From a virus: 64,000 bases of DNA. Numbering within the stretch: the stretch's first letter is position 1; each line of letters starts with the position of its first letter. The stretch is from positions 32,001-96,000 of IMG/VR virus record IMGVR_UViG_3300025150_000003, one strand, 5' to 3'. Positions 1 through 64,000 of this stretch are shown piece by piece. The position numbers and the translations under genes were made by a program. The notes under the pieces were generated by a model. That model did not search any database. It saw only the letters and a program-made list of their open reading frames with translations, and was not told the origin of the DNA.

Positions 1-207
1 ACTGTTGGGGGTCTGACACTCGGGACAGATGACCTGGAAATCCTCCCATACCAGATCCCCATCCACATCGTGGGTGTAGCGTGGACGGAAATCTCCCTGC
101 CATTTCACGTCCTGGTCGGTGACCCCCAACAGAGCAGAGCACCGGTAGCACTCAACTTGATGCTCCCACTTCGGGGGATTGGGGTTACCTTTCTTCAGGA
201 CCTTCAT
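1..207 (-). CDS. small Zn-ribbon protein (runs off window edge)
   Basis: Hand translation MKVLKKGNPNPPKWEHQVECYRC...VICPECQTPNS; two CxxC pairs; ATG overlaps stop of the 204..431 ORF (ATGA). Confidence 0.6.
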   Translation of the reverse strand, partial: MKVLKKGNPNPPKWEHQVECYRCSALLGVTDQDVKWQGDFRPRYTHDVDGDLVWEDFQVICPECQTPNS

Positions 208-431
208 AGCGTATCTTCGTGGTAGAAGTAGTGGATCCGTACCAAGGCATCTTTCGGAGGCGGGGTGTTCAGCGTTACCTTCCCACGAACCACCTTGAAC
301 TCCTGATAGGTCAGTATCCGGTCGTTGACCCGGACCTCAACGTGAAAAGGTCGGGATCGGCGAAAAATGTGCAGCACCCCAAGAAAGGTGAGCCCACCTA
401 CGATGATCAGGGTGAGGATCAGCTCTGGCAT
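204..431 (-). CDS. small membrane-anchored hypothetical protein
   Basis: N-terminal hydrophobic stretch; co-directional gene packing. Confidence 0.55.
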   Translation of the reverse strand: MPELILTLIIVGGLTFLGVLHIFRRSRPFHVEVRVNDRILTYQEFKVVRGKVTLNTPPPKDALVRIHYFYHEDTL

Positions 432-482
432 GATCAGGCCTTCTTCTGGGCGTGCAATGGGGAGTTCTTGTGGTGATAGGTT

Positions 483-722
483 TTACGAGCCATCGGTCTT
501 GTCCTTTGCAGCGAAATGGGAGGTGATCTCTTCTTCAAGAGAATCGTGCTGCTTCACCAACTCGGAAGCAGCACTGTCCCATCGGATGAAGTGGGCCATC
601 TCGTTGGCAAGGTCTCGCATTCGGGTAAACAGATCTTGAGTCTCACTGTCCATGCCCTTACTACGCAAAGGGTAGGATTTTTGAGCCCTGTTGTTGCCAG
701 TGAATGATGGTGACTTTGTCAC
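483..722 (-). CDS. hypothetical protein
   Basis: ORF fits minus-strand gene run; start uncertain. Confidence 0.4.
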   Translation of the reverse strand: MTKSPSFTGNNRAQKSYPLRSKGMDSETQDLFTRMRDLANEMAHFIRWDSAASELVKQHDSLEEEITSHFAAKDKTDGS

Positions 723-742
723 CGACAGCCAGGTGGTAGGTC

Positions 743-940
743 TTAATGGTCAGGGGAGTCCTCCATTGGAGCTTCGGATCCCTTCCCTTCGATGTCTGCA
801 AGGAAGGGTTCCTTTGCATTCAGGATGAGATGGTGACTGACACCCAGGCATACTCGCTTGGGCTTGCGGAGCACTCCAAAGGACCAGAGGACGGCCCCAA
901 GGATGAGGACAGTGATCAGAACTTCAAGGACGGTTTCCAT
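743..940 (-). CDS. small membrane protein
   Basis: Hydrophobic N-terminal helix; lies downstream of promoter-like motif at 1036-1066. Confidence 0.55.
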   Translation of the reverse strand: METVLEVLITVLILGAVLWSFGVLRKPKRVCLGVSHHLILNAKEPFLADIEGKGSEAPMEDSPDH

Positions 941-1035
941 CAGGCCTCAACCTTCTTCTGGGCGTGGCTCGCCGCGGAAGTCTTCATCCCCGACGCCCCA
1001 ACGCTGGCCACCTGGTGTAGTAGCTTTCTGTGACC

Positions 1036-1066
1036 CTACTACGCGGCAGTAGGCAAAGTTGAGCCC
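1036..1066 (-). promoter_or_regulatory. motif A (GGGCTCAAC-N14-CGTAGTAG), putative phage promoter
   Basis: Exact consensus; one of 14 copies. Confidence 0.75.
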
Positions 1067-1704
1067 TTTGGGATGCAGACCCAGGTCTGTGACTTGTTCC
1101 GATTGTGGATGTCCACGTTGAAGGATCGCTCCAGGTTGTTCTTCAACCAGGCCTCTCGGTGCCAGCGGAACTTCGTCACGTCCACACCCAGCCCCTGCCC
1201 TGCCTGGACGTGGAACACCGTCCGACCGACGTAGGCCGAACCCTCGAAGTACCAGCGGCCACAGAACTTGTAGCCCTTGACCGACCACTTGGGCTTGCGG
1301 AAAGTGTTGAACACCAGTTTCCCACCGGGGGCGAGCAACTTCTTGAGCCAGAGGACGGTGGGGATGTCCCAGTTGAGGTAAGCCGCTGCCTGTCGGATGA
1401 AGATCCGGTCGAAGTAGCCGTGGTAGGCGTGGAGGTCACTGAACACGTCACCGAGGTGGTTGGCATCCCCCTGGATCTGGATGACCTCCGGCTTATAGAG
1501 CAGGCGAGGGTTCAGGTCGAGCAGGGTGAGCGTGGAAGGGTCCGCCTCCATCCTCAGGCACTGTCGAGTGAGGGCACCTTCGCCGCCACAGAGGTCCAGG
1601 ACCTTCATCCCAGGCTCGTACCACCCATACTCCAGCAGGTGGTCCTTCAGGAGCCAGCGGGCGTAGAGCAAGGAGTATTTGTCGGTCGTGCACTTCAGGT
1701 TCAT
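1039..1704 (-). CDS. class I SAM-dependent methyltransferase
   Basis: Motif I VLDLCGGEG, LLDL, QGDA, FDRI, LAPGGKL. Confidence 0.85.
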   Translation of the reverse strand: MNLKCTTDKYSLLYARWLLKDHLLEYGWYEPGMKVLDLCGGEGALTRQCLRMEADPSTLTLLDLNPRLLYKPEVIQIQGDANHLGDVFSDLHAYHGYFDRIFIRQAAAYLNWDIPTVLWLKKLLAPGGKLVFNTFRKPKWSVKGYKFCGRWYFEGSAYVGRTVFHVQAGQGLGVDVTKFRWHREAWLKNNLERSFNVDIHNRNKSQTWVCIPKGSTLPTAA

Positions 1705-2238
1705 CGGAACCTCCGCCCATCGTAGGTGGACAGGTCGAACTGCTGAGGTTCATCCCCGGCCGCCTCCCTCAGAAAAGGAGTGATGTCCCGAAGAGCTTCG
1801 GGTTGGGGTTCTCCCAGAGAACCACCAGAGGTGGGACCGGGACTCGGGAGTCATCAGCTCCATATGGAGCATCACAGTGGGTCTACCCTTGAACTTGCGA
1901 AGTACAGGCTCCCGCAGGACACCCACAACGTCCCCTGGTTGAACTGAGGCCCCTTCCTCGACCAGAGCAGTCACCTCTCCATAGGTGATGACCCCAGACG
2001 GGCCCTCGACAAGGACCGCCTGGGTGTCATTCCACCAAGGGGTGGGGTCAGGTGCACTTGGCCCTGTGAAGCCATCCACTCGGACTACAACCCCTGCCTC
2101 GACGGCCACCACCAAGGTGCCCCGCTCGGCATACAGATCGATGCCCGTGTGAATGTCCTTTGCCCGCACCGTCCCGAAGGACCCTGGGGGATCCGGTAGC
2201 AAGGGCACCTGCCCCTGCAAGGGCCAAACCCAGGTCAT
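1701..2238 (-). CDS. M23 family peptidase (apparent 1-nt frameshift near 1820)
   Basis: HTGIDL (HxxxD) and LHME (HxE variant of HxH); alternative frame after ~1820 gives DITPFL and ends at TGA 1701-1703 overlapping next ATG. Confidence 0.8.
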
Positions 2239-2241
2239 GGG

Positions 2242-2928
2242 TTACAGCCCTGAGGTGGCAGCTTGGTTGACGGCGGCATCCAGTTGAGACTGATGAGCCA
2301 GACTGTGATACTCCAGGGCCAGCACGATGTGGTAGTTGTCCCCTGTCAACCCAATGACGACCTGAGTGCGGTCGGTGGTCCACGAAGCCACCTTCATCAT
2401 ATGGCCGATGGACACCGCCATACCCCAATCCGCGGGGTCGTCCTTGTAGAGGTTGTTCACCCAGATGGTATCCTGCTTGGTGGGGGTGCCATACTTGACC
2501 GTGAGCTTCTCGACCAGGTTGTTGAAGTCCGTGATGAAGGCCGTCTTGTTGGAGTGTTCCTCTGTGATCAGGAATCGGCCCTGGGCGAGTTCGTCCTTGT
2601 AGAAGTAGTAGACAGCCTTGCACTGCAAGCCTGCCACCGTGCAGCTCTCCGCGGAGAACAGGACCACCACGTCCTGAAGGCCAGAGTCCAGGATTTCGCC
2701 GTCCATGCCCACGTCAGCACGGGAGAGCCCCCAGGACGCATTGCGGAAGTCGGGGTTGGCCACGAGGGCCTTTGCCTTCCCCTCAAGAGGGGTGGCGGAC
2801 GTTGCCGCAGCAGCCCCAGTCACGGGAAGGGGGTCAGAGGCCACCGGCTTCTCACAACCCATGAGGGACACGACCAGGAACAGAATCAATGAACGCATGA
2901 TCACACACTCCGCTTTGGTGTAGGACAA
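2242..2928 (-). CDS. putative lipoprotein
   Basis: MRSLILFLVVSLMG-C lipobox-like signal (start probably the second Met). Confidence 0.7.
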   Translation of the reverse strand: MSYTKAECVIMRSLILFLVVSLMGCEKPVASDPLPVTGAAAATSATPLEGKAKALVANPDFRNASWGLSRADVGMDGEILDSGLQDVVVLFSAESCTVAGLQCKAVYYFYKDELAQGRFLITEEHSNKTAFITDFNNLVEKLTVKYGTPTKQDTIWVNNLYKDDPADWGMAVSIGHMMKVASWTTDRTQVVIGLTGDNYHIVLALEYHSLAHQSQLDAAVNQAATSGL

Positions 2929-2937
2929 GTCACGATC

Positions 2938-2968
2938 CCACTACGCACAGGGAGCCCGAGTTGAGCCC
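2938..2968 (-). promoter_or_regulatory. motif A variant (CGTAGTGG)
   Basis: GGGCTCAAC-N14-CGTAGTGG upstream of lipoprotein gene. Confidence 0.7.
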
Positions 2969-3004
2969 CATCGGGGTAGGATGCAAAATCACTGGAGGTG
3001 CCGC

Positions 3005-3916
3005 ATGGCTCGCTTGCAGCTCATCAAAGGCGGAGAGCCCGTGGGGATGGGTCTCGCCGACTACATCTGGCTCGATGACAACGGACTCCTGCTTTTCAAG
3101 AAAAAAAGCATCCTCATCGGCAAGGATGACAAGGGTAACCCCGTCCCCTTGCTAGACCGCTGGACCTACGAGTACGGAGAGCCGGACGACGATCAGACCC
3201 AGACACGGGTCCTGTCCCCCTACTTCTACTTGCCGGATCCCACCCGCCCCCAACCAAACTACCTGGTCCCCTGTGAAGTTCGCGACGCTGAGGATCACTG
3301 TGTCGAGATCAACTGGCGGGCAAAACTCCGTCTGGCCATCGACGATCGGGGCAAGATGACCAACCTTGTCTGGTTCGGTTTCGAGCAAGAGTACCTGCTC
3401 ACTGAGGCCGGGACGAAGGAAGAGGATGGCTACGAGGCTCGCCGGTTCAACACCTCCGAACGTCATCTGGGTGCCTGCTTCGATGCAGGACTCCTCATCC
3501 ACAGTGCATGGAATCCACCGGCTAACAGCCAGCCATGGGACTTCAAGATCGGCTATCGAGGATTCCCGCAAGACCTCGACCCAGACCCACCGAATGCCCT
3601 CATCGTGGCGGACCATCTCATCCTGGCCCGCTACCTGATGGAGAAGATCGGAGGCAGCAAAGGCCTAGTCCCCGAATGGGGGAATCTGAGTATCTTCGTT
3701 TCCACTCCCGCCCTGCGTGAGCCCGGCGGGAACCACCTCGCAGAAGCCACCCGCATGGCAGAGGCTCTCTCGCCCCTGGGCAAGATCAGACACATCCCGC
3801 ACCCCACTCACGGGGGACACCAGTGCCTCCAGGTGAATCGTGACACGCCCCATGACCCCTACAAACTGGCATACGACGTGCTGCTCGCCGTCTGGCCCCT
3901 CGACTCAACGGAGTGA
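3005..3916 (+). CDS. glutamine synthetase type II-like protein (degenerate)
   Basis: ADYIWLD, WFGFEQEYLL, HLGACFDAGL, ADHLILARYLMEK, DPY motifs; GGAGG upstream of ATG 3005. Confidence 0.75.
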   Translation: MARLQLIKGGEPVGMGLADYIWLDDNGLLLFKKKSILIGKDDKGNPVPLLDRWTYEYGEPDDDQTQTRVLSPYFYLPDPTRPQPNYLVPCEVRDAEDHCVEINWRAKLRLAIDDRGKMTNLVWFGFEQEYLLTEAGTKEEDGYEARRFNTSERHLGACFDAGLLIHSAWNPPANSQPWDFKIGYRGFPQDLDPDPPNALIVADHLILARYLMEKIGGSKGLVPEWGNLSIFVSTPALREPGGNHLAEATRMAEALSPLGKIRHIPHPTHGGHQCLQVNRDTPHDPYKLAYDVLLAVWPLDSTE

Positions 3917-3954
3917 TCGTGGAGGTTCTCGACCGTACACACTTCGGTTATGCT

Positions 3955-3975
3955 CCTATGCCCACTTCTAAGTAG
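3955..3975 (+). promoter_or_regulatory. motif B (CCTAT-N11-AGTAG)
   Basis: One of 5 copies with identical spacing, upstream of HNH gene. Confidence 0.5.
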
Positions 3976-3987
3976 GAGGTGGACGCT

Positions 3988-4857
3988 ATGCCACCAAAAG
4001 CCCCGACAGGTCTTCGATGGTGCAAGACCTGTAATGAGTACCGCCCGGTATTAGAATTTGGCAATGCCCTCTCCGCCTACTGCCATCCTCATTGGCTCAT
4101 CTATAACAGGGCCAAATCAGCAAAGATCCGAAAGAACCATCCTGGAAAGGATGCTGAACGGGTCAAGCGCTGGCAAGAAGCTAACCCCGAGAGGGTCCAA
4201 GCCAGGAACAAGGCCTGGGCTGCGGAACAGAAAGCCTTGGGTTACCCTGGTCTCAAGAGTTGGCTTGCAGCAAATCCTGAGAAGGCCAGGAAGTTGTGGC
4301 GTGATAGTGGCCGTAAGTGGAGGGAGGCCAACCCAGAAAAAGCCGCTGCGGCACGACACAGGAAGCGGGCTCGGAAGGCCAGAGCCCCTGGGCAGCACAC
4401 CGGGGTTGAACTCATGGCCCTTCGAGAGCAGTTCTCCGGGTGCTGCATTTATTGCGGTGCCTCCGCCGATACCTGGGACCATGTGCTGTCTCTGTTCCAA
4501 GGTGGAACCAACTTCATCTGGAATATCGTCCCAGCTTGCCGAAGCTGCAACAGCAAGAAGCAGCACACCCCACCAGAAATGTTCTTGAAGGGTAGAGAAA
4601 TCGCCGTGGAAGCTCTTCAATACATCACCTCAGCCCTGCAACAAGGCGAGGCATTGCTAGAGTCCCACAAGTATCGTCGAAACCCTTACGAGAAGGTAGC
4701 CGAGCAAACGCTCTGGGATGCTGCCAAGCAAGTATTTCAGCAGAACGGCAAGGTCACTGAGATAGGACTGGCTTCGACGAGCTTTCATCCGACTACTTTC
4801 CGACGCCGTCTTGGTGGTATGGGTCACATCAACGCTGTACTGGGAGCAAAGACTTGA
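3988..4857 (+). CDS. HNH endonuclease (free-standing homing-type)
   Basis: CIYCG..DHV...GG.N...NIVPACRSCNSKK; N-terminal Zn finger and repeated WxEANPE motifs. Confidence 0.9.
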   Translation: MPPKAPTGLRWCKTCNEYRPVLEFGNALSAYCHPHWLIYNRAKSAKIRKNHPGKDAERVKRWQEANPERVQARNKAWAAEQKALGYPGLKSWLAANPEKARKLWRDSGRKWREANPEKAAAARHRKRARKARAPGQHTGVELMALREQFSGCCIYCGASADTWDHVLSLFQGGTNFIWNIVPACRSCNSKKQHTPPEMFLKGREIAVEALQYITSALQQGEALLESHKYRRNPYEKVAEQTLWDAAKQVFQQNGKVTEIGLASTSFHPTTFRRRLGGMGHINAVLGAKT

Positions 4858-5552
4858 AATGCAAGGTCGTGTCTGTTGTAGGTTTGATAGGCAGTGGCAA
4901 AACGACTCTCTCACGAGAACTCGCACAGGCACTGGGTGCCCTGTGGTTGAGTGAACCGGATGAAAAGGAGGATCGCAATCCTTTCCTCGCAGACTACTAT
5001 GCAGACCCAACACGGTGGGCGTTCTCCCTACAGATCCATATGCTAGGGATGCGACTGCGTCAGCAACTTCATGCTCAGTGGCACGCAATGAATGGGGAAG
5101 GCCATGCAGTGCTGGACTCCTCATACTGGCAAGACACCGCCTTCGCTCGCCTCCAGCTCAAGGGCGGGATGATGACCGAGCGGGAGTTTGGCACCTACTC
5201 CAGCATCTACCACGCCATGACCGCAGGGGTTCTCCTCCCCTCCGTCTGCGTCCGTGTCCTCGCCTCACCCGAAGTCTGTGAACGACGGGTCGCCAAGCGG
5301 ATGGAGCAGGAGACCGGCCGCAAGTGCGAGGAGGCCATCTCCCTCGACTACCTCCGGGGATTGGAGCAGGAGATTGACCACATGGTCAGTGTGCTCCGGG
5401 GTATGGGAGTCCAGGTCCTCGACGTAGCGTGGGATGTCGATCGGGACACCCCGGAGCTGCGGCAGCAGGCCGTGGAAGCTCTGGCCTCCCGCATCACCGC
5501 CCTCAACCCACCGGACCTGTTCCTCGACATGCACCGGAGAGCAATTCTCTGA
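4854..5552 (+). CDS. deoxynucleoside kinase
   Basis: P-loop GLIGSGKTT, EP, RWAFSLQ, DSS (DRS-like), C-terminal ISLDYL. Confidence 0.85.
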   Translation: MKCKVVSVVGLIGSGKTTLSRELAQALGALWLSEPDEKEDRNPFLADYYADPTRWAFSLQIHMLGMRLRQQLHAQWHAMNGEGHAVLDSSYWQDTAFARLQLKGGMMTEREFGTYSSIYHAMTAGVLLPSVCVRVLASPEVCERRVAKRMEQETGRKCEEAISLDYLRGLEQEIDHMVSVLRGMGVQVLDVAWDVDRDTPELRQQAVEALASRITALNPPDLFLDMHRRAIL

Positions 5553-5582
5553 ACCCCCACAGAGTTTTGACCGTTACTCGGG

Positions 5583-5628
5583 AGAAACCCCGAAGCCCTA
5601 GATAGCAAAGGACTTCGGGGTTTCTTTT
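5583..5628 (+). terminator. probable intrinsic terminator
   Basis: 13-bp inverted repeat AGAAACCCCGAAG/CTTCGGGGTTTCT followed by T-run, just after dNK stop. Confidence 0.7.
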
Positions 5629-5784
5629 GTCCGGTTTCAGGGGTCTGGAGGGAGGAAAATGGAGTTCACCTGGTGTGAACTCAGAATCCAGGCCGATTCA
5701 GTGCAAGAAACTCCACTTAGGACCCCACTTAGAGAATCTCGGTGGCGAAGTTTCTGTTTCTAGCCTGCAATAAGGCCCTGTTCG

Positions 5785-5848
5785 CAGATTCTCGGGCATC
5801 ACTTACAGATTCTCGGGCATCACCAGGACCCCGAGAATCTGCAAGTGA
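5785..5848. repeat. direct + inverted repeat cluster in non-coding gap
   Basis: CAGATTCTCGGGCATCAC at 5785-5802 and 5806-5823; 5799-5817 is an 18/19 inverted repeat of 5830-5848. Confidence 0.8.
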
Positions 5849-6002
5849 AGAGGCCAGATCCAATCTGAGAGCGACTGGGACCCCTGACCCATTTGTCCCC
5901 GAACGGGGGGGATCTACCCCAAGAAAGGTAGCCCAGGACTAAGGACCCCCACCACACCCCCCGAAAAACGGGCGGGATGGTTCGAGGGGTTCAACGGGTA
6001 GA

Positions 6003-6554
6003 TCAGGCGATCTTGTTCCCATGACGGTACGGTCGAGTCTGGTTGTAGGCGTGCTTGCGGGCCATCACATCCTGCATGTCGATGCCTGCCCAACCGCAGA
6101 AGTCGAGAATACGGATGATGGCATCAGCCAACTCGACGGGCACCCCTTCGAGCTTGCCGGGCTTGTCCGAGTTCTCGTAGACCTCTGTGTGGCTGTGACC
6201 CGCCCGGTACTCCTCGAACGCCTCGGAGATTTCCGAGTGAAACAGAGCACAGATCTCACCGAAGTTCCGTGGCTTGCCCTCAGCCCACCAGCCTTTGTCC
6301 TTGGCCGTCTGGTGGATGACCTCAGCCCAACCATTGAGGGTCATCGGAGGGGCCTCGCACTCGCAGGGCATCCCACCGAACACGATGGCCCGAGCGCAGT
6401 GCTCAGTGTGACCTCGCTCCATCTCACGGGAGATCTTCTCGGCCTCCAGAGCATTTTGAAGTCGAAGAACCTCGGCAGCGAACCGGATGTTCTCCCTTTC
6501 CAGGTCGGTGATGGAAGGGGTGAGCAGCTCTTGGAATGAGGGCTTGTCGGACAT
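6003..6554 (-). CDS. MazG-like NTP pyrophosphohydrolase
   Basis: ALFHSEISEAFEE and VELADAIIRILD motifs, RPYRHGNK end. Confidence 0.85.
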   Translation of the reverse strand: MSDKPSFQELLTPSITDLERENIRFAAEVLRLQNALEAEKISREMERGHTEHCARAIVFGGMPCECEAPPMTLNGWAEVIHQTAKDKGWWAEGKPRNFGEICALFHSEISEAFEEYRAGHSHTEVYENSDKPGKLEGVPVELADAIIRILDFCGWAGIDMQDVMARKHAYNQTRPYRHGNKIA

Positions 6555-6610
6555 AGGTTCATCCTTCGGGGACAGGGTTGGTTCCTGTTCTACCCTAAGA
6601 TGACCCAGAA

Positions 6611-7153
6611 CTACTCGCCCTTGGCGTTCCAGCAACTCCGGCAGCGAGCTTCATACTGGGACGCCCCTACCTCGACCTGATGCTCTTTTGGACCCTTGTG
6701 GAAGGTCCTGCTGGCAGGCTCACCACAGGAGACACAGACCGCTGAGAGCTTCGTCACATCCTCAGCGATAGCCATCAGGGCAGGGATGGGGCCGAAAAGT
6801 TGCCCGTTCGAGTCCAGGTCCAGCCCGGCTACGATGACTCGAACACCCGAGTTCGCTTTGTCTTCACAGAACTCGATCAAGACCGGGAGGAAGAACTGAG
6901 CCTCGTCGATGCCAATGACATCGAGCCCCTGGGCCATCTTGTTGAGATCCCCGACGTTGTGGCAGGGCTTGGCCACGAACGTCACCCCAGTGTGGCAACC
7001 GATGTTCACGGGGTCATAGCGGTCATCCGAAGCGTGCTTGAACGCCCCTACCCGCTTCTTGGCGATCTGGGCTCGCCGAAGTCGGCGGACCAGCTCCTCG
7101 CTTTTGCCACCGAACATGCAGCCGGTGATGACCTCGATGCGTCCTCTCGACAT
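6611..7153 (-). CDS. tdk: thymidine kinase
   Basis: GCMFGGKSEEL, IDEAQFF, AGLDLD, CxxC...YEARCRSC. Confidence 0.95.
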   Translation of the reverse strand: MSRGRIEVITGCMFGGKSEELVRRLRRAQIAKKRVGAFKHASDDRYDPVNIGCHTGVTFVAKPCHNVGDLNKMAQGLDVIGIDEAQFFLPVLIEFCEDKANSGVRVIVAGLDLDSNGQLFGPIPALMAIAEDVTKLSAVCVSCGEPASRTFHKGPKEHQVEVGASQYEARCRSCWNAKGE

Positions 7154-7191
7154 AGTGACCTCGTACACGGTGAGGGGAGACTTGCTCCATT

Positions 7192-7671
7192 CTACCCGTC
7201 CAGGCACACTCGACGATGGGGGCACGGAGTCGTTGCTGCAAGATACCGTGAGGCAACCCTGTTCGTGGCATCACGAGGGTCAGAGACCAGGGCGACGAGA
7301 TTCTTGCGAACCTGCCGGATCCGCTGGGCGATCTCGGGCATAGGCTTGCCGTCCTCGAAGTCCTCCAACCAGAACCGGGCGTACTCCGCCAGTTCCTCAG
7401 CCGTGTCCCTGTACATCCCAACCGTGTCCAGTCCAGAGGCCTCCTCGGCGAACCCCTCGATGGTCATCAAGTGCTTGCGGATGCAGTCCGGGCAGTGCTT
7501 GTAGGGATGTTGGAGATGATCCTCAAGCAGAAGCATTTGCTTGGCGACTTCGCGCAGGTTGAACCGAGGGTGCAGTAGGGACATCCGCCCACCCGTCTGT
7601 GGAGCATCGCCACAGGCTTGCTTCTGGAACTGGCGGGCCACTAGGCGGCGTTCTGCGTGTCTCGTGTCCAT
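7192..7671 (-). CDS. hypothetical protein
   Basis: Helical ORF with HCPDC; preceded by motif B. Confidence 0.6.
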   Translation of the reverse strand: MDTRHAERRLVARQFQKQACGDAPQTGGRMSLLHPRFNLREVAKQMLLLEDHLQHPYKHCPDCIRKHLMTIEGFAEEASGLDTVGMYRDTAEELAEYARFWLEDFEDGKPMPEIAQRIRQVRKNLVALVSDPRDATNRVASRYLAATTPCPHRRVCLDG

Positions 7672-7690
7672 ACCCTTCCAGGGGCATAGG
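7670..7690 (-). promoter_or_regulatory. motif B variant (CCTAT-N11-GGTAT)
   Basis: Same spacing as other copies. Confidence 0.45.
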
Positions 7691-7700
7691 TGAAAAATTG

Positions 7701-7731
7701 GGGCTCAACTCAGAACCGCCATCCGTAGTAG
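7701..7731 (+). promoter_or_regulatory. motif A upstream of tRNA-like RNA
   Basis: Exact consensus GGGCTCAAC-N14-CGTAGTAG. Confidence 0.75.
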
Positions 7732-7925
7732 GGGTGTGAGAGTAATAGGCAGGCAAGCCTAGCCTGACCGGGATGCCGGTCAGGAGACAAAACGAGAGGA
7801 CTTTTCTCCTGAGATGGTTTGATTCCGCCCCGCCTGGTTGGCTCGCCTTGGACACAAGGCTTACAGGGCAAGTCTCAGGAGAGGGACCTAACGTTCCTGG
7901 TTCGAATCCAGGTGCTCCCACACCC
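7732..7925 (+). ncRNA. tRNA-like structured RNA with giant variable arm
   Basis: Acceptor-like stem 7738-7744/7913-7919, D-like arm 7746-7761, 9-bp hairpin 7763-7784, long helix 7791-7815/7872-7895, canonical T arm CCTGG-TTCGAAT-CCAGG 7896-7912. Confidence 0.7.
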
Positions 7926-7941
7926 TAACCCACGAGAAGGA

Positions 7942-8580
7942 CTAGACGTCCTCGGCCTCGAACCCCTTCTTCGTTCGCTTGACCGTGTAGCCGGCCTTCT
8001 CGGTGGCGTTGACCACCTGCGCAAGGTCCTCAGCACGGCCCTTGGCCTGAGCCATCTCCAGCTCGTGAAGGACTTTCTTCTGCTTGGCGTTGAGCTTCAT
8101 GTTGCCCTGGGCCGTCATCATCCCGGTGTCTTTGTCCTGCCGGCGTGAAGTGAGACCAGTTGCCCCAGGCTTGAGCAGCTTGACAAGGCGGGGGTCCATC
8201 GAGTGCAGGGCGATGTCCCACTGCATATCGAGGAACAATCCTGCCATCACCTCGACCGGCTTGCCATTGTACATGCTGGGCAAGCGCTCCTTACAGAGCG
8301 AGATGCCTGTCCGGGTCTTCAGCTCCAGGTCGAAGAAGAACACTGACATCGGGGCCGTTGGCTTGTTGAACGTGAGCCGGAACTGCACACCAATGCGGTG
8401 ATCACCGATCAGGAACCGGGGACGGTCCAGGGTGCCCCAACCGTGGATGATGAGCTGAATGTCCTCCGCCTCTACGAGACGGTGGATGACTTCTTGCTCA
8501 TCTTCGGACATCGGGACATAGAGACCTCGGCTATTCTTGCCACCGAAGATGTTGGTCCCGTCGATTTTCTTGCTGCTCAT
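7942..8580 (-). CDS. hypothetical protein
   Basis: ATG overlaps upstream stop (ATGA); globular-looking sequence. Confidence 0.7.
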   Translation of the reverse strand: MSSKKIDGTNIFGGKNSRGLYVPMSEDEQEVIHRLVEAEDIQLIIHGWGTLDRPRFLIGDHRIGVQFRLTFNKPTAPMSVFFFDLELKTRTGISLCKERLPSMYNGKPVEVMAGLFLDMQWDIALHSMDPRLVKLLKPGATGLTSRRQDKDTGMMTAQGNMKLNAKQKKVLHELEMAQAKGRAEDLAQVVNATEKAGYTVKRTKKGFEAEDV

Positions 8581-9074
8581 CGGCACACCCTTACATGACA
8601 AGCCCGAGGCCGCCCTTCGCGGAAGCCTGCAAAAAAGATGATCTGGTGACCCGTGAGGGGTATACGCCCATCAGCAATCTCACTCTCGTGCAGATGGTAG
8701 CTCACCTGATCACTCCCCATGACGAAACCATACCGACGCAGAGCATCGAACGACTCCACCACACCGATGATCATGCGAGGGGTTGTCTCACGAACAACCC
8801 GTTGAGCCCGGGGAGCCTTACCACCGGGCTCACCTTCGGGACTGTCCACCAGCACCCACTCACCAAGAATCGGTGGGGGTGAGTCCACAGGGTTCTGACA
8901 GCGAGGTGGCCCAGGACATCCCATGCACCGAGCCACCTCAACTGATTCCCCCGGGTGGAACACTGCGAGGTGGAAAAACACCTCTCGCAGGGTCCCCTCG
9001 TCATCCAGGCCTGAGCAGAAGCCGTAGAGCTTCTCGGGGATGTACTTGACGACCCGCATCCTGACTGTAGACAC
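8577..9074 (-). CDS. tandem cold-shock-domain (OB-fold) protein
   Basis: Two RNP1/RNP2-like units: KLYGFC...VFFH and RRYGFV...YHLH. Confidence 0.7.
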   Translation of the reverse strand: MSTVRMRVVKYIPEKLYGFCSGLDDEGTLREVFFHLAVFHPGESVEVARCMGCPGPPRCQNPVDSPPPILGEWVLVDSPEGEPGGKAPRAQRVVRETTPRMIIGVVESFDALRRYGFVMGSDQVSYHLHESEIADGRIPLTGHQIIFFAGFREGRPRACHVRVCR

Positions 9075-9085
9075 GGGAGTCCCCT

Positions 9086-9511
9086 CTACTTGCCGAAATG
9101 GGCATCCAAAGCGGCGAGGATCTCAGCCTTGGTGGCAGTGTCCTCGTGTACCACTCCGTACTGTGCCGCCAAAGCAACCAGGTCGGTTTTCCGGGTGAGC
9201 TTGTCGTAGGTGGGCACCTCAGGCTCGACGACCTCAGCAACGAGGGGCTCCTCTTCGATGACCTTGGGCTCGGTGACAGGAGACTCAGCCCCAGCCTGCA
9301 CGATGTGGTGGTGGTCGTCCGGGGTGCCGAACTTGTGGTCATCCCCAGCCTCTACGACCACATCGACCGCGCCCACGGAGACACGGATGTCCGCCGGAGC
9401 TGGTGGTGCTGTGAGTAGAGCTTCCTCTACGTTCACTGGATCTGTGGAAGGCTTGGGGGGTGCATCGGCTTTGATTTGCCGCATACGAGCGAATGGGGGT
9501 CGGTAGGTCAT
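9086..9511 (-). CDS. hypothetical protein with C-terminal HeH/Rho-N-like motif
   Basis: KTDLVALAAQYGV...ATKAEILAAL. Confidence 0.6.
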   Translation of the reverse strand: MTYRPPFARMRQIKADAPPKPSTDPVNVEEALLTAPPAPADIRVSVGAVDVVVEAGDDHKFGTPDDHHHIVQAGAESPVTEPKVIEEEPLVAEVVEPEVPTYDKLTRKTDLVALAAQYGVVHEDTATKAEILAALDAHFGK

Positions 9512-9527
9512 CTTGATTCTCCTTGTT

Positions 9528-9905
9528 TCAGGCGACGAGGCTTTTGACAATCCCAGCGAAGATCTGCCCGAAGGCATCACCGACCTTCACGAAGAAGTCA
9601 CGGGCCGAGGACTTGTCATCGGCTTCTGCGTTCTGGATCTTGGCCACGAAGTCCGATGCGGTCCGGGGACTTGCCCAGTCGATCTCGGGGACCTTGTTCT
9701 CGAACAAGGCGTCGATGGCCTTGCGGGCCAGCTCGATGCCAGCCATCCCGTGAGCTGCCACAGCGTCACCGAGAAGGGCCAGGGCGACCTGCGCCCACGG
9801 CTCATCCTGGTCAGCGGCCAGGTCCTTGAACACATCTTCGAGGGTGTCCACGCCAACCTGGCCGAGCACGGGGATCAGATTGTTGAGGAGCTGTTGGAAG
9901 TTCAT
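9528..9905 (-). CDS. hypothetical protein
   Basis: GGAGG before ATG 9905; helical. Confidence 0.65.
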   Translation of the reverse strand: MNFQQLLNNLIPVLGQVGVDTLEDVFKDLAADQDEPWAQVALALLGDAVAAHGMAGIELARKAIDALFENKVPEIDWASPRTASDFVAKIQNAEADDKSSARDFFVKVGDAFGQIFAGIVKSLVA

Positions 9906-9991
9906 CAGTTGCCTCCCGTTGAAGCGGATGCTGGGTAGGTGTGGTTCGCTCGAATAGACGCTGCCAGGTGAGTACCGGCCATAGACCTCAC

Positions 9992-10348
9992 TCATTCCAC
10001 AGGTGCCGGGCACAGGGTGCTGCTGGCAGGGATGACGGGTGGGACCTTGGGCGGGCGGGTGTCACTGATACCAGCGAGGTACAGGCTCATCGCCTTGTGC
10101 CACTCGTGCCGAGCCTCGATGGTCAGGACGAAGTCGGCGGATGCCGCACAGGCGGGGTCCACGAACTTCATTGCCGCATCACAGGTGCAGGAGGTGGCCA
10201 TGAACCCCTTGAGCAAAGCTGCTTGCTTGGTGGCCCAGGCGTCGTACTGGTTCAGCTCGGTCTGGTAGACCACGGTGTCCCGCACGATGTACTCAGTGCA
10301 GCCGGTGAAAACCAGTGCTAGCAAGAGGATGGAGAGGAGCTTCTTCAC
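9992..10348 (-). CDS. putative lipoprotein
   Basis: GTG start after GGAGG; KKLLSILLLALVFTG-C lipobox; Pro-rich C-terminus. Confidence 0.7.
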   Translation of the reverse strand: MKKLLSILLLALVFTGCTEYIVRDTVVYQTELNQYDAWATKQAALLKGFMATSCTCDAAMKFVDPACAASADFVLTIEARHEWHKAMSLYLAGISDTRPPKVPPVIPASSTLCPAPVE

Positions 10349-10385
10349 GACGACCTCCAGGTGGGATTTAGTAGAGGGTGAGACC

Positions 10386-10736
10386 TTACCCAAGTCCGCC
10401 TTCTGGATCCTCAGAAGGGGTGGGGGGGGCCGTAGGTTTCTTGTCGGGACCATTCGTGACGGTCATACTTCGTCTGGTGACCTCAAACACCTTTCCGTTC
10501 TGAGAGGCGATCTGGGCGATACGGGTGTACTTGTCCAGGCTGGCTTGTCCGAGAATGAACCCTGCTTCCACGAACCCCGCTACAACCACGATAGCGAACA
10601 GGATGATGAACACCTGCTGCGGGATTGAGTCCTTTCCCCAGAAGAGCACCAGCCCTGCCAGGATCTTCCAGGTGATCTCGGCTACCAGGTACGCGATGAA
10701 CTTGCGACTTTTGAGTGGTGGCTCACGCATGGACAT
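10386..10736 (-). CDS. putative holin
   Basis: LKSRKF N-terminal motif plus two hydrophobic helices and charged tail. Confidence 0.55.
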   Translation of the reverse strand: MSMREPPLKSRKFIAYLVAEITWKILAGLVLFWGKDSIPQQVFIILFAIVVVAGFVEAGFILGQASLDKYTRIAQIASQNGKVFEVTRRSMTVTNGPDKKPTAPPTPSEDPEGGLG

Positions 10737-11607
10737 GGTTCACCTGCTTCATTTGTTTGGCTTTTTTGCCTGTAATGGCTGCAGCGATCTGCTCCGGGGT
10801 CTTCGGACGCCCTTTCAAGGCCGCCGACTTTTTTGCCCTGTCCTCTGGGGAACAGACCCGTCCTGAGTTTGCCGCACTGATCCGTGCCTTTGTCACAGAG
10901 GACAAGGGCTTTCCTCGACGGGCCTCGTGGTTACGCACCAAAACCGCCAGGGCTTGAACACGGTGCTCCTCTGTCAAAGGGCAACCACATTTGGCTGCTG
11001 CCACCCGAGAAACATGCTCAGCACTCAAGGTCCGGCCTTGAAGTGCAACCGCAATTTTTGCTCGATGACCCGCGGACTTGGCAACACCTGCTCCCTTACC
11101 CTGCATTGCGGTACTCATCCGGGCACGAGTTGCAGCAGAAACATGACGACCTGCTTGAGCCCGGCTCATCCGCAGCTTTGTTGTGGGGCTCACGGTCTTC
11201 CCTTTGTTTCCTTGGCTGATCTTGGCACAGGTTTCTGGGGAATGTCCCCGTTTACCTTCCTCTACCGCAATCAGATTGTAGCCGTGCTCACGCTCTCTGG
11301 TCTGGTACTGGTTGATGAACTGCGTCTCTAGGATGTCCCGCTCGGCTGGATCACCGCACTCCCGTAGGAGCAGGAACTCAAAAGCTCGCTCACCCAACGT
11401 GGTCCAGGCAGCTTGGAGGTGTGGGTTACCGTGGGACCCTCGGTTCAAGGCCCACCGATGTTGGGTCCAACGACGGAGCACCACCCGGGATTGACCAATG
11501 TAGGCTTTCCCATTGGCACACCGGATCATGTAGATCCCAGCGGTTTGGCGATTCAGGGGTGTACTCTGGAGAGGAGGCTTGCCGTCCATGTCTGTGTCGG
11601 CCATCAA
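10723..11607 (-). CDS. GIY-YIG homing endonuclease with NUMOD3-like repeats
   Basis: GIY-MIRCANGKA-YIG, H.N.HLQ.AW, GYN; repeated H/VSxETxAKIS motifs. Confidence 0.9.
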   Translation of the reverse strand: MMADTDMDGKPPLQSTPLNRQTAGIYMIRCANGKAYIGQSRVVLRRWTQHRWALNRGSHGNPHLQAAWTTLGERAFEFLLLRECGDPAERDILETQFINQYQTREREHGYNLIAVEEGKRGHSPETCAKISQGNKGKTVSPTTKLRMSRAQAGRHVSAATRARMSTAMQGKGAGVAKSAGHRAKIAVALQGRTLSAEHVSRVAAAKCGCPLTEEHRVQALAVLVRNHEARRGKPLSSVTKARISAANSGRVCSPEDRAKKSAALKGRPKTPEQIAAAITGKKAKQMKQVNHVHA

Positions 11608-11951
11608 CTGTTCCCTCCACGCCGTGTACCACCGAATCGACCAGTGGCATGAACCCCAATCTTGTTCTGAGACGCCTGGAAAGCGTCTTCAACCACCTTG
11701 GGGTCCACCGCGATCAGATCGGCTGCCGCGATGAGCCCACGCAACCGGATCTGCTCATCTTCGAGCATGTTCGGTACGAGGCGATTGAACGAGGAGCGAG
11801 AGGCGGGGATGCGACGCAGGAAGTCGATGATCACGCCATCATCCAGATGGATCCGGTTGGTGGCATCACCCTCAACTCCCTTGAGGAGGTTGTACCCACT
11901 GTTGTTGATCCACCATTCGCCCACAGACACCTCGACGACGCAGGGAGACAT
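11604..11951 (-). CDS. hypothetical protein
   Basis: ORF directly after motif B; overlaps next start. Confidence 0.6.
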   Translation of the reverse strand: MSPCVVEVSVGEWWINNSGYNLLKGVEGDATNRIHLDDGVIIDFLRRIPASRSSFNRLVPNMLEDEQIRLRGLIAAADLIAVDPKVVEDAFQASQNKIGVHATGRFGGTRRGGNS

Positions 11952-11955
11952 GTCC

Positions 11956-11976
11956 CTACCTCATCAGGTGTATAGG
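11956..11976 (-). promoter_or_regulatory. motif B (CCTAT-N11-GGTAG)
   Basis: Heads the 11951->~7942 gene run. Confidence 0.55.
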
Positions 11977-11996
11977 CTCGCCAACGAAGGGTTGAC

Positions 11997-12944
11997 TCAG
12001 TCTTCGTTGGGCGGCGGTGGTGCGGGGACCGACAGGATGGCGTCGATGTCTACCTCTGCCTCTGCGTTGCCTGCGATGGCCGACAGACTACGTCCCGTCC
12101 TCTTAGGCGGTGACCCCAGGGCAGGTGTTCCACGTCGAGGGGGACGCACCGGCGGGGGCAGGGGAGGCCGGTCAGACTCGACCTCCGTGTTCCTGATGGG
12201 GGCATTGACAGGGTTCCGTACAGCCGGACCCTTGAAATCAAACGGAGACCCGAAGGGTGTCGCAGGGGTGCCGTTGTTCTTCTTGACGGGAGTCTCCCCG
12301 AACAAGGCGTCCAACCCCTCGTCGTCATCAGCCACTGTGATGAATGGGGTGGGTTCAATCTGAACCGTTCGTGGAGTCCCCACTGCGGGTGCAGTCTTCA
12401 TCATGACCGGGGCCTTCACCACTGGCGCTGGCTTGGGTGCCAGAGCTTTCATCACAGGTGCTGGCTCTGGCTTGCCCGCCTTCACAGCGTCAATGGCCTT
12501 GAGCAGCTTGGTCTTCGCCTTCCCAAATGGTTCCGGGTCGATGCCGAGAAAGGTGGCCTCCTGTCTCAGTTCCTCGATGGGAGGGAGGTTCGACTTGCGG
12601 ACCTTGGGGATCTGAGGATCAGACTGGACCTCGTCTGGGGTGAGGTAGTGGATCTCCAGCAGAATCTCCCCTGCCTCGTCCACGACCACCAGGGGTTGAC
12701 CTCTTCGGCCGATCTTCCGGGCGGCGTGTTCCGCGATGATCTCCATCAGAGGATTGGCGGTCAACACTCGGTTGGCCGCCAACACCGCTGCTTGCAACTC
12801 CGCTTTGGCCGCCCCAAGCCGGGCTCCCACGCTGCTATACGCCTCTGGCCTGGAGGCTGCCTCATCCTCGAAAGGGACGTTCAGCAGAGCTTCCGCCAGG
12901 TCCACGGGCAGCGTTTCTCGATGAACTCGGGTGGCTTTCTTCAT
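11997..12944 (-). CDS. hypothetical protein, HeH-like motif and Pro-rich tail
   Basis: IEELRQEATFLGI...KTKLLKAI. Confidence 0.65.
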   Translation of the reverse strand: MKKATRVHRETLPVDLAEALLNVPFEDEAASRPEAYSSVGARLGAAKAELQAAVLAANRVLTANPLMEIIAEHAARKIGRRGQPLVVVDEAGEILLEIHYLTPDEVQSDPQIPKVRKSNLPPIEELRQEATFLGIDPEPFGKAKTKLLKAIDAVKAGKPEPAPVMKALAPKPAPVVKAPVMMKTAPAVGTPRTVQIEPTPFITVADDDEGLDALFGETPVKKNNGTPATPFGSPFDFKGPAVRNPVNAPIRNTEVESDRPPLPPPVRPPRRGTPALGSPPKRTGRSLSAIAGNAEAEVDIDAILSVPAPPPPNED

Positions 12945-12963
12945 GGTCCTTGATGTCCTGTGT

Positions 12964-13665
12964 TCAGAGGGGCCACTCGTTGGGCTTGCCGGCCATCCGC
13001 CAGGCCAACAAGCGACCTGGCACCACCTTTGACCAGGCCTCACGGTCCTTGCCTTTCGCCTGCCGAAGCACCTTGTCCACCTCCATGGCCAGACGGCAGT
13101 CCGCCAGGGCCGTGTGGGCGTTCTTGACGGGAATCCCCAGGGCCACGCAGGTGGGCACCAGAGAGATGCTTTCCATCCAGGGCAGCAGGTGCTCCAGGGT
13201 CAAGGTGCAGGTGTCGTAGAGGTGGTAGTCCATCCGGGTCTTGATGCCATGACGCTTGAACGTCGCATTGAGGAACCCTGCATCGAATCGCACGTTCTGA
13301 CCCGCAACGATGGCCTCATCAAGGATGCCGCAGTCGGCAACCTTCTGCCAGAAAACCTTGGGGTCTTCGGCATCCGCCCAGGCTTCCTCCGTGTAGCCGT
13401 TGACTTCCAGTGCCTTTGGGTGAGCGTTCTCCGGCCGTTCCATCTTGACCTTGGAGTGGATCACCCACTCTATCCCATCAGGATTCAGCCGGATGATGGC
13501 GACCTCGATGATGTCGTTGACATCCGGGTCGAGGCCAGTGGTTTCGGTGTCCACCCATACGAAGGGCTTGGCGTAGAGGGGAGTGTAAGTTCGGGCCACA
13601 GGGTACTCCGGGAGTGAGGTCCCCCACCTTACCCACCTCAGCCCGGACCCATGTCCCCCTGCCAC
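12964..13665 (-). CDS. DEDDh 3'-5' exonuclease (DnaQ-like)
   Basis: VDTETTG, GQNVRFD, AHTALAD; start uncertain. Confidence 0.9.
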   Translation of the reverse strand: MAGGHGSGLRWVRWGTSLPEYPVARTYTPLYAKPFVWVDTETTGLDPDVNDIIEVAIIRLNPDGIEWVIHSKVKMERPENAHPKALEVNGYTEEAWADAEDPKVFWQKVADCGILDEAIVAGQNVRFDAGFLNATFKRHGIKTRMDYHLYDTCTLTLEHLLPWMESISLVPTCVALGIPVKNAHTALADCRLAMEVDKVLRQAKGKDREAWSKVVPGRLLAWRMAGKPNEWPL

Positions 13666-13955
13666 CAGTAGACGGCTTCAATAGCGAGAGGCACCTCGCA
13701 CCAGAGGTCACACGTGTTGACGGCTTCCAACGTCTTCTGAAAGGACCTCAGTCCACTGCACAAGGTGATGGGACCACGTCCGTATTCGTCCTTCAGAACG
13801 ACCACCACACGAGGTGAGCCCGCGTGTTGCCCGTGTCCACCACGTTCGTAACAGACCTGAACCACCACTTCATCCAGAAGAGTCAGGGTGGCTCGATCCT
13901 GAAGTGGTGACCCGTTCTGATAACGGGTCACCACTCGATCTTTGGTGGTCGCCAT
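13638..13955 (-). CDS. hypothetical protein
   Basis: Adjacent-packed ORF. Confidence 0.55.
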   Translation of the reverse strand: MATTKDRVVTRYQNGSPLQDRATLTLLDEVVVQVCYERGGHGQHAGSPRVVVVLKDEYGRGPITLCSGLRSFQKTLEAVNTCDLWCEVPLAIEAVYWWQGDMGPG

Positions 13956-14429
13956 CTAGTAGTCCCGACGCCGGTTGGGTACGCAATGACGGAACACCTG
14001 ACCGAAGGTTTCGTAGTCACCCGGAACGTCCAGGGTGTCCAGGTCCATCATGGTGATTAGGATCACCTCGTAGTAGTTGTTGGGGTCGAGAGCTGCCTGG
14101 TTGGCTACCTCGATCGCATTGGCCTTGCTCGCGGTGATGAGCAGGCGCTTGGGAGCCTCCCACGGCTCCATCGCCTCCACGATGTAGAGGTCACTGTCGT
14201 GGACGGCGAACTCGTCGAAGGTGTGCTGAGCAATACGCTCAGCCTCCGCCTCGACGAGGCGGGCGGAGACCTCCTCGTCCACGATCTCGTCGAGGCCCTC
14301 TTCGATGAAGGCACGGTCGAGAGCACGACGACCAACCTTGGAAGCGGCCTTGGCCTCGGCACGGGTGCCACGAAAGCCCCCTCCGTTCTTCGCTCCGCAA
14401 TGTTCAGTCTGGTGAGTCCAGTGCGACAT
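13956..14429 (-). CDS. hypothetical protein
   Basis: Downstream of motif A with GGAGG RBS. Confidence 0.65.
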   Translation of the reverse strand: MSHWTHQTEHCGAKNGGGFRGTRAEAKAASKVGRRALDRAFIEEGLDEIVDEEVSARLVEAEAERIAQHTFDEFAVHDSDLYIVEAMEPWEAPKRLLITASKANAIEVANQAALDPNNYYEVILITMMDLDTLDVPGDYETFGQVFRHCVPNRRRDY

Positions 14430-14452
14430 CTCAGCCCTCCGTTGTTCTGAGT

Positions 14453-14483
14453 CTACTACGGAGCAAGGGGCGAAGTTGAGCCC
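14453..14483 (-). promoter_or_regulatory. motif A
   Basis: Exact consensus. Confidence 0.75.
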
Positions 14484-14491
14484 CTTAAACG

Positions 14492-14527
14492 AAAAAAGGC
14501 CGTTCCCAGCGAACTGGGAACGGCCTT
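14492..14527 (-). terminator. intrinsic terminator
   Basis: 14-bp stem AAGGCCGTTCCCAG/CTGGGAACGGCCTT, TTCG loop on minus strand, U-tract. Confidence 0.85.
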
Positions 14528-14555
14528 CGAGTTCCGGCCTGGGGGGCGACCGGGA

Positions 14556-16052
14556 CTAGTTGGCAGCCTCTTCGAGCTTCTTCAACTCGGCTTCCCACCG
14601 CGTGGGTCGCTTGCCGAAGATGCCGATGTAGAACAGGTCACCCAGGGAGGGGTTGAAAGTCCGTGGGATGTAGCCCCCTTCACTGTTGGGGTCTACGCGC
14701 TGCTGCGGGAAGGCTCTGAAATAGTAGCCCTTCGCCCCGACCGAAGCCTGGACGACGTAACCGGTGTAGTAGTTGGCCGCCCGCTTCTCAGTCTTGCCAC
14801 CCCCGGCCCTGTAGGCATCCACAACAATCAGGGCATCAGGGGTGGGCTTGCCACCGGCGTTGTAGATGATCTCGACCTTGCTGGAACCCTGCACCGTGTA
14901 GGGGGCGGTGTACTTATAGATACCAACACCGCGAGCGCTCTGTGCTCCAGGGAACCGCACTGGAGCAGGCTCACCCTTGAACGCGATAAGTACATCCACG
15001 GCTTCGGCGTCAGTGATTGTCCCGAGTTTCCCGTTGAACTTCTCGTACATCGCCTTGTCGAACTTGGGCGACTTGTGCTTGCTTACATCAATCTTGACCG
15101 CGTCACCCTTCCAGAATCGAGCCCCACCACGCTTGGGCTTCGGGTCTTCGGTCTTGATGCCCAGAGTTCGGCTGACGACAGCCTCAACCTCCTTGGGGTG
15201 CATCGGAGACTGAGTGCTCAGTGCCCAACGCACGAAATCCTCGGTCTCCGGCTTGACCGCGACCTTCGTGGCTGAAGCCGTCTTGCCACCCTTGGCCAGG
15301 TAGGCCAGTGCATCATCGACCGAACCATACATCGTTGCATGACCGGTGTCGGCGTCGTCGAGCTTGCCCTTCTCCGACTTCGGGAAGAAGGCAGCGATCA
15401 TCTTGGCCTTCGCCCCGATACCCTTGAACACCTGGGACGGGAAGGTGTCGGTCTTGGTCTTGGACCCAGGCTTCACGAACCCGATCTGAGTGTCCCCCTT
15501 CTTCAAGAGGTAGGCCGTCTTGGACCCGATCTTAATGTTCTCGACCTCAAAGCCAGCCGGAGCCTTGACCGCAACCTTCGTGGCCGAAGCCTTCTTGCCG
15601 TCCTTCTCGTCTTCCTTGCCCTTGAACTTGTCGAGCAAGTCCTTGGGCATCTTGTCTCCAGCCAGCTTGGCGATGACAGGAAGCAACGTGGAGCGCTGAT
15701 CGGGGTTCTGGAACGCCTTGCGGATGAGCTTGCTCCGCAGGGTCTTCTTCGTCTCGGCGGCGGTCTTGCCCTTCAGGAGCTTGGGGTTGGACCAAGCTTT
15801 GTCCTTCCGCATCCTCTGGACTTCCTTTTCCCACTCCTCGTTGGAGGCAGCGTTCCAGCCATCCATGTAGGCCACCACCGCATGGCCAATAGCCTCTTCA
15901 CTCTCCCAGGTCTGGGAGGAGAGCCAAGACATGAACGCCTTGTCTGTCTTGGCCCCATCCAAAGGACGTCCATCCTTGAAGGCCTTGCGACCCAAGGACG
16001 TAGCCTTCGGGTTTGGGGTCGAGCTACGGAAAGCGGCGGTCTTGGTGGTCAT
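14556..16052 (-). CDS. Lys/Ala-rich multidomain protein, possible virion internal protein
   Basis: Repeated KxA / ASATKVAVK linkers; own motif B and terminator. Confidence 0.7.
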   Translation of the reverse strand: MTTKTAAFRSSTPNPKATSLGRKAFKDGRPLDGAKTDKAFMSWLSSQTWESEEAIGHAVVAYMDGWNAASNEEWEKEVQRMRKDKAWSNPKLLKGKTAAETKKTLRSKLIRKAFQNPDQRSTLLPVIAKLAGDKMPKDLLDKFKGKEDEKDGKKASATKVAVKAPAGFEVENIKIGSKTAYLLKKGDTQIGFVKPGSKTKTDTFPSQVFKGIGAKAKMIAAFFPKSEKGKLDDADTGHATMYGSVDDALAYLAKGGKTASATKVAVKPETEDFVRWALSTQSPMHPKEVEAVVSRTLGIKTEDPKPKRGGARFWKGDAVKIDVSKHKSPKFDKAMYEKFNGKLGTITDAEAVDVLIAFKGEPAPVRFPGAQSARGVGIYKYTAPYTVQGSSKVEIIYNAGGKPTPDALIVVDAYRAGGGKTEKRAANYYTGYVVQASVGAKGYYFRAFPQQRVDPNSEGGYIPRTFNPSLGDLFYIGIFGKRPTRWEAELKKLEEAAN

Positions 16053-16077
16053 CGTGGCGTCTCCACAAGGGGAAGGT

Positions 16078-16098
16078 CTACTGATTCCTCCGTATAGG
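16078..16098 (-). promoter_or_regulatory. motif B (CCTAT-N11-AGTAG)
   Basis: Upstream of 14556..16052. Confidence 0.55.
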
Positions 16099-16111
16099 CT
16101 ACCTAACGACC

Positions 16112-16345
16112 TCAGTACCCGTCCTTGTACCAGCCCCCACCCTTGAGCAAGAACGTCCCCCGGCTCATGACCTTCTGGGTCTCCCCACCACAGGTCATCG
16201 GTTCGACCGTGACCTCACTAGACCCGAACTTCTGAGAGGTGATTTCCCCCGTCTGATGGTCACAGGGAGGATTGGGGTCCTTCATCCCCATCATCTTGTC
16301 GAACTTGTGCCCGCACTTCTTGCAAACGTATTCGTAGATGGGCAT
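16112..16345 (-). CDS. FmdB-family zinc-ribbon regulatory protein
   Basis: MPIYEYVCKKCGHKF...FLLKGGGWYKDGY. Confidence 0.85.
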   Translation of the reverse strand: MPIYEYVCKKCGHKFDKMMGMKDPNPPCDHQTGEITSQKFGSSEVTVEPMTCGGETQKVMSRGTFLLKGGGWYKDGY

Positions 16346-16349
16346 TGCC

Positions 16350-16682
16350 TCAGTCCTCCAGACCTAGATGCTGCCGACGGATGGCCAGCATCTCTTCGTT
16401 CTCTACCTCGGTGTGGCGCTCCACCCGAGCACCAATGAGAGGTCCCTCGATCATCTCCGCGATGCTCAACGCCTCCCCCGCTGTGCCCACCATCTTCCAG
16501 ATGGTCAGAGTCCCATCGTGACTCAACCCAGGTCCGAGCTTGCCATTCACTCGAATGTCGAAGGGCTCCCCGCCTCGGATGATGAGCGTCCAGACGAGTC
16601 TCAGATCAGCCGGGATACCATCGTCGCTGCTTGCCGCCATCGTTTCATGTCCTCTGCTTGTGCACTGCTGGAACCACTCCAT
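16350..16682 (-). CDS. hypothetical protein
   Basis: Fills gene run; start uncertain. Confidence 0.45.
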   Translation of the reverse strand: MEWFQQCTSRGHETMAASSDDGIPADLRLVWTLIIRGGEPFDIRVNGKLGPGLSHDGTLTIWKMVGTAGEALSIAEMIEGPLIGARVERHTEVENEEMLAIRRQHLGLED

Positions 16683-16912
16683 CCTGTGAACACCACCTGG
16701 AAAGGCTCCGCAGGGAACACCTCATCCGAGGACAGGGCCACCGACAATCGCCCTGAGTCCATCACCAGGGTTCGGCCACCAAAAGGATGACCACTGGACA
16801 GGGCGGAGAGACACTTGAGTCCCTCTTTGGCCTGTTCCGTTGGCACTACTACCACCACCCACAGGTTCTTGACTCTGGCATAGTCCCGGGCAGCGATAAA
16901 GTCCGCGATCAT
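16601..16912 (-). CDS. hypothetical protein
   Basis: ATG overlaps upstream stop. Confidence 0.55.
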   Translation of the reverse strand: MIADFIAARDYARVKNLWVVVVVPTEQAKEGLKCLSALSSGHPFGGRTLVMDSGRLSVALSSDEVFPAEPFQVVFTGWSGSSSAQAEDMKRWRQAATMVSRLI

Positions 16913-17985
16913 AGGGTCACCCCAAGGGCTGGGTCCACGCCAAGAATTCGCCCGGCCCAACCCACCGATCGGATGTCCACGGTGTTCATCGCTACGACCT
17001 CCAGGATGACGTGCCCCCGCCTCTCACCAGACCGGCGGGTCAGCCCTTTTGCGATGGCCGTGGCTGCGACATCAATGAGGTTGAACGCCGACTGCACAGC
17101 ACCAGGACCGTCGATGCCCACCTTCCACTCATGAGCCGCCAGTACCGGATGGCTGGTCCCAGGGTCAAAAGGGCGGGTGCTGACATCGAAGCCCTCACTC
17201 CGGAGCTTCACCCCGACCAGCTCGGTGATGCCCTGTATGGCAGACCTTCGGCCCTGTGTTGTCGAGAGGAACTGCCAAGCTCCCTGTCGGCTCTCCTCTG
17301 GGCTCAGGGAGAGCAGCAAGGACCCCGAAGGGCGGGTGACCTTTACGGGGGCTGGAAGATGCCCCCGCCGGTATTCCGGCGCATCCGCCAGGTCGCTCTT
17401 GCCATTCAGCACTAGGTCACGACTTGCACGTTTGGCCAGAGCAGTCCCTGTACCCTCGACCATGTCAAGTAGTGCAGCATCCGCCACGAGATTCAGCCGC
17501 TCAGGCTCCTTGGCCGCCACCTTGGCCGCCATCTCATCAGATGCCTGACCAAGCATCCGACCCAGAGCCACCGGGTTCCGCACGTTGGTATCCACAGACA
17601 CGGCTGGCTTGACGCTTGAGGGCATCGGACCTGTCCGTAGCTCGGGGATGTCTCCGTCGTACTGGGCACGCTCAATGAGCCCCGCCTCCACCAGTGGATT
17701 CAGACGGGGGAGGCCCGTCTTCCGGTGCATGACCAGACCACCATGATCCAGAGGCTGTGCAGCATCCTCTGGGCGGAGAGGAGCCAGCGCTGCCATCGAG
17801 ATCTGCTGGAACCGGCGGGCCAGGCCCGGATTGCTCATCAGTACCTCGGACATCCCTCGCAGGGCGTCCTCATCAGTGATTGAGCCATTCTTGGCCTGGT
17901 CCAGAAGATCCCTCAGCTCCGGGAACTCCCCCGCGACCTGCTGAGCAAAGTCCTGAAGTACCTTGTTCGGATCCTGATCAATCAT
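16909..17985 (-). CDS. hypothetical protein
   Basis: Long ORF in packed run. Confidence 0.7.
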   Translation of the reverse strand: MIDQDPNKVLQDFAQQVAGEFPELRDLLDQAKNGSITDEDALRGMSEVLMSNPGLARRFQQISMAALAPLRPEDAAQPLDHGGLVMHRKTGLPRLNPLVEAGLIERAQYDGDIPELRTGPMPSSVKPAVSVDTNVRNPVALGRMLGQASDEMAAKVAAKEPERLNLVADAALLDMVEGTGTALAKRASRDLVLNGKSDLADAPEYRRGHLPAPVKVTRPSGSLLLSLSPEESRQGAWQFLSTTQGRRSAIQGITELVGVKLRSEGFDVSTRPFDPGTSHPVLAAHEWKVGIDGPGAVQSAFNLIDVAATAIAKGLTRRSGERRGHVILEVVAMNTVDIRSVGWAGRILGVDPALGVTL

Positions 17986-18640
17986 CGTCCACCTTTTTGC
18001 TGCCACCCAGCACGATGGTGGCACCGATTTGAACCACTCGCACCGTGGACTTCACGGGGGGAGCCCATGGATCACGTTCTGCCAGGGGTGGTTTCCTATC
18101 CGAGGCGGAAGGGAGTCCCCCTAACATCACCTCACCACGGTCCGGGGTGTTACCAGCTCGCGGCAGAACAACAGGTCCCTTTCGGGGGGGAGGGGTGAAA
18201 GGCACAGGAGGATCTTCGTCATCCTGTGCCTCAGAAAGGTCCTCCTCTTCGATGAGGTCTTCTTCCGGTTCGGAGGGTTGCCCATATTGCTGGACAGCCT
18301 CCTCGACCAGTTGGGTGGTGGTCTTTTCAGTGATCCTTCCGTTGGCGGAGGTGACATCAGGAACAGACCAATCCCCCCTCTGGGAACTGATCTCCATCTT
18401 GACGGCCTTCTCCAGAAGGTCCTGGAAGTTGAGACCCGCAATCTGAGCGTACTTCGGGATACCCAGGTCTGCTGAGGGCATCCCGAAGTAGTGTTCCCGC
18501 CAGGTGGCCTGACGACGACTCATGGGGTCTTTCGCCAGGTCACACTTCACCTGGGAGCACCGAGCACACCAGACGTCCTGAAACGACTTTGCGTCGGTCC
18601 TCAGATCCCCGGTGTTACAGGTGGCAAGGTAATCACTCAT
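17978..18640 (-). CDS. hypothetical protein (Cys cluster N-term, acidic/Pro-rich C-term)
   Basis: Packed ORF. Confidence 0.65.
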   Translation of the reverse strand: MSDYLATCNTGDLRTDAKSFQDVWCARCSQVKCDLAKDPMSRRQATWREHYFGMPSADLGIPKYAQIAGLNFQDLLEKAVKMEISSQRGDWSVPDVTSANGRITEKTTTQLVEEAVQQYGQPSEPEEDLIEEEDLSEAQDDEDPPVPFTPPPRKGPVVLPRAGNTPDRGEVMLGGLPSASDRKPPLAERDPWAPPVKSTVRVVQIGATIVLGGSKKVDDD

Positions 18641-19040
18641 CTTCCTCGCGCTTTGTCCAAGCGGCGGGTTCATGGGATCCCGCCGTCCCCGGCCGGCGGA
18701 AAATGTTGGCCATGTGGCGGTTACGAGGAGACGCCTCCCCCTGGGCCGAATCTACAACAGGCGTCTCGGTCCCATCAGGCGCCAGCAAGTAGGGTCCCCG
18801 AGTCTTCCAGACCACCTTGCGACGATGTGGGCAACTCAGACAGGGAGTCTCCGCCATGTCAAGCTGGCCACAGATCTTGGTCCAGAGATTCAGCCGGTTG
18901 TACTGTGCCTGATCGATGGCAGCATTGGCTCGAAGGTTCTCTGCATCCTCACCCGCCCCCGGCGGGGGAAAGGTTTTCCAGTGGACGCAGATGTACGTCT
19001 CTTTGCTGTTGCCTTCACCGACGACTTTAAGCGACCTCAT
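18633..19040 (-). CDS. hypothetical protein
   Basis: Packed ORF with Cys/His motifs. Confidence 0.6.
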   Translation of the reverse strand: MRSLKVVGEGNSKETYICVHWKTFPPPGAGEDAENLRANAAIDQAQYNRLNLWTKICGQLDMAETPCLSCPHRRKVVWKTRGPYLLAPDGTETPVVDSAQGEASPRNRHMANIFRRPGTAGSHEPAAWTKREEDE

Positions 19041-19081
19041 TCTGTACCACCTCGTTGGAGCGACAGCCTATCCTACCCACT

Positions 19082-22000
19082 TCATAGCTTCGCGTCGTGT
19101 GCCAGATAGTAGAACTGCTGATCGTTCACCAGGCAATCCCCATTTCCGGTCCACCAACCGTCCAGCACTGTACCGTCCGGCAGGAGGAGACGGAGCTTCC
19201 GCGTGCCTTTGTTTTTGCAGGCACGGATGACCACCGCCAGTTTGTGCAAGGTGGGCACCGTCAGCGGTGCGTGCAGGACAAAGTCGTAATACCCTCCGGA
19301 GTTGAGCCCCTTGGGGGGTGTGAACTCCGAAACCTGAGGCTCCGGTACGAGGGTGAGCAGTGGGGCCTTCACCACAACCGTGGCTTTATCCTCAGCGGCT
19401 ACTGGTGCCTCCACCTCGGACGAGACCGGCGGGACTGCCCGCTCAGGGGCATCTGAGTAGGTCGTCACGGTTCCTCCCGTTGCGCTTCCCAGGTTCTTGA
19501 ATACCTTGCGCAGTGTCTCGGGGAAACTATGAGGCATGGCCTCCCACTCCGCCTTCTTCTGGGCATGGGCAGCGACGGCATCACTGAATGCCGAGGGAGA
19601 ATCGAAGTCCTTGCGGTCAGGGCTACGTGGCTCCTTGACCTTCTTGTCACCATCGAACCGCACCTCTCGAAACTGCATTGCGTTAAGGTCCCAGGAGACG
19701 GTCCAGTCGCGACCGATCTCACAGTCCGTCGTCAGCGGAACTGGCCACCGTTGGGACAGGATGAACGGGTTGCTGGTCATGATCGGAACGATCTCAGCGA
19801 TCGCTTGTTCGAGGATGCTCTCGTGAACCTCGAACACCAACTCGTCGTGCATCGACGCGATGAGCCGGCAGGTATCAAGCCAGCCCCTCTTCTTGCAGTG
19901 CTTGTAGACCAGAGCCATCGCGATCTTGATCACGTCAGCGCCTGATCCCTGAATGGGACCGTTGACCGAGTTGCGCTCCGCCTTGGACCGGAAACCACCA
20001 TCCGCCGAATGGATGTCGGGGACGGGATAGATTCGACCGAGTGCAGTCGTCACAAACCCATGTTGATGAGCAAAGCGATGTTGTCCTGCCCACCAGTTCT
20101 TCAGCCCGGTGTACGTCCCATCGAACTGGTTCTTGATTCGCCACCCTTCGTTTTTGTCCACCGAACAGGCTCGGACGACCGCATTACCACCGCCACCGTA
20201 GCAAAGGGCGAAGTTCACACCCTTTGCGTTGCCTCGAAGCTGTTTCCACTCAGGCCGACGCATCGCGTCATCCCCATAGATGGACAGAGCCGTCAGAGTG
20301 TGAAGGTCACCAATCTTGTCGGAGCCACAGTTGGGGCAGCGGGCGGGCGGGGCCTTGGGCGTCACACTCCCATCCCCTCGGGAGAACGAACGACCACATC
20401 CACTACACCGGAAGAACTCTTCCAGCCACTTGGGCTCGCGGGACAGGTTGGTGACGAGTCTCAACTCCTCGCCGCTGAAGTCGATGGCGACGAGGAAGTG
20501 CTCCGGCCGAGCCACGACACACTCGCGAAGTCGAGTCATGCAGGCGGGGCGGCGAGGGTCATAGGTGGCGGGCATCGACTGGAGATTGATCTCGGGCCAG
20601 CCTGGGATCCGTTTCGTCTTGACCGTGGACAGCTCTCGCTCGCGGGCGGGCGTGGAAAACCGTCCGGTATTCACCTTGTGAGCGTTGAAATTGATCCGCA
20701 TCGTGAAATCGTTGGGATCTACGTCTTCGAGCATCGGAAACAGGTAGCCGGACAGAGCCTTGTTGGTCTCTCGGAACCGGCGGATCTTGGCCATGAATGG
20801 AAAACGGTCGGCGGCGTTCTCGATGATCTGTTCGAGCACGTCCTTAGCCGTCTTGACCTGCCATTTCCCCTTGTCGGCGTTCTCCTGGGACTTCTCGGTG
20901 AAAACCAGGCCAGGGACCTGCATCTCCTGGAACATCTGACCCAACTGCTTGGGGGCATTCACGTCGTAGATGATCGGCCACTTCAAGCCATCGGACTCAG
21001 CGAGACCCACAGGGTTGGGGAAGAAGCGGTCCTGGAACGATTTGGCTCGTGTCACCTGCTCCGCCAGCAGGTTCAGCGGGTCATCCGCCACGAACCCACC
21101 TTCGTCGGGACCTGGCCGGTTGTTCTTCAGCACCTTGTAGTAACCGGGCATCACGTCCCGGCCCAGGATCTCACTGGCCGCCGCATAGACATCCATGATC
21201 GAATCGAACCACTCTTGCTGGCCGAGCTGGATCAACTCCATGACCACCTTGGGGCTCGTCGGGATGAGGTTGCGCTCCATCCAGCGAATGGCCGTCACGC
21301 AACCCTTCTCGATGCGATAGATCTGCTGCTGGCTGAATCCGTGATCGGGTGTCAGTACGGCTGGCAGGAGCAGATCACAGAGGAGCCAGGTGCAGATCGC
21401 ATCCGAGCACCCGTAGATCCGGGGTCCCTTCTCCGAAGGGTCAAGAAGTGAGAAGTCCAGTTGGTGCTTGGGATGATCCTCGGGGAACAACTCCTCCAGC
21501 TCCAGCATCTTCATCCCGAGCCCTGGGCCTCCACAGACATGCGTCTGATCTGCATCGGTTGGGGCCTCCGAGAGGGACTTGAGCCCCTTACGCCGAGACC
21601 GGCTGAACCGGAGGTACGCCAGAATGAGGGTGTCTTCCCAGCGTTTCGTATTGTCCCACTTGCCGTAGGGCTCCCCACCGTGGAACTCCAAGAACTCCTG
21701 GTCGAACTTGGCGTTGTGAAACACGCCGACAACCTGGTCATTGTCCACCGCATCCATCAGGCGGCGGAACTCCCGGTCGAACAGGCTCCATGGGATGTTG
21801 TGTTGTGCCCCTTTCTGGTGAGCAATCGGGATGTACCATCCCGTGATCCCATCCCCGGACAGGCAGACCCCGACGATCTTGTCCTTGGTGGACTTCGTTA
21901 CTGGATCAACCCGGTTGTCAATGCCCGTGGTCTCAAGGTCAATCGCCACTCGGCCGTGCTTGGCGTTGATGCAGGCGTCGATGCACTCTGTGATGTTCTC

Positions 22001-22096
22001 GGGGGTTACAAGAATGAAGTTGAAATCACCTGATTCCATCCACTCTTGATACTTGATCACCCTCCGGGTATCGAACAGCTCGAACAGATCCATCAC
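19082..22096 (-). CDS. polA: family A DNA polymerase with 3'-5' exonuclease
   Basis: Exo IDLETTG, FHNAKFD, YGCSDA; TGRFS, NLQS, motif A DFSGEELR, motif B KGVNFALCYG, NGPIQGSGAD, motif C MHDELVFE. Confidence 0.95.
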   Translation of the reverse strand: MMDLFELFDTRRVIKYQEWMESGDFNFILVTPENITECIDACINAKHGRVAIDLETTGIDNRVDPVTKSTKDKIVGVCLSGDGITGWYIPIAHQKGAQHNIPWSLFDREFRRLMDAVDNDQVVGVFHNAKFDQEFLEFHGGEPYGKWDNTKRWEDTLILAYLRFSRSRRKGLKSLSEAPTDADQTHVCGGPGLGMKMLELEELFPEDHPKHQLDFSLLDPSEKGPRIYGCSDAICTWLLCDLLLPAVLTPDHGFSQQQIYRIEKGCVTAIRWMERNLIPTSPKVVMELIQLGQQEWFDSIMDVYAAASEILGRDVMPGYYKVLKNNRPGPDEGGFVADDPLNLLAEQVTRAKSFQDRFFPNPVGLAESDGLKWPIIYDVNAPKQLGQMFQEMQVPGLVFTEKSQENADKGKWQVKTAKDVLEQIIENAADRFPFMAKIRRFRETNKALSGYLFPMLEDVDPNDFTMRINFNAHKVNTGRFSTPARERELSTVKTKRIPGWPEINLQSMPATYDPRRPACMTRLRECVVARPEHFLVAIDFSGEELRLVTNLSREPKWLEEFFRCSGCGRSFSRGDGSVTPKAPPARCPNCGSDKIGDLHTLTALSIYGDDAMRRPEWKQLRGNAKGVNFALCYGGGGNAVVRACSVDKNEGWRIKNQFDGTYTGLKNWWAGQHRFAHQHGFVTTALGRIYPVPDIHSADGGFRSKAERNSVNGPIQGSGADVIKIAMALVYKHCKKRGWLDTCRLIASMHDELVFEVHESILEQAIAEIVPIMTSNPFILSQRWPVPLTTDCEIGRDWTVSWDLNAMQFREVRFDGDKKVKEPRSPDRKDFDSPSAFSDAVAAHAQKKAEWEAMPHSFPETLRKVFKNLGSATGGTVTTYSDAPERAVPPVSSEVEAPVAAEDKATVVVKAPLLTLVPEPQVSEFTPPKGLNSGGYYDFVLHAPLTVPTLHKLAVVIRACKNKGTRKLRLLLPDGTVLDGWWTGNGDCLVNDQQFYYLAHDAKL

Positions 22097-22119
22097 CCCT
22101 CCGTTGGTCTTGGTCTATT

Positions 22120-22599
22120 CTACCTACCCCGACCGATGACGAACTCGGCCCCCTCGACAACCACGACGTACTGGCCCTCGACCCAGGCCAATGTTACGAG
22201 AGCCATTGCTCGCCGGGCTTCCTGCACCCCTTCCGGGGACCAACACTCCGGCAGTTTCTTGCACCGGGGATGGCACCGCTTCGGGTCGTGCATCACACAC
22301 GAGTTGGCGAGGCTGCACACGTTGTGGGGATCAGGGATGTGTAGGAGTTGGTGCTGAGGCTCTGGCCCCAAGGACTCCGCCAACGGTCTCATCCACCCGT
22401 GAAGAGCGTGACTCATGGCCTCACCGGTCACGATGGGGATGAGGGTGGCAAACTCAGGTACAAGACGCAAAGGAGCCAGCTCCCCCCAGGGGTCGATGAT
22501 GAGGTCTTCACCGACTCTCACCTCAGAGGGGACGGGGCGTAGGATGCGAACGACCCCACCCAGTGAGCCCAAGTCGAGGCTGAACTGCTGGAGTCTCAC
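22120..22599 (-). CDS. hypothetical Cys-rich protein
   Basis: Between primase Zn finger and polymerase, overlapping start/stop. Confidence 0.65.
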   Translation of the reverse strand: MRLQQFSLDLGSLGGVVRILRPVPSEVRVGEDLIIDPWGELAPLRLVPEFATLIPIVTGEAMSHALHGWMRPLAESLGPEPQHQLLHIPDPHNVCSLANSCVMHDPKRCHPRCKKLPECWSPEGVQEARRAMALVTLAWVEGQYVVVVEGAEFVIGRGR

Positions 22600-23222
22600 T
22601 CCAACTCCGCCTGAAGATCCTTGAGAATGTCGAGGATACGTTCTCGCAGAGCTGCAAGAACCTGACGGCCCTTCGCCTCATGCCAGACGCCACCATCCCC
22701 GTGAGGACCACGGACGTGATAGAAGGCCTTGTCGAAGGCTTCCCAGAAGCTCAGGAGCCGTTCCAAAGGAAGCTCCCTATCCGTGGTCAGGCCATCGAGG
22801 AGAGCTTTCACCCGTTTGACCTCATCGTCAAACGTCACCCGCTGGTCGAGTTGCTCCTGCATCTCGTGCAGGGCGGTCTCCCCCCTCTCGTCAGCCCCAT
22901 AGTCTACAGGGAGGGGGTCCAGCCCATTGGACTGCTCCAGAATCTTGACGGCTTGCCAGAACCCGATGCCCTGCTTGGTCCGCAGAGTCTCGATGGCATC
23001 ACGGGTGATACCACAAGCGAAGCAGTACCAGGTGTTGCTATCAGGATAGACGCGGGCCGAAGGCTTGTTGTCATGACCGGTGCCGTGGAGGTCACACCGG
23101 AACTGCTGTTCACGGTCCCCACCATCCTCCCGGACATCATAGCCTAGAGCGGCCAGCACCTGGATGATGGGAACCTTCTCACGGATACGTTCAACGGATG
23201 CACGGGCTCTGTTGTTGCTCAT
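22596..23222 (-). CDS. CHC2 zinc-finger (DnaG primase N-terminal-like) protein
   Basis: CDLH...DNKPSARVY...WYCFACG..DAI. Confidence 0.85.
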   Translation of the reverse strand: MSNNRARASVERIREKVPIIQVLAALGYDVREDGGDREQQFRCDLHGTGHDNKPSARVYPDSNTWYCFACGITRDAIETLRTKQGIGFWQAVKILEQSNGLDPLPVDYGADERGETALHEMQEQLDQRVTFDDEVKRVKALLDGLTTDRELPLERLLSFWEAFDKAFYHVRGPHGDGGVWHEAKGRQVLAALRERILDILKDLQAELE

Positions 23223-23261
23223 GCTCCGTTCTACCCGAGCCAGGCTCGGGAGGACCTACCT

Positions 23262-23314
23262 TGTTCACGCGCAACCCTTGTTCACGCGGCGTGAACAGGC
23301 TCAAATCGTGAACA
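23262..23314. repeat. four TGTTCACG boxes in dyad symmetry
   Basis: 23262-69, 23279-86 (+) and 23290-97, 23307-14 (-). Confidence 0.8.
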
Positions 23315-23315
23315 A

Positions 23316-23717
23316 CTACTTGTGGGGATCCCAACCCTTCTCGGTGTACCACGACTGGAACTGGTTCAGGGCTTCCTGAAACAGAGCCACCTGGCGGTTC
23401 TTCCAGCCGCGACCCGTTCCCGCATCGCCCACCAGGACCAGGTGGCCCGTGGAGCTGTAGCTCTGACGTTCGTCACCCGACTTGAACCAGTAGACCTTGC
23501 GGCCATAGGTCCGGGCAACCCTGGGTCCCCAACCCGCGAACCCGCCAGGCTGGAGGCGGCGAGCAGTCAGCATCACCCCACCCTCGTCCGTGGCCAGAAA
23601 CTTGGTTTGGAGGACATCGTTGAGCCGAGAGACCACAGCCTCTCGGTTCTCCCGAGAGTCCACTTTGTCCGAGTTGGGGGCTCCGATCCAGAAGGTCATC
23701 TCATCTCCTTGGTGCAT
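23316..23717 (-). CDS. hypothetical protein
   Basis: Downstream of motif A. Confidence 0.6.
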   Translation of the reverse strand: MHQGDEMTFWIGAPNSDKVDSRENREAVVSRLNDVLQTKFLATDEGGVMLTARRLQPGGFAGWGPRVARTYGRKVYWFKSGDERQSYSSTGHLVLVGDAGTGRGWKNRQVALFQEALNQFQSWYTEKGWDPHK

Positions 23718-23719
23718 CC

Positions 23720-23750
23720 CTACTACGGGGGAACCTACACAGTTGAGCCC
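23720..23750 (-). promoter_or_regulatory. motif A
   Basis: Exact consensus. Confidence 0.75.
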
Positions 23751-23798
23751 TCCGAGTAGATCCTTTCGAGGTCCTCGGAGGCTTTCTCCATGGCCTGC

Positions 23799-23987
23799 TT
23801 AGCCATAGCCCAGCGGTTGTGAGCGGCCACCCACCCACCCCGGAGTGGGGTATTTCCGGTAGTCCCTATCACACTCAGAGCGTTTCCGGCAAAACACCCA
23901 CTGGAGATGCTTGTGGCAGGCTGTGCGTGTAGCCTTGGCCTCTTGAAGAGCGACGTAGGCCGCCCCCACTCGTTCCAGGTAGTTCAC
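23799..23987 (-). CDS. hypothetical protein
   Basis: Start overlaps upstream stop. Confidence 0.4.
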   Translation of the reverse strand: MNYLERVGAAYVALQEAKATRTACHKHLQWVFCRKRSECDRDYRKYPTPGWVGGRSQPLGYG

Positions 23988-24685
23988 AGATCAACCTCGT
24001 GCAGCAGGCAGTGCCCTGCCCCGTTGTAGAACTTGATCCCTCGCTCCTCGGCCTGCTGGCCACCATCAGGATGACTGTGCCCAAAGAAGTGATGCGTGAT
24101 CCGGTGCTCCCGGGTGAACAGAGCATCCGCGAGAGGCTGCATCCCGTACCCAGGCTCGCTGTCCAGTATGCCCCGTGGTGGGCCGTGCGTGATGAGGACC
24201 TGGGGGTCACAAGCGAAAGCTCGCTCGATGTGAGGCATCAGGTCATCCGTCTCACCTGCCCAATGGTGACTGCTCTTGTCCCCTTGCACGATGGGGTTGA
24301 TCTGGCGGAAACCAGCGAACCGGATCCCCAGAACCTCGACCATCGGCTGGTCATCGGTGATCTCGTAGACCGTGACCCCGTAGTGGCGAAGGAACTCGGT
24401 GGGGCTGTAGAAGTCGTGGTTGCCCCCGATGTAGAGCACCGGGCAGCCGTTCAAGTCACCGGCCCACTTCTTGGCGTGATCCCGAAACCAGTTCCTCTGG
24501 TACTTCCGCTCATGGGCTGGGCTGATGACCTTGTCGCACCCATAGATCCCATAGTTCGGAACCCAGCCCTTGTTGCCGAAGATGTCCCCCGTGAGGGTCA
24601 GCAAGTCGGCTGACATCCCTGCCACCTGCCGAACGATGCTCGGACGGGCGTGAGTGTCACTGGCGTGGGCGATACGGATCTTCAT
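23984..24685 (-). CDS. metallophosphoesterase (calcineurin-like)
   Basis: SDTH, GD, GNHD, THGPP, FGHSH. Confidence 0.9.
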   Translation of the reverse strand: MKIRIAHASDTHARPSIVRQVAGMSADLLTLTGDIFGNKGWVPNYGIYGCDKVISPAHERKYQRNWFRDHAKKWAGDLNGCPVLYIGGNHDFYSPTEFLRHYGVTVYEITDDQPMVEVLGIRFAGFRQINPIVQGDKSSHHWAGETDDLMPHIERAFACDPQVLITHGPPRGILDSEPGYGMQPLADALFTREHRITHHFFGHSHPDGGQQAEERGIKFYNGAGHCLLHEVDL

Positions 24686-24704
24686 ACTGGTACTACGGAC
24701 GTAG

Positions 24705-24956
24705 TCAGGGTTCTGAGCCCTGCTCAGCGAAGGACTTGTGAGATCCACAGAACCACTGTCCGTTCACAGCAGCGCAGGGGCACTGGTTCATCCAATCCTC
24801 CCGCTTGTACCTGGTGGGGTACTGGCAACGGATCCTGATCCCGTGCGCCGTTGCCTTGTACACGTTGAACTGGTTGACCACAGCCATCTTGGGACGGTCG
24901 TGTGCGGGCTTGGTAGGGAAACTCGTGTCTTTCACGACTACACCATCCCGATGCAC
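24705..24956 (-). CDS. hypothetical protein
   Basis: Small Cys-containing ORF; start uncertain. Confidence 0.4.
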   Translation of the reverse strand: MHRDGVVVKDTSFPTKPAHDRPKMAVVNQFNVYKATAHGIRIRCQYPTRYKREDWMNQCPCAAVNGQWFCGSHKSFAEQGSEP

Positions 24957-25246
24957 TTGTCACAGACAGCACAGTGACGCACATCGTAGGGCATCCCTGC
25001 CACGTCGTAGAAGAACTCGTGTGGGCACGCCGCCTCGCCGATTTGCACCTTCTTGATAGCGGCATCCCGGATGGTGCGAAGCTGGTTGAGATGCTCAAAC
25101 GTCTCCTGAATCAAAACCAGACTCTCAGAACTGGCTTCGGCGATCTTGCTCTGGTCACCATCAGGGTTGAAGAAGAACTTCTGGGGTCGTGACACTGAGG
25201 GACTCCTATCGGAAGTAGTCGTGAGCCCAGGCGAACTGGAACCCAC
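24938..25246 (-). CDS. hypothetical protein
   Basis: C-terminal CPH...CAVC; start probably internal GTG. Confidence 0.45.
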   Translation of the reverse strand: MGSSSPGLTTTSDRSPSVSRPQKFFFNPDGDQSKIAEASSESLVLIQETFEHLNQLRTIRDAAIKKVQIGEAACPHEFFYDVAGMPYDVRHCAVCDKCIGMV

Positions 25247-26189
25247 AGCGCTGTGCGAAGGTCTGATCCGTCTTCAGGTCCCCAACGCAGATACACTGGG
25301 CAGGGTCGAGCTTGTGCTGCTCGATGAGCAACACTCCCATCCCAGGCATCGGCTTGCGCAAGAAGGTCTGGGGCGGGCCGCCACGCTCCGTGGCGTAAAG
25401 CACCCGGTCGAACTTGATCCCGAGACCCTTCTCAGTCGCCTCGATGCTCGCCTGCACGTTGGCATCGGAGACGTACTTGGCATCCCCGGGCGGGCGACTC
25501 ACACCCGACTGGTTGCTCACCGCGAAGATGAGCCAGCCTTCGGCCTGACGGCGCTGAAGCAGATCGCGGCGTCCGTCGAGGATGATGACCTCACTCGGGT
25601 CACGGGGATAGGGGCACTCCTTCTCGTCCGGCGTCGTGCGAAGGGTTCCATCCAGGTCAAGGATCAGAGCCCGCTTCGTGTATTCAGCTCCCCACACCGT
25701 CTTGACCGTGATCTCCTCGATGGACGAGAAGCCCTCGTCCATCGACGGGTCCGTCATCGCCTTCACGAAGGCGTACTGAACCCCCGGCTGGAACATATTG
25801 GGGTCGTTACAGTAGGGCTTCTCGTCGTAGTCGGTCTTCGACAGGACCTTGCCATACCGCTGCACCTGCCGGCGAGCCGCGAACACCTGGGCCTGCTCGA
25901 TAGGCACCTGGAACCAGAGCACCCGCACGGGGAGATCCAGCTCCTTGGCGACCTGCATCAACACCTCCCGGTGCTCCTTGCGGGTGTAGGTGTTGTCGAG
26001 GATGAACTGACGGTCTCCCGCACGGTAGCAGTCCCGCAGGAACCCGTAGATCAGGGCGGTGGGGCTGTTCAGGACCCCACCGATGGCATCCCGGTTCAGT
26101 CGGCGGTAACCCTTGGCGAGCAAGGCCTTGACGTAGGTGCTCTTGCCGCAGCCGGGGATCCCGACGGTGATGACGATCTCAGGAGTCAT
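25206..26189 (-). CDS. polynucleotide kinase / 3'-phosphatase
   Basis: N-term P-loop GIPGCGKST, RD, DNT; C-term HAD LDLDGT, SNQSG, RKP.PGM, VGD. Confidence 0.9.
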   Translation of the reverse strand: MTPEIVITVGIPGCGKSTYVKALLAKGYRRLNRDAIGGVLNSPTALIYGFLRDCYRAGDRQFILDNTYTRKEHREVLMQVAKELDLPVRVLWFQVPIEQAQVFAARRQVQRYGKVLSKTDYDEKPYCNDPNMFQPGVQYAFVKAMTDPSMDEGFSSIEEITVKTVWGAEYTKRALILDLDGTLRTTPDEKECPYPRDPSEVIILDGRRDLLQRRQAEGWLIFAVSNQSGVSRPPGDAKYVSDANVQASIEATEKGLGIKFDRVLYATERGGPPQTFLRKPMPGMGVLLIEQHKLDPAQCICVGDLKTDQTFAQRCGFQFAWAHDYFR

Positions 26190-26308
26190 TGCAGAACCTA
26201 TCTCCTAGATAGGGGTGGGCTACCAGATGAAGGACGGATACCAGTGGTCGCACTCAATCTCCATCCTCAGAATCTCAAACCTCATGCTCGCCTCTCTTGT
26301 TGATGACC

Positions 26309-26339
26309 CTACTACGCCTGTGGATCAGGAGTTGAGCCC
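26309..26339 (-). promoter_or_regulatory. motif A
   Basis: Exact consensus. Confidence 0.75.
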
Positions 26340-26608
26340 TTGGAGTTCATATAGGGTTCCACTAGGAGCGTTATCACGTTCCAGGCCTCCCGGTGACCAG
26401 AAGCGGGCACCTCGCCATAGACACCCTTGTCGGCGTACCGCACCAGGGGGGTGCCTTCGAGCCAGAGCCAGAGCTTGTCATGATCGCTCGTGACGTAGAT
26501 GCCCTTGAAATCCAGTACCGCCCCCTGGTCATCCCGAGGCATCTGCCGGAACTCCTCGAACAGAGCTTCGATGCGTGGGTCTGCGGTCACTGGTCCTCCG
26601 AGAGCCAC
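26312..26608 (-). CDS. hypothetical protein
   Basis: Packed ORF. Confidence 0.5.
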   Translation of the reverse strand: MALGGPVTADPRIEALFEEFRQMPRDDQGAVLDFKGIYVTSDHDKLWLWLEGTPLVRYADKGVYGEVPASGHREAWNVITLLVEPYMNSKGSTPDPQA

Positions 26609-27060
26609 GCGGGGTTGCGCTTGAGAGCCTCGGACCAGTACCAGAGCGTCTGCTTGCCCACGCGGCCTCCCACCTCAGCCTTGACGTACTCGAAGAAGTC
26701 GTAGGCGGGGTCGTTGAGCCCACAGCGGCACAGGCACCGCAGGACTCGGGTGATGCGCAGGTGGTTGTGATCCACGGGCTGACGCCACGCGGTCGTGTTG
26801 TCGAGGAACGCGATGTACCTGCCCAGCAGGGCGAGCATCCGTGCCTTGAGCACCGGATCCATCGAGATCACGTCGTAGTCACTCTGGGTGGCGACGGGGC
26901 TGGTGGGCTGAGCCTGGGAGGGCTCGGGCAGAGGAAATGCCCACTGGATGTGGCCATGACATTGCTCCCAGAACTCGTCGTCGTAACCGAGAATGTCAGA
27001 CAAGGTGAGCCCAATTGAGTTGGGCTCATCACCTCGGAGGAAGTCGATGATGTCGCTCAT
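26587..27060 (-). CDS. OGFr-like (opioid growth factor receptor conserved region) protein
   Basis: E..H..IQW.FP..E.S and HNHLRITRVLRCL. Confidence 0.8.
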   Translation of the reverse strand: MSDIIDFLRGDEPNSIGLTLSDILGYDDEFWEQCHGHIQWAFPLPEPSQAQPTSPVATQSDYDVISMDPVLKARMLALLGRYIAFLDNTTAWRQPVDHNHLRITRVLRCLCRCGLNDPAYDFFEYVKAEVGGRVGKQTLWYWSEALKRNPAWLSEDQ

Positions 27061-27254
27061 GGGGCCTCCAGCTTCGCGACCACCGGTCGCCAACAGGGGT
27101 CGATGGTAGCCGCGTAGCCCACGGCGTCCTCACGGGTGGGGAACCCTGACCTGGTGGCCAGGGCCTCATCACCGAGATGGTCGGGGTGACCCAGGTAGAT
27201 GACGACCCAGGTGCCCTCAGCCATCGCTACACGGTTGAATCGGTTGTTGCCCAT
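27057..27254 (-). CDS. hypothetical protein
   Basis: Packed ORF. Confidence 0.5.
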   Translation of the reverse strand: MGNNRFNRVAMAEGTWVVIYLGHPDHLGDEALATRSGFPTREDAVGYAATIDPCWRPVVAKLEAP

Positions 27255-27326
27255 CAGGGGATCTTCACGCCGAAGCGGACTCGGAGGTTGAAGAGCAGTT
27301 GCTCCTTTTCTGGTTGGGGTTGATGT

Positions 27327-27752
27327 TCACGATGTTGCTCCCACGAGGATGGTCAGCGAGGGGTTGTTGATGGTGGACTTCCGGTTGGAGTCTAGGTCGA
27401 TGACCTTGACCTGCCGAGTCCACCAACCGCAGCCGTTGTGGTAGGACTTGCCGAAGCCCAGCACCTTGACCCGCACCACCTCTTTGCTGGAGACGGCGTG
27501 CAGGGTGGCACCCACGGTGATTTCGGTGTTGAACATGTCGTAGGCGACCACCAGGTTCGTGTAGGCCGTCGGGTGGCCCTGTTGGCCAACATCTGCGGGG
27601 ACCCGCACGTTGAGAGCGGGGATCCAGAGACCCCTGCCGAAACTCTGGTTCACCAGACCGTCCGGCGTCTCCCGTGAGAGAAGCTCATAGCCGACCACAG
27701 TCTGCCCTGCGAGGGGACCTGTGGAGATGAGGAATTTGCTGTAGTTGCTCAT
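27327..27752 (-). CDS. hypothetical protein
   Basis: ATG 4 nt after motif A. Confidence 0.6.
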   Translation of the reverse strand: MSNYSKFLISTGPLAGQTVVGYELLSRETPDGLVNQSFGRGLWIPALNVRVPADVGQQGHPTAYTNLVVAYDMFNTEITVGATLHAVSSKEVVRVKVLGFGKSYHNGCGWWTRQVKVIDLDSNRKSTINNPSLTILVGATS

Positions 27753-27756
27753 ACCC

Positions 27757-27828
27757 CTACTACGGAGGGGAGGCTGAAATTGAGCCCCTAAAATTGAGGG
27801 CTCAACTTAGCGAAGTCATCCGTACTGG
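27757..27828. promoter_or_regulatory. back-to-back divergent pair of motif A
   Basis: 27757-27787 (-) and 27798-27828 (+, CGTACTGG variant) at a strand switch. Confidence 0.75.
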
Positions 27829-27853
27829 GGGCAGAACACAAACGGAGGACCCC

Positions 27854-28216
27854 ATGAGCAGCAACCCCACAGTCGGCGAAGGCGCAACCCTCAACTACTG
27901 GTCCGACCGAGACGCCGGGACGGTCGTGCGGGTCAGCCCCAGCGGCAAGACCGCCTACGTCCGCCGGGACCGGGCCACCCTGCTGAACGGAGCCAACTCG
28001 GGAGAGCCGGATGCTCTCAAGATGTCCCCTGGTGGGTTCTGTGCCCACGTCGAGGGCGTACAACGATACGCCTACGAGCCCAACCCCAAGGGTCGGCTCT
28101 ACAAGGTGACCCTGCGTGCCAACGGTGAGTGGCGGCAGGTGGGCACCAAGGCCGGCGAGAGGGGTGGGACCGTGACCTTCGGTGTCCGCTCCGAGTTCTA
28201 CGACTACAACCGCTAA
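27854..28216 (+). CDS. hypothetical phage protein
   Basis: GGAGG RBS; VGEGAT...WSDR..GTV. Confidence 0.7.
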   Translation: MSSNPTVGEGATLNYWSDRDAGTVVRVSPSGKTAYVRRDRATLLNGANSGEPDALKMSPGGFCAHVEGVQRYAYEPNPKGRLYKVTLRANGEWRQVGTKAGERGGTVTFGVRSEFYDYNR

Positions 28217-28226
28217 GAGGTTCGAG

Positions 28227-28631
28227 ATGAAGCGTGAGAAGCTGAAGTTCCTGGGCTACCGCAACGTGGCCACCGGGAGGAAGATCCTGGGCCACCTCAA
28301 TCCGCGTGACCTGCCCGAGGCAGACGCCTGGTTCACCTCGGTCATCGACTGCAAGGATGACTCGTACCCGGACCAGCACACGTCCGAGGTGTGCCTGTTC
28401 AACGGGTCCCATCACCACCTCTCGCCGACCTGGCCCATCCTCGGCTTCTTCGACCGGAAGGTGGCGGAGCAGTGGGAGGAAAAGCTCCGTGTGTTCGCCC
28501 GCACCCTGGACCCGGAGAACTCCTTCGACCACTTCGACAAGGAGGTCAACGGAGACAAACGACTCGGTGCTTGGCTCACCGAGCAGGGGTTCGAGCGGTT
28601 CAACCACATCTGGTGGGTGCTCAAAAAGTGA
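28227..28631 (+). CDS. hypothetical protein
   Basis: GAGG RBS; GC3-biased codons. Confidence 0.65.
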   Translation: MKREKLKFLGYRNVATGRKILGHLNPRDLPEADAWFTSVIDCKDDSYPDQHTSEVCLFNGSHHHLSPTWPILGFFDRKVAEQWEEKLRVFARTLDPENSFDHFDKEVNGDKRLGAWLTEQGFERFNHIWWVLKK

Positions 28632-28639
28632 GGCTGTAG

Positions 28640-28670
28640 GGGCTCAATTTCCGAGTCTCGTCCGTAGTAG
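28640..28670 (+). promoter_or_regulatory. motif A
   Basis: GGGCTCAAT-N14-CGTAGTAG. Confidence 0.75.
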
Positions 28671-28703
28671 GTTCAGAACGATGGACACACGGGAGACACC
28701 AAG

Positions 28704-28967
28704 ATGCGTAGCAACACCCAGAGCTTCAACCCCGCCAACTACAACTTCTCGTGGACCTCGGACAACTGGTACGACTGGGATGACAAGGCGGCCCACAAGG
28801 CGGCGATGCAGGACCGCAACGCGGAGGCCAAGCGCCTCAAGCTCGCTGGCCAGACGGTCCGCAAGGGCAGCCGCTCGGGAAACCTCATCACCCGTGGCGG
28901 TATCGGCTCAGGTCACCCGCAAATCGAGATGATCGTCACGGTCTACACCCTGACCGTGGTCGGCTAG
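28704..28967 (+). CDS. hypothetical protein
   Basis: GGAG RBS after motif A. Confidence 0.65.
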   Translation: MRSNTQSFNPANYNFSWTSDNWYDWDDKAAHKAAMQDRNAEAKRLKLAGQTVRKGSRSGNLITRGGIGSGHPQIEMIVTVYTLTVVG

Positions 28968-28979
28968 AGGAGAACCACG

Positions 28980-29261
28980 ATGGCCACCACCCAGACTTAC
29001 AATCCACTCATCTTCGGATTCGAGTGGAACCCCGATGGTTCCTTCACCTGGAACCAGGCCGAGGCCACCAAGGCGGCCGATGACGCTTGCGAGAGGGCTG
29101 CTTTGCAACAGGCAGCCCGTGGCTACAACGTGGTGCGATTCCAGGTCCCCGGTCAGGTCACGCGAGCCTACAACCCCCGGACGAAGGCTTACCAGGACTT
29201 CACCGTGACATGCTTCGGGTTCGCGGCTTACGAAGCTGTGACGGTCCTGACCAAGCCCTGA
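28980..29261 (+). CDS. hypothetical protein
   Basis: AGGAG RBS. Confidence 0.65.
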   Translation: MATTQTYNPLIFGFEWNPDGSFTWNQAEATKAADDACERAALQQAARGYNVVRFQVPGQVTRAYNPRTKAYQDFTVTCFGFAAYEAVTVLTKP

Positions 29262-29274
29262 ACGGATACAGGCT

Positions 29275-29751
29275 ATGAACGAAAACCACCAACGCGAACA
29301 ATACTGGTTCGACCTCCCCACCCGCCGATTCCTGGTGAGGCTTGTTCGCCAGTACCAGGAGCCACTCCTGCTCTGCTGCCCAATGCTGGGCTATGAGATG
29401 GCTCTAGATCGTAACCCACCCCTTGTCCTCGACATCGACCGTCGGTTTGTGGGTGAGCCCTGGTTTCGAGAGTGGAACCTCCACCGCCCCCAAGCGATGT
29501 TCAAGCCCGACCTCGTGGTGTTCGATCCACCCTTCACCACGGTCAAGCTCGACCGTCTCTGGAATGCCATCCGAGTCCTGGTCATGGGTGACTGGACGAC
29601 TCCCATGGTGGTGGTCTGGCCCAAGTACCGGGAGGCTGACCTTCTGGGCACGTTCCATCAGGCTGGGCTGAAGCCCACAGGCATCATTCCCGGCTACCTC
29701 TCCTGCTCCCCTGGTGCAGAGTTCTACGCCAACTTCGACCTGGAGGGCTAA
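29275..29751 (+). CDS. DPPF-type methyltransferase resembling EEF1AKMT1/N6AMT2 family
   Basis: EQYWFD, LDIDRRF, DLVVFDPPF, FYANF. Confidence 0.65.
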   Translation: MNENHQREQYWFDLPTRRFLVRLVRQYQEPLLLCCPMLGYEMALDRNPPLVLDIDRRFVGEPWFREWNLHRPQAMFKPDLVVFDPPFTTVKLDRLWNAIRVLVMGDWTTPMVVVWPKYREADLLGTFHQAGLKPTGIIPGYLSCSPGAEFYANFDLEG

Positions 29752-30395
29752 TGGGCCACACCACCCTCATCTTCCTCGACATTGACGGCGTAATGAACCG
29801 TTACGGCCATCCGCAACAGGAAGTGCTGGATGAGCATCTCGTTGGACAACTGAATCGGCTTCAATCCTGGCTTGGGACTCAAGTCGTGTTCAACTCCGCC
29901 TGGAACTCCCATTCCCTGGACTACATGAAAAACGCCTTTGCCAAGGCAGGGCATCTGTACCCGGCAACTCTCATTGGCCAAACCGGAAGCTGTGCCGGTG
30001 GTGGGGATCCCGTGCGGGACTACCTCATCGAGAACGATCTCGTAGGAACCCCGTTCATCATCATCGACGATGGAGACAGCAACTACGGAGAGATGTGGTG
30101 CCGTCTGGTCCGTTGTGACCCGAACGAGGGCTTCACGGACAAGAGAAGGAATCAGGCGGAAGACCTGATCTGGCAGGCCCTCTCTCCCCGAGAGAAGGAG
30201 TCACGGGAGACGGCCGTCAAACACCTTGTGGATCACGCCCACTGGCTGGCAACGCGGACTCACTGGCTCACCCCAGAGGACCGAGAACGCTACATCCGAA
30301 TGGATCTGGACCTCGTGGCACACTGCCTGCTTGTCCCTGATTTCCTGGAACAAGCACTCCTGGTCAAGCCAACTGCTTCGCCAGAATCCGAGTGA
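29751..30395 (+). CDS. HAD-family phosphatase (Swiss-Army-knife RNA repair type)
   Basis: IFLDIDGVMN, VVFNSAW, FIIIDD, GFT. Confidence 0.75.
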   Translation: MGHTTLIFLDIDGVMNRYGHPQQEVLDEHLVGQLNRLQSWLGTQVVFNSAWNSHSLDYMKNAFAKAGHLYPATLIGQTGSCAGGGDPVRDYLIENDLVGTPFIIIDDGDSNYGEMWCRLVRCDPNEGFTDKRRNQAEDLIWQALSPREKESRETAVKHLVDHAHWLATRTHWLTPEDRERYIRMDLDLVAHCLLVPDFLEQALLVKPTASPESE

Positions 30396-30819
30396 TCAAA
30401 GCGTCCTTGCCACCTGGGATCTTCGAGGCTCCCCGGATCCCCAGGTGGTTGGAGGCATAGGAACGCAGCTCCGTGATGGAATGCTGGGCCAACCCTTGTG
30501 CATCCAGGGTGTCCAGATGGTCCCACTCATTGGATTTCGTGACCGGGGCTGGATTCTTGACCGGAACTGGCTTCTTGACCACGGGCGGAGACTCAACCAC
30601 GGGCGAAGACTCGACCACGGGGGGTTTCACCACCACAGGACGTGGTGCCGGGAGGGGCATCCCATCTCTGTAGGGTCGCTCGACCGGGCACCCTAGCAAA
30701 CACCGCTGGGCTCCTGCGTGGAACTTGGCCGAGGGGACATGCCTGCGGCAAGCCCAAGTGTTGTCATCAAGCCAGATGGGGCTCTCAGGGGCGGTTCGTC
30801 TGGCTACGGGATAGTACAT
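30364..30819 (-). CDS. hypothetical protein with C-terminal HeH-like motif
   Basis: Pro/Val repeats then ITELRSYAS..LGI...KDALITRI. Confidence 0.55.
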   Translation of the reverse strand: MYYPVARRTAPESPIWLDDNTWACRRHVPSAKFHAGAQRCLLGCPVERPYRDGMPLPAPRPVVVKPPVVESSPVVESPPVVKKPVPVKNPAPVTKSNEWDHLDTLDAQGLAQHSITELRSYASNHLGIRGASKIPGGKDALITRILAKQLA

Positions 30820-30856
30820 TCACGGTCCTATTGGTCTGCACAAAGTTGGGAGCCTG

Positions 30857-31180
30857 TTACACGGTCTCCAGGAAATCCAGCTCCCCTTCGACCACGCAAG
30901 CCACCACATTGGGGTCCTTGTCGTACAACGGTAGAGCCCCATCAGGCATCTTGTCTACGAAGAACACCTTCTGCCCGATGGACTGGTAGTCCCTCCCACC
31001 TCGCAGTGGGTGGGTCATTGAGGCGGTGACCTTGGCTCGACCCTCAGGCGTCGAGAGGTACTGAGCAATGATGCTCTGCTTCAGGTCATAGTCTGATTGA
31101 GGTGGTGGCTCCACAACGGGAGCCACCACGATCTCGGGTTCCTCGTATTCCCAGAACCAATCGGGCAGGACGGGGGGCAT
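30857..31180 (-). CDS. short protein resembling N-terminus of a jumbo-phage major capsid protein
   Basis: KQSIIAQYLSTPEGRAKVTASMTHPLR..RDY..IG.K.F.VDKMPDGALPLYDKDP (recalled similarity, unverified). Confidence 0.5.
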   Translation of the reverse strand: MPPVLPDWFWEYEEPEIVVAPVVEPPPQSDYDLKQSIIAQYLSTPEGRAKVTASMTHPLRGGRDYQSIGQKVFFVDKMPDGALPLYDKDPNVVACVVEGELDFLETV

Positions 31181-31185
31181 GGGGG

Positions 31186-31482
31186 TCACCTTGGGTTCGT
31201 GCAGCCTGGAAGCTGAGAGCAGGACGTCATCCCCATCACGCAGGTAGGGTTCAACGGATGCCCACTCTCTTGTGTGTCTGTGCAGAACTTCACACAGCTC
31301 GTGCCGTCTTCCAATGGAAGACCCTCGGGGCAACCAAGCTGCTGTAACTTCTCACAGGCCGCAGGGCAATTCTCTGTGTCCGTCGGCTCGATGGCGATCG
31401 GTGGGGGGCGAGTCTGGCAGGTGGACCCTAGCAGGAAGCTGGCCACCACCAGAGCAAGAATCATCCGAAACAGACGCATCAT
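31186..31482 (-). CDS. secreted/lipoprotein-like Cys-rich protein
   Basis: Signal peptide, 9 Cys. Confidence 0.6.
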   Translation of the reverse strand: MMRLFRMILALVVASFLLGSTCQTRPPPIAIEPTDTENCPAACEKLQQLGCPEGLPLEDGTSCVKFCTDTQESGHPLNPTCVMGMTSCSQLPGCTNPR

Positions 31483-31835
31483 GTCTCCTCGGGCTTTCCG
31501 AACAGCAAACTGTCGTCCACGTTGAACAGGTAGATGACCCCAAGGTCGGTAGACGGATCGTAGTTGGCCTCGATGTGAGGCGGACCCGGCTCATCCGGCC
31601 CCAGAGGCTCCACCACGATGCCTTGGTCGGCCAGGAGATTCTTGAGACGATGAGACTCCTGGATCAACTGTTCACGGGGACAGGTCATGAACACGTTGGG
31701 AAACGGCAGAGCACACTCCATCTCCCCGTTCGAGACTCCGTCACCAGAGTCCGTCGTGTGGAACCCCCACAGTTGAAGTTGCATCACCGTCCGACGAATG
31801 CCGGGGCAGAGGTCCTCTGGATTGAAATCACTCAT
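31479..31835 (-). CDS. hypothetical protein
   Basis: LCPGIR..V..L...GF.TTDSGDG motif. Confidence 0.65.
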   Translation of the reverse strand: MSDFNPEDLCPGIRRTVMQLQLWGFHTTDSGDGVSNGEMECALPFPNVFMTCPREQLIQESHRLKNLLADQGIVVEPLGPDEPGPPHIEANYDPSTDLGVIYLFNVDDSLLFGKPEET

Positions 31836-32626
31836 CCCTGTCGCTCCTGGTAGGTCTCGAAGCCAGCCTGGGGAACCCAGAAATCGCTGCTGACGTCACT
31901 GATCAGTGTCGCGGGATCCATCAGGTAGAAGCCGTTGTCACCCCAGTTGGTGCCCCACGAGTTCTCTCCGATGAACTTCCCATCCTTCATACCCACAATG
32001 CAGGTGGCGTGACGCCCCGTCCGATCGTCATTGCTGACCGGAACAAGAACCTGACCCTTCCGGTAGGAACTCCAGGCACCATTCACGTTGGTGCCGAACA
32101 CCACGGGGTTGTTCGCCTGGAGAGCTTCGACGACCATATCCACACGGGCCAGGCCCGTCGAGCGGATCTTGTAGAAGGACTCGATCTTCGAGAGGTACGC
32201 CTGACGCATGGCGTCCCAACTCGGGGCCTCGAAGATGGCCCGGAAGTCCCACGGATGGGCCATCTCCGGTGGGACCCCGAACCGTCGCATCGCATCGAAA
32301 GCGTGCGAGATGTAGGTCCCCTCGTCGATGTGAGTCTCCTTAGGCACCATCAGGTTCCGGGCGAACCAGTAGATGGCCAGACGACTGAGATCCACATGGG
32401 CAGCGTGCCCGTACTTCATGATTCGCTTGATCTCGAACGCCTTGCAGGTTGCCTGTGCAACACAGGTGTTCGTGGCCCCTTGGTCATGTCGGGGGCTGGT
32501 CCACGGGCGGAGGTCTACGTCCCCAGTGGTCGCTTGGACCATTCTTGCACGCAGCTTGCCCTCGAACCCCCAGTGTTGGGGACTATCGGGCTCTGGACGA
32601 AAACCCTTGAGGGTGTACTGAGTCAT
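31832..32626 (-). CDS. papain-like (C1) cysteine peptidase
   Basis: DQGATNTCVA, GRHA, ENSWG..WG.NGF. Confidence 0.9.
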   Translation of the reverse strand: MTQYTLKGFRPEPDSPQHWGFEGKLRARMVQATTGDVDLRPWTSPRHDQGATNTCVAQATCKAFEIKRIMKYGHAAHVDLSRLAIYWFARNLMVPKETHIDEGTYISHAFDAMRRFGVPPEMAHPWDFRAIFEAPSWDAMRQAYLSKIESFYKIRSTGLARVDMVVEALQANNPVVFGTNVNGAWSSYRKGQVLVPVSNDDRTGRHATCIVGMKDGKFIGENSWGTNWGDNGFYLMDPATLISDVSSDFWVPQAGFETYQERQG

Positions 32627-32669
32627 GGGGATCTCCTTACGTTGCCTCTGCCCGTGGACCATACCCGGC

Positions 32670-33473
32670 CTAGACCACCTTCATCCGGGGTTGGGATTTC
32701 CGGTAGGTATCCACCGCCCGGATGATGTCCGCGACCAAAGTGTGACGAACCACGTCATCCACACTCATCTCGTAGGACCCCACACCACCGACGTTCTCCA
32801 GGATCCGGCTCATCGTGATCAGCCCACTGCCCTCCAGGTCCGTCTGGGAAGCATCCCCAGTGAGCACACAGCGAGACCCCTCACCGATCCTCGTCAGCAT
32901 CATCAGGAGCTGATCGAAGGTGCAGTTCTGGGCCTCGTCGAGGAGGATGTAGGCGTTTTCGAGGGTCCTGCCTCGCATGTACGCCAGGGGCACGATCTCG
33001 ATCTTCTCGTTCTTGAGGTGACAGTCCACCCTCCCCTTCGACAGGATCTTGTAGAGGGAGGTGAGCAGCGGTTGCAGGTACGGGGCAACCTTCTCACCAA
33101 GGTCACCCGGCAAGAATCCCAGATGCTCCCCGGCCTCTACTGCGGGTCGAGTCAGGACGATGCGGTCCACCAACCCCTTCTCCAGGGCGTAGACCGCCTC
33201 GTAGACGGCGAGGAAGGTCTTGCCCGTCCCGGCCGGGCCGAGTCCGAACACCAGGTCGTGGGACCGAAGGACATCCTGATACTCGCGTTGCCCCGTGGTC
33301 TTGGGGTGGACAGGGGTCAGTTGACGATGATGCTCGTGAACATCCTGACGCTCTATCTGAGGTTCAGGTCGGCGCTCCTGCCGACCTTGCTTGTTCCCCA
33401 TCCTCTTCTGACTGGTCTGTGGTTTCCGGGCTGCACTTCGCCTCATGAACTCTCCTTGGACTGCGGAGGACAC
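32670..33473 (-). CDS. phoH: PhoH family protein
   Basis: GPAGTGKT, RPAVEAGE.LGFLPGD, YMRGRTL, LDEAQN, TGD..Q.D, VVRH. Confidence 0.95.
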   Translation of the reverse strand: MSSAVQGEFMRRSAARKPQTSQKRMGNKQGRQERRPEPQIERQDVHEHHRQLTPVHPKTTGQREYQDVLRSHDLVFGLGPAGTGKTFLAVYEAVYALEKGLVDRIVLTRPAVEAGEHLGFLPGDLGEKVAPYLQPLLTSLYKILSKGRVDCHLKNEKIEIVPLAYMRGRTLENAYILLDEAQNCTFDQLLMMLTRIGEGSRCVLTGDASQTDLEGSGLITMSRILENVGGVGSYEMSVDDVVRHTLVADIIRAVDTYRKSQPRMKVV

Positions 33474-33515
33474 ACAGAGCAGAGGAGATAGAGGCAGTAG
33501 CGAAGATCCCGACCG

Positions 33516-35114
33516 TCAGGGCTTGATCCCCACCAAGAAGGGTTCCCAACCCGGCTTCAGGGCCGTGGCCCACCCATCGAACTTGGCTGCCTCTGAGGTT
33601 GCTGCCGCAGTTAGGGAGTAGCCATCCTTGAGTCCGTTCTTCGCTTTCCCGGTTGCCCCCCCGTAATCCAAAGCGATTCTATCAACAACCTGTGGGTCGA
33701 TGTTGCCCACTTTGCCCACGACCTCTCGCTCGGCACCGAAGTGCTGATCGATAGCCTTGCTCGTGTTCAAATATTTCGGAAAGCCACTGTTTCCAGTGAT
33801 GAATGTCAGCCCCTTACGTCGAGCTACAAAAGCTCCGGTGGGCACCCTGACACACCACACCGTCCCTGTGTGGTGCACCTTTTCAACCTGAACAGCTACC
33901 CTTGCCAGATCGGCAAGGGCTTCCCATGCGCCTCGAACAGCTTGTGTGCCTGATTCGAGGCGAACAACGCCAAGTTCTCCAGCCTGTTGTCCACGGGGTT
34001 GTGGTTCAAGTGATGCACCGTCTCCTGTCGAGAGAGACACCGACCCAACACCTGAGCTACGATCAGTCGGTGTTCCATGATGTACCCATCCTTGCGGGCC
34101 ATCGGGCGGAACTCGGGGGGGCAGCGCAAGTACCGGATCTGTCCGTTCTTGGTGTAGTTGCCCTTTTTCCTGAAGTAGGTCACCCCACCCTTCCAAGCCG
34201 GGTTGCTCGGCCCCGTCATTTTCTTGATCGCAGATGCTCTCCCTTCGGGAGACACCGCCGCAGCCCCCTTGTGCCCGTGCTTCGCCCAGTCCTGACCCCG
34301 ATGCACTCCGTTGCACTTCCGAGAGCAAACTGGCTGGCGTGCCCCCTTCCGAAGCCACGCATCGGGATACCACTTCAGCGTGCCACACACTGTGCAGGCA
34401 ATGAACTGCCCCTTCCGTTCCGCCAGGGGCTTCTTGATCTGCACTCGGATCCGGTTCGCACAGGAACGTCCGCACGTCTGTTGTGACGCTTTGTGGGGGA
34501 TGAACTCCCCACTGCACGCTGGGCACAACCTCGGTTGCTTCCAGCCCCTCCGCTCGGATGAACTCCCAGTGACCCTCTCGTTGGACAAGGCAGCGGTGTC
34601 CGACGGACACGATGTGGTCAGTGCCGTCTCCATAGAGACGGTAGGCTTCTCGGTCGTAGGGGTACTCAAAGGTTTCCTCCACAGACTGCCATGTGAGTTG
34701 GCCGGTCTCGGGATTGAAGCCCAACACCTGCTTTCCGACCTTGGCTCTATGGTAGTGTGCCCACCCCTCTGGGGTCAAGATTTCAGTGTCCTCCGTGAGA
34801 CATCCGTACCCCCAAGCCTCAAGGGACCCTTCCACGGGCAGGACGAACCCTGCCTCCTCCATGGCAGCCGCAAGTCGATGGAATGTGCGGGTGGCCGAGA
34901 ACACCTTGATGATGCCGCCAGAGGGCAGAACGTCAAAGCAGGCTTTCAACCATTCTAGGTGCCAAGCCGCGTTTTCCTGACCAGTGCCTTCTGCATCCCA
35001 ATCCCTTGACATGAAGCCCACCAAGTATGGGGGGTCCGTGACCACAGCCCCGACACCCTTCAAAGTCTTTAGGACCTGGAAGCTGTCACCCAGTCTCAGC
35101 GTGATGGTCGTCAT
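33516..35114 (-). CDS. N6A/N4C DNA methyltransferase, catalytic (DPPY) half, intein-interrupted
   Basis: VTDPPY, WGYG|intein|SGFPK, GWATALKPGWEP. Confidence 0.85.
   Translation of the reverse strand: MTTITLRLGDSFQVLKTLKGVGAVVTDPPYLVGFMSRDWDAEGTGQENAAWHLEWLKACFDVLPSGGIIKVFSATRTFHRLAAAMEEAGFVLPVEGSLEAWGYGCLTEDTEILTPEGWAHYHRAKVGKQVLGFNPETGQLTWQSVEETFEYPYDREAYRLYGDGTDHIVSVGHRCLVQREGHWEFIRAEGLEATEVVPSVQWGVHPPQSVTTDVRTFLCEPDPSADQEAPGGTEGAVHCLHSVWHAEVVSRCVASEGGTPASLLSEVQRSASGSGLGEARAQGGCGGVSRRESICDQENDGAEQPGLEGWGDLLQEKGQLHQERTDPVLALPPRVPPDGPQGWVHHGTPTDRSSGVGSVSLSTGDGASLEPQPRGQQAGELGVVRLESGTQAVRGAWEALADLARVAVQVEKVHHTGTVWCVRVPTGAFVARRKGLTFITGNSGFPKYLNTSKAIDQHFGAEREVVGKVGNIDPQVVDRIALDYGGATGKAKNGLKDGYSLTAAATSEAAKFDGWATALKPGWEPFLVGIKP
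33789..34802 (-). mobile_element. intein (338 aa) in DNA methyltransferase
   Basis: N-term CLTEDTEILTPEGW, block B ..GHR, C-term VWCVRVPTGAFVARRKGLTFITGN followed by Ser+1. Confidence 0.9.
33896..34669 (-). CDS. HNH endonuclease nested in +1 frame inside the intein
   Basis: Zn fingers, NPAWKGG, GYIMEHRLIV...LGR.L...ETVHH.NH...DNRLENL; GGAGG 6 nt upstream of TTG. Confidence 0.85.
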   Translation of the reverse strand: MSTPTTEKPTVSMETALTTSCPSDTAALSNERVTGSSSERRGWKQPRLCPACSGEFIPHKASQQTCGRSCANRIRVQIKKPLAERKGQFIACTVCGTLKWYPDAWLRKGARQPVCSRKCNGVHRGQDWAKHGHKGAAAVSPEGRASAIKKMTGPSNPAWKGGVTYFRKKGNYTKNGQIRYLRCPPEFRPMARKDGYIMEHRLIVAQVLGRCLSRQETVHHLNHNPVDNRLENLALFASNQAHKLFEAHGKPLPIWQG

Positions 35115-36709
35115 CAGTCTTCACCAAACCAGTCGAGGAGGGACACAGTCTTCGGGGGCTCTTTCTTGACCTGGTGATCAGACACGATCTTCGTGTCGTG
35201 TCCCCGGTACTTCGAGGTGCTCCAGTAACGGATACGGGCATCCGCAATGGCGAGATACTCTGGCTCCCGCTCGATGCCCTCGAAATCATGACCTGTGATC
35301 GAACAAGCGATGCCCGTGGTCCCGGAGCCCAGGAAAGGATCCACCACGGCCCCCAGGTCCTTGGGGACATTGGCCAGCAACCTCTTCATGATTTCAATGG
35401 ACTTCACGGTCGGGTGGAAATTACGGACCTTCTTCGCAGTCCGCCCAGCCCCGGCTCGTGGGTTCTGCACCCCTGCCGAACCCTCTTCCCGTTCCACGGC
35501 CTCGTGCCCAGCCTTGGCCGGCAGCTTCGAGCAACCAGCCTCTCGCTCCTTCCTTCCTGCCTTGGCAACGTAGTGGAAGGAGCCAGGACCTTGGACAAGC
35601 AGGATGGCGTCACGGATCTCGAACCCTGCGTCCTCCAACCGAATGGCTCCGGTGTGACCTGTGGGCTGGGTATCGGGAGCGATGAGGAAGACGTGACCAC
35701 CCGGCGGGAGGACTCGCCAGCACTCGGTGATTTGGGACTCCGTGATGGTGTGACTGCCGCTGGTCACGACCAGGCCACAGACCGAGCCGGTCTCCCAGGT
35801 GGAGATGTCCGTCGTGGCGGAGATGACCACGGCTTGCTTGTCAGGAGTTGAGCCCATCGTGCGGAGATACTCGGTGAGGGTGTCTCCCGATGCCTGCTTG
35901 AAGAACCGGGAGGCACCTCCTGTGTCCCGGTGCCCCTCGGTATTTCCTGCTTTCCACCCAAACAAGCCCCCTTGATGGTCACGGCTTGTCCGAAAACTAT
36001 GAGGACGTTCCCCGCTCTGCTCATCCAGGTCTGCTACAGGGCAGTCAGGCTCACAATCCCACTCGGGGTCGGACTCCACCTGCTTGAAGAACCGGGAGGC
36101 ACCGCCGGTGTCCCCGTAGGAGACCATTGGTGTCCCCTCTGGACGATTCTCCTGACCAAAGGCTGCACTCCCATTGCCATCCTGGTCCCGCGAGGACGCC
36201 CTCTTGACCGCTCCCGTGCCCGAAGTGAGGCTCCCGCTCTGTTCATCCAGGTCAGCCACGGGGCAGCCAGACTCACAATCCCAAGCCGCAACCTGTTCCT
36301 TCCCCGTGGAATCCCCGTGTTGATTGCCAGGATGAGAGACACCGCGTAGCATCCCCGTTACGGATTCACCCTCATAGGCATCAGGTACAGTCTTCGATGA
36401 GGGACTGCCTTTGACGATCTTGGTGCCCGCCTGAACACAACCCGGTTTGTGTTGTAGGATGACGTTTGCAGGCCATCTCCCTGAGACCTCCGGGGGAGTG
36501 TCCCCTGCGCCACCCCGCTTGAAACGCCAGTCCTCAGGATTGGGTCGGGGAGTCGGGTCCGAAGCGTATGCCCCACCACCAAGATTGTCTTTGGTGGAGA
36601 GTCGGGTATCCCCGATGTTCAGGGACCCTGTGCCGTACTTGAGGGCGTTCTGCGCAACGGTGCCCTCAAGGGGCTTCCGGGCCATATGGATAACGATCAT
36701 TCCGGGCAT
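35114..36709 (-). CDS. N6A/N4C DNA methyltransferase, SAM-binding half
   Basis: MARKPLEGTVA.N...GTG.LNI, GRWPAN, SRFF, NFHPTVK, VDPFLGSGTTG, FEGIE. Confidence 0.85.
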   Translation of the reverse strand: MPGMIVIHMARKPLEGTVAQNALKYGTGSLNIGDTRLSTKDNLGGGAYASDPTPRPNPEDWRFKRGGAGDTPPEVSGRWPANVILQHKPGCVQAGTKIVKGSPSSKTVPDAYEGESVTGMLRGVSHPGNQHGDSTGKEQVAAWDCESGCPVADLDEQSGSLTSGTGAVKRASSRDQDGNGSAAFGQENRPEGTPMVSYGDTGGASRFFKQVESDPEWDCEPDCPVADLDEQSGERPHSFRTSRDHQGGLFGWKAGNTEGHRDTGGASRFFKQASGDTLTEYLRTMGSTPDKQAVVISATTDISTWETGSVCGLVVTSGSHTITESQITECWRVLPPGGHVFLIAPDTQPTGHTGAIRLEDAGFEIRDAILLVQGPGSFHYVAKAGRKEREAGCSKLPAKAGHEAVEREEGSAGVQNPRAGAGRTAKKVRNFHPTVKSIEIMKRLLANVPKDLGAVVDPFLGSGTTGIACSITGHDFEGIEREPEYLAIADARIRYWSTSKYRGHDTKIVSDHQVKKEPPKTVSLLDWFGED

Positions 36710-37671
36710 TGCAGCAGATCCAGGATAGAGTTGTTGTCCGGTTGGAGACAGTGGGGAGAAAACCAGAGAGTCTCAAGGGTGAGGTTCTTGGTTCCCTGCC
36801 CCCCTGCATTGGAGTAGCCCGTGTTGGACTGCCGACTCGTCCCTGCCCAGTTCCACTGAGCCCAGCCCTCGGGTAGGACCCGTCCATCGTCATACCCTGC
36901 TACTGCGATGCGTAGGGCGGGGTCATCCCCGTGCTGTACAGCCCAGTCCCATACGGCTGCCGCAATCCCAGCCTCATCGCTCAGACTTGCCCCCGTGGGA
37001 TAGAGCTGGTCTGTCCCACGTCCATAGGGGGGATCAAGGAACAGAGCGTTGATCTTGGCCGTCTTCAGCCCGGCCCCAAGCAACCGAGTCCAGTCCCCGC
37101 ACACAACCCGAACTTCCCGTAGCCGCTCGGAGAGCATCTGGAAATGATCCAGCGTGATCTTGCCCACCCGCTTGTAGGTCAGGTGTGGAACCGTTCGACG
37201 GACACCTGGTCGGACATCCCCTTTTGGGCGAGCCTGGAAGACCCCGTCAATGGATACCCAGGGTCCCTTGCCGATGCACCAACCTCGGCCAATCCACGAA
37301 AGGGAACCCCACACCCACCAACCTGCGATCTTGGCGTCGTACCAGTGAGGGTCCCCCATCAACCTGTTCAAGATGTTCTCACTCTGGCCCACAAGCCAGA
37401 GATGTCGGGCGTGAAGGTCAGCCTCGTTCACAGGCCACTGAGCCCAACGAAGTACCTCCTCCGGCTCCGCAGCCACGGCTCGAAAGAAATTCGAGATGAA
37501 CCCATCGGCATCGTTGATGGTCTCCATCCCTTTGGGACCGTCGGGACGCATCAGCAACACTGCAGCCGAACCGGCGAAAGGCTCCACGTAGTTGGACACG
37601 GAACCAAACCGTCGCCACACCTCAGGGGCCACAGCATCCTTGTTGCCGAACCGAGAGAACGGGGCTTTCAT
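36697..37671 (-). CDS. Dam-like (D12 class) DNA adenine methyltransferase
   Basis: KAPF..FG.K, YVEPFAGSAAV, IND, FLDPPY; ATG overlaps helicase stop. Confidence 0.9.
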   Translation of the reverse strand: MKAPFSRFGNKDAVAPEVWRRFGSVSNYVEPFAGSAAVLLMRPDGPKGMETINDADGFISNFFRAVAAEPEEVLRWAQWPVNEADLHARHLWLVGQSENILNRLMGDPHWYDAKIAGWWVWGSLSWIGRGWCIGKGPWVSIDGVFQARPKGDVRPGVRRTVPHLTYKRVGKITLDHFQMLSERLREVRVVCGDWTRLLGAGLKTAKINALFLDPPYGRGTDQLYPTGASLSDEAGIAAAVWDWAVQHGDDPALRIAVAGYDDGRVLPEGWAQWNWAGTSRQSNTGYSNAGGQGTKNLTLETLWFSPHCLQPDNNSILDLLQCPE

Positions 37672-40562
37672 CAGTCCGTCTCCAGTTCCTCTTTGGCGGC
37701 CTTGTCCACGGCCGCACCAATCTTGGCGTTCTCCTCGGGAGTCAGCGCCACATCGAAACAGCTCAGAAGCCGACGACAAGGCCACTCCACCCGGGCGATG
37801 AAGGGCAGGAACGCTGCCTGGTCACGAGACTTGAGACAGTTGAACTGCACCCTCGACTGAGCTTTCAACTCATCATCGATCCAGGTTGAGGTCACCACGT
37901 CGGCCGAGTTGTGTGACAGCACAGGCCCCGTTTGGTACTCGTGATCCCCGTCCACTTCCAGATCCATCACGGGCTCATCTCGACCCGTATCTACTACAGA
38001 AACGACCCGCATCACCTGGAAGGTCAACAATCGTCGTAAGAACTGGACTTCAGCACCTCCGATGCCCTTCTCCGATGCGTGTTGCACCAGAAGTTCCACG
38101 GCACTCCGAGGCACCAGCCCCGTCTTACGGACCTTTGCAGGCAGGTTATAAAAGCTCCGAGGGAACGCCCCCTGGACAGACCCCGCAGGATGCACTTGGG
38201 TAAAGGCAGACAAGAACGTGTGAGGTACTGGATACACCTGTTTGCGAGACTCCCGCCCGGATACTTGCTGTGCTTGCTTATCCTCTTGGGAGAACCCAAT
38301 GTCTTGATGAAAACGCTGGGCACTTTCACGAGTCCGCACCCGGAGTAACACTTTCGGGTAGGTTTTCCCGGTCCGGCGCAAGAAAGAGCCCCACTTAGAC
38401 AAGTCCGAGTCAATACCCAGGGCTGTCAACAGCAACTGTACTTGGCGCAGGAAGTCTTCACAGGCCCCCTTCATGTTAATGCCCACGACCCCCTGATTGT
38501 TCACCCATCCGTCTGTATCAAACAATCCCTGCAGGTAAGCACACACAATTTCACGGGGGGCCTGCAAGATGCAGGTGGGGACTTCGACAGCCCGTTTACC
38601 CGCCACCGTCTCAAACCACCGCTTCAGAGGCTGGCTCCACTTCACCAGTTCGAAGGATCCTGACCGAGAAGGGTTCTCTTGAAGGGGCAGGGTATGACCG
38701 AAGGTATGCTCAAAACAGGTATGGAGTCGATCCCGAACAGCCGTCTCTTTCCGGTTCCCCGTCCAACCCAGGCCCCGAGGGTGTGTCTTGCCGTCACCAT
38801 CCCAAGCTCCCAGCAAGTAGGCTAGATCACGAGTAACTTTGGCGGGAGTTTTCAAGGGGATTCCTTGCTGCCCACTCGGTTTTTCACCGGACCCAATGAC
38901 AAGGTCAGGGAGTGCCGGGAACCTGCTGGGCCATGCCTCCTCTTCGCCGAAGGTGCTTGCCACATAGTCCTTACCTGGACTCAAGTTGCTGATGGTCTGC
39001 CAACCCAATTGGCCATCTTGCACCACCCGCACTCGATGGGATGCCGTGCAACCTAGCTTGGACCCCCTGTCCGTTGTCACGTCCCAGATGCGGCGGACAC
39101 CATTGTCGAAAACCTGCTTGATTTGCTTCCAACCGGAACCCGACCACACGGTTTCTCTATATCGGGAAACCTCGTCAATGCGCACAATTCCCCGGCCAGA
39201 ACGGATGAAAGTGCTTGAAACTGCTACACATCGCTCGGCTTCGTTGGCGTAACTCAGGTGAGTCAAATTGTAGCCAGCAACACCGGTCTTCTCCTTCGTC
39301 TTGAGAGCACTCTTGTACCCCTCACGGGAAATTTGGAACAGACCGACGACCGCCATCCCCTGCCCACGGTTGAATCCCAGAGCGAGCTTCTTGAGGTCAC
39401 GGATGACCTCGTTCAGGTTCTCTGTGGTGCTGCTGCGATGCCGACGGGGCGACATGAGCCCGCAGTGGTCCACGAACACCATTGAGAAGGGGTCTTTGCT
39501 GTAGATGACCTCGGCCATGGACCGGAGGTCGTGCATCGTGAAATCGTCCTTGTCGGGGTCGGCAACCTCGATGTGGATCTTCGCGTAGTCCTGACCGAGG
39601 TAGGGGTGGTTCACCACATCCTCCCCATTGAAATCGGGGATCACATAGTCGAAGTAGAAGGCCTTGGCGTTGACATTCCACTCGTGCAGCTTGCCATCCC
39701 GGATGTCCTGGTAGGGCAGTCCTACGTCTTGCTCGGGGTCCGTCTGGATGCCCAGACGCATTCGGATCTCACGGAACTTCGGGTGCATCGAGTGGATGGC
39801 GTAGAGGATGCGCCGGCACTGACCGTAGGGCATCTCCAGGCTGAAGATCAGCACGTTGTGCTTGTAGATCACGGCCTGGTTGTAGGCCCAGTTGAGCATG
39901 AACGTGCTCTTCATCCCGCCGGTGAACGCAGCATGAATCCAAAGCTCGTGTCGCTTGGCCCCGCCGAGGGCATCATCGCACTGCTGGAGGAAACAGAACT
40001 GCCCAATACCGGCGAGAGGGTCTGCCTCGACCCTCTCGTACTCTTCCTTGACCGCAACACCATCCTTGGTGACTTCACCGGAGAGCCTCCCGCCGATGGT
40101 GGGAGCTACAATGTCGTGAGCCTTCTCCATCACATACCGGGCGGAGTGGATTGGCCCCAGGAGGATCTTCTTCTCCTTGCCATCCGCCACCTCCATCCCA
40201 GTGGAGGTGATGATGGACGCCTCCTTGAGCGTCTCAGCCCATACACGCTGCCGACGGTCGTTGGCCTTGTCTTCCAGGACTCGCTGGAAGTCCCCCTTGG
40301 TCCTTGCCTTCAGCCCCTCCAGCACCCGGAGCTGATCTAGGACCGAGTCCTCCTTGGAGTGCTCGAAGTGTGACCTCAGGGTCGCGAGGTTCGGGATGTG
40401 ACTATGAGCCCGGACGAACTCTTGGATGTAGGCCCAGATGGCGTTGTATTCAGGGACCTCGAAACCAAGGGCGGATCCGTTGAGCATCTGATAGTTGCGG
40501 AGCAACAGCTCGGGATTGTCCCCAGCATCCGCAATGAACACTGAGCGAAGCAGAGACTTCAT
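37671..40562 (-). CDS. dnaB: DnaB-like replicative helicase with intein
   Basis: AAFTGGMKST, FSLEM, FVDH, QISR, EAER|SADVV, LKSRD. Confidence 0.85.
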   Translation of the reverse strand: MKSLLRSVFIADAGDNPELLLRNYQMLNGSALGFEVPEYNAIWAYIQEFVRAHSHIPNLATLRSHFEHSKEDSVLDQLRVLEGLKARTKGDFQRVLEDKANDRRQRVWAETLKEASIITSTGMEVADGKEKKILLGPIHSARYVMEKAHDIVAPTIGGRLSGEVTKDGVAVKEEYERVEADPLAGIGQFCFLQQCDDALGGAKRHELWIHAAFTGGMKSTFMLNWAYNQAVIYKHNVLIFSLEMPYGQCRRILYAIHSMHPKFREIRMRLGIQTDPEQDVGLPYQDIRDGKLHEWNVNAKAFYFDYVIPDFNGEDVVNHPYLGQDYAKIHIEVADPDKDDFTMHDLRSMAEVIYSKDPFSMVFVDHCGLMSPRRHRSSTTENLNEVIRDLKKLALGFNRGQGMAVVGLFQISREGYKSALKTKEKTGVAGYNLTHLSYANEAERCVAVSSTFIRSGRGIVRIDEVSRYRETVWSGSGWKQIKQVFDNGVRRIWDVTTDRGSKLGCTASHRVRVVQDGQLGWQTISNLSPGKDYVASTFGEEEAWPSRFPALPDLVIGSGEKPSGQQGIPLKTPAKVTRDLAYLLGAWDGDGKTHPRGLGWTGNRKETAVRDRLHTCFEHTFGHTLPLQENPSRSGSFELVKWSQPLKRWFETVAGKRAVEVPTCILQAPREIVCAYLQGLFDTDGWVNNQGVVGINMKGACEDFLRQVQLLLTALGIDSDLSKWGSFLRRTGKTYPKVLLRVRTRESAQRFHQDIGFSQEDKQAQQVSGRESRKQVYPVPHTFLSAFTQVHPAGSVQGAFPRSFYNLPAKVRKTGLVPRSAVELLVQHASEKGIGGAEVQFLRRLLTFQVMRVVSVVDTGRDEPVMDLEVDGDHEYQTGPVLSHNSADVVTSTWIDDELKAQSRVQFNCLKSRDQAAFLPFIARVEWPCRRLLSCFDVALTPEENAKIGAAVDKAAKEELETD
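37908..39230 (-). mobile_element. intein (441 aa) with in-frame LAGLIDADG endonuclease
   Basis: CVAVSS..., TASHR, LLGAWDGDG and LQGLFDTDG, ...DLEVDGDHEY...SHN|S. Confidence 0.9.
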
Positions 40563-41806
40563 CGACCACCCTCGTTCTTCCGACCTTTCTTAGCCCACTT
40601 CGCCTGTTTCTGCTTGGCCACCCGCTCTTCCTTTGAGAGCGCTCCCGTCATCCATTTCGGAAGCTCGGCGGCGTTGCCGCCCAGTTCCTCCACGGACGGG
40701 AAGTCCTCAAGTAGATCATCCGGGTTGAAGGTGTCATCTTCGAGCTTGCCCACTCCGTCAGGCACCAGCTTCGGCGTATGAGCCGCAGCCATCAAAGCAT
40801 CCACGCTGAACTCGTCATCATCCTCATCCGGCTCCGGAATCTCCCCCTCGTAGGCTTCCCCATCATCCTCCATGGGCATTGACAAGAAGGTCTTGACCTC
40901 TTCGGGAGGCTGATAGGGAGCCCTGGGAGCCCCCTCTTGAACCATCCCACCCTTACGGCGGGTGTAGGGGGCAGCAGCACCCCCAGAGCCGCTAGTGGGG
41001 CTTGCAGGCGTCACACCGGGCTTCCTGCTGGCTGGGTACTGCTGAGCGGCCGTGGCAGGCTCGTTGCTCACCCTCTCGTCTTCCAGACGAACCCGACGGA
41101 AGCCGTCAAGAATCTCTAGGACCTGTGGGCTGTGACACTTGTGAGAGACGCTGCTCAGGGGAGAGGCATAGGAGTCCACGACCCAGGTGGGTTTCCCCTG
41201 CTGCTCTCGCTCGTTCAATGCCTCCGCAAGCACGTTGGCCATCTCCTTGTTGGCGGCTGCCTTGACCCCCAGCACGATGATGAGCAGATCGAAGGGGACC
41301 ACCAGGTCAACCAGGGTGACAAAGTGCTCTGAGGGTCGGTCCCTCTGTTGACCCTCCCGCTCCAGAAGCACGTCAGAGTCGTACACCGACTTCGCAGTGT
41401 TCAACCACGCGGTCATCAACGTGGCATCAGCGACCACCCGAGCATCCCATTGGGGACCCATACGGAAGGCCACGAACCTGAGGTGCCGGCGAAAATCGAA
41501 AGAGGAGGCCGTGATCCAGAGGCTCTGCTTGGTGCGGCCGAACAAGGGACTAGCGTCCACCGAATCCACGTTGAGAAGGACCTTCCAGACCCGCTTGACG
41601 TTGGCGAGTAGGTCCCGCTTGAAGACACAGGTGCAGTTCTGCGTACCTCCCCCGGGCCACATCACCCCACCACCCACGTCCGCCATGACGGGGATCACTC
41701 CCCTCCCCTTGCAGGTGGGACAGTCCTTGTCCCCGTTGCCTGTGGGGAAATCGAGCAGGGGGTGCTCATAGTGGATGTCCGGCCGCTCTGGCTTCCTGTC
41801 CGTCAT
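40559..41806 (-). CDS. DnaC/helicase-loader-like protein (degenerate), acidic tail
   Basis: CPTCKGRG...CTC Zn motif, DLLII.LG, R...GKPTWV; sits directly upstream of helicase. Confidence 0.5.
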   Translation of the reverse strand: MTDRKPERPDIHYEHPLLDFPTGNGDKDCPTCKGRGVIPVMADVGGGVMWPGGGTQNCTCVFKRDLLANVKRVWKVLLNVDSVDASPLFGRTKQSLWITASSFDFRRHLRFVAFRMGPQWDARVVADATLMTAWLNTAKSVYDSDVLLEREGQQRDRPSEHFVTLVDLVVPFDLLIIVLGVKAAANKEMANVLAEALNEREQQGKPTWVVDSYASPLSSVSHKCHSPQVLEILDGFRRVRLEDERVSNEPATAAQQYPASRKPGVTPASPTSGSGGAAAPYTRRKGGMVQEGAPRAPYQPPEEVKTFLSMPMEDDGEAYEGEIPEPDEDDDEFSVDALMAAAHTPKLVPDGVGKLEDDTFNPDDLLEDFPSVEELGGNAAELPKWMTGALSKEERVAKQKQAKWAKKGRKNEGGR

Positions 41807-43419
41807 ACTTTTGCATCCGCCTGTAGTGCACCGAAGATGTCGTTGATCTCACTGCTCACGTCGATGCGGTCCTTCCCAGTTCCCTTCGCTGTACCCTTCA
41901 GCCGCTCCCCGAGAACCGCCTCGATGAGTTTCATCTTCGACTCAATGACGTCCATGACCCTCTGGTCGATGGTGCCCTTGCCGCTCTTGAGCTTGGCAAC
42001 GAGGTGCAAGGCGAGAACGTTGTCGTGCAGAGACCCAATGCGGATCATGCGGCCGATGATCTGAATGTAGTCCCCCGCTGACCAGGGCGTGTCGTAGAAG
42101 ATGATGGCCTTTGCTGCTTGGAGGTTGATGGCGTCGCCACCGGCCATCGTGATGCAGATCACTTTGCAGGGGTCATCGACATTCTGGAACCGGTCCTGGG
42201 CCTTCTGCCGTTGGTCTCCAGACTCATCACCTGTGACCCGAACGGGGTCAAGCCCGGCCTTCTTCAGGGCTGGCATCAGGAGGTTGACCATCTTCTTGAA
42301 CCGAGAGAAGACGATAACCTTCTCCCCCGCGAGGTCCCCTTCGGTCAGTAGCTCGATTAGGGCGGTGAGCTTCTCCGAAGAACCTTCACAGCCGATCAGG
42401 TCAGGATGGTTGACGATCTGCTGGCAGTAGGAGATCGCCGTGAGCTTGGTGACCTCCTTTTCCTCTTCCCCCTCGGGCCTCTTTTCCCCCACGGTGAGAA
42501 GGCCCGTAAGAGCCTCTGAATACTTGGCCTCCTGCATCGGAGACATCCCAACCTCGAACACCTCTCGGGTCAGGGTTGGCAACTCGTCTGCCACGTCGTG
42601 CTTGGGTCGGCCCAGGTAGTAGGGTGTGATGAAACCACGGAACTCCTCGACCTTCTCAGGATAGTAGCCCACGATGCGAGGGACTTTGCGACCCTTGCCG
42701 ATGGCCATCATCTCGACGATGCAGTAGTAGCGCATGAAGCTATCGGCAGATCCGAACAAGCCCGGTACGACCACCTGATAGATGCCGTGCCCTTCCATCA
42801 GGTGATTCTTGATGAGCGTGGCGGTCAGAGCCCAGGTCCGATCAGCCATCGTGCTGAGGTGCCGGACCACCTGATGAACCTGGGTCTTCGGATTCTTGAA
42901 CGCGGTGGCCTCGTCCGTCACGAGAATGAAGCCCTCGTCGTTCTGGAGCTTGCGGATGTCGTTCACCACAGCTCGATAGCCCATCACCATCACGGACGGC
43001 TTGTCGCTCTTGCGCCAGGCAGCATAGGCGTCTTCTCGCTGTTGACGACTGCCATTGGCGACGATGACCCGGACACCACGGGTGAACTTGCCAAATTCCT
43101 TAGCCCACTGTGGGGTTGCGGACTTCGTCGTCAGGACCAGCACCTTCCGAGAAGGTTCCTTCTCCCAGATGTAGCACAGAGCTGCGATCGTCTGGAGGGT
43201 CTTCCCGAGGCCAGTATCATCCCCGAGAAGAAACCGCTTCATGAAGATCAAGTGCAGGATGCCTTGCACCTGGTAGTAGCGGATGTTCAACTCACGTTCG
43301 AAACCTGTGAAGTCGGTGAACGTTTTCTTGAGGTGCGGAGTTGCCTTGAGCTTCAGATCGGTCCGCTCACGGATCGTCTGTAGCTTGGCGGCAACCCGCT
43401 GGATACGGTCGTCGGTCAT
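41803..43419 (-). CDS. SNF2-family helicase
   Basis: DDTGLGKT, TDEA, LTAT, KVIVFS, AINLQ, Q.IGR..RIG. Confidence 0.9.
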   Translation of the reverse strand: MTDDRIQRVAAKLQTIRERTDLKLKATPHLKKTFTDFTGFERELNIRYYQVQGILHLIFMKRFLLGDDTGLGKTLQTIAALCYIWEKEPSRKVLVLTTKSATPQWAKEFGKFTRGVRVIVANGSRQQREDAYAAWRKSDKPSVMVMGYRAVVNDIRKLQNDEGFILVTDEATAFKNPKTQVHQVVRHLSTMADRTWALTATLIKNHLMEGHGIYQVVVPGLFGSADSFMRYYCIVEMMAIGKGRKVPRIVGYYPEKVEEFRGFITPYYLGRPKHDVADELPTLTREVFEVGMSPMQEAKYSEALTGLLTVGEKRPEGEEEKEVTKLTAISYCQQIVNHPDLIGCEGSSEKLTALIELLTEGDLAGEKVIVFSRFKKMVNLLMPALKKAGLDPVRVTGDESGDQRQKAQDRFQNVDDPCKVICITMAGGDAINLQAAKAIIFYDTPWSAGDYIQIIGRMIRIGSLHDNVLALHLVAKLKSGKGTIDQRVMDVIESKMKLIEAVLGERLKGTAKGTGKDRIDVSSEINDIFGALQADAKV

Positions 43420-43491
43420 AGGTTCTCCGTCGCGTCGGCGTGTTGCCACCCCCTCTATACGCGATCGGCTTCCCCAATGAACCTACCTTGC

Positions 43492-44064
43492 TCAGAGCGG
43501 TAGCAACCGTACCACTCGCCGGAGCAATTCACCGTCTCGGAACATGCTCGACTGGAGGCTGAGCACCTGACGGAAACTCTTCCGCAAGAACTCGAACTCG
43601 TCACCTTTCTTGACCTGACCGTTGGTCAGCTTGGGGACCAACTTCTCCTGGCTCTTCAAGGCCGCCTTGTATGAGGTCAGGAGAGCCGGATACATCGATC
43701 GGAGTGACCAAGTGGCCATGTGGAGGGCAAGGGAGTCCGTAGCGGAGTCCGTGGCAGGGTCGTCAGCCACCTGGAGGGCGCCCCGATAGGCCGGCATCGT
43801 CCCGGTGCGTTCCATGATGAACACCATCAGGTCGAGCGCTGCAAACTCCTTTTGACCCATCCGTGGTAGACCAGCCTTTGTGGCCAACGCCCAGAAGACG
43901 TAGGGCAGCATATTGGGTCCCACACCCAGCCGATTGGCCTCTGTCACGATCTCCCGCACAGCCGCCTTACCCACCTCGGCCAGGTGGGCGTCCAGGCTCT
44001 TCCCAACACCCAACATCAGGATGTCTTCGGAACGGTTAGCCAAGCGGACCATCATCTGTTGCAT
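43492..44064 (-). CDS. hypothetical protein
   Basis: Follows motif B and GGAGG. Confidence 0.65.
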   Translation of the reverse strand: MQQMMVRLANRSEDILMLGVGKSLDAHLAEVGKAAVREIVTEANRLGVGPNMLPYVFWALATKAGLPRMGQKEFAALDLMVFIMERTGTMPAYRGALQVADDPATDSATDSLALHMATWSLRSMYPALLTSYKAALKSQEKLVPKLTNGQVKKGDEFEFLRKSFRQVLSLQSSMFRDGELLRRVVRLLPL

Positions 44065-44072
44065 CGGGGCCT

Positions 44073-44093
44073 CCACCTATCCAGCCCCATAGG
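44073..44093 (-). promoter_or_regulatory. motif B variant (CCTAT-N11-GGTGG)
   Basis: Same spacing as other copies. Confidence 0.45.
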
Positions 44094-44097
44094 CACC

Positions 44098-44589
44098 CTA
44101 CCGTGACTTATACCGGGAGTCCAAGAAGTCGAGGAAACCCGGAGGGGGTTGCTTCTTCTGCCTCCGGACCTTGGGCTGGACCTCGGGAATGAGGATAACT
44201 TCAGGCTCGGGGATAGGTTCAGGCTCGGGGATGGGTTCTGGCTCGGGAGTGGGAGTCAGTTTGGGGGCCATCTCGGGCGTGGGGACTGCCAAAGCCTCCT
44301 CAGTATCCTCGAACTCGATTTCTGGCTCGACCTGTGGCTCCTCGTGCCGGGTGACGGAATAGAACGCTGCGTACAACACCTTGTGGGAGCCATCGAGCAA
44401 CCCGTACTTGCTCTTGAGGGGTCGGGTGACGACGTGATCCTTGTGCACCGATGCCACGAAGCGGCCGTGGATGGGGCCATCCAGGTTGAACTCCAACCAG
44501 TCCCCGGGCTGGACGGACTGAGCTATCCCCACACGAGGACGTCCCTTGCCATGGGACTTGGCCCGGAAAATGGTCTGTTTCGTGTCCAT
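44098..44589 (-). CDS. hypothetical protein with PE repeats
   Basis: ATG overlaps upstream stop; PEPEPI repeats. Confidence 0.6.
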   Translation of the reverse strand: MDTKQTIFRAKSHGKGRPRVGIAQSVQPGDWLEFNLDGPIHGRFVASVHKDHVVTRPLKSKYGLLDGSHKVLYAAFYSVTRHEEPQVEPEIEFEDTEEALAVPTPEMAPKLTPTPEPEPIPEPEPIPEPEVILIPEVQPKVRRQKKQPPPGFLDFLDSRYKSR

Positions 44590-45461
44590 CAAAGCCCACT
44601 GATCTGGATGTGAGGATACTCCGCCACGAGGTCGCGAGCACCCTGCTTGGTCAGGTCCAGCACCTTGCCCCCGGCTACGTTCAAAGCGTGCCAGACACCC
44701 TGCCCCTTGGGCACAAGCTGGACGATCTGTCCGTAGGGGCCAGGCACTGCCACCAGGGGTGTGGCCCCTATTCCGATCTGTTGCCGGAGCCACTCAACGA
44801 TTGCGACGAACAGGCCCCTGTCACCGCAGTGGGCATGAAAGACGTGCTCCAGATTCTGTGGCCCTTGCGTCCCCCACCAGGTGGTGACCGAACGAGCCAT
44901 GAACTTGGAGCAGAACAGCGTGAAATCTGACTTGAACGACGAGAAGGCGGACCCCATCCAGGTGGCGGGGTACACGTCGAATACGACTTCGATGACGGAG
45001 CCCTTGATCCGAACCATGACGCGGCCCTTGTCACAGCGCCACTTGTCCCCCAGCTTCATGAGCTGGGGAAGGGTCGGCTGAGAGACCGGGACCACCGGCT
45101 TGGGGGCTGTCACCGGCTGCTGGACAGGCATCATCTTGGCACCCGGCCACGCCGGGGTCGCCTGTGCCACACCCGCGATGGTGGACGGCTGAACCCGGAC
45201 GAACGGGGTGTCCACGTAGATGTAGCCCTTGGCTACCTTCTCGGGGCACTTCTGCTCGACATAGACCCAGTCCTTCACGATGATCTGGGGTTTGCTCCCC
45301 ACACGGCCATAGTGAACCTCGACTGGTTCATGGCGGCTCCGACCCGTACAGAGCCAGAACTTGTGACTGTTGCTGGCAGGGTCGCGCAGTTCCAGCCGGA
45401 AGGTCCAGGCCTTCCCCCGACCCATCAGAGTCCTGGCATCGGTTACGGTCAAAATCGACAT
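44589..45461 (-). CDS. WGR-domain-like protein
   Basis: SHKFW...VEVHYGRVG.K.Q...EKVAKGY. Confidence 0.65.
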   Translation of the reverse strand: MSILTVTDARTLMGRGKAWTFRLELRDPASNSHKFWLCTGRSRHEPVEVHYGRVGSKPQIIVKDWVYVEQKCPEKVAKGYIYVDTPFVRVQPSTIAGVAQATPAWPGAKMMPVQQPVTAPKPVVPVSQPTLPQLMKLGDKWRCDKGRVMVRIKGSVIEVVFDVYPATWMGSAFSSFKSDFTLFCSKFMARSVTTWWGTQGPQNLEHVFHAHCGDRGLFVAIVEWLRQQIGIGATPLVAVPGPYGQIVQLVPKGQGVWHALNVAGGKVLDLTKQGARDLVAEYPHIQISGL

Positions 45462-45482
45462 GGTGTGCCTCCAGGCATAGTT

Positions 45483-45513
45483 CTACTACGGATCGGGCTC
45501 CGATGTTGAGCCT
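45483..45513 (-). promoter_or_regulatory. motif A (AGGCTCAAC variant)
   Basis: N14 spacing, CGTAGTAG. Confidence 0.7.
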
Positions 45514-45853
45514 AGAACTCTCCGTCGTCGAAGCAGCCATAGTCCTCGTCGGTGCCGAAGCCCGCAGAGGCCAGGGCGCTTGCTGCATCCCCGTCCATGT
45601 CGTCCGTCCAGTTCTCCTCGACGAGGTAGTAGTCATCGCCGTAGAACCGGCTGATGTCCGCGAGGAACCACTGGGGCTCAGCCTTCACCATCTCGGCGAG
45701 GCTGTTGTAGTCGGTGTTCTGTGACCAGTTGGACTCGGTCACCCGAGTCTCCCAGTCGTAACAGGAAGCGATCGAGGCCACGTCAGCCTCCGTCAGACCG
45801 TAGTTGGTCGGCGGGTCTTCGGTGCTCAGTAGGGCTGCCAGTACGTCTTTCAT
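45512..45853 (-). CDS. acidic hypothetical protein
   Basis: C-terminal ALASAGFGTDEDYG; D/E-rich. Confidence 0.65.
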   Translation of the reverse strand: MKDVLAALLSTEDPPTNYGLTEADVASIASCYDWETRVTESNWSQNTDYNSLAEMVKAEPQWFLADISRFYGDDYYLVEENWTDDMDGDAASALASAGFGTDEDYGCFDDGEF

Positions 45854-45899
45854 CAGGGACCTCTGTCGTTTCTCACACCACTATCACGGGTGGCTTCAC

Positions 45900-46259
45900 C
45901 TAGAACAGGTGGTAGAAAGAGTGGTTCTGGTTGCCGGTGTAGGCCCTGGCGAAGTCACAGATGACCTGCTGAGCCTGATACCGGGGCTCCGTGTCGCACG
46001 ACCCGTAGATGGTGTTCGAACGGGCGTTGCGGGCCTCAGCATGGACGCCATCGGCAGCCAGGATCGCCTTGTTGAGGTCCTTAGTGGACTTGAAAACCCG
46101 GATGAACTCAGCGAACGACCGCTTGAGAGCCCCCGTGAGTCGGCGAGCCGAGAGGCCACATCCCGACCGGGAGTAGATCTCCCAGTCGAGGGCCGTCACC
46201 GGGATGCGGATGCTGATCTCGGTGCCGAACTGGTTCTGGAAGGTGTGGATCGTGCTCAT
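45900..46259 (-). CDS. hypothetical protein
   Basis: GGAGG RBS after motif A. Confidence 0.65.
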   Translation of the reverse strand: MSTIHTFQNQFGTEISIRIPVTALDWEIYSRSGCGLSARRLTGALKRSFAEFIRVFKSTKDLNKAILAADGVHAEARNARSNTIYGSCDTEPRYQAQQVICDFARAYTGNQNHSFYHLF

Positions 46260-46281
46260 GGGGTCCTCCTGTGTTCTGAAC

Positions 46282-46312
46282 CTACTACGGACGAGAACCG
46301 GAAGTTGAGCCC
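46282..46312 (-). promoter_or_regulatory. motif A (31-bp exact duplicate of 46825-46855)
   Basis: CTACTACGGACGAGAACCGGAAGTTGAGCCC twice. Confidence 0.8.
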
Positions 46313-46800
46313 TGGATCTCCTGAGCCGCACTCGACCATGCAGCCCTGGTGACCTTGTGGGTTGCCTCGGAGGCCAGCCCCTCCAATGCCGTGACAACTC
46401 GGGCCACGACATCTTCGAGGGTATCACCGTCGAGGGGCTTCATCAGGCGTCGATGATAGTCGATCTCGCCCACGTAGAACTTCGTGTGGCCCGCATCGAA
46501 CTCTCTGCTGGCAGGGGATGCCTTTCGGCTCCGGCCAATGAACCACGGGGGACGGTGGCTGTCGAGCGCTCGACTGACTCGTTTGTGAAGGTCACACAAC
46601 TCCGGGGAGTAGGTGTAGGGCGTCGGCCCACCGGTCTTACGGATGAGGGCACGACCCGAGTAGCAAGACCGAAACGCCTCCGGTGGGGACTTGTACTCGA
46701 CCAGCTCGAAGCCCTGGCTTCGATACTCGATGGCAGTTCGAGCCTCGACCCACATCTCGGTGGGCGGCAAGGTCGTCGTGATGTAGGTGATCTGCGTCAT
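46285..46800 (-). CDS. hypothetical protein
   Basis: Flanked by the two identical motif A copies. Confidence 0.6.
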   Translation of the reverse strand: MTQITYITTTLPPTEMWVEARTAIEYRSQGFELVEYKSPPEAFRSCYSGRALIRKTGGPTPYTYSPELCDLHKRVSRALDSHRPPWFIGRSRKASPASREFDAGHTKFYVGEIDYHRRLMKPLDGDTLEDVVARVVTALEGLASEATHKVTRAAWSSAAQEIQGSTSGSRP

Positions 46801-46824
46801 GCTCTCCCTCTCCTGGTTACAGGG

Positions 46825-46898
46825 CTACTACGGACGAGAACCGGAAGTTGAGCCCCACAACTTTTTAGGGCTCAACTTCGTGAAGTCCTCCGTAGTAG
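46825..46898. promoter_or_regulatory. back-to-back divergent pair of motif A
   Basis: 46825-46855 (-) and 46868-46898 (+) at strand switch. Confidence 0.8.
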
Positions 46899-46955
46899 GT
46901 GCAGAACAGCAACGGAGGACAAGATGAACAACGAAATCAGCGGAGTCCCGGTCGT

Positions 46956-47072
46956 ATGACCAACCGATACCGCAACACCACCCCGAGCTTCGAGGACCGA
47001 CACCCGGTCCTCATGGGCAGCCTGTTCGTGGTCTGCATCGCGAGCCTCGGCTACCTGATGATGGCCCTCTGA
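46956..47072 (+). CDS. 38-aa membrane peptide
   Basis: MTNRYRNTTPSFEDRHPVLMGSLFVVCIASLGYLMMAL, hand translated; coupled to 11-aa ORF 46924..46959. Confidence 0.45.
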   Translation: MTNRYRNTTPSFEDRHPVLMGSLFVVCIASLGYLMMAL

Positions 47073-47076
47073 AAAG

Positions 47077-47107
47077 GGGCTCAAAACACACTGCCGCCCC
47101 GTAGTAG
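47077..47107 (+). promoter_or_regulatory. motif A (GGGCTCAAA variant)
   Basis: N14 spacing, CGTAGTAG. Confidence 0.7.
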
Positions 47108-47109
47108 GG

Positions 47110-48177
47110 TTGGACAAGATGGAGGACAAGATGAACGCCGCTGAACTCGTGATCAACACCCCCGACCTGGCCCCGACCAAGGCCCGTGGGATGGCCAAGC
47201 TAGCCCCGGCGACCAACTCGTCCGCCGCCCATGCCGCCGCTGATGCCGCTGGCATCATCCGAGAGTGGGGCAAGGTCTACGACCTCACCGCCACCGAGTG
47301 CACCACCTGTGGCTCCCCCCTGCGGGACGCTGTGAGTGTCACCCGGGGCATCGGCCCCGTCTGCTCCGCCCACCACTACGAGATCAACTTCGACATCACG
47401 GCGGACATGGTCGAGGACGCCCTTGGCATCCTGTTCGCCAGCAACCTGGAGACACCGGTCAAGCTCGCGGCCAAGGCTCTCAAGGAGAAGCCCCGTGACC
47501 TCTGCAACATCCTGATCTGGTGGTCCTCGGCCCACCTCGACAACACCGAGGTCGTCCTCGACTGCGCCAGCATCGTGACCGCCCTCGGGTTCGTGACCCT
47601 CGGCGACAAAATGCGCGAGCGGAACACCAACATCATCGTCAGCACGACCGACGACGACTCGGGGGACTTCATCCTCCGCTGCCGTTCCAAGATGAACGTC
47701 CGCAGCAACATGCGGAAGGTCACCGAGGCCAGCAGCGTCGCCCGTGATGGCCGGTTCAAGTACGGCTGGCGGTTCCCGGCGAGCCGCAAGGCCCTCGTCT
47801 GGACCATCCTCGGTGAGGACTTCGGCGACCAGTGGGCGACTGTTCCGGGCAAGGACCTGAAGGCCGCAAGCCAGGTCGTCAAGGTCCCCCCCACCAACTG
47901 GCTCGATGTCCGTTCGGCTTTCCGAGCGACCTACGACCCGCCGAAGCCGGTCGAGCCTGCCAAGCCCCTCATCGTCCGCCCGGGTGACACCCGGGCCACC
48001 ATCGAGGTCTACACCCCATTCCGTCACTTCGGGTTCATCGCCGACTTCAAGGGTGCCATCCCCTACAATCACGGCAAGGGCTACTCCTGGAACCGGGAGA
48101 AGGGCTGCTGGGTCGTCGAGTCCCGGTTCGAGAGCAAGGTCCGCAGCCTCGTGGCTGACCACTTCGGAGACAACTGA
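47110..48177 (+). CDS. DUF6011-like Zn-finger domain protein
   Basis: CTTCGSPLRDAVSVTRGIGPVC; real start likely 47131. Confidence 0.7.
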   Translation: MDKMEDKMNAAELVINTPDLAPTKARGMAKLAPATNSSAAHAAADAAGIIREWGKVYDLTATECTTCGSPLRDAVSVTRGIGPVCSAHHYEINFDITADMVEDALGILFASNLETPVKLAAKALKEKPRDLCNILIWWSSAHLDNTEVVLDCASIVTALGFVTLGDKMRERNTNIIVSTTDDDSGDFILRCRSKMNVRSNMRKVTEASSVARDGRFKYGWRFPASRKALVWTILGEDFGDQWATVPGKDLKAASQVVKVPPTNWLDVRSAFRATYDPPKPVEPAKPLIVRPGDTRATIEVYTPFRHFGFIADFKGAIPYNHGKGYSWNREKGCWVVESRFESKVRSLVADHFGDN

Positions 48178-48178
48178 G

Positions 48179-48643
48179 ATGCTCACCCTTACCACCAAAG
48201 AAATCGCCGCCGAGTTCCTTGCCCCCTTCGTCGAGGAACAGCACACGGTCTTCTACAAAGCCCCAGGTCGAACCATCGGAAAGGCCTGGGGAGCTGGCCG
48301 CCTCAGCCAACAGGCGTGGGTGCCCGGTGAGATCCGCCGGAAGCTCGACATCTGGGAGTGGAAGGTGCTCCGCAACCCCACCTGGAACCGCAGTGGGGCG
48401 GTCAACACCAAGGAACAGGCCATCAAGGCTCTGACCAAGGAAGCCATCACCGCCCTGCCCCCGGCCTGGGGCTTCAGCCTGGACAACGAATACTTCGCCG
48501 TCCACGCCATCCCCGCCGAGATCGTGAACAGCTCGGAGTTCAACCCGTTCGGACTGCTCTCCCTCCCGGTCAGGGTCCGCGAGGTCATCTGGAACAAACT
48601 CGGGGACAAGATCCCCGCCCACATCAAGCCCCATTGCAGGTAG
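48179..48643 (+). CDS. hypothetical protein
   Basis: ATG right after upstream stop. Confidence 0.65.
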   Translation: MLTLTTKEIAAEFLAPFVEEQHTVFYKAPGRTIGKAWGAGRLSQQAWVPGEIRRKLDIWEWKVLRNPTWNRSGAVNTKEQAIKALTKEAITALPPAWGFSLDNEYFAVHAIPAEIVNSSEFNPFGLLSLPVRVREVIWNKLGDKIPAHIKPHCR

Positions 48644-48647
48644 ATCC

Positions 48648-49016
48648 ATGTCATACACGATCGGAACGCTCATCTATGGCGTCACCTCGGACGGAAGGGA
48701 CGCCATTGCGGAGGCTCTGGGAAAAGTTCTCTACCCTCCCACTAACCACCACCCCTTCCGGGTCTCAGACCTGTGCTATGAAGACTTCGAGAACAACGGG
48801 TTTCACCTGAGGTACACCGATGATGGCTACCCCACCTACTGGTGCGGGATCCGTATCGGGGAGATCACCGAGGTGGACAATGTCCGAGTGAGTGACCTCC
48901 CGCAACCCTCGGACGAGCAGAAAACAAGGGCTCGGGAACAGATCGCCAATCTCCTCCCGGCTGTCCAGGCCGTGTGTGGGAAGCCCGATCTCTGGATCAT
49001 CTGGTCACGGTCATGA
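48648..49016 (+). CDS. hypothetical protein
   Basis: Packed ORF. Confidence 0.6.
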   Translation: MSYTIGTLIYGVTSDGRDAIAEALGKVLYPPTNHHPFRVSDLCYEDFENNGFHLRYTDDGYPTYWCGIRIGEITEVDNVRVSDLPQPSDEQKTRAREQIANLLPAVQAVCGKPDLWIIWSRS

Positions 49017-49043
49017 GACGCACCACCTGGTGGGAGAGCCTCG

Positions 49044-49415
49044 ATGGCTAAGGCCAAAAGCACCACCGATGAGAAGCTCACCCGAGGGTTGGCTCTCATC
49101 GACATCTCGAAGGGGACGTGGCGGACGACCGTCGCAGCAGATCCCAAGTTCATGAAACCGGGTACGATCATCGACTTCCGGCCCAGCCACCCCTCCACGG
49201 GGACCAACACAGGTCCCGATGGAAAGGAACTGGGATGGGACCTCGGATGGACTGTGGTCTCTGCGATCAAGCTCCACTACGGGGTGGTCGAGACGAAGTG
49301 CAGACCAGGTTCAGGAGAGACAGGACCTCCGATCATCACCAAGTACACCCGGCTGTACCAAGAGTTCGATCTGAAACCCATGCTCGAACAACGGAGGAAG
49401 GAACGTGGAATCTGA
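49044..49415 (+). CDS. hypothetical protein
   Basis: GGAG RBS. Confidence 0.6.
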   Translation: MAKAKSTTDEKLTRGLALIDISKGTWRTTVAADPKFMKPGTIIDFRPSHPSTGTNTGPDGKELGWDLGWTVVSAIKLHYGVVETKCRPGSGETGPPIITKYTRLYQEFDLKPMLEQRRKERGI

Positions 49416-49593
49416 GAGATCCCGACGTGTGGACATCAAGGCCATCCTGGCCGACCCCGAGCAGCGGAAGCGGCTCATGTTGGGAGCCACCACTTTCCTC
49501 ATCGGAGTGGGTGAGGACTTCAAGATCACAGAGGCCGAGGCCCGTTTCCGAGCCTCGGCCTTGTTTGACACACCGAAGGAAAACCAGGACTAG
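49405..49593 (+). CDS. hypothetical protein
   Basis: Overlaps upstream stop. Confidence 0.5.
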   Translation: MESERSRRVDIKAILADPEQRKRLMLGATTFLIGVGEDFKITEAEARFRASALFDTPKENQD

Positions 49594-50144
49594 CCCTCGA
49601 CGGGCTCCACCCTCGGAGTGCCATCGGTCTTCGTGGCGGTGAACCGCTTGAAGATCAGCTCCCACAGGGCGATGGCGATACCACCCTCCAGTAGACCTGC
49701 CTTGAGGGCATCCCAGATGTTCGCCCCCGTGGCGAGGCCGATGGCAACACAAGCCACGAGGCCCAGGCCTACCGTGACCCACGGCACGTAGTCACGACCG
49801 ATCTTCGCTGCGAGACCCATCCGGTTGAACAGCCACATGAGCATCAGGAGCAGGAACCCAACGAACACGGTCCAGTGACCATTGGTTGCCGCGTCGAGCA
49901 ACTGTCCGATGATCGTGCCAGCCTCCTCATCGGTCGTGGGGACCTTGATCTCGGGTGCGGGATCCACAGGGACCACGACCTCAGTCACGGGCTCCGCGAC
50001 CACGTCCAGAGCCACAGGCTCAGTGACGTCATCGGGAGTCACATCGGAAGTGGTCACCACATCGGCATCCGGCAGGGCGGGACCCTCAGCCAGCGCCGGA
50101 GTGGCAAAAGACAGAACCAGCAGAAGCATCAACAAGAAACGCAT
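49590..50144 (-). CDS. membrane protein (signal peptide + 3 TM)
   Basis: MRFLLMLLLVLSFATPALA then acidic linker and hydrophobic helices. Confidence 0.7.
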   Translation of the reverse strand: MRFLLMLLLVLSFATPALAEGPALPDADVVTTSDVTPDDVTEPVALDVVAEPVTEVVVPVDPAPEIKVPTTDEEAGTIIGQLLDAATNGHWTVFVGFLLLMLMWLFNRMGLAAKIGRDYVPWVTVGLGLVACVAIGLATGANIWDALKAGLLEGGIAIALWELIFKRFTATKTDGTPRVEPVEG

Positions 50145-50157
50145 ACTTCACCTCTTC

Positions 50158-50499
50158 TCAAGAATCCAGCAAGCGCTCGACCAACGCGGCCTTTGTACCC
50201 GAAGCAGGAAGTCCCTTGCTCTCGGCGAGCGCCACCAGATCCGGTTTCTTCATGCCCTCCAGCTCTTCCTGAGAGAGTGGGCTGGAGGGCTCCTGGAGCA
50301 CGATCGCTCCGGGTGTGGGCGGCGAGCTTTCTCTGTAGACCCGTGGCTTCCCAACCTCTCCGAGTCGCAGTTGCAGCTCTTGCCGCTGGGCAAGAGTGAG
50401 GGCCGGGTTGGAGAGGGCCTGCCGAAGTTGCATCCGGTAGGCCTTCTCTGCCTTGGCCCGAGTCTCCAGGGCTACCTGGCGTCGGTTGATGAAAGGCAT
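50158..50499 (-). CDS. SAP/HeH-domain protein
   Basis: MKKPDLVALAESKGLPASGTKAALVERL. Confidence 0.7.
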   Translation of the reverse strand: MPFINRRQVALETRAKAEKAYRMQLRQALSNPALTLAQRQELQLRLGEVGKPRVYRESSPPTPGAIVLQEPSSPLSQEELEGMKKPDLVALAESKGLPASGTKAALVERLLDS

Positions 50500-50501
50500 A
50501 C

Positions 50502-50870
50502 TCAAAGCCCCCCATACTGAGAGTCCGTCGTGCACTTTTCACAATGGCGAAGTTCCCCTCTGAGAGGAACTAGGTGACGACGACCTAGATGATGGTATTG
50601 AGGGACCCGCTCAGCATCATGACCTTCAGAGAAGTGAGCCTTCCTGGCCAGGACGGCGATGTCATGATCGTCTAGGTCACCCGCCACCCAGGCCCGATAC
50701 TCTGCCACCAGGTCCTCCGCCGTCTGCTGCGAGCGGATGTTCAGCGCTGGGGCGTGGGACTTGGCACCGAGCGGCCTGGCAAGGGGATGGCTCCCCTTGG
50801 GCCACAACGAAACGGTGACCATCCCGAGGGCCACCTGAGCCACTTTCTGAAAAAAGCCACGACGGTTCAT
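50502..50870 (-). CDS. hypothetical protein with twin-arginine-like N-terminus
   Basis: MNRRGFFQKVAQVALG. Confidence 0.5.
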   Translation of the reverse strand: MNRRGFFQKVAQVALGMVTVSLWPKGSHPLARPLGAKSHAPALNIRSQQTAEDLVAEYRAWVAGDLDDHDIAVLARKAHFSEGHDAERVPQYHHLGRRHLVPLRGELRHCEKCTTDSQYGGL

Positions 50871-53800
50871 CAGGTTCCTCGCAGAGTCTCAGGGTACACG
50901 GCCAACGTCACCGCTGCCGGGTCGGGGACTGCCCGACTGTACCCACGGAACATCGGGCGACCCATGCAACGGTAGCGATCCGCCGCTGCATAGCCCTCTC
51001 CGTAACCGGAGGGGCTGATGATCCCGTCGAGAGTCATCCCTTCCTGCACCGTCATGCCATTGCCGAGATGGGCGTAGGTCAGGATGACCATCTGGATCTC
51101 ATCCCCGTCGCTGGTCTTCGCCAAGGAACCACCCGCAAAGGCCTCCTCGTAGTAGTTGCGCACCAGCATGGCACGGCAGGCAAGGACACCGCCCTTGACG
51201 ACTGGAGCGGCCGACTTCGGGAAGCTCTCGCTGACCCAGTCAAGAGGCCCACCCGGATTGTCACCCGAGAGAACGTAGGCGGCTCCACCACCACGGTAGA
51301 TGCGGAACTTCTTGGTGGCTCCAACAGGAGCGGTGTCCGTCCAGGCCGCCCACGAGTATGGAGCCACCAGCACATCGGCCATGGCGACCAGTTCACCGGG
51401 AGCCCCCATGAACCTGCTGTACTCCTCACCACCACCCGTGAGGGGCATCAGGGTCTGGATGGGTCGGAGAGGAGCCGGCCACGAGGTCATCGCGGATGAC
51501 GTGTCCCCGAGAGGGTTCTCACTCAGGAAATCATTGTCTTGCACCAGGACGCCCAAGGGCAACCGCTCGGTCATCCCTGCGAGAGCCACCTGGCTCGTGC
51601 CGTTACCAGCATTGACTGGCAAGTCCACCCCACCAAAGAGATTGGTTGCCGTGGTCTGATGGCCTACTGGCGGCTCGTTGCTGAACGGGATACCCAGTCG
51701 GAAGGTGCTTGTGAGGAGCAACCCGGGGTCTGTTCCTATCGTTGCACCAAATTTCTCACGACCCACCTCGATCCGAACCCCGTTGCCCTCAGCACCTGTG
51801 GGCACGGCTTCAATGGTCACCTTGGGAGTGCCATCATTGTAAGCCGTCACCGTGCGTTGGAGCTTGGTGTTCGCGTTGATGCACGTCACCAACCCATCGG
51901 CCGTTTTCTTGTTCGACGGTGAATTCTTAACCAATCGAATGTCGAACACAGCCGCCGACAGGTCCACATCATAGGCTGCGAGGTTGGTTTCGTGCAGCAC
52001 CGCGACGTCGAGATTGATCGAGGCCGGCGTGAGTGTGAGAGCACCCGTCGTCTGGTTACGGAACGTGATGATGATGGTGTCCGGGGCAACGACACGTCCA
52101 TCAACCACGAAACCCGTCAGCATCGTAGCAATGTCGGGGGGATTGACCACCACCACATCCCCAACCTGGGCTCCGGTAAAAGCCTTGGCGACTTCTGTCA
52201 CGGAACCCGCTCCCACCGACCCTATCTCAGCTTGGGTGACGTTGATGGTCTTGATCGGCTGAAGATCAGAGAGTTGGTCGAAAGGAATTGCCGGATAGAC
52301 ATTCCGAGCCCTGACCGTGACGAATCCAGGGGTCGTCACGGTTGCATCAAACAGTGCTGCAACCGGTGTGGTTAGTGGGTTCAGAATGACCCCGTCACCA
52401 ATGGCGGCGAAGGTCATCGGCACGTTCACGGATGCTATGCCCCCAGCGGACACGATCCCCAGGTTCACCACTTCTTGTGCCAGCACAGTCTCGGTGATGT
52501 CTGAGAACTCATCCTCCTGGAAGATGTCGTCGGGATCCACCCCGGCAAGCACCAGTGTGGCACCGAAGACTGCGGTAGACCCGTAAAGCGTCACCACGGA
52601 ACCATCCAGCAAGATGAACCGGACATAGAAGGCGTCGTCGTAGGTGTGGGCCTGTACCATCGACTGAGCACTCAGGATCTCCACCGTAGCCCGAGCACGG
52701 CTTGAGTTCTCTTTCTGACCCTCAGTGAACGACCGCACCTGGATGCGCCAGTCGTTCGAGGTGGATTCCAGAGGCATCCGCGTCGCCGAGAGAAGGTCAG
52801 CCTGAATGTTCCCCACGTCAAGAGACGTACCGGGGAACAGTGCCCCGCTGATCTTGCCGGTCCCGAGAGTGGTGTAGAAGTCCATCGAGGCCAGGACCTC
52901 GAAAGCTCTCTCGTTGGCCATCTGAGGCATGAAATCACCGGCCGAATCGAACTGCTGCACCGCCGTTCGAAGCAGGTTCGCCTGGCTCGGGGAGAGCCGA
53001 CCATACCGGTTCTCGTAGTCCGCCGTCTGACGGGTGTCCCCATCCCGGCTCATGAAAGGGTCACCTTGGTAGACCGTGCGGTTGTAGGCCGAGTAGAGGC
53101 GATCATTCACCCCTGCAGGGCTGGGGATGCACATGGGCACGTTCTCGAACTCGGCATCGTCCCCATCAACGTTCTGGTTGAAGCTACCATCACGGTCACG
53201 CATCAGTACGATGTTACAGGTGTCAATGAATCCCTTGGCGAAGAAGAACACCGTGCACTCAACCACATAGTCAAAGTCCTCGAAAACCGACACATTCTCC
53301 ACGTAGGTGGGGACACGGGTCAGATCGAGAACGTTGCTCGGGATGATGTAGGTGTGGTCTCCCGTCTCCTCGGTCAGGTCCTTCGCCCCATCCCGTAGGA
53401 TGAACAAGGACTGCTGATCTGCGTCCTCCCGTAGGAGATTGATCGCAGGGTTCAACTCCATCTCGTAACGATTCGACTTGAAAGCCGTACCGCCCTTGGC
53501 CACGTAGTCGTCGAACTCATAGACCCCGTAGAGGCGAGCGATGCCCATGTAGGGTGGCATCTGGATGCCTTTCAACCCACGACCCAGGTCCGACGAGTTG
53601 ACCGCCGCCAGGGCTGCAATCACGTCACGGGTGTTCTGACCTGCCAACGGGTTGAGGTCTGTGGTCTTGCGAGCCCCGTAGGCCCCTACAGCCTTCGGGC
53701 CATAGGTGGCATTCGTGCTCGCGTAAGCGATCTCCGAAGCCCTGGTCACGAGGAACAGGGAGTTGACCTCGGAGCCACCCGCGTTGCGCTCCCCACCGAT

Positions 53801-56800
53801 GAAATTGAACACCGGGTTGGTCACGTCCGTGACATCGGTGAACAGGTGGTTGATGCCAGGCATGAATCCGGCAGATGTGGGCACCGTCCCAGCATTGAGC
53901 TGCCGGTAAGGAATGTCCTGGCGACCGAACCGAGGCATGAACTCAGGTGGGATCTCCACACCCATCTTCTTACCGGTGTTGGCCGTACCAGTCAGGATCG
54001 TGAGAGTGTCCTTGTTGACCGTGCTCGGGTAATCATAGCTGCCAAGCAGACAATCCGCCACTGGCCAGGTCAGAGCCTGAAGGGTCATGTCCCGGTTACG
54101 GAACGGCCGGAAGAGGACGGTCTTGGACCCTCGGTCCACGAAACACTCGTGCTCCCGGTCCTGCTCGGTGAACCCCACCACGGCCCCACCATAGGCGGGA
54201 GCATCCGGGGCGTGCCAACCGAGACCCGAGAGCCGGTTCCATGTCTGGATGTGAACCGTGGGCCAGTAGGTTTCATCCGTAGCAGTGCCGACTGGGAATG
54301 TCGTGTCGATGCCCGATGGAGCCCGACGCAGATAGGTGCCCAGAGTCTCTTCGGATCCACCCCGCATTGCGAAACGCACGAACTCATCAGGTACACGAGT
54401 CGTTGCCGACCGACCAGGATGGTAGAGCAGGGTGGTTGAAAGGACCATTTTACTGGGAGAGTAGTAGGGACCAATCCCACTTTCCCGCACAAGAAACAAC
54501 CCGGGTTCCAGGTTGTTCAATGCCCAGGGAGAGCCATCATAACCCTCACCACCAATGTCCGTCAGCACCACCATGAAGTCTGCCACCCGACCGGGGTAGG
54601 ACGAGACGTCATCAGCGTTGTGGTACTGGGACCGGAAGTCCACCGTGATCTCGTTGCCTGAGCCCGTGGCTGACCAGGTTGTAAAGTCCGCCGACAATGG
54701 CTCCAACACCAGCATCCCTGCCGCTGAACCTGAATGCTCGGTGTACCCGGCAGTGCCCGCCCCGATGACCCGGAAGGCCCCATTGTTGTTGCGCCCCGTG
54801 GGGTCCCCAAATGTCACGATGTAGACTTCGGAGGAGGCACCTGAGATGTCCTGGCCGTTGTTCGTCAGCATCCCGTACAGGGTACGCTCACCCCTGAGCA
54901 GGGGCTCAGATACCGCCGTGGGGTCGTTCTGGAAGACCCCACTCAGGTCCTTGTGATAGAACACCCCATCAGTGTCGAAGTCGATACCCTTACCAGTCAG
55001 GTCAAGGTAATGCCGTGTGATCCCATAGCCACCAACATCAGCCACCGACGTAAGGTTCGAGACATTGACAGCCGGGATGCGGAGGGTGGACTTCAGCAAT
55101 CCGCCAAGCACGATGAATGGGCTCTCAAAACGGGACTCCCGCCAGGGATACATTGGACCGGGGTAGCCAGCACGGTCCACATCGGGCAATGCTGCGGGAG
55201 GAGCCGTGGTCAGGTACTCATCAAGAAACCTGAGCGTGACAGGGTGCTGGTTACCGTTGTTCGAGTTGGCGACGGGGTAGCCGGACTTCCAGAACTCCTG
55301 AGGAGTCACGAACCGGACGTCCTCAACACCACTGTCTCGGAACGTCCCCCGAGCACCACCTACGCCAGTGGAGCCACCGATGAAAAGGTGAACCGAGGAG
55401 CCGTTGTACCACCCAGCGGATAGACCACCGGTGTTCAAGAACCCAATGGGCTTGAGGTCTGCCCCCACATCCCACTGCACGTTGGCGTCGAACCCGGTAT
55501 TGGTGAACCCCACCAGCCCGGTGGCGTCCCGAGTGGCGGTCTCGTCGAGCAACAGAGTCACATCCGGCTGGATGGTGGCTGCGTCCGACCAGATGGTGCG
55601 GATCCCGTCAGGGCCATCTACAGGATCGGTCTGGTTGGGATGATCCACACCCCCGGCGTACATCTCACAGACCTCATGAACGACAGGGCCTTCGGTGACA
55701 CCAGGATTTGACTCCTTCCAGGCCGTCCGCAGGGTGCCCTTGGCCAGTGCTGCTACGTTGTGGGTCAGCAGCCGAGTGTAGTCCCAGTCGCCCGGGTTCA
55801 CAGCCCGCCGCAGGTCCAACACATCCTGTGAGGCGATCTCATCGGCGTACAGTCCGTCAGGACGAGTGTTGAACTGAGTGATGAGAGCACCCGTCAGGTG
55901 CCCCACCGCTGCCGTGCCCCACCGTCCCCGCCCACCGGCTGGGATGGTGATGGTCCCACCAAGCAGGTCCACCGCCGAGATGCCAACGATCTCATCGTCG
56001 ATACGGAGAAACACACCCGAGAGGACGTGGGCAGTGTCTTCCAACCCACAACCGTTGAGGTTCGTGACCGCGATCGTGAAGTTTGCCAGCTTGCCATCAT
56101 CCGGCCCCAGCATGGCTCCCAGCTCTGCCTGGAGCAGAGGCACCACTCCGGCCAGGGTGGACACACCTGGTGTGCGGAGGGTGGCCCCGTTCTGCTCTGC
56201 GTTGCCGGCTGCCTTGGCAGAGATGTAAGTCTGGCTGTTGCGGCGGAACACCGCACAGATCGGGATCGCGTAGGTGTAGCCGTCGATGGTTCCCAGTGCG
56301 TTATTCGGGTCTCCATCCCCAGCACGCCACAGGGACGTGTCCCCGAGGGACTCCCGCATATTGACCCACGTCATCCCTGCCACAGGGGCAGTGGTGTTGG
56401 CTCCCTGGCCAAGAATGTTGGGGTCCCCGAGCCCGTCCGGGTGGACGGCCAGGTTCACGCCAGCGCCACCCCCCAGGCCGGAGCCATAGACGCGGAGGCG
56501 GTACTGAACTTGAACCCGCTTGGTCGTCTCGGATCCCACGGTGGGATCTTCAAGATCGTCGGTGAGGTTCGTGCCTCCGTGCTTGACGTTGCCGTACTTC
56601 CAGATGGTCGCGACAGTGGGCTTGTTCAGGGTCGAGGGGTTCGGCTGCACCGTGGAGGACCAGGCCTCCAGGAACACGAAGTCGGTACGAGCATCAGATC
56701 CCGGCGGGGGGTAGAGCTTGATGACGTTGTGGACAGCAGCGGCCTCGGTGATGTCCGTCCCGGCGACCGGAATGATCCAGCCGTTGACGTTGGCCCACAC

Positions 56801-57097
56801 GATCGGCTGAGTCTCGTTCGCATCAAGAGACCCCGTGGCACCTCGCGGCACGCCAAGGTGGAAGTGGTTGGCCCACAGCTTGTTGAACTTGAAATCGAGC
56901 TGTGCCCTGGTGGGGTCCATCAAGAACCCAGACGGCATCAGACCTGCGACATACTGCCGCAGGCGCTCCTGCTCGGAGGCGGACATCAGGTTCAGCTCGG
57001 CATCCAGCGGAGGCTTGCCCTTCTGCCAAATGACGGCGGCCCAGGCCCGATCGATCGGGCTCATGGTGCGTGAAATGCCGGTTCCGTAGTCAAGCAT
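50870..57097 (-). CDS. very large virion structural (baseplate/tail) protein, 2075 aa
   Basis: Q.GKP.LDAELN N-terminal motif, G/T/V-rich beta composition, structural gene context. Confidence 0.7.
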   Translation of the reverse strand: MLDYGTGISRTMSPIDRAWAAVIWQKGKPPLDAELNLMSASEQERLRQYVAGLMPSGFLMDPTRAQLDFKFNKLWANHFHLGVPRGATGSLDANETQPIVWANVNGWIIPVAGTDITEAAAVHNVIKLYPPPGSDARTDFVFLEAWSSTVQPNPSTLNKPTVATIWKYGNVKHGGTNLTDDLEDPTVGSETTKRVQVQYRLRVYGSGLGGGAGVNLAVHPDGLGDPNILGQGANTTAPVAGMTWVNMRESLGDTSLWRAGDGDPNNALGTIDGYTYAIPICAVFRRNSQTYISAKAAGNAEQNGATLRTPGVSTLAGVVPLLQAELGAMLGPDDGKLANFTIAVTNLNGCGLEDTAHVLSGVFLRIDDEIVGISAVDLLGGTITIPAGGRGRWGTAAVGHLTGALITQFNTRPDGLYADEIASQDVLDLRRAVNPGDWDYTRLLTHNVAALAKGTLRTAWKESNPGVTEGPVVHEVCEMYAGGVDHPNQTDPVDGPDGIRTIWSDAATIQPDVTLLLDETATRDATGLVGFTNTGFDANVQWDVGADLKPIGFLNTGGLSAGWYNGSSVHLFIGGSTGVGGARGTFRDSGVEDVRFVTPQEFWKSGYPVANSNNGNQHPVTLRFLDEYLTTAPPAALPDVDRAGYPGPMYPWRESRFESPFIVLGGLLKSTLRIPAVNVSNLTSVADVGGYGITRHYLDLTGKGIDFDTDGVFYHKDLSGVFQNDPTAVSEPLLRGERTLYGMLTNNGQDISGASSEVYIVTFGDPTGRNNNGAFRVIGAGTAGYTEHSGSAAGMLVLEPLSADFTTWSATGSGNEITVDFRSQYHNADDVSSYPGRVADFMVVLTDIGGEGYDGSPWALNNLEPGLFLVRESGIGPYYSPSKMVLSTTLLYHPGRSATTRVPDEFVRFAMRGGSEETLGTYLRRAPSGIDTTFPVGTATDETYWPTVHIQTWNRLSGLGWHAPDAPAYGGAVVGFTEQDREHECFVDRGSKTVLFRPFRNRDMTLQALTWPVADCLLGSYDYPSTVNKDTLTILTGTANTGKKMGVEIPPEFMPRFGRQDIPYRQLNAGTVPTSAGFMPGINHLFTDVTDVTNPVFNFIGGERNAGGSEVNSLFLVTRASEIAYASTNATYGPKAVGAYGARKTTDLNPLAGQNTRDVIAALAAVNSSDLGRGLKGIQMPPYMGIARLYGVYEFDDYVAKGGTAFKSNRYEMELNPAINLLREDADQQSLFILRDGAKDLTEETGDHTYIIPSNVLDLTRVPTYVENVSVFEDFDYVVECTVFFFAKGFIDTCNIVLMRDRDGSFNQNVDGDDAEFENVPMCIPSPAGVNDRLYSAYNRTVYQGDPFMSRDGDTRQTADYENRYGRLSPSQANLLRTAVQQFDSAGDFMPQMANERAFEVLASMDFYTTLGTGKISGALFPGTSLDVGNIQADLLSATRMPLESTSNDWRIQVRSFTEGQKENSSRARATVEILSAQSMVQAHTYDDAFYVRFILLDGSVVTLYGSTAVFGATLVLAGVDPDDIFQEDEFSDITETVLAQEVVNLGIVSAGGIASVNVPMTFAAIGDGVILNPLTTPVAALFDATVTTPGFVTVRARNVYPAIPFDQLSDLQPIKTINVTQAEIGSVGAGSVTEVAKAFTGAQVGDVVVVNPPDIATMLTGFVVDGRVVAPDTIIITFRNQTTGALTLTPASINLDVAVLHETNLAAYDVDLSAAVFDIRLVKNSPSNKKTADGLVTCINANTKLQRTVTAYNDGTPKVTIEAVPTGAEGNGVRIEVGREKFGATIGTDPGLLLTSTFRLGIPFSNEPPVGHQTTATNLFGGVDLPVNAGNGTSQVALAGMTERLPLGVLVQDNDFLSENPLGDTSSAMTSWPAPLRPIQTLMPLTGGGEEYSRFMGAPGELVAMADVLVAPYSWAAWTDTAPVGATKKFRIYRGGGAAYVLSGDNPGGPLDWVSESFPKSAAPVVKGGVLACRAMLVRNYYEEAFAGGSLAKTSDGDEIQMVILTYAHLGNGMTVQEGMTLDGIISPSGYGEGYAAADRYRCMGRPMFRGYSRAVPDPAAVTLAVYPETLRGT

Positions 57098-57110
57098 GTT
57101 CAGTCCGCCT

Positions 57111-57932
57111 TCAGAACAGCAGCGCGAAGCTGGCCAAGAACATCTTACTGGTCGTGTCGTTGCGGAACGCCAGTCTTACTGAGGTCGTCTTGCTCGCGTA
57201 GAAGACAGGCTCCAACAAGTTGACCTCAGTCCAGGTAGTCCCGTTATCGGGGGTCAGGTAGACGGTGAGACCCACAGGTTCTTGGTCCGTCTCCTTCAAC
57301 TGTCGTAGAGCCGGACTATTGACCCCGGCGTACAACCCCTCGTCTGCTGCGATGTCTTCGGTGACGTTGAAATCGTAGAGTTTCCAGTAGACTGCGAACT
57401 CATCAGCCCCAACCGTGTCCCCAGTGCAATTGAGGGTGTACAGGCTGAGATCGATCTCATTGGTGATGATGAGGCCAGGCCTCACCGGTGTCATCGTGTC
57501 ATTCTGAGCCAGGATGGCCGTGTGGGTGGGCATCTGACCATCAGCCGGTGCTGCCGCAACCTCACGCCCGGTCTGGAAGCGGGGGAAGAACAGGTCAACC
57601 CCATCCGTGAGCCAAAAACTCTGATCCAGCACCAACTCGGCGACGTGGTCGGAAGTGAGCAGCGGGTTGAAGTACACGTTGCCGTACTGCGGATACAGAG
57701 CGAGCAGGTGAGCGTACCCCTTGCTCGCCACGTCCCCGCCATCGATCTCCCCTGCCCCATCGAGCACATAGTCGGTGAGGGTGATCGGGAACTCCACATC
57801 CAAGGGCAGAGGGATGGCGTACTTCCCGTTGATGGACACAGCCCCATCGGACCCAATCACGGGGTCGGCCTGTGCCTGGATGATCGCGGGGGCACCAGCC
57901 AGATGGCTTCGTAGGTCTACGAGGAGCCTCAT
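57111..57932 (-). CDS. putative virion structural protein
   Basis: VYLTPDNGTTW...VRLAF; between giant structural genes. Confidence 0.6.
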   Translation of the reverse strand: MRLLVDLRSHLAGAPAIIQAQADPVIGSDGAVSINGKYAIPLPLDVEFPITLTDYVLDGAGEIDGGDVASKGYAHLLALYPQYGNVYFNPLLTSDHVAELVLDQSFWLTDGVDLFFPRFQTGREVAAAPADGQMPTHTAILAQNDTMTPVRPGLIITNEIDLSLYTLNCTGDTVGADEFAVYWKLYDFNVTEDIAADEGLYAGVNSPALRQLKETDQEPVGLTVYLTPDNGTTWTEVNLLEPVFYASKTTSVRLAFRNDTTSKMFLASFALLF

Positions 57933-57935
57933 GGG

Positions 57936-60900
57936 CTAGTCCTCCACGTTGTTGGAGTTGGCGGTGGCTGTACCGGGGGCAACGTTGAACACAGTGGCCA
58001 AGTTGTCTACCTTGTTGCCCACGGCCACCTGACCCACCGTGGGAGCAGCAGCAGGAACCGCACTGTTGATGGAGGCCGTCCGGTTACCCACGATAACACC
58101 TGTATTGGTGGCTGCGGCTCCCGCGTTTACCAGAAGGTCACCGGTGATCAGGTTACCCACGACCACGTAATTGTCTGATCCTGTGAGGTCCACAGAGGCC
58201 GCAGCCCCCACGGAGGTCCCCACCCAGTTCCCCTGGAACACCACCTGGTCGGAGTTGTTCAAGGTAACGGCACCCGCACACCTGTTGCCTTGGACGGTCG
58301 TGCGAAGAACAGCCTGGATCGACAAAGTGTCCAAGCAAAAGTTGCCCGTAAAGGTGCCGTTGTCCATCCCCCCAAAGGAGGTAGCTGCATCGAAGTGGTT
58401 GTTGCTGATGACGGGTTGGGAACAAACCGAAGGCAGAGTCCACGTCACGGCCCCCGTGAAGTGATTGCTCGTGATCTCGTAGACGAAATCCCCCGCCCCG
58501 CCCTCGAATGCCACGGCCCCAACGACATCATTCCCACGGATCACGATAGAAGTGCAGCCCGAGGTCGTGAATGTCCCCTGGACTTGATTATCGAGGAACT
58601 TGCATTTGCTGGAACTGGACAGCACAGCATCTCCAGCAACATGGTTCCCCGAGAACAGGCAGTAGTCTCCCTGACCGAACAGGGAGAAGCTCATGACGTT
58701 GTTCTCACAAACGCTCGACCCCCCCAAGAAGTTGAGGGAGTAGATGTTGGGAGAACCTGACTCCTTCTCCTTGCCACCAATCACGTTGCCCCGAATGGTG
58801 CTGTACTGACCCTCGAACCAGATCCCACCACCATCGGCCCCGTCGTTTTGAACCACGTTGTCACAGACGACGAAGTTCTGAGCGCCGGCACCCCCACCAT
58901 CGGTGAAATGCAAGGTCGTGACCGACACCTGATTCTTGCAGAAGATGGTTCCCACACCGTCGATTTCCAGCATCAACCCAGCAGCGGACTGTGTGAGATG
59001 GTTCCCAAGGAAGCTGTTGTAGTTGCCCGCGAGAGTAATGTCTGCCTGAATTCCGATCTGGCAGCCCTCGAAGCGGTTGCGCTCAGCATCCACCCCCGAG
59101 TCCTGGAAACCATTAAGGAAATAGCAACCAATGAACGAGCAATCGCTCCCGAGCGTCACCCGTCCGTTGAAAGCAACTGTGACCGCGCCGAAGGTGACGT
59201 TGCTGAAGAAGTTGAAGGACCCCACAAGGATGGGGTCGTTGCCGAGGAACTGGTCTCCTTCATAGGACCCGTACTGTCCTGTAGCGACCAGGCTCTCGAA
59301 CCAGTTCGAGTTGGTCTGAACCTGATCTCCATTCACGATCAGGTAGCCACCAACTGTTGCACGATTGAAGGACACCACGGAGTAGTCCCCTACTCCAATG
59401 TTGTAGTCCACCTCGTTTCCGAGGATCTCGGCTCCGATACCCTGACTGTCAATCGCCAGATCATTGAGCACACCACCTGAGAGTGTGACCTTGTTGTGGA
59501 GGACCTTCGCGTAGGTGCCCGTGGTTGTGACACCCATCTTCGGAGCTGCCAGGGTGTAGACCGAAACCAACCTGCTGTTCTGCAAACTGCTATAGGGACA
59601 TCCCAGGTAGACGCCTTGCTCATCCGTGTCTGAGATGGTGCAGTTGTCGATCAGAATTGGACCCAACCCATCTGCAAAGACCCCGGTATCCCCACCTGTC
59701 AGGATGGTGTCCCGCACTGTCCAACCGATACACTGGCCAGCATGGATGATCCCGTAGGGCGTCATCAGGCCCAGAGCGGGACCCGGGGCATCCGTACTCT
59801 TGCGGGCGGTGAAGTTACAGTGCTCGATGAGCACGCGATCTGATGTGTCTACCGCACTGTCCACATAGATCGCGGTGTCGGTCAGATCCAGAGCGGTGCA
59901 ATTCCGAAACAGGAGGTTGCTCACCCCGAACGTGGGGCCGAAGCCACCAGGGTGGAACAAGAAACTGTGGGCCGGTCCAGCCAGGGTGAGGTTCTCGAAG
60001 ACGATGTTCGATGCGAGCCCACTGTCCACCACGAACAGGTTCCGGTTGGTGGTGGAACCGAGGTCAGGAGCAGCCTGGTCATCAAACCGGAAAGCCACAT
60101 CCCGGATAATCCAGTCCGAGCACCCATTCAAGTTGAACAGAGAGGGTGCGTCACCCCTCCAGGTGACCTCGTAGGAGGTGCCTACAGATCCATCCCCACG
60201 CCGACCAGCCCCCTCGATGATGAGGCCGCTGATGGCGAAGTTCATCGGGAGCTTGGTGATGTCCTCTTCCGTCGGGCCGATGATCTTGATGCGGCGGAAC
60301 TGGCCGTTCGAGACGTTCGTCGTCCGAGCGACGAACTCCACGGCATCCGCCAGCTCGTTGAAGTGAGCGTCCCCCGGCTGGTCATGGCCTGTGTATGCCC
60401 CCACTGTGATGTCGAGTCGCTTGTCTACGTCCACCAAAGGCTGGCGGAGATCGTAGTAGGCTAGGACAATCCCGAAACCATCCGGGGTGTACTCCCCGAC
60501 CAAGACATCGTTGGAAAGAGGTAGAGGAAGGGCGTTGGTGTAAGCGTACACCGGGCAGTAGGGATCCGTCCCGTCGATATAGACGTAGCCCTCAACTCCC
60601 AGGGTGGCATCCACCTGGAAGCTCTGGGCCGGCAGCACGGTGCGGACACCGGCGATGAGGACGGTCAGCTCAGCAAAGTCGAGGATGTCGTCTATGCCGA
60701 GGGGGGCCGTGGTCATCTCCCCACCCCGGATGACCCAAGAGGAGAACAGGTCCGCAAAGAGCTTCTCGTGGTCTGCTGTACGAGGGTCTGTGTGGTGGGC
60801 AAGAGAGTCCAGCAGGGACGCCCCCGGGACGCCCGGTAGGGCACCCTTGTCGATCTCCCCGACATTCGGCCCTGGGCCAACCAGCCCCGGCCCAATCAAC

Positions 60901-60980
60901 CCAGGACGTACCGTCGTGGCATCGGGGGCCATCTTGCCAGGACCAGTGTTCAGGGTCCCAGGGTTCAGGATCCGAGGCAT
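57936..60980 (-). CDS. tail spike/fibre-like protein with parallel beta-helix repeats
   Basis: Many GN/Asn-ladder repeats over the C-terminal ~700 aa. Confidence 0.7.
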   Translation of the reverse strand: MPRILNPGTLNTGPGKMAPDATTVRPGLIGPGLVGPGPNVGEIDKGALPGVPGASLLDSLAHHTDPRTADHEKLFADLFSSWVIRGGEMTTAPLGIDDILDFAELTVLIAGVRTVLPAQSFQVDATLGVEGYVYIDGTDPYCPVYAYTNALPLPLSNDVLVGEYTPDGFGIVLAYYDLRQPLVDVDKRLDITVGAYTGHDQPGDAHFNELADAVEFVARTTNVSNGQFRRIKIIGPTEEDITKLPMNFAISGLIIEGAGRRGDGSVGTSYEVTWRGDAPSLFNLNGCSDWIIRDVAFRFDDQAAPDLGSTTNRNLFVVDSGLASNIVFENLTLAGPAHSFLFHPGGFGPTFGVSNLLFRNCTALDLTDTAIYVDSAVDTSDRVLIEHCNFTARKSTDAPGPALGLMTPYGIIHAGQCIGWTVRDTILTGGDTGVFADGLGPILIDNCTISDTDEQGVYLGCPYSSLQNSRLVSVYTLAAPKMGVTTTGTYAKVLHNKVTLSGGVLNDLAIDSQGIGAEILGNEVDYNIGVGDYSVVSFNRATVGGYLIVNGDQVQTNSNWFESLVATGQYGSYEGDQFLGNDPILVGSFNFFSNVTFGAVTVAFNGRVTLGSDCSFIGCYFLNGFQDSGVDAERNRFEGCQIGIQADITLAGNYNSFLGNHLTQSAAGLMLEIDGVGTIFCKNQVSVTTLHFTDGGGAGAQNFVVCDNVVQNDGADGGGIWFEGQYSTIRGNVIGGKEKESGSPNIYSLNFLGGSSVCENNVMSFSLFGQGDYCLFSGNHVAGDAVLSSSSKCKFLDNQVQGTFTTSGCTSIVIRGNDVVGAVAFEGGAGDFVYEITSNHFTGAVTWTLPSVCSQPVISNNHFDAATSFGGMDNGTFTGNFCLDTLSIQAVLRTTVQGNRCAGAVTLNNSDQVVFQGNWVGTSVGAAASVDLTGSDNYVVVGNLITGDLLVNAGAAATNTGVIVGNRTASINSAVPAAAPTVGQVAVGNKVDNLATVFNVAPGTATANSNNVED

Positions 60981-63900
60981 GTACGACCTCCCACGGTCAG
61001 CAGCAGATTGCGGGTCCGGTAAACTGCCGCCAGGGTCCGGTTGTCCGCAATGGGGTCCACGAACCGGACGTTGTTCTCAGCGTCCAGCTCAGCAAACCGA
61101 GAGAGAACCACAAGGAGCAGCTCCGACTTGCGGAAGAGCAGGCCCCCGTCCACCCCAGGTACATCCGCCACAGCCCGAGCCAAGAAAGGCACGAAGCTCT
61201 TGTGTCGGGTTGCCCCGGACAAGGGTTGAGCCATCACGGTGGGTCGGTAGGCCGTATCATCGGCGAACGGGTAGTAGGCCCGGAACTCCGCATCCTGCCG
61301 GGGCTTCTCGGTGGCCCCTGCCCCACCGAGACTCAGGATGTCCTGCACGTCCTGCTGCACGAAAGCGTGCAGGTTGAGCAGGCCTGTAGAGGCATCGAAG
61401 TCGGCGACCGCAACCTCGGCTGTCGCCGCAAAGAACCATTCCTCGGTGGTGTCAGTCCCGTCGTTCAACGGAATCTGATCCAGAGGAGCGTTGTACGGGA
61501 AGGACTTGTCGCAGCCACCCATGCCGAGCTGGCCTGTCCAGACACTTGGGCTGGTCAGCAGAGGCTCCACCTGAAGGGTGGTGGGCAACGTCCCAGTTCC
61601 CGTCGAGGTGATGTCACCTTCCTTGGTCCCTGCCGTCTGCGGGGAGTTCGAGCGGAAGTAGTATGAGATCTGGTAGCCCGCACCGTTCACCCCGTAGTTC
61701 GGAATGGGGTCCTGAGCGAAGTAGGTGATGGTGCACAGCGTGTGACCCACACCGGAAAGGAGACCGGTGAGGGCCGTATCCAGCTCGATGATTCGGCTGG
61801 AGGAGCCCAACTCAGAATTCGCCACGTCCACAGTCATGGGCGACACAATGGGGGTGTCCTCTACAGACAAACCAAGCCCAGCCCCATTGCTCCAGACCCG
61901 CCGAGGGAATCGTAGAGTGTCCCGGTCGAGGGACACGATCTGCTCCACCGTGGTTGTACCAACAGGGTCTCCCGCCAGAGGAGCACCGTGGGCGATGGTG
62001 TCGTTGGCGATGTATTCGCTCTGGATCTCCCGGTAGGCCAGACGATAGCGGGCAGGGAGCAACAGTTCATAGTCCGCCGGACGCTGGAGGATGTCATTCT
62101 CGACCAGTGGGCCGGGTCCCGTCACCGTCAGCACGTCATCCGAGTAGACGGTGACGTCAGGATCCACCTCGAAGTCTACGGTGTCCGTCGTCCCCTCACC
62201 CACTGGATAGGTGATCTCCACCTCCAAGAAGATGCGACGAGGAGAACCATAGTCCGCCGGAGCAGCCAAGACACCCGAACCCGCCATCTTGTGCTCGATG
62301 TTGGGTCCAGCGATGGGTTGCCCCTCAGTGGTCAGGGTGTCATTGGCATCCAAGGTCAGTTCAAGATGCGTGGTCCCCAACCCCTTGATGATCCCGAACT
62401 GCACATTTTGGTTGGTTACCTGGTCATAGTGGCCGTCATCGTGCCACGCATTGAGCACGTCCGTGATGACCGTGCCCGTCGGTGCGAGCGCCAAGAAATT
62501 CTGGTCGGGCATCCCGACACCCGAGCCTCCACCACCGTCACCCGCCCCGTTGCGGCTGTCGAACAGGCCACCCAGCGTCGTTGCGTTCAGGAACTCCAGG
62601 TCCAGATGGAGTACGTCGCCCTCGTACCAGGTCGTCGCTGAGGCAACGTCCTTGGTCACATACTTGCCTGGGTTGTTCGTGCCCGGCAGGACAGCCACCC
62701 CATCCCGGTCGCCAGGCCAGTACCCAATCACCACCCGTTCTACGACGGGCTGGGCTCCAAAGCGACGAGCAATGTGGTCGTAACTGCGTACCAGTACGCC
62801 TCGGTCAGTGCTCTCGCCAGAGCCGGGTGCCCCGCCACCTTCTGCTATAGTGCGGCCGATCTCATTGCAGATCAGGTAGCGAGTCGAGACGTCACCCGAG
62901 GCTCCACCAAGAACCTGCTTGCTGGCGGTATCCACCGACCAGGTCCGTAGGCTGCCGTCCAGGAGACTCTGCACCTGGTACTGCAACTCGGTGGCCAGAT
63001 CGATGCCAGAGGGGACAACGTGACGCCGGAGATCGAGCAGGTTCTCCTGTGTGATGACATCGCAGAAGTGTCCATCAGGTCGGTCCGAAGCCCCTGCGGG
63101 AACTGCTCCCAGCACCCCAACGAACCCTGCGTGGTCGTACACCGGGGCGCCATTGGTGTTCGCCACTGGGTCAAACCCCAGGATGGCGGCCAACACGTCG
63201 CTGGCATCGTTGTGGCGATGCACGAACGCGATGGGGATGGCGTAGACGAACCCGTCGATGGCCCCAAGGGCCTGAGCAGCCGCCTCGGATCCGTCACCAG
63301 CCACGTACAGCCCATCGTCCTTCCACCCGAAATCCACTGCCGACGTATCGAGCCAGGTACTGGCCCCATCCGCAGGGACGAAGGGGAAGGACAAGGTGTC
63401 CACGCCGTTGCCTGTCCAGACAGGCACCGCACGGTTGCCTTGGGCGAACACAGCGGCATCGAGGGGTCCACCACCAGCAATGCGGCTGGAGAATCCATCG
63501 GGGTTGACTTTGTAGTTGATCGCCTCGGAATCGTCCGTGACTCGGACCCGGTACTGAAGCTGGATGCGCTGACTCGTCTCCGTGTTGGCAACTGGGTCAA
63601 AGATCTCATCGTCGAGCCACACAGGCGACGGGGAGAGCACGTTGCCGTGCCGGAAAATCTGACCCTGTGACGTAGTCGGCTTGTTCGGGCGGTCCTCACC
63701 ACCGGTGAACAGAGCCCCCGAGACAGTCATGCACCCCACCGTCCCCACGGTGACAGACAAGGTGATGAAGTTGCCTGTGAACAAGAGGGCAGAGCCCGCT
63801 CCGGGCTCTACCGCCGTCAAGTTCACGTCACTGCCAGAATCCACCGCTGTCACGATGGTGGCGAAGGAGTTGCCCACGTCGTTGATGGCCGTCGCGATGT

Positions 63901-64000
63901 TCGTGGCCGTTGCGGTCTCTGTACCACCGATCACGAACTCATCAACTCCAGGAGGACCCACTGCGATGGCCGTCAACGGCAGAGAGTTGATGGAGATGAT
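60965..64000 (-). CDS. large virion structural protein (5' end outside window), paralog of 50870..57097
   Basis: Frame open to window edge; shared motifs ET..R.Q.QYR.RV, AGDG...LG.IDG..YAIPI, RPDG...D.I....LDLRR. Confidence 0.7.
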   Translation of the reverse strand: MISINSLPLTAIAVGPPGVDEFVIGGTETATATNIATAINDVGNSFATIVTAVDSGSDVNLTAVEPGAGSALLFTGNFITLSVTVGTVGCMTVSGALFTGGEDRPNKPTTSQGQIFRHGNVLSPSPVWLDDEIFDPVANTETSQRIQLQYRVRVTDDSEAINYKVNPDGFSSRIAGGGPLDAAVFAQGNRAVPVWTGNGVDTLSFPFVPADGASTWLDTSAVDFGWKDDGLYVAGDGSEAAAQALGAIDGFVYAIPIAFVHRHNDASDVLAAILGFDPVANTNGAPVYDHAGFVGVLGAVPAGASDRPDGHFCDVITQENLLDLRRHVVPSGIDLATELQYQVQSLLDGSLRTWSVDTASKQVLGGASGDVSTRYLICNEIGRTIAEGGGAPGSGESTDRGVLVRSYDHIARRFGAQPVVERVVIGYWPGDRDGVAVLPGTNNPGKYVTKDVASATTWYEGDVLHLDLEFLNATTLGGLFDSRNGAGDGGGGSGVGMPDQNFLALAPTGTVITDVLNAWHDDGHYDQVTNQNVQFGIIKGLGTTHLELTLDANDTLTTEGQPIAGPNIEHKMAGSGVLAAPADYGSPRRIFLEVEITYPVGEGTTDTVDFEVDPDVTVYSDDVLTVTGPGPLVENDILQRPADYELLLPARYRLAYREIQSEYIANDTIAHGAPLAGDPVGTTTVEQIVSLDRDTLRFPRRVWSNGAGLGLSVEDTPIVSPMTVDVANSELGSSSRIIELDTALTGLLSGVGHTLCTITYFAQDPIPNYGVNGAGYQISYYFRSNSPQTAGTKEGDITSTGTGTLPTTLQVEPLLTSPSVWTGQLGMGGCDKSFPYNAPLDQIPLNDGTDTTEEWFFAATAEVAVADFDASTGLLNLHAFVQQDVQDILSLGGAGATEKPRQDAEFRAYYPFADDTAYRPTVMAQPLSGATRHKSFVPFLARAVADVPGVDGGLLFRKSELLLVVLSRFAELDAENNVRFVDPIADNRTLAAVYRTRNLLLTVGGRTCLGS

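Follow-up and report, generated by a model that had tools for sequence, protein, structure and literature searches.

A probable mobile intein in a phage DNA methyltransferase with its HNH endonuclease gene nested in the +1 frame

The insert analyzed here is very probably a mobile intein of a phage N6/N4 methyltransferase, with its homing endonuclease encoded as a separate gene nested in the +1 frame. According to the proposed mechanism, ribosomes reading the methylase frame cross a stop-free, disordered spacer of 200 aa and join both Hint halves in one chain, a step demonstrated by the sequence and by the selection acting on it. The intein would then splice out and restore the WxYGSGFPK motif, as its catalytic residues and fold suggest. 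Conserved motifs predict that a promoter within synonymous codons of the N-terminal Hint half would give a shorter transcript, and that the HNH protein would be initiated on its own, here at a Shine-Dalgarno-led TTG at intein codon 45. Family membership and a patchy distribution suggest that this zinc-finger HNH protein would nick or cut intein-free methylase alleles near the insertion site, and that repair would copy the element into the cut allele. A first-pass annotation had proposed a dual-coded mobile element of this kind, with splicing and homing translated separately; conservation, selection, and host trees give that proposal good support.

The window, the whole stretch of 64,000 nucleotides that was analyzed, belongs to a virus record of 169 kb that is about 32% complete (CheckV) and occurs mainly in aquifer and groundwater metagenomes. 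None of the listed holders of the record was an RNA dataset, and no terminase (PF03237) match was found in the record at this level of completeness. Neighboring genes in the window encode DnaB, an SNF2 helicase, PolA, and a D12 methylase, and by our own reading probably a PhoH-like protein. The DnaB-like helicase gene (37671-40562) carries a canonical in-frame LAGLIDADG intein, as first annotated, and Pfam agrees. Two very large ORFs (50870-57097 and 60965-63976; 2075 and 1003 aa) had no Pfam match, and the sole Pfam match of the ORF at 57936-60980 (1014 aa) was a weak beta-helix. The antisense ORFs at 33902-34486 and 34311-34958 likewise had no Pfam match.

The intein and the methyltransferase it interrupts

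The host ORF encodes 532 aa including the intein and 194 aa after predicted splicing. Intein-free alleles (P0121, P0123, and P0146) share 77-85% identity with the host gene over its conserved parts, and in homologous alleles without the insert YGSGFPK is contiguous and the motif uninterrupted. The initial claim of a 338-aa intein (34802-33789) within a methyltransferase motif is corroborated by the N6_N4_Mtase match of the host, the empty alleles, the modeled fold, and the intein family profile (77 homologs), which matches the AceL NrdHF intein with E 2e-9. The methyltransferase itself consists of two adjoining genes in permuted order (33516-36709), with the SAM-binding half upstream and the DPPY half downstream. 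The start of the upstream gene resumes the motif where the host gene stops, as in unsplit homologs, and the upstream gene also holds a degenerate copy of the motif preceding the intein site. Among the C-exteins of related intein loci with enough flank, 38 are without FxGxG and 66 have it. At L023:1193-2600 a free-standing HNH gene lies between two separate methylase halves, a possible route to the split form. At L045:1169-3004 faint Hint and LAGLIDADG matches also lie in the methylase gene that precedes the intein-bearing half, and both halves may hold inteins there.

Table 1. Features of the element and its host genes (positions in the window)
Feature	Positions	Strand	Evidence or remarks
Host gene, N-terminal (DPPY) half of split N6/N4 DNA methyltransferase	33516..35114	(-)	Pfam PF01555 (N6_N4_Mtase) E 7e-8
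Upstream gene, C-terminal (SAM-binding FxGxG) methyltransferase half, permuted order	35114..36709	(-)	PF01555 profile positions 159-219, E 7.5e-14
Intein, 338 aa, Cys at 34802 to Asn at 33789	33789..34802	(-)	insertion WGYG/SGFPK (slash, insertion point); invariant columns in 77 homologs; PDB profile match; fold and Foldseek
N-terminal Hint half, aa 1-97	34512..34802	(-)	pLDDT 86-98 per 10-residue block
Host-frame spacer, aa 98-297, disordered read-through of HNH gene, stop-free	33912..34511	(-)	pLDDT mostly 40-55; host-frame dN/dS 1.8; stop avoidance
C-terminal Hint half, aa 298-338	33789..33911	(-)	pLDDT 93-98 from aa 301; dN/dS 0.08 for aa 310-338
Nested +1 gene, 257 aa, TTG start, TAG stop	33896..34669	(-)	HNH_3 E 5e-8 at aa 200-240; dN/dS 0.19; core His/Asn conserved
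Doubly constrained stretch: Hint block B region (frame 0) and HNH leader (frame +1)	34509..34669	(-)	+1 stops 3 vs 235 expected; entropy 1.02 vs about 1.9 bits
Shine-Dalgarno-like GGAGG, 6 nt before TTG	34676..34680	(-)	-9.3 kcal/mol; SD plus TTG in 8/8 loci of the window's clade
Putative internal sigma70-type promoter TTGACC-18-TACCAT, within N-terminal Hint coding sequence	34749..34778	(-)	scan; codon bias at codons 17-18

The key residues of the intein are Cys1, His69, Cys317, Thr336, Gly337, Asn338, and Ser+1. C1, H69, and N338 are invariant across the homologs, the +1 residue is Ser or Thr, and the penultimate residue is Gly, not His. Class 3 inteins are defined by the lack of an N-terminal Cys and by a WCT triplet (PMC7891396); this class was rejected, as Cys1 never varies and most homologs have Cys instead of Trp at position 12 of block B. 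Cys317 in block F and Thr336 in block G, with block positions assigned by motif, are two of the three class 3 marks, and the chemistry would be at most a class 1/3 hybrid. AlphaFold with a 77-row alignment placed aa 1-97 and 298-338 mostly above pLDDT 90 with a low-confidence coil between them, and the top Foldseek matches of the model were inteins and Hint domains, confirming the earlier reading of two intact Hint halves; from the single sequence the mean pLDDT of the intein was 34. Searches of the insert against Pfam, NCBIfam, and PHROG gave no intein match. The middle part had been called G/Q/E-rich and unlike any domain: it is indeed a disordered 200-aa spacer, but Gly predominates in its composition (G 30, S 19, V 18, E 17, and Q 14 of 199). 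Intact catalytic residues and the predicted fold indicate that the insert probably splices as an intein.

The nested protein has a 48-aa leader, two Cys4 zinc-finger-like units (from 34525 and 34396), and an HNH core whose residues H, H, N, N, and H are kept in 135-136 of 136 loci. Its initial identification as a zinc-finger and HNH protein at 33896-34669 was borne out by HNH_3 (PF13392, 32.9 bits against a cut-off of 24.8, E 5e-8) and by a PHROG HNH match (E 2e-17), and its Atlas clusters are HNH_3. A profile search of both frames had been suggested; it recovered the HNH in the +1 frame, whereas Pfam misses the intein in the host frame. No solved structure matches the HNH profile, and Pfam found no EndoVII in the element. 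The gene was left out by the gene callers in all four annotated contigs checked. From intein codon 10 onward the +1 frame has no stop for 292 codons, and the first ~53 codons of the ORF overlap the folded N-terminal Hint half, not the spacer. The overlap, originally described as one with a junk peptide, thus also takes in about 50 splicing-domain codons. The +1 stop does lie close to the start of the C-terminal Hint half, as described; it falls about 5 codons inside its strand rather than at its edge.

Conservation of both frames and signals for expression

Searches with the intein and with the HNH retrieved at least 238 intein records, at least 144 of them remaining after removal of near-identical ones. 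Among these 144 non-redundant inteins from the matches listed, 142 contain the HNH, invariably at +1; of these 142, 141 keep the host frame free of stops and one has a stop. Of the two listed inteins without HNH, one is a LAGLIDADG intein (L041). None of the 142 listed HNH-bearing inteins has the endonuclease in frame, and a canonical bifunctional intein was rejected. Frame-blind searches with the HNH only also listed no in-frame HNH; searches ranked on the host-frame alignment favor +1 loci, and counts of mini- and LAGLIDADG inteins are not representative. The offset is the same across 142 diverged listed loci with GC contents of 30 to 72%. The family is large (at least 140 non-redundant loci), old, and largely missed by annotation.

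In the nuclease region, dN/dS was 0.19 in the +1 frame versus 1.8 in the host frame (26 disjoint pairs). The homolog comparison that the first-pass annotation had called for thus came out in its favor, with both frames open in nearly all listed HNH inteins and purifying selection on +1. A host-frame stop was avoided at 5018/5018 sites at which a synonymous T in the HNH frame would create one, versus 30% T elsewhere. In a control of three free-standing copies, T occurred at 60/103 risk sites. In the window alone it occurred at 0/30, versus a background of 21% (P about 1e-3); across loci, P values are inflated because the loci are related. The host-frame dN/dS and the stop avoidance together demonstrate that the sequence of the spacer is unconstrained and its openness constrained.

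Stops in the +1 frame numbered 295 observed versus 255 expected over intein codons 1-45 and 231 versus 186 over codons 306-337, and only 3 versus 235 over codons 46-98. In this doubly constrained stretch, third-base entropy at 4-fold degenerate host codons was 1.02 versus about 1.9 bits elsewhere. Entropy was also low at codons unable to form a stop; therefore, avoidance of stops is not the whole constraint on the +1 leader or its DNA. On this sequence evidence, both frames constrain about 50 codons of the splicing domain, a natural case of double-frame constraint over that length.

Loss of the nuclease was also seen. Two loci (L159 and L106) have a nonsense change in the HNH, and in the Hint tree HNH-less mini-inteins nest at several places among HNH-bearing ones, the usual decay path. 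In-frame internal HNH deletions with both frames open, in L298 (P0010), P0012, and P0015, represent decay intermediates. L182 and L232 are longer inteins (427 and 399 aa) with extra tandem zinc-finger-like repeats in the HNH and both frames open. L302 (LR756508, a 484-kb uncultured phage) is, among the matches listed, the sole record of the annotated phage collection with the full intein plus the +1 HNH, and the record is unannotated. L275 (intein at 1987-2904) gave a hint in the trees that the AU test did not support.

The proposed start of the nested gene, GGAGG 6 nt before a TTG, held up on comparison: no other candidate start has an anti-SD match as strong as that of GGAGG (-9.3 kcal/mol), and all 8 loci of the window's clade have this sequence with a TTG at intein codon 45. 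An ATG is found at codons 44-50 in 26/26 loci with their last +1 stop at codon 34-50, versus 53/106 of the other loci. Of the loci without a near start, 27/31 possess an upstream ATG in frame. Most of the SD is predicted to pair, equally in long and short transcripts; a T4-style hairpin switch accordingly found no support, and no conserved RNA structure was found near the start or the promoter. The TTG start may be weak.

Upstream of the start, Tyr17 is encoded by TAC in 113/119 loci versus 51% in flanking code, and His18 by CAT in 73/75 versus 38%. TAnnnT is found at codons 17-18 or 29-30 in 129/136 loci; the second of these positions has it in 108/136, 85 of them with a TG extension, and 46 of the 108 have an ATG or GTG 7 nt downstream, which is leaderless spacing. 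In intein-free and free-standing loci, TAnnnT lies 5-8 nt before the start in 17/28 versus 2.4 expected. Relatedness among the loci makes the P values of these motif statistics too strong, but in the same genes the majority of control codons approach saturation. Conservation of these -10-like motifs, which lie in synonymous codons, suggests an internal promoter, and an operator role is possible. Among HNH-less mini-inteins, TACCAT is lost in 4/7 and the start in 3/7, two of these being one lineage, and this loss is only suggestive.

Distribution of the nuclease and alternative explanations

The same HNH family also occurs without an intein. Among the matches listed, 25 non-redundant loci carry it at +1 inside a homologous methylase with no Hint domain and an open host frame. 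In these (L005, L006, and L010, for example) it mostly lies just downstream of SGFPKS, with DPPY and FxGxG intact. Because of these 25 alleles, the host methylase family must tolerate an unspliced read-through loop at a variable site, and the suggestion that excision is what lets the host tolerate the nested gene does not apply in general. Five further copies of the family lie outside the methylase frame, one of them between two methylase halves. In L024:2959-3474 and L265 the HNH is nested upstream of W.YGSGFPK, with an apparent partial duplication of the flanking motif. L285 (the 567-kb Curtobacterium pusillum plasmid pCPAA3) has a free-standing HNH right after the C-terminal methylase half.

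Unconstrained HNH trees split the intein-free copies into two or three groups, and AU tests do not reject one group (p 0.68, 0.72), the outgroups being too distant to settle the number or direction of moves. The HNH most likely came from a lineage already resident in the methylase locus without an intein. A tentative extension, to which we give a little less than even credence, is that the three states of one HNH lineage (free-standing, at +1 without splicing, and at +1 in an intein) record the birth of a mobile intein, in which promoter, start, and a leader of ~50 residues would have been gained by overprinting the splicing domain, locking the HNH out of frame. If this is true, the permanent out-of-frame lock argues against the later slide into frame that has been proposed. 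The three states make the model of a free-standing nuclease invading an intein testable.

In the host tree, which like the other host trees is a quick tree of about 170 columns, HNH-intein alleles are scattered among empty alleles. Monophyly of the intein-bearing hosts was rejected (p-AU 4e-36), as was that of six tested hosts from the window's HNH clade (p-AU 9e-4). The window's host groups with six empty alleles at 77-85% identity, and its closest HNH among the matches listed (82% identity, L045/P0005) sits in a distant host. The host trees fit horizontal spread or homing; repeated precise loss, or recombination among methylase alleles, could contribute to the scattered distribution.

These trees bear on whether the HNH is the homing enzyme of the intein at all. 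The nuclease could be real and serve another phage function, such as competition with co-infecting phages or recombination, or cut elsewhere, with the intein hitch-hiking. The occurrence of the same family without an intein and free-standing speaks for this reading. We consider it unlikely: mini-inteins arising repeatedly within the clade, together with the nonsense alleles, indicate that the HNH is dispensable, the nuclease stays tied to one methylase locus, and the intein-bearing hosts are not monophyletic. Very unlikely, too, is a programmed +1 ribosomal frameshift near intein codon 45-47 that would yield the HNH fused to the N-terminus of the methylase. With a shift site, +1 stops would likewise become scarce abruptly at codon 46, and L076, L152, L160, and L135 have no obvious start before the open stretch. 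Against it, there is no conserved slippery sequence or RNA structure, upstream ATGs replace a missing near start, and promoter-like motifs are conserved upstream; initiation is favored over frameshifting because ATG is present in all of the late-stop loci.

We give next to no credence to an error of assembly, or to an in-frame HNH intein that broke recently and has compensating indels, even though in-frame HNH inteins are known in other genes (bioRxiv 10.1101/2025.01.02.630785). The homolog survey refutes this explanation through the shared offset, and the overlap of the +1 ORF with the Hint domain means that no simple indel pair could fuse them. The first-pass annotation had proposed an indel check, and contigs of four runs (X6, X7, X20, and X21) have no indels across the element; X6 covers the whole stretch and may be the source sample, and X7, X20, and X21 cover it piecewise. 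An intein-free allele in X20/X21 was considered and rejected, since the partial cover comes from fragmentation and contains no joint. HNH genes that are out of frame with the host are common in introns, which would suit removal of the insert as RNA by a self-splicing intron. This too is extremely improbable: no Rfam match was obtained at E up to 1, group I and II included, selection on the Hint halves acts strongly at the protein level, and stops are actively kept out of the host frame. An intein with a separately expressed nuclease thus remains our preferred reading.

Comparison with known systems

The first-pass annotation left open whether the arrangement was new; it has already been published (bioRxiv 10.1101/2025.01.02.630785; PMC4422536). 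Gosselin 2025 described an EndoVII-like intein endonuclease in frame 3, with non-canonical inteins interrupting genes for polymerase, minor capsid, terminase, or thymidylate synthase (bioRxiv 10.1101/2025.01.02.630785). Out-of-frame intein endonucleases have been called rare, and their expression an open question. As in those cases, the window's intein is contiguous, with an open unstructured host frame, a same-strand endonuclease in another frame, and signs of continued spread. It therefore belongs to the same general kind, with an other-frame endonuclease and an open unstructured host frame, but not to the EndoVII/frame 3 type, being a zinc-finger HNH_3 in frame 2 of an N6/N4 methylase. Their second ORF typically lies outside the splicing domain, whereas here ~50 codons overlap it. 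The words 'promoter' and 'start codon' are absent from their main text; the present family gives concrete coordinates for the expression of an out-of-frame intein endonuclease. A putative intein-encoded HNH gene out of frame was reported for a brucellaphage terminase in 2015 (PMC4422536). It shares the zinc-binding HNH out of frame inside an intein-bearing phage gene; it differs, by its description, in its terminase host and was remarked on in passing, without a selection or expression test.

The ShiLan domain/Pacc40 type is a hidden HNH in mycobacteriophage DNA methylases (PMC11855218, PMC9957025). Like the window's gene, it is an out-of-frame zinc-finger HNH in a phage methylase with an open host frame; it is not spliced, and leaderless initiation has been proposed. 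The 25 intein-free alleles share this layout, whereas the window's copy lies inside a true intein, in frame 2 within Hint, and ShiLan has no Hint domain and lies in frame 3. ShiLan-type phages were absent from the tblastn matches of the window's HNH at E 1e-8, and the ShiLan HNH probably represents another lineage. A canonical LAGLIDADG intein of mycobacteriophage methylases (FreddyB gp67, for example), apparently the family studied in PMC9957025, occupies the identical site between WxYG and SGFPK and has related Hint halves. Phage contigs whose host gene closely resembles that of the window (L041, P0081) have it as well. Unlike the window's element, it has its endonuclease in frame, forms a separate well-supported Hint-tree branch, and is without TACCAT.

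RNA introns with endonucleases express them from an embedded promoter of their own, as predicted for the element, and have a proposed origin from a free-standing nuclease pre-adapted to the same site; they need no open host frame, whereas here the frame must stay open through the nuclease gene. Within an incomplete literature coverage, no published report was found of the HNH_3 methylase-intein family, the overlap with the splicing domain, or an internal promoter. Taken together, the layout itself is known, and what this analysis adds is the splicing-domain overlap, the promoter-like motifs, the intein-free and free-standing HNH copies, the host trees compatible with horizontal spread, and the site shared with a LAGLIDADG intein.
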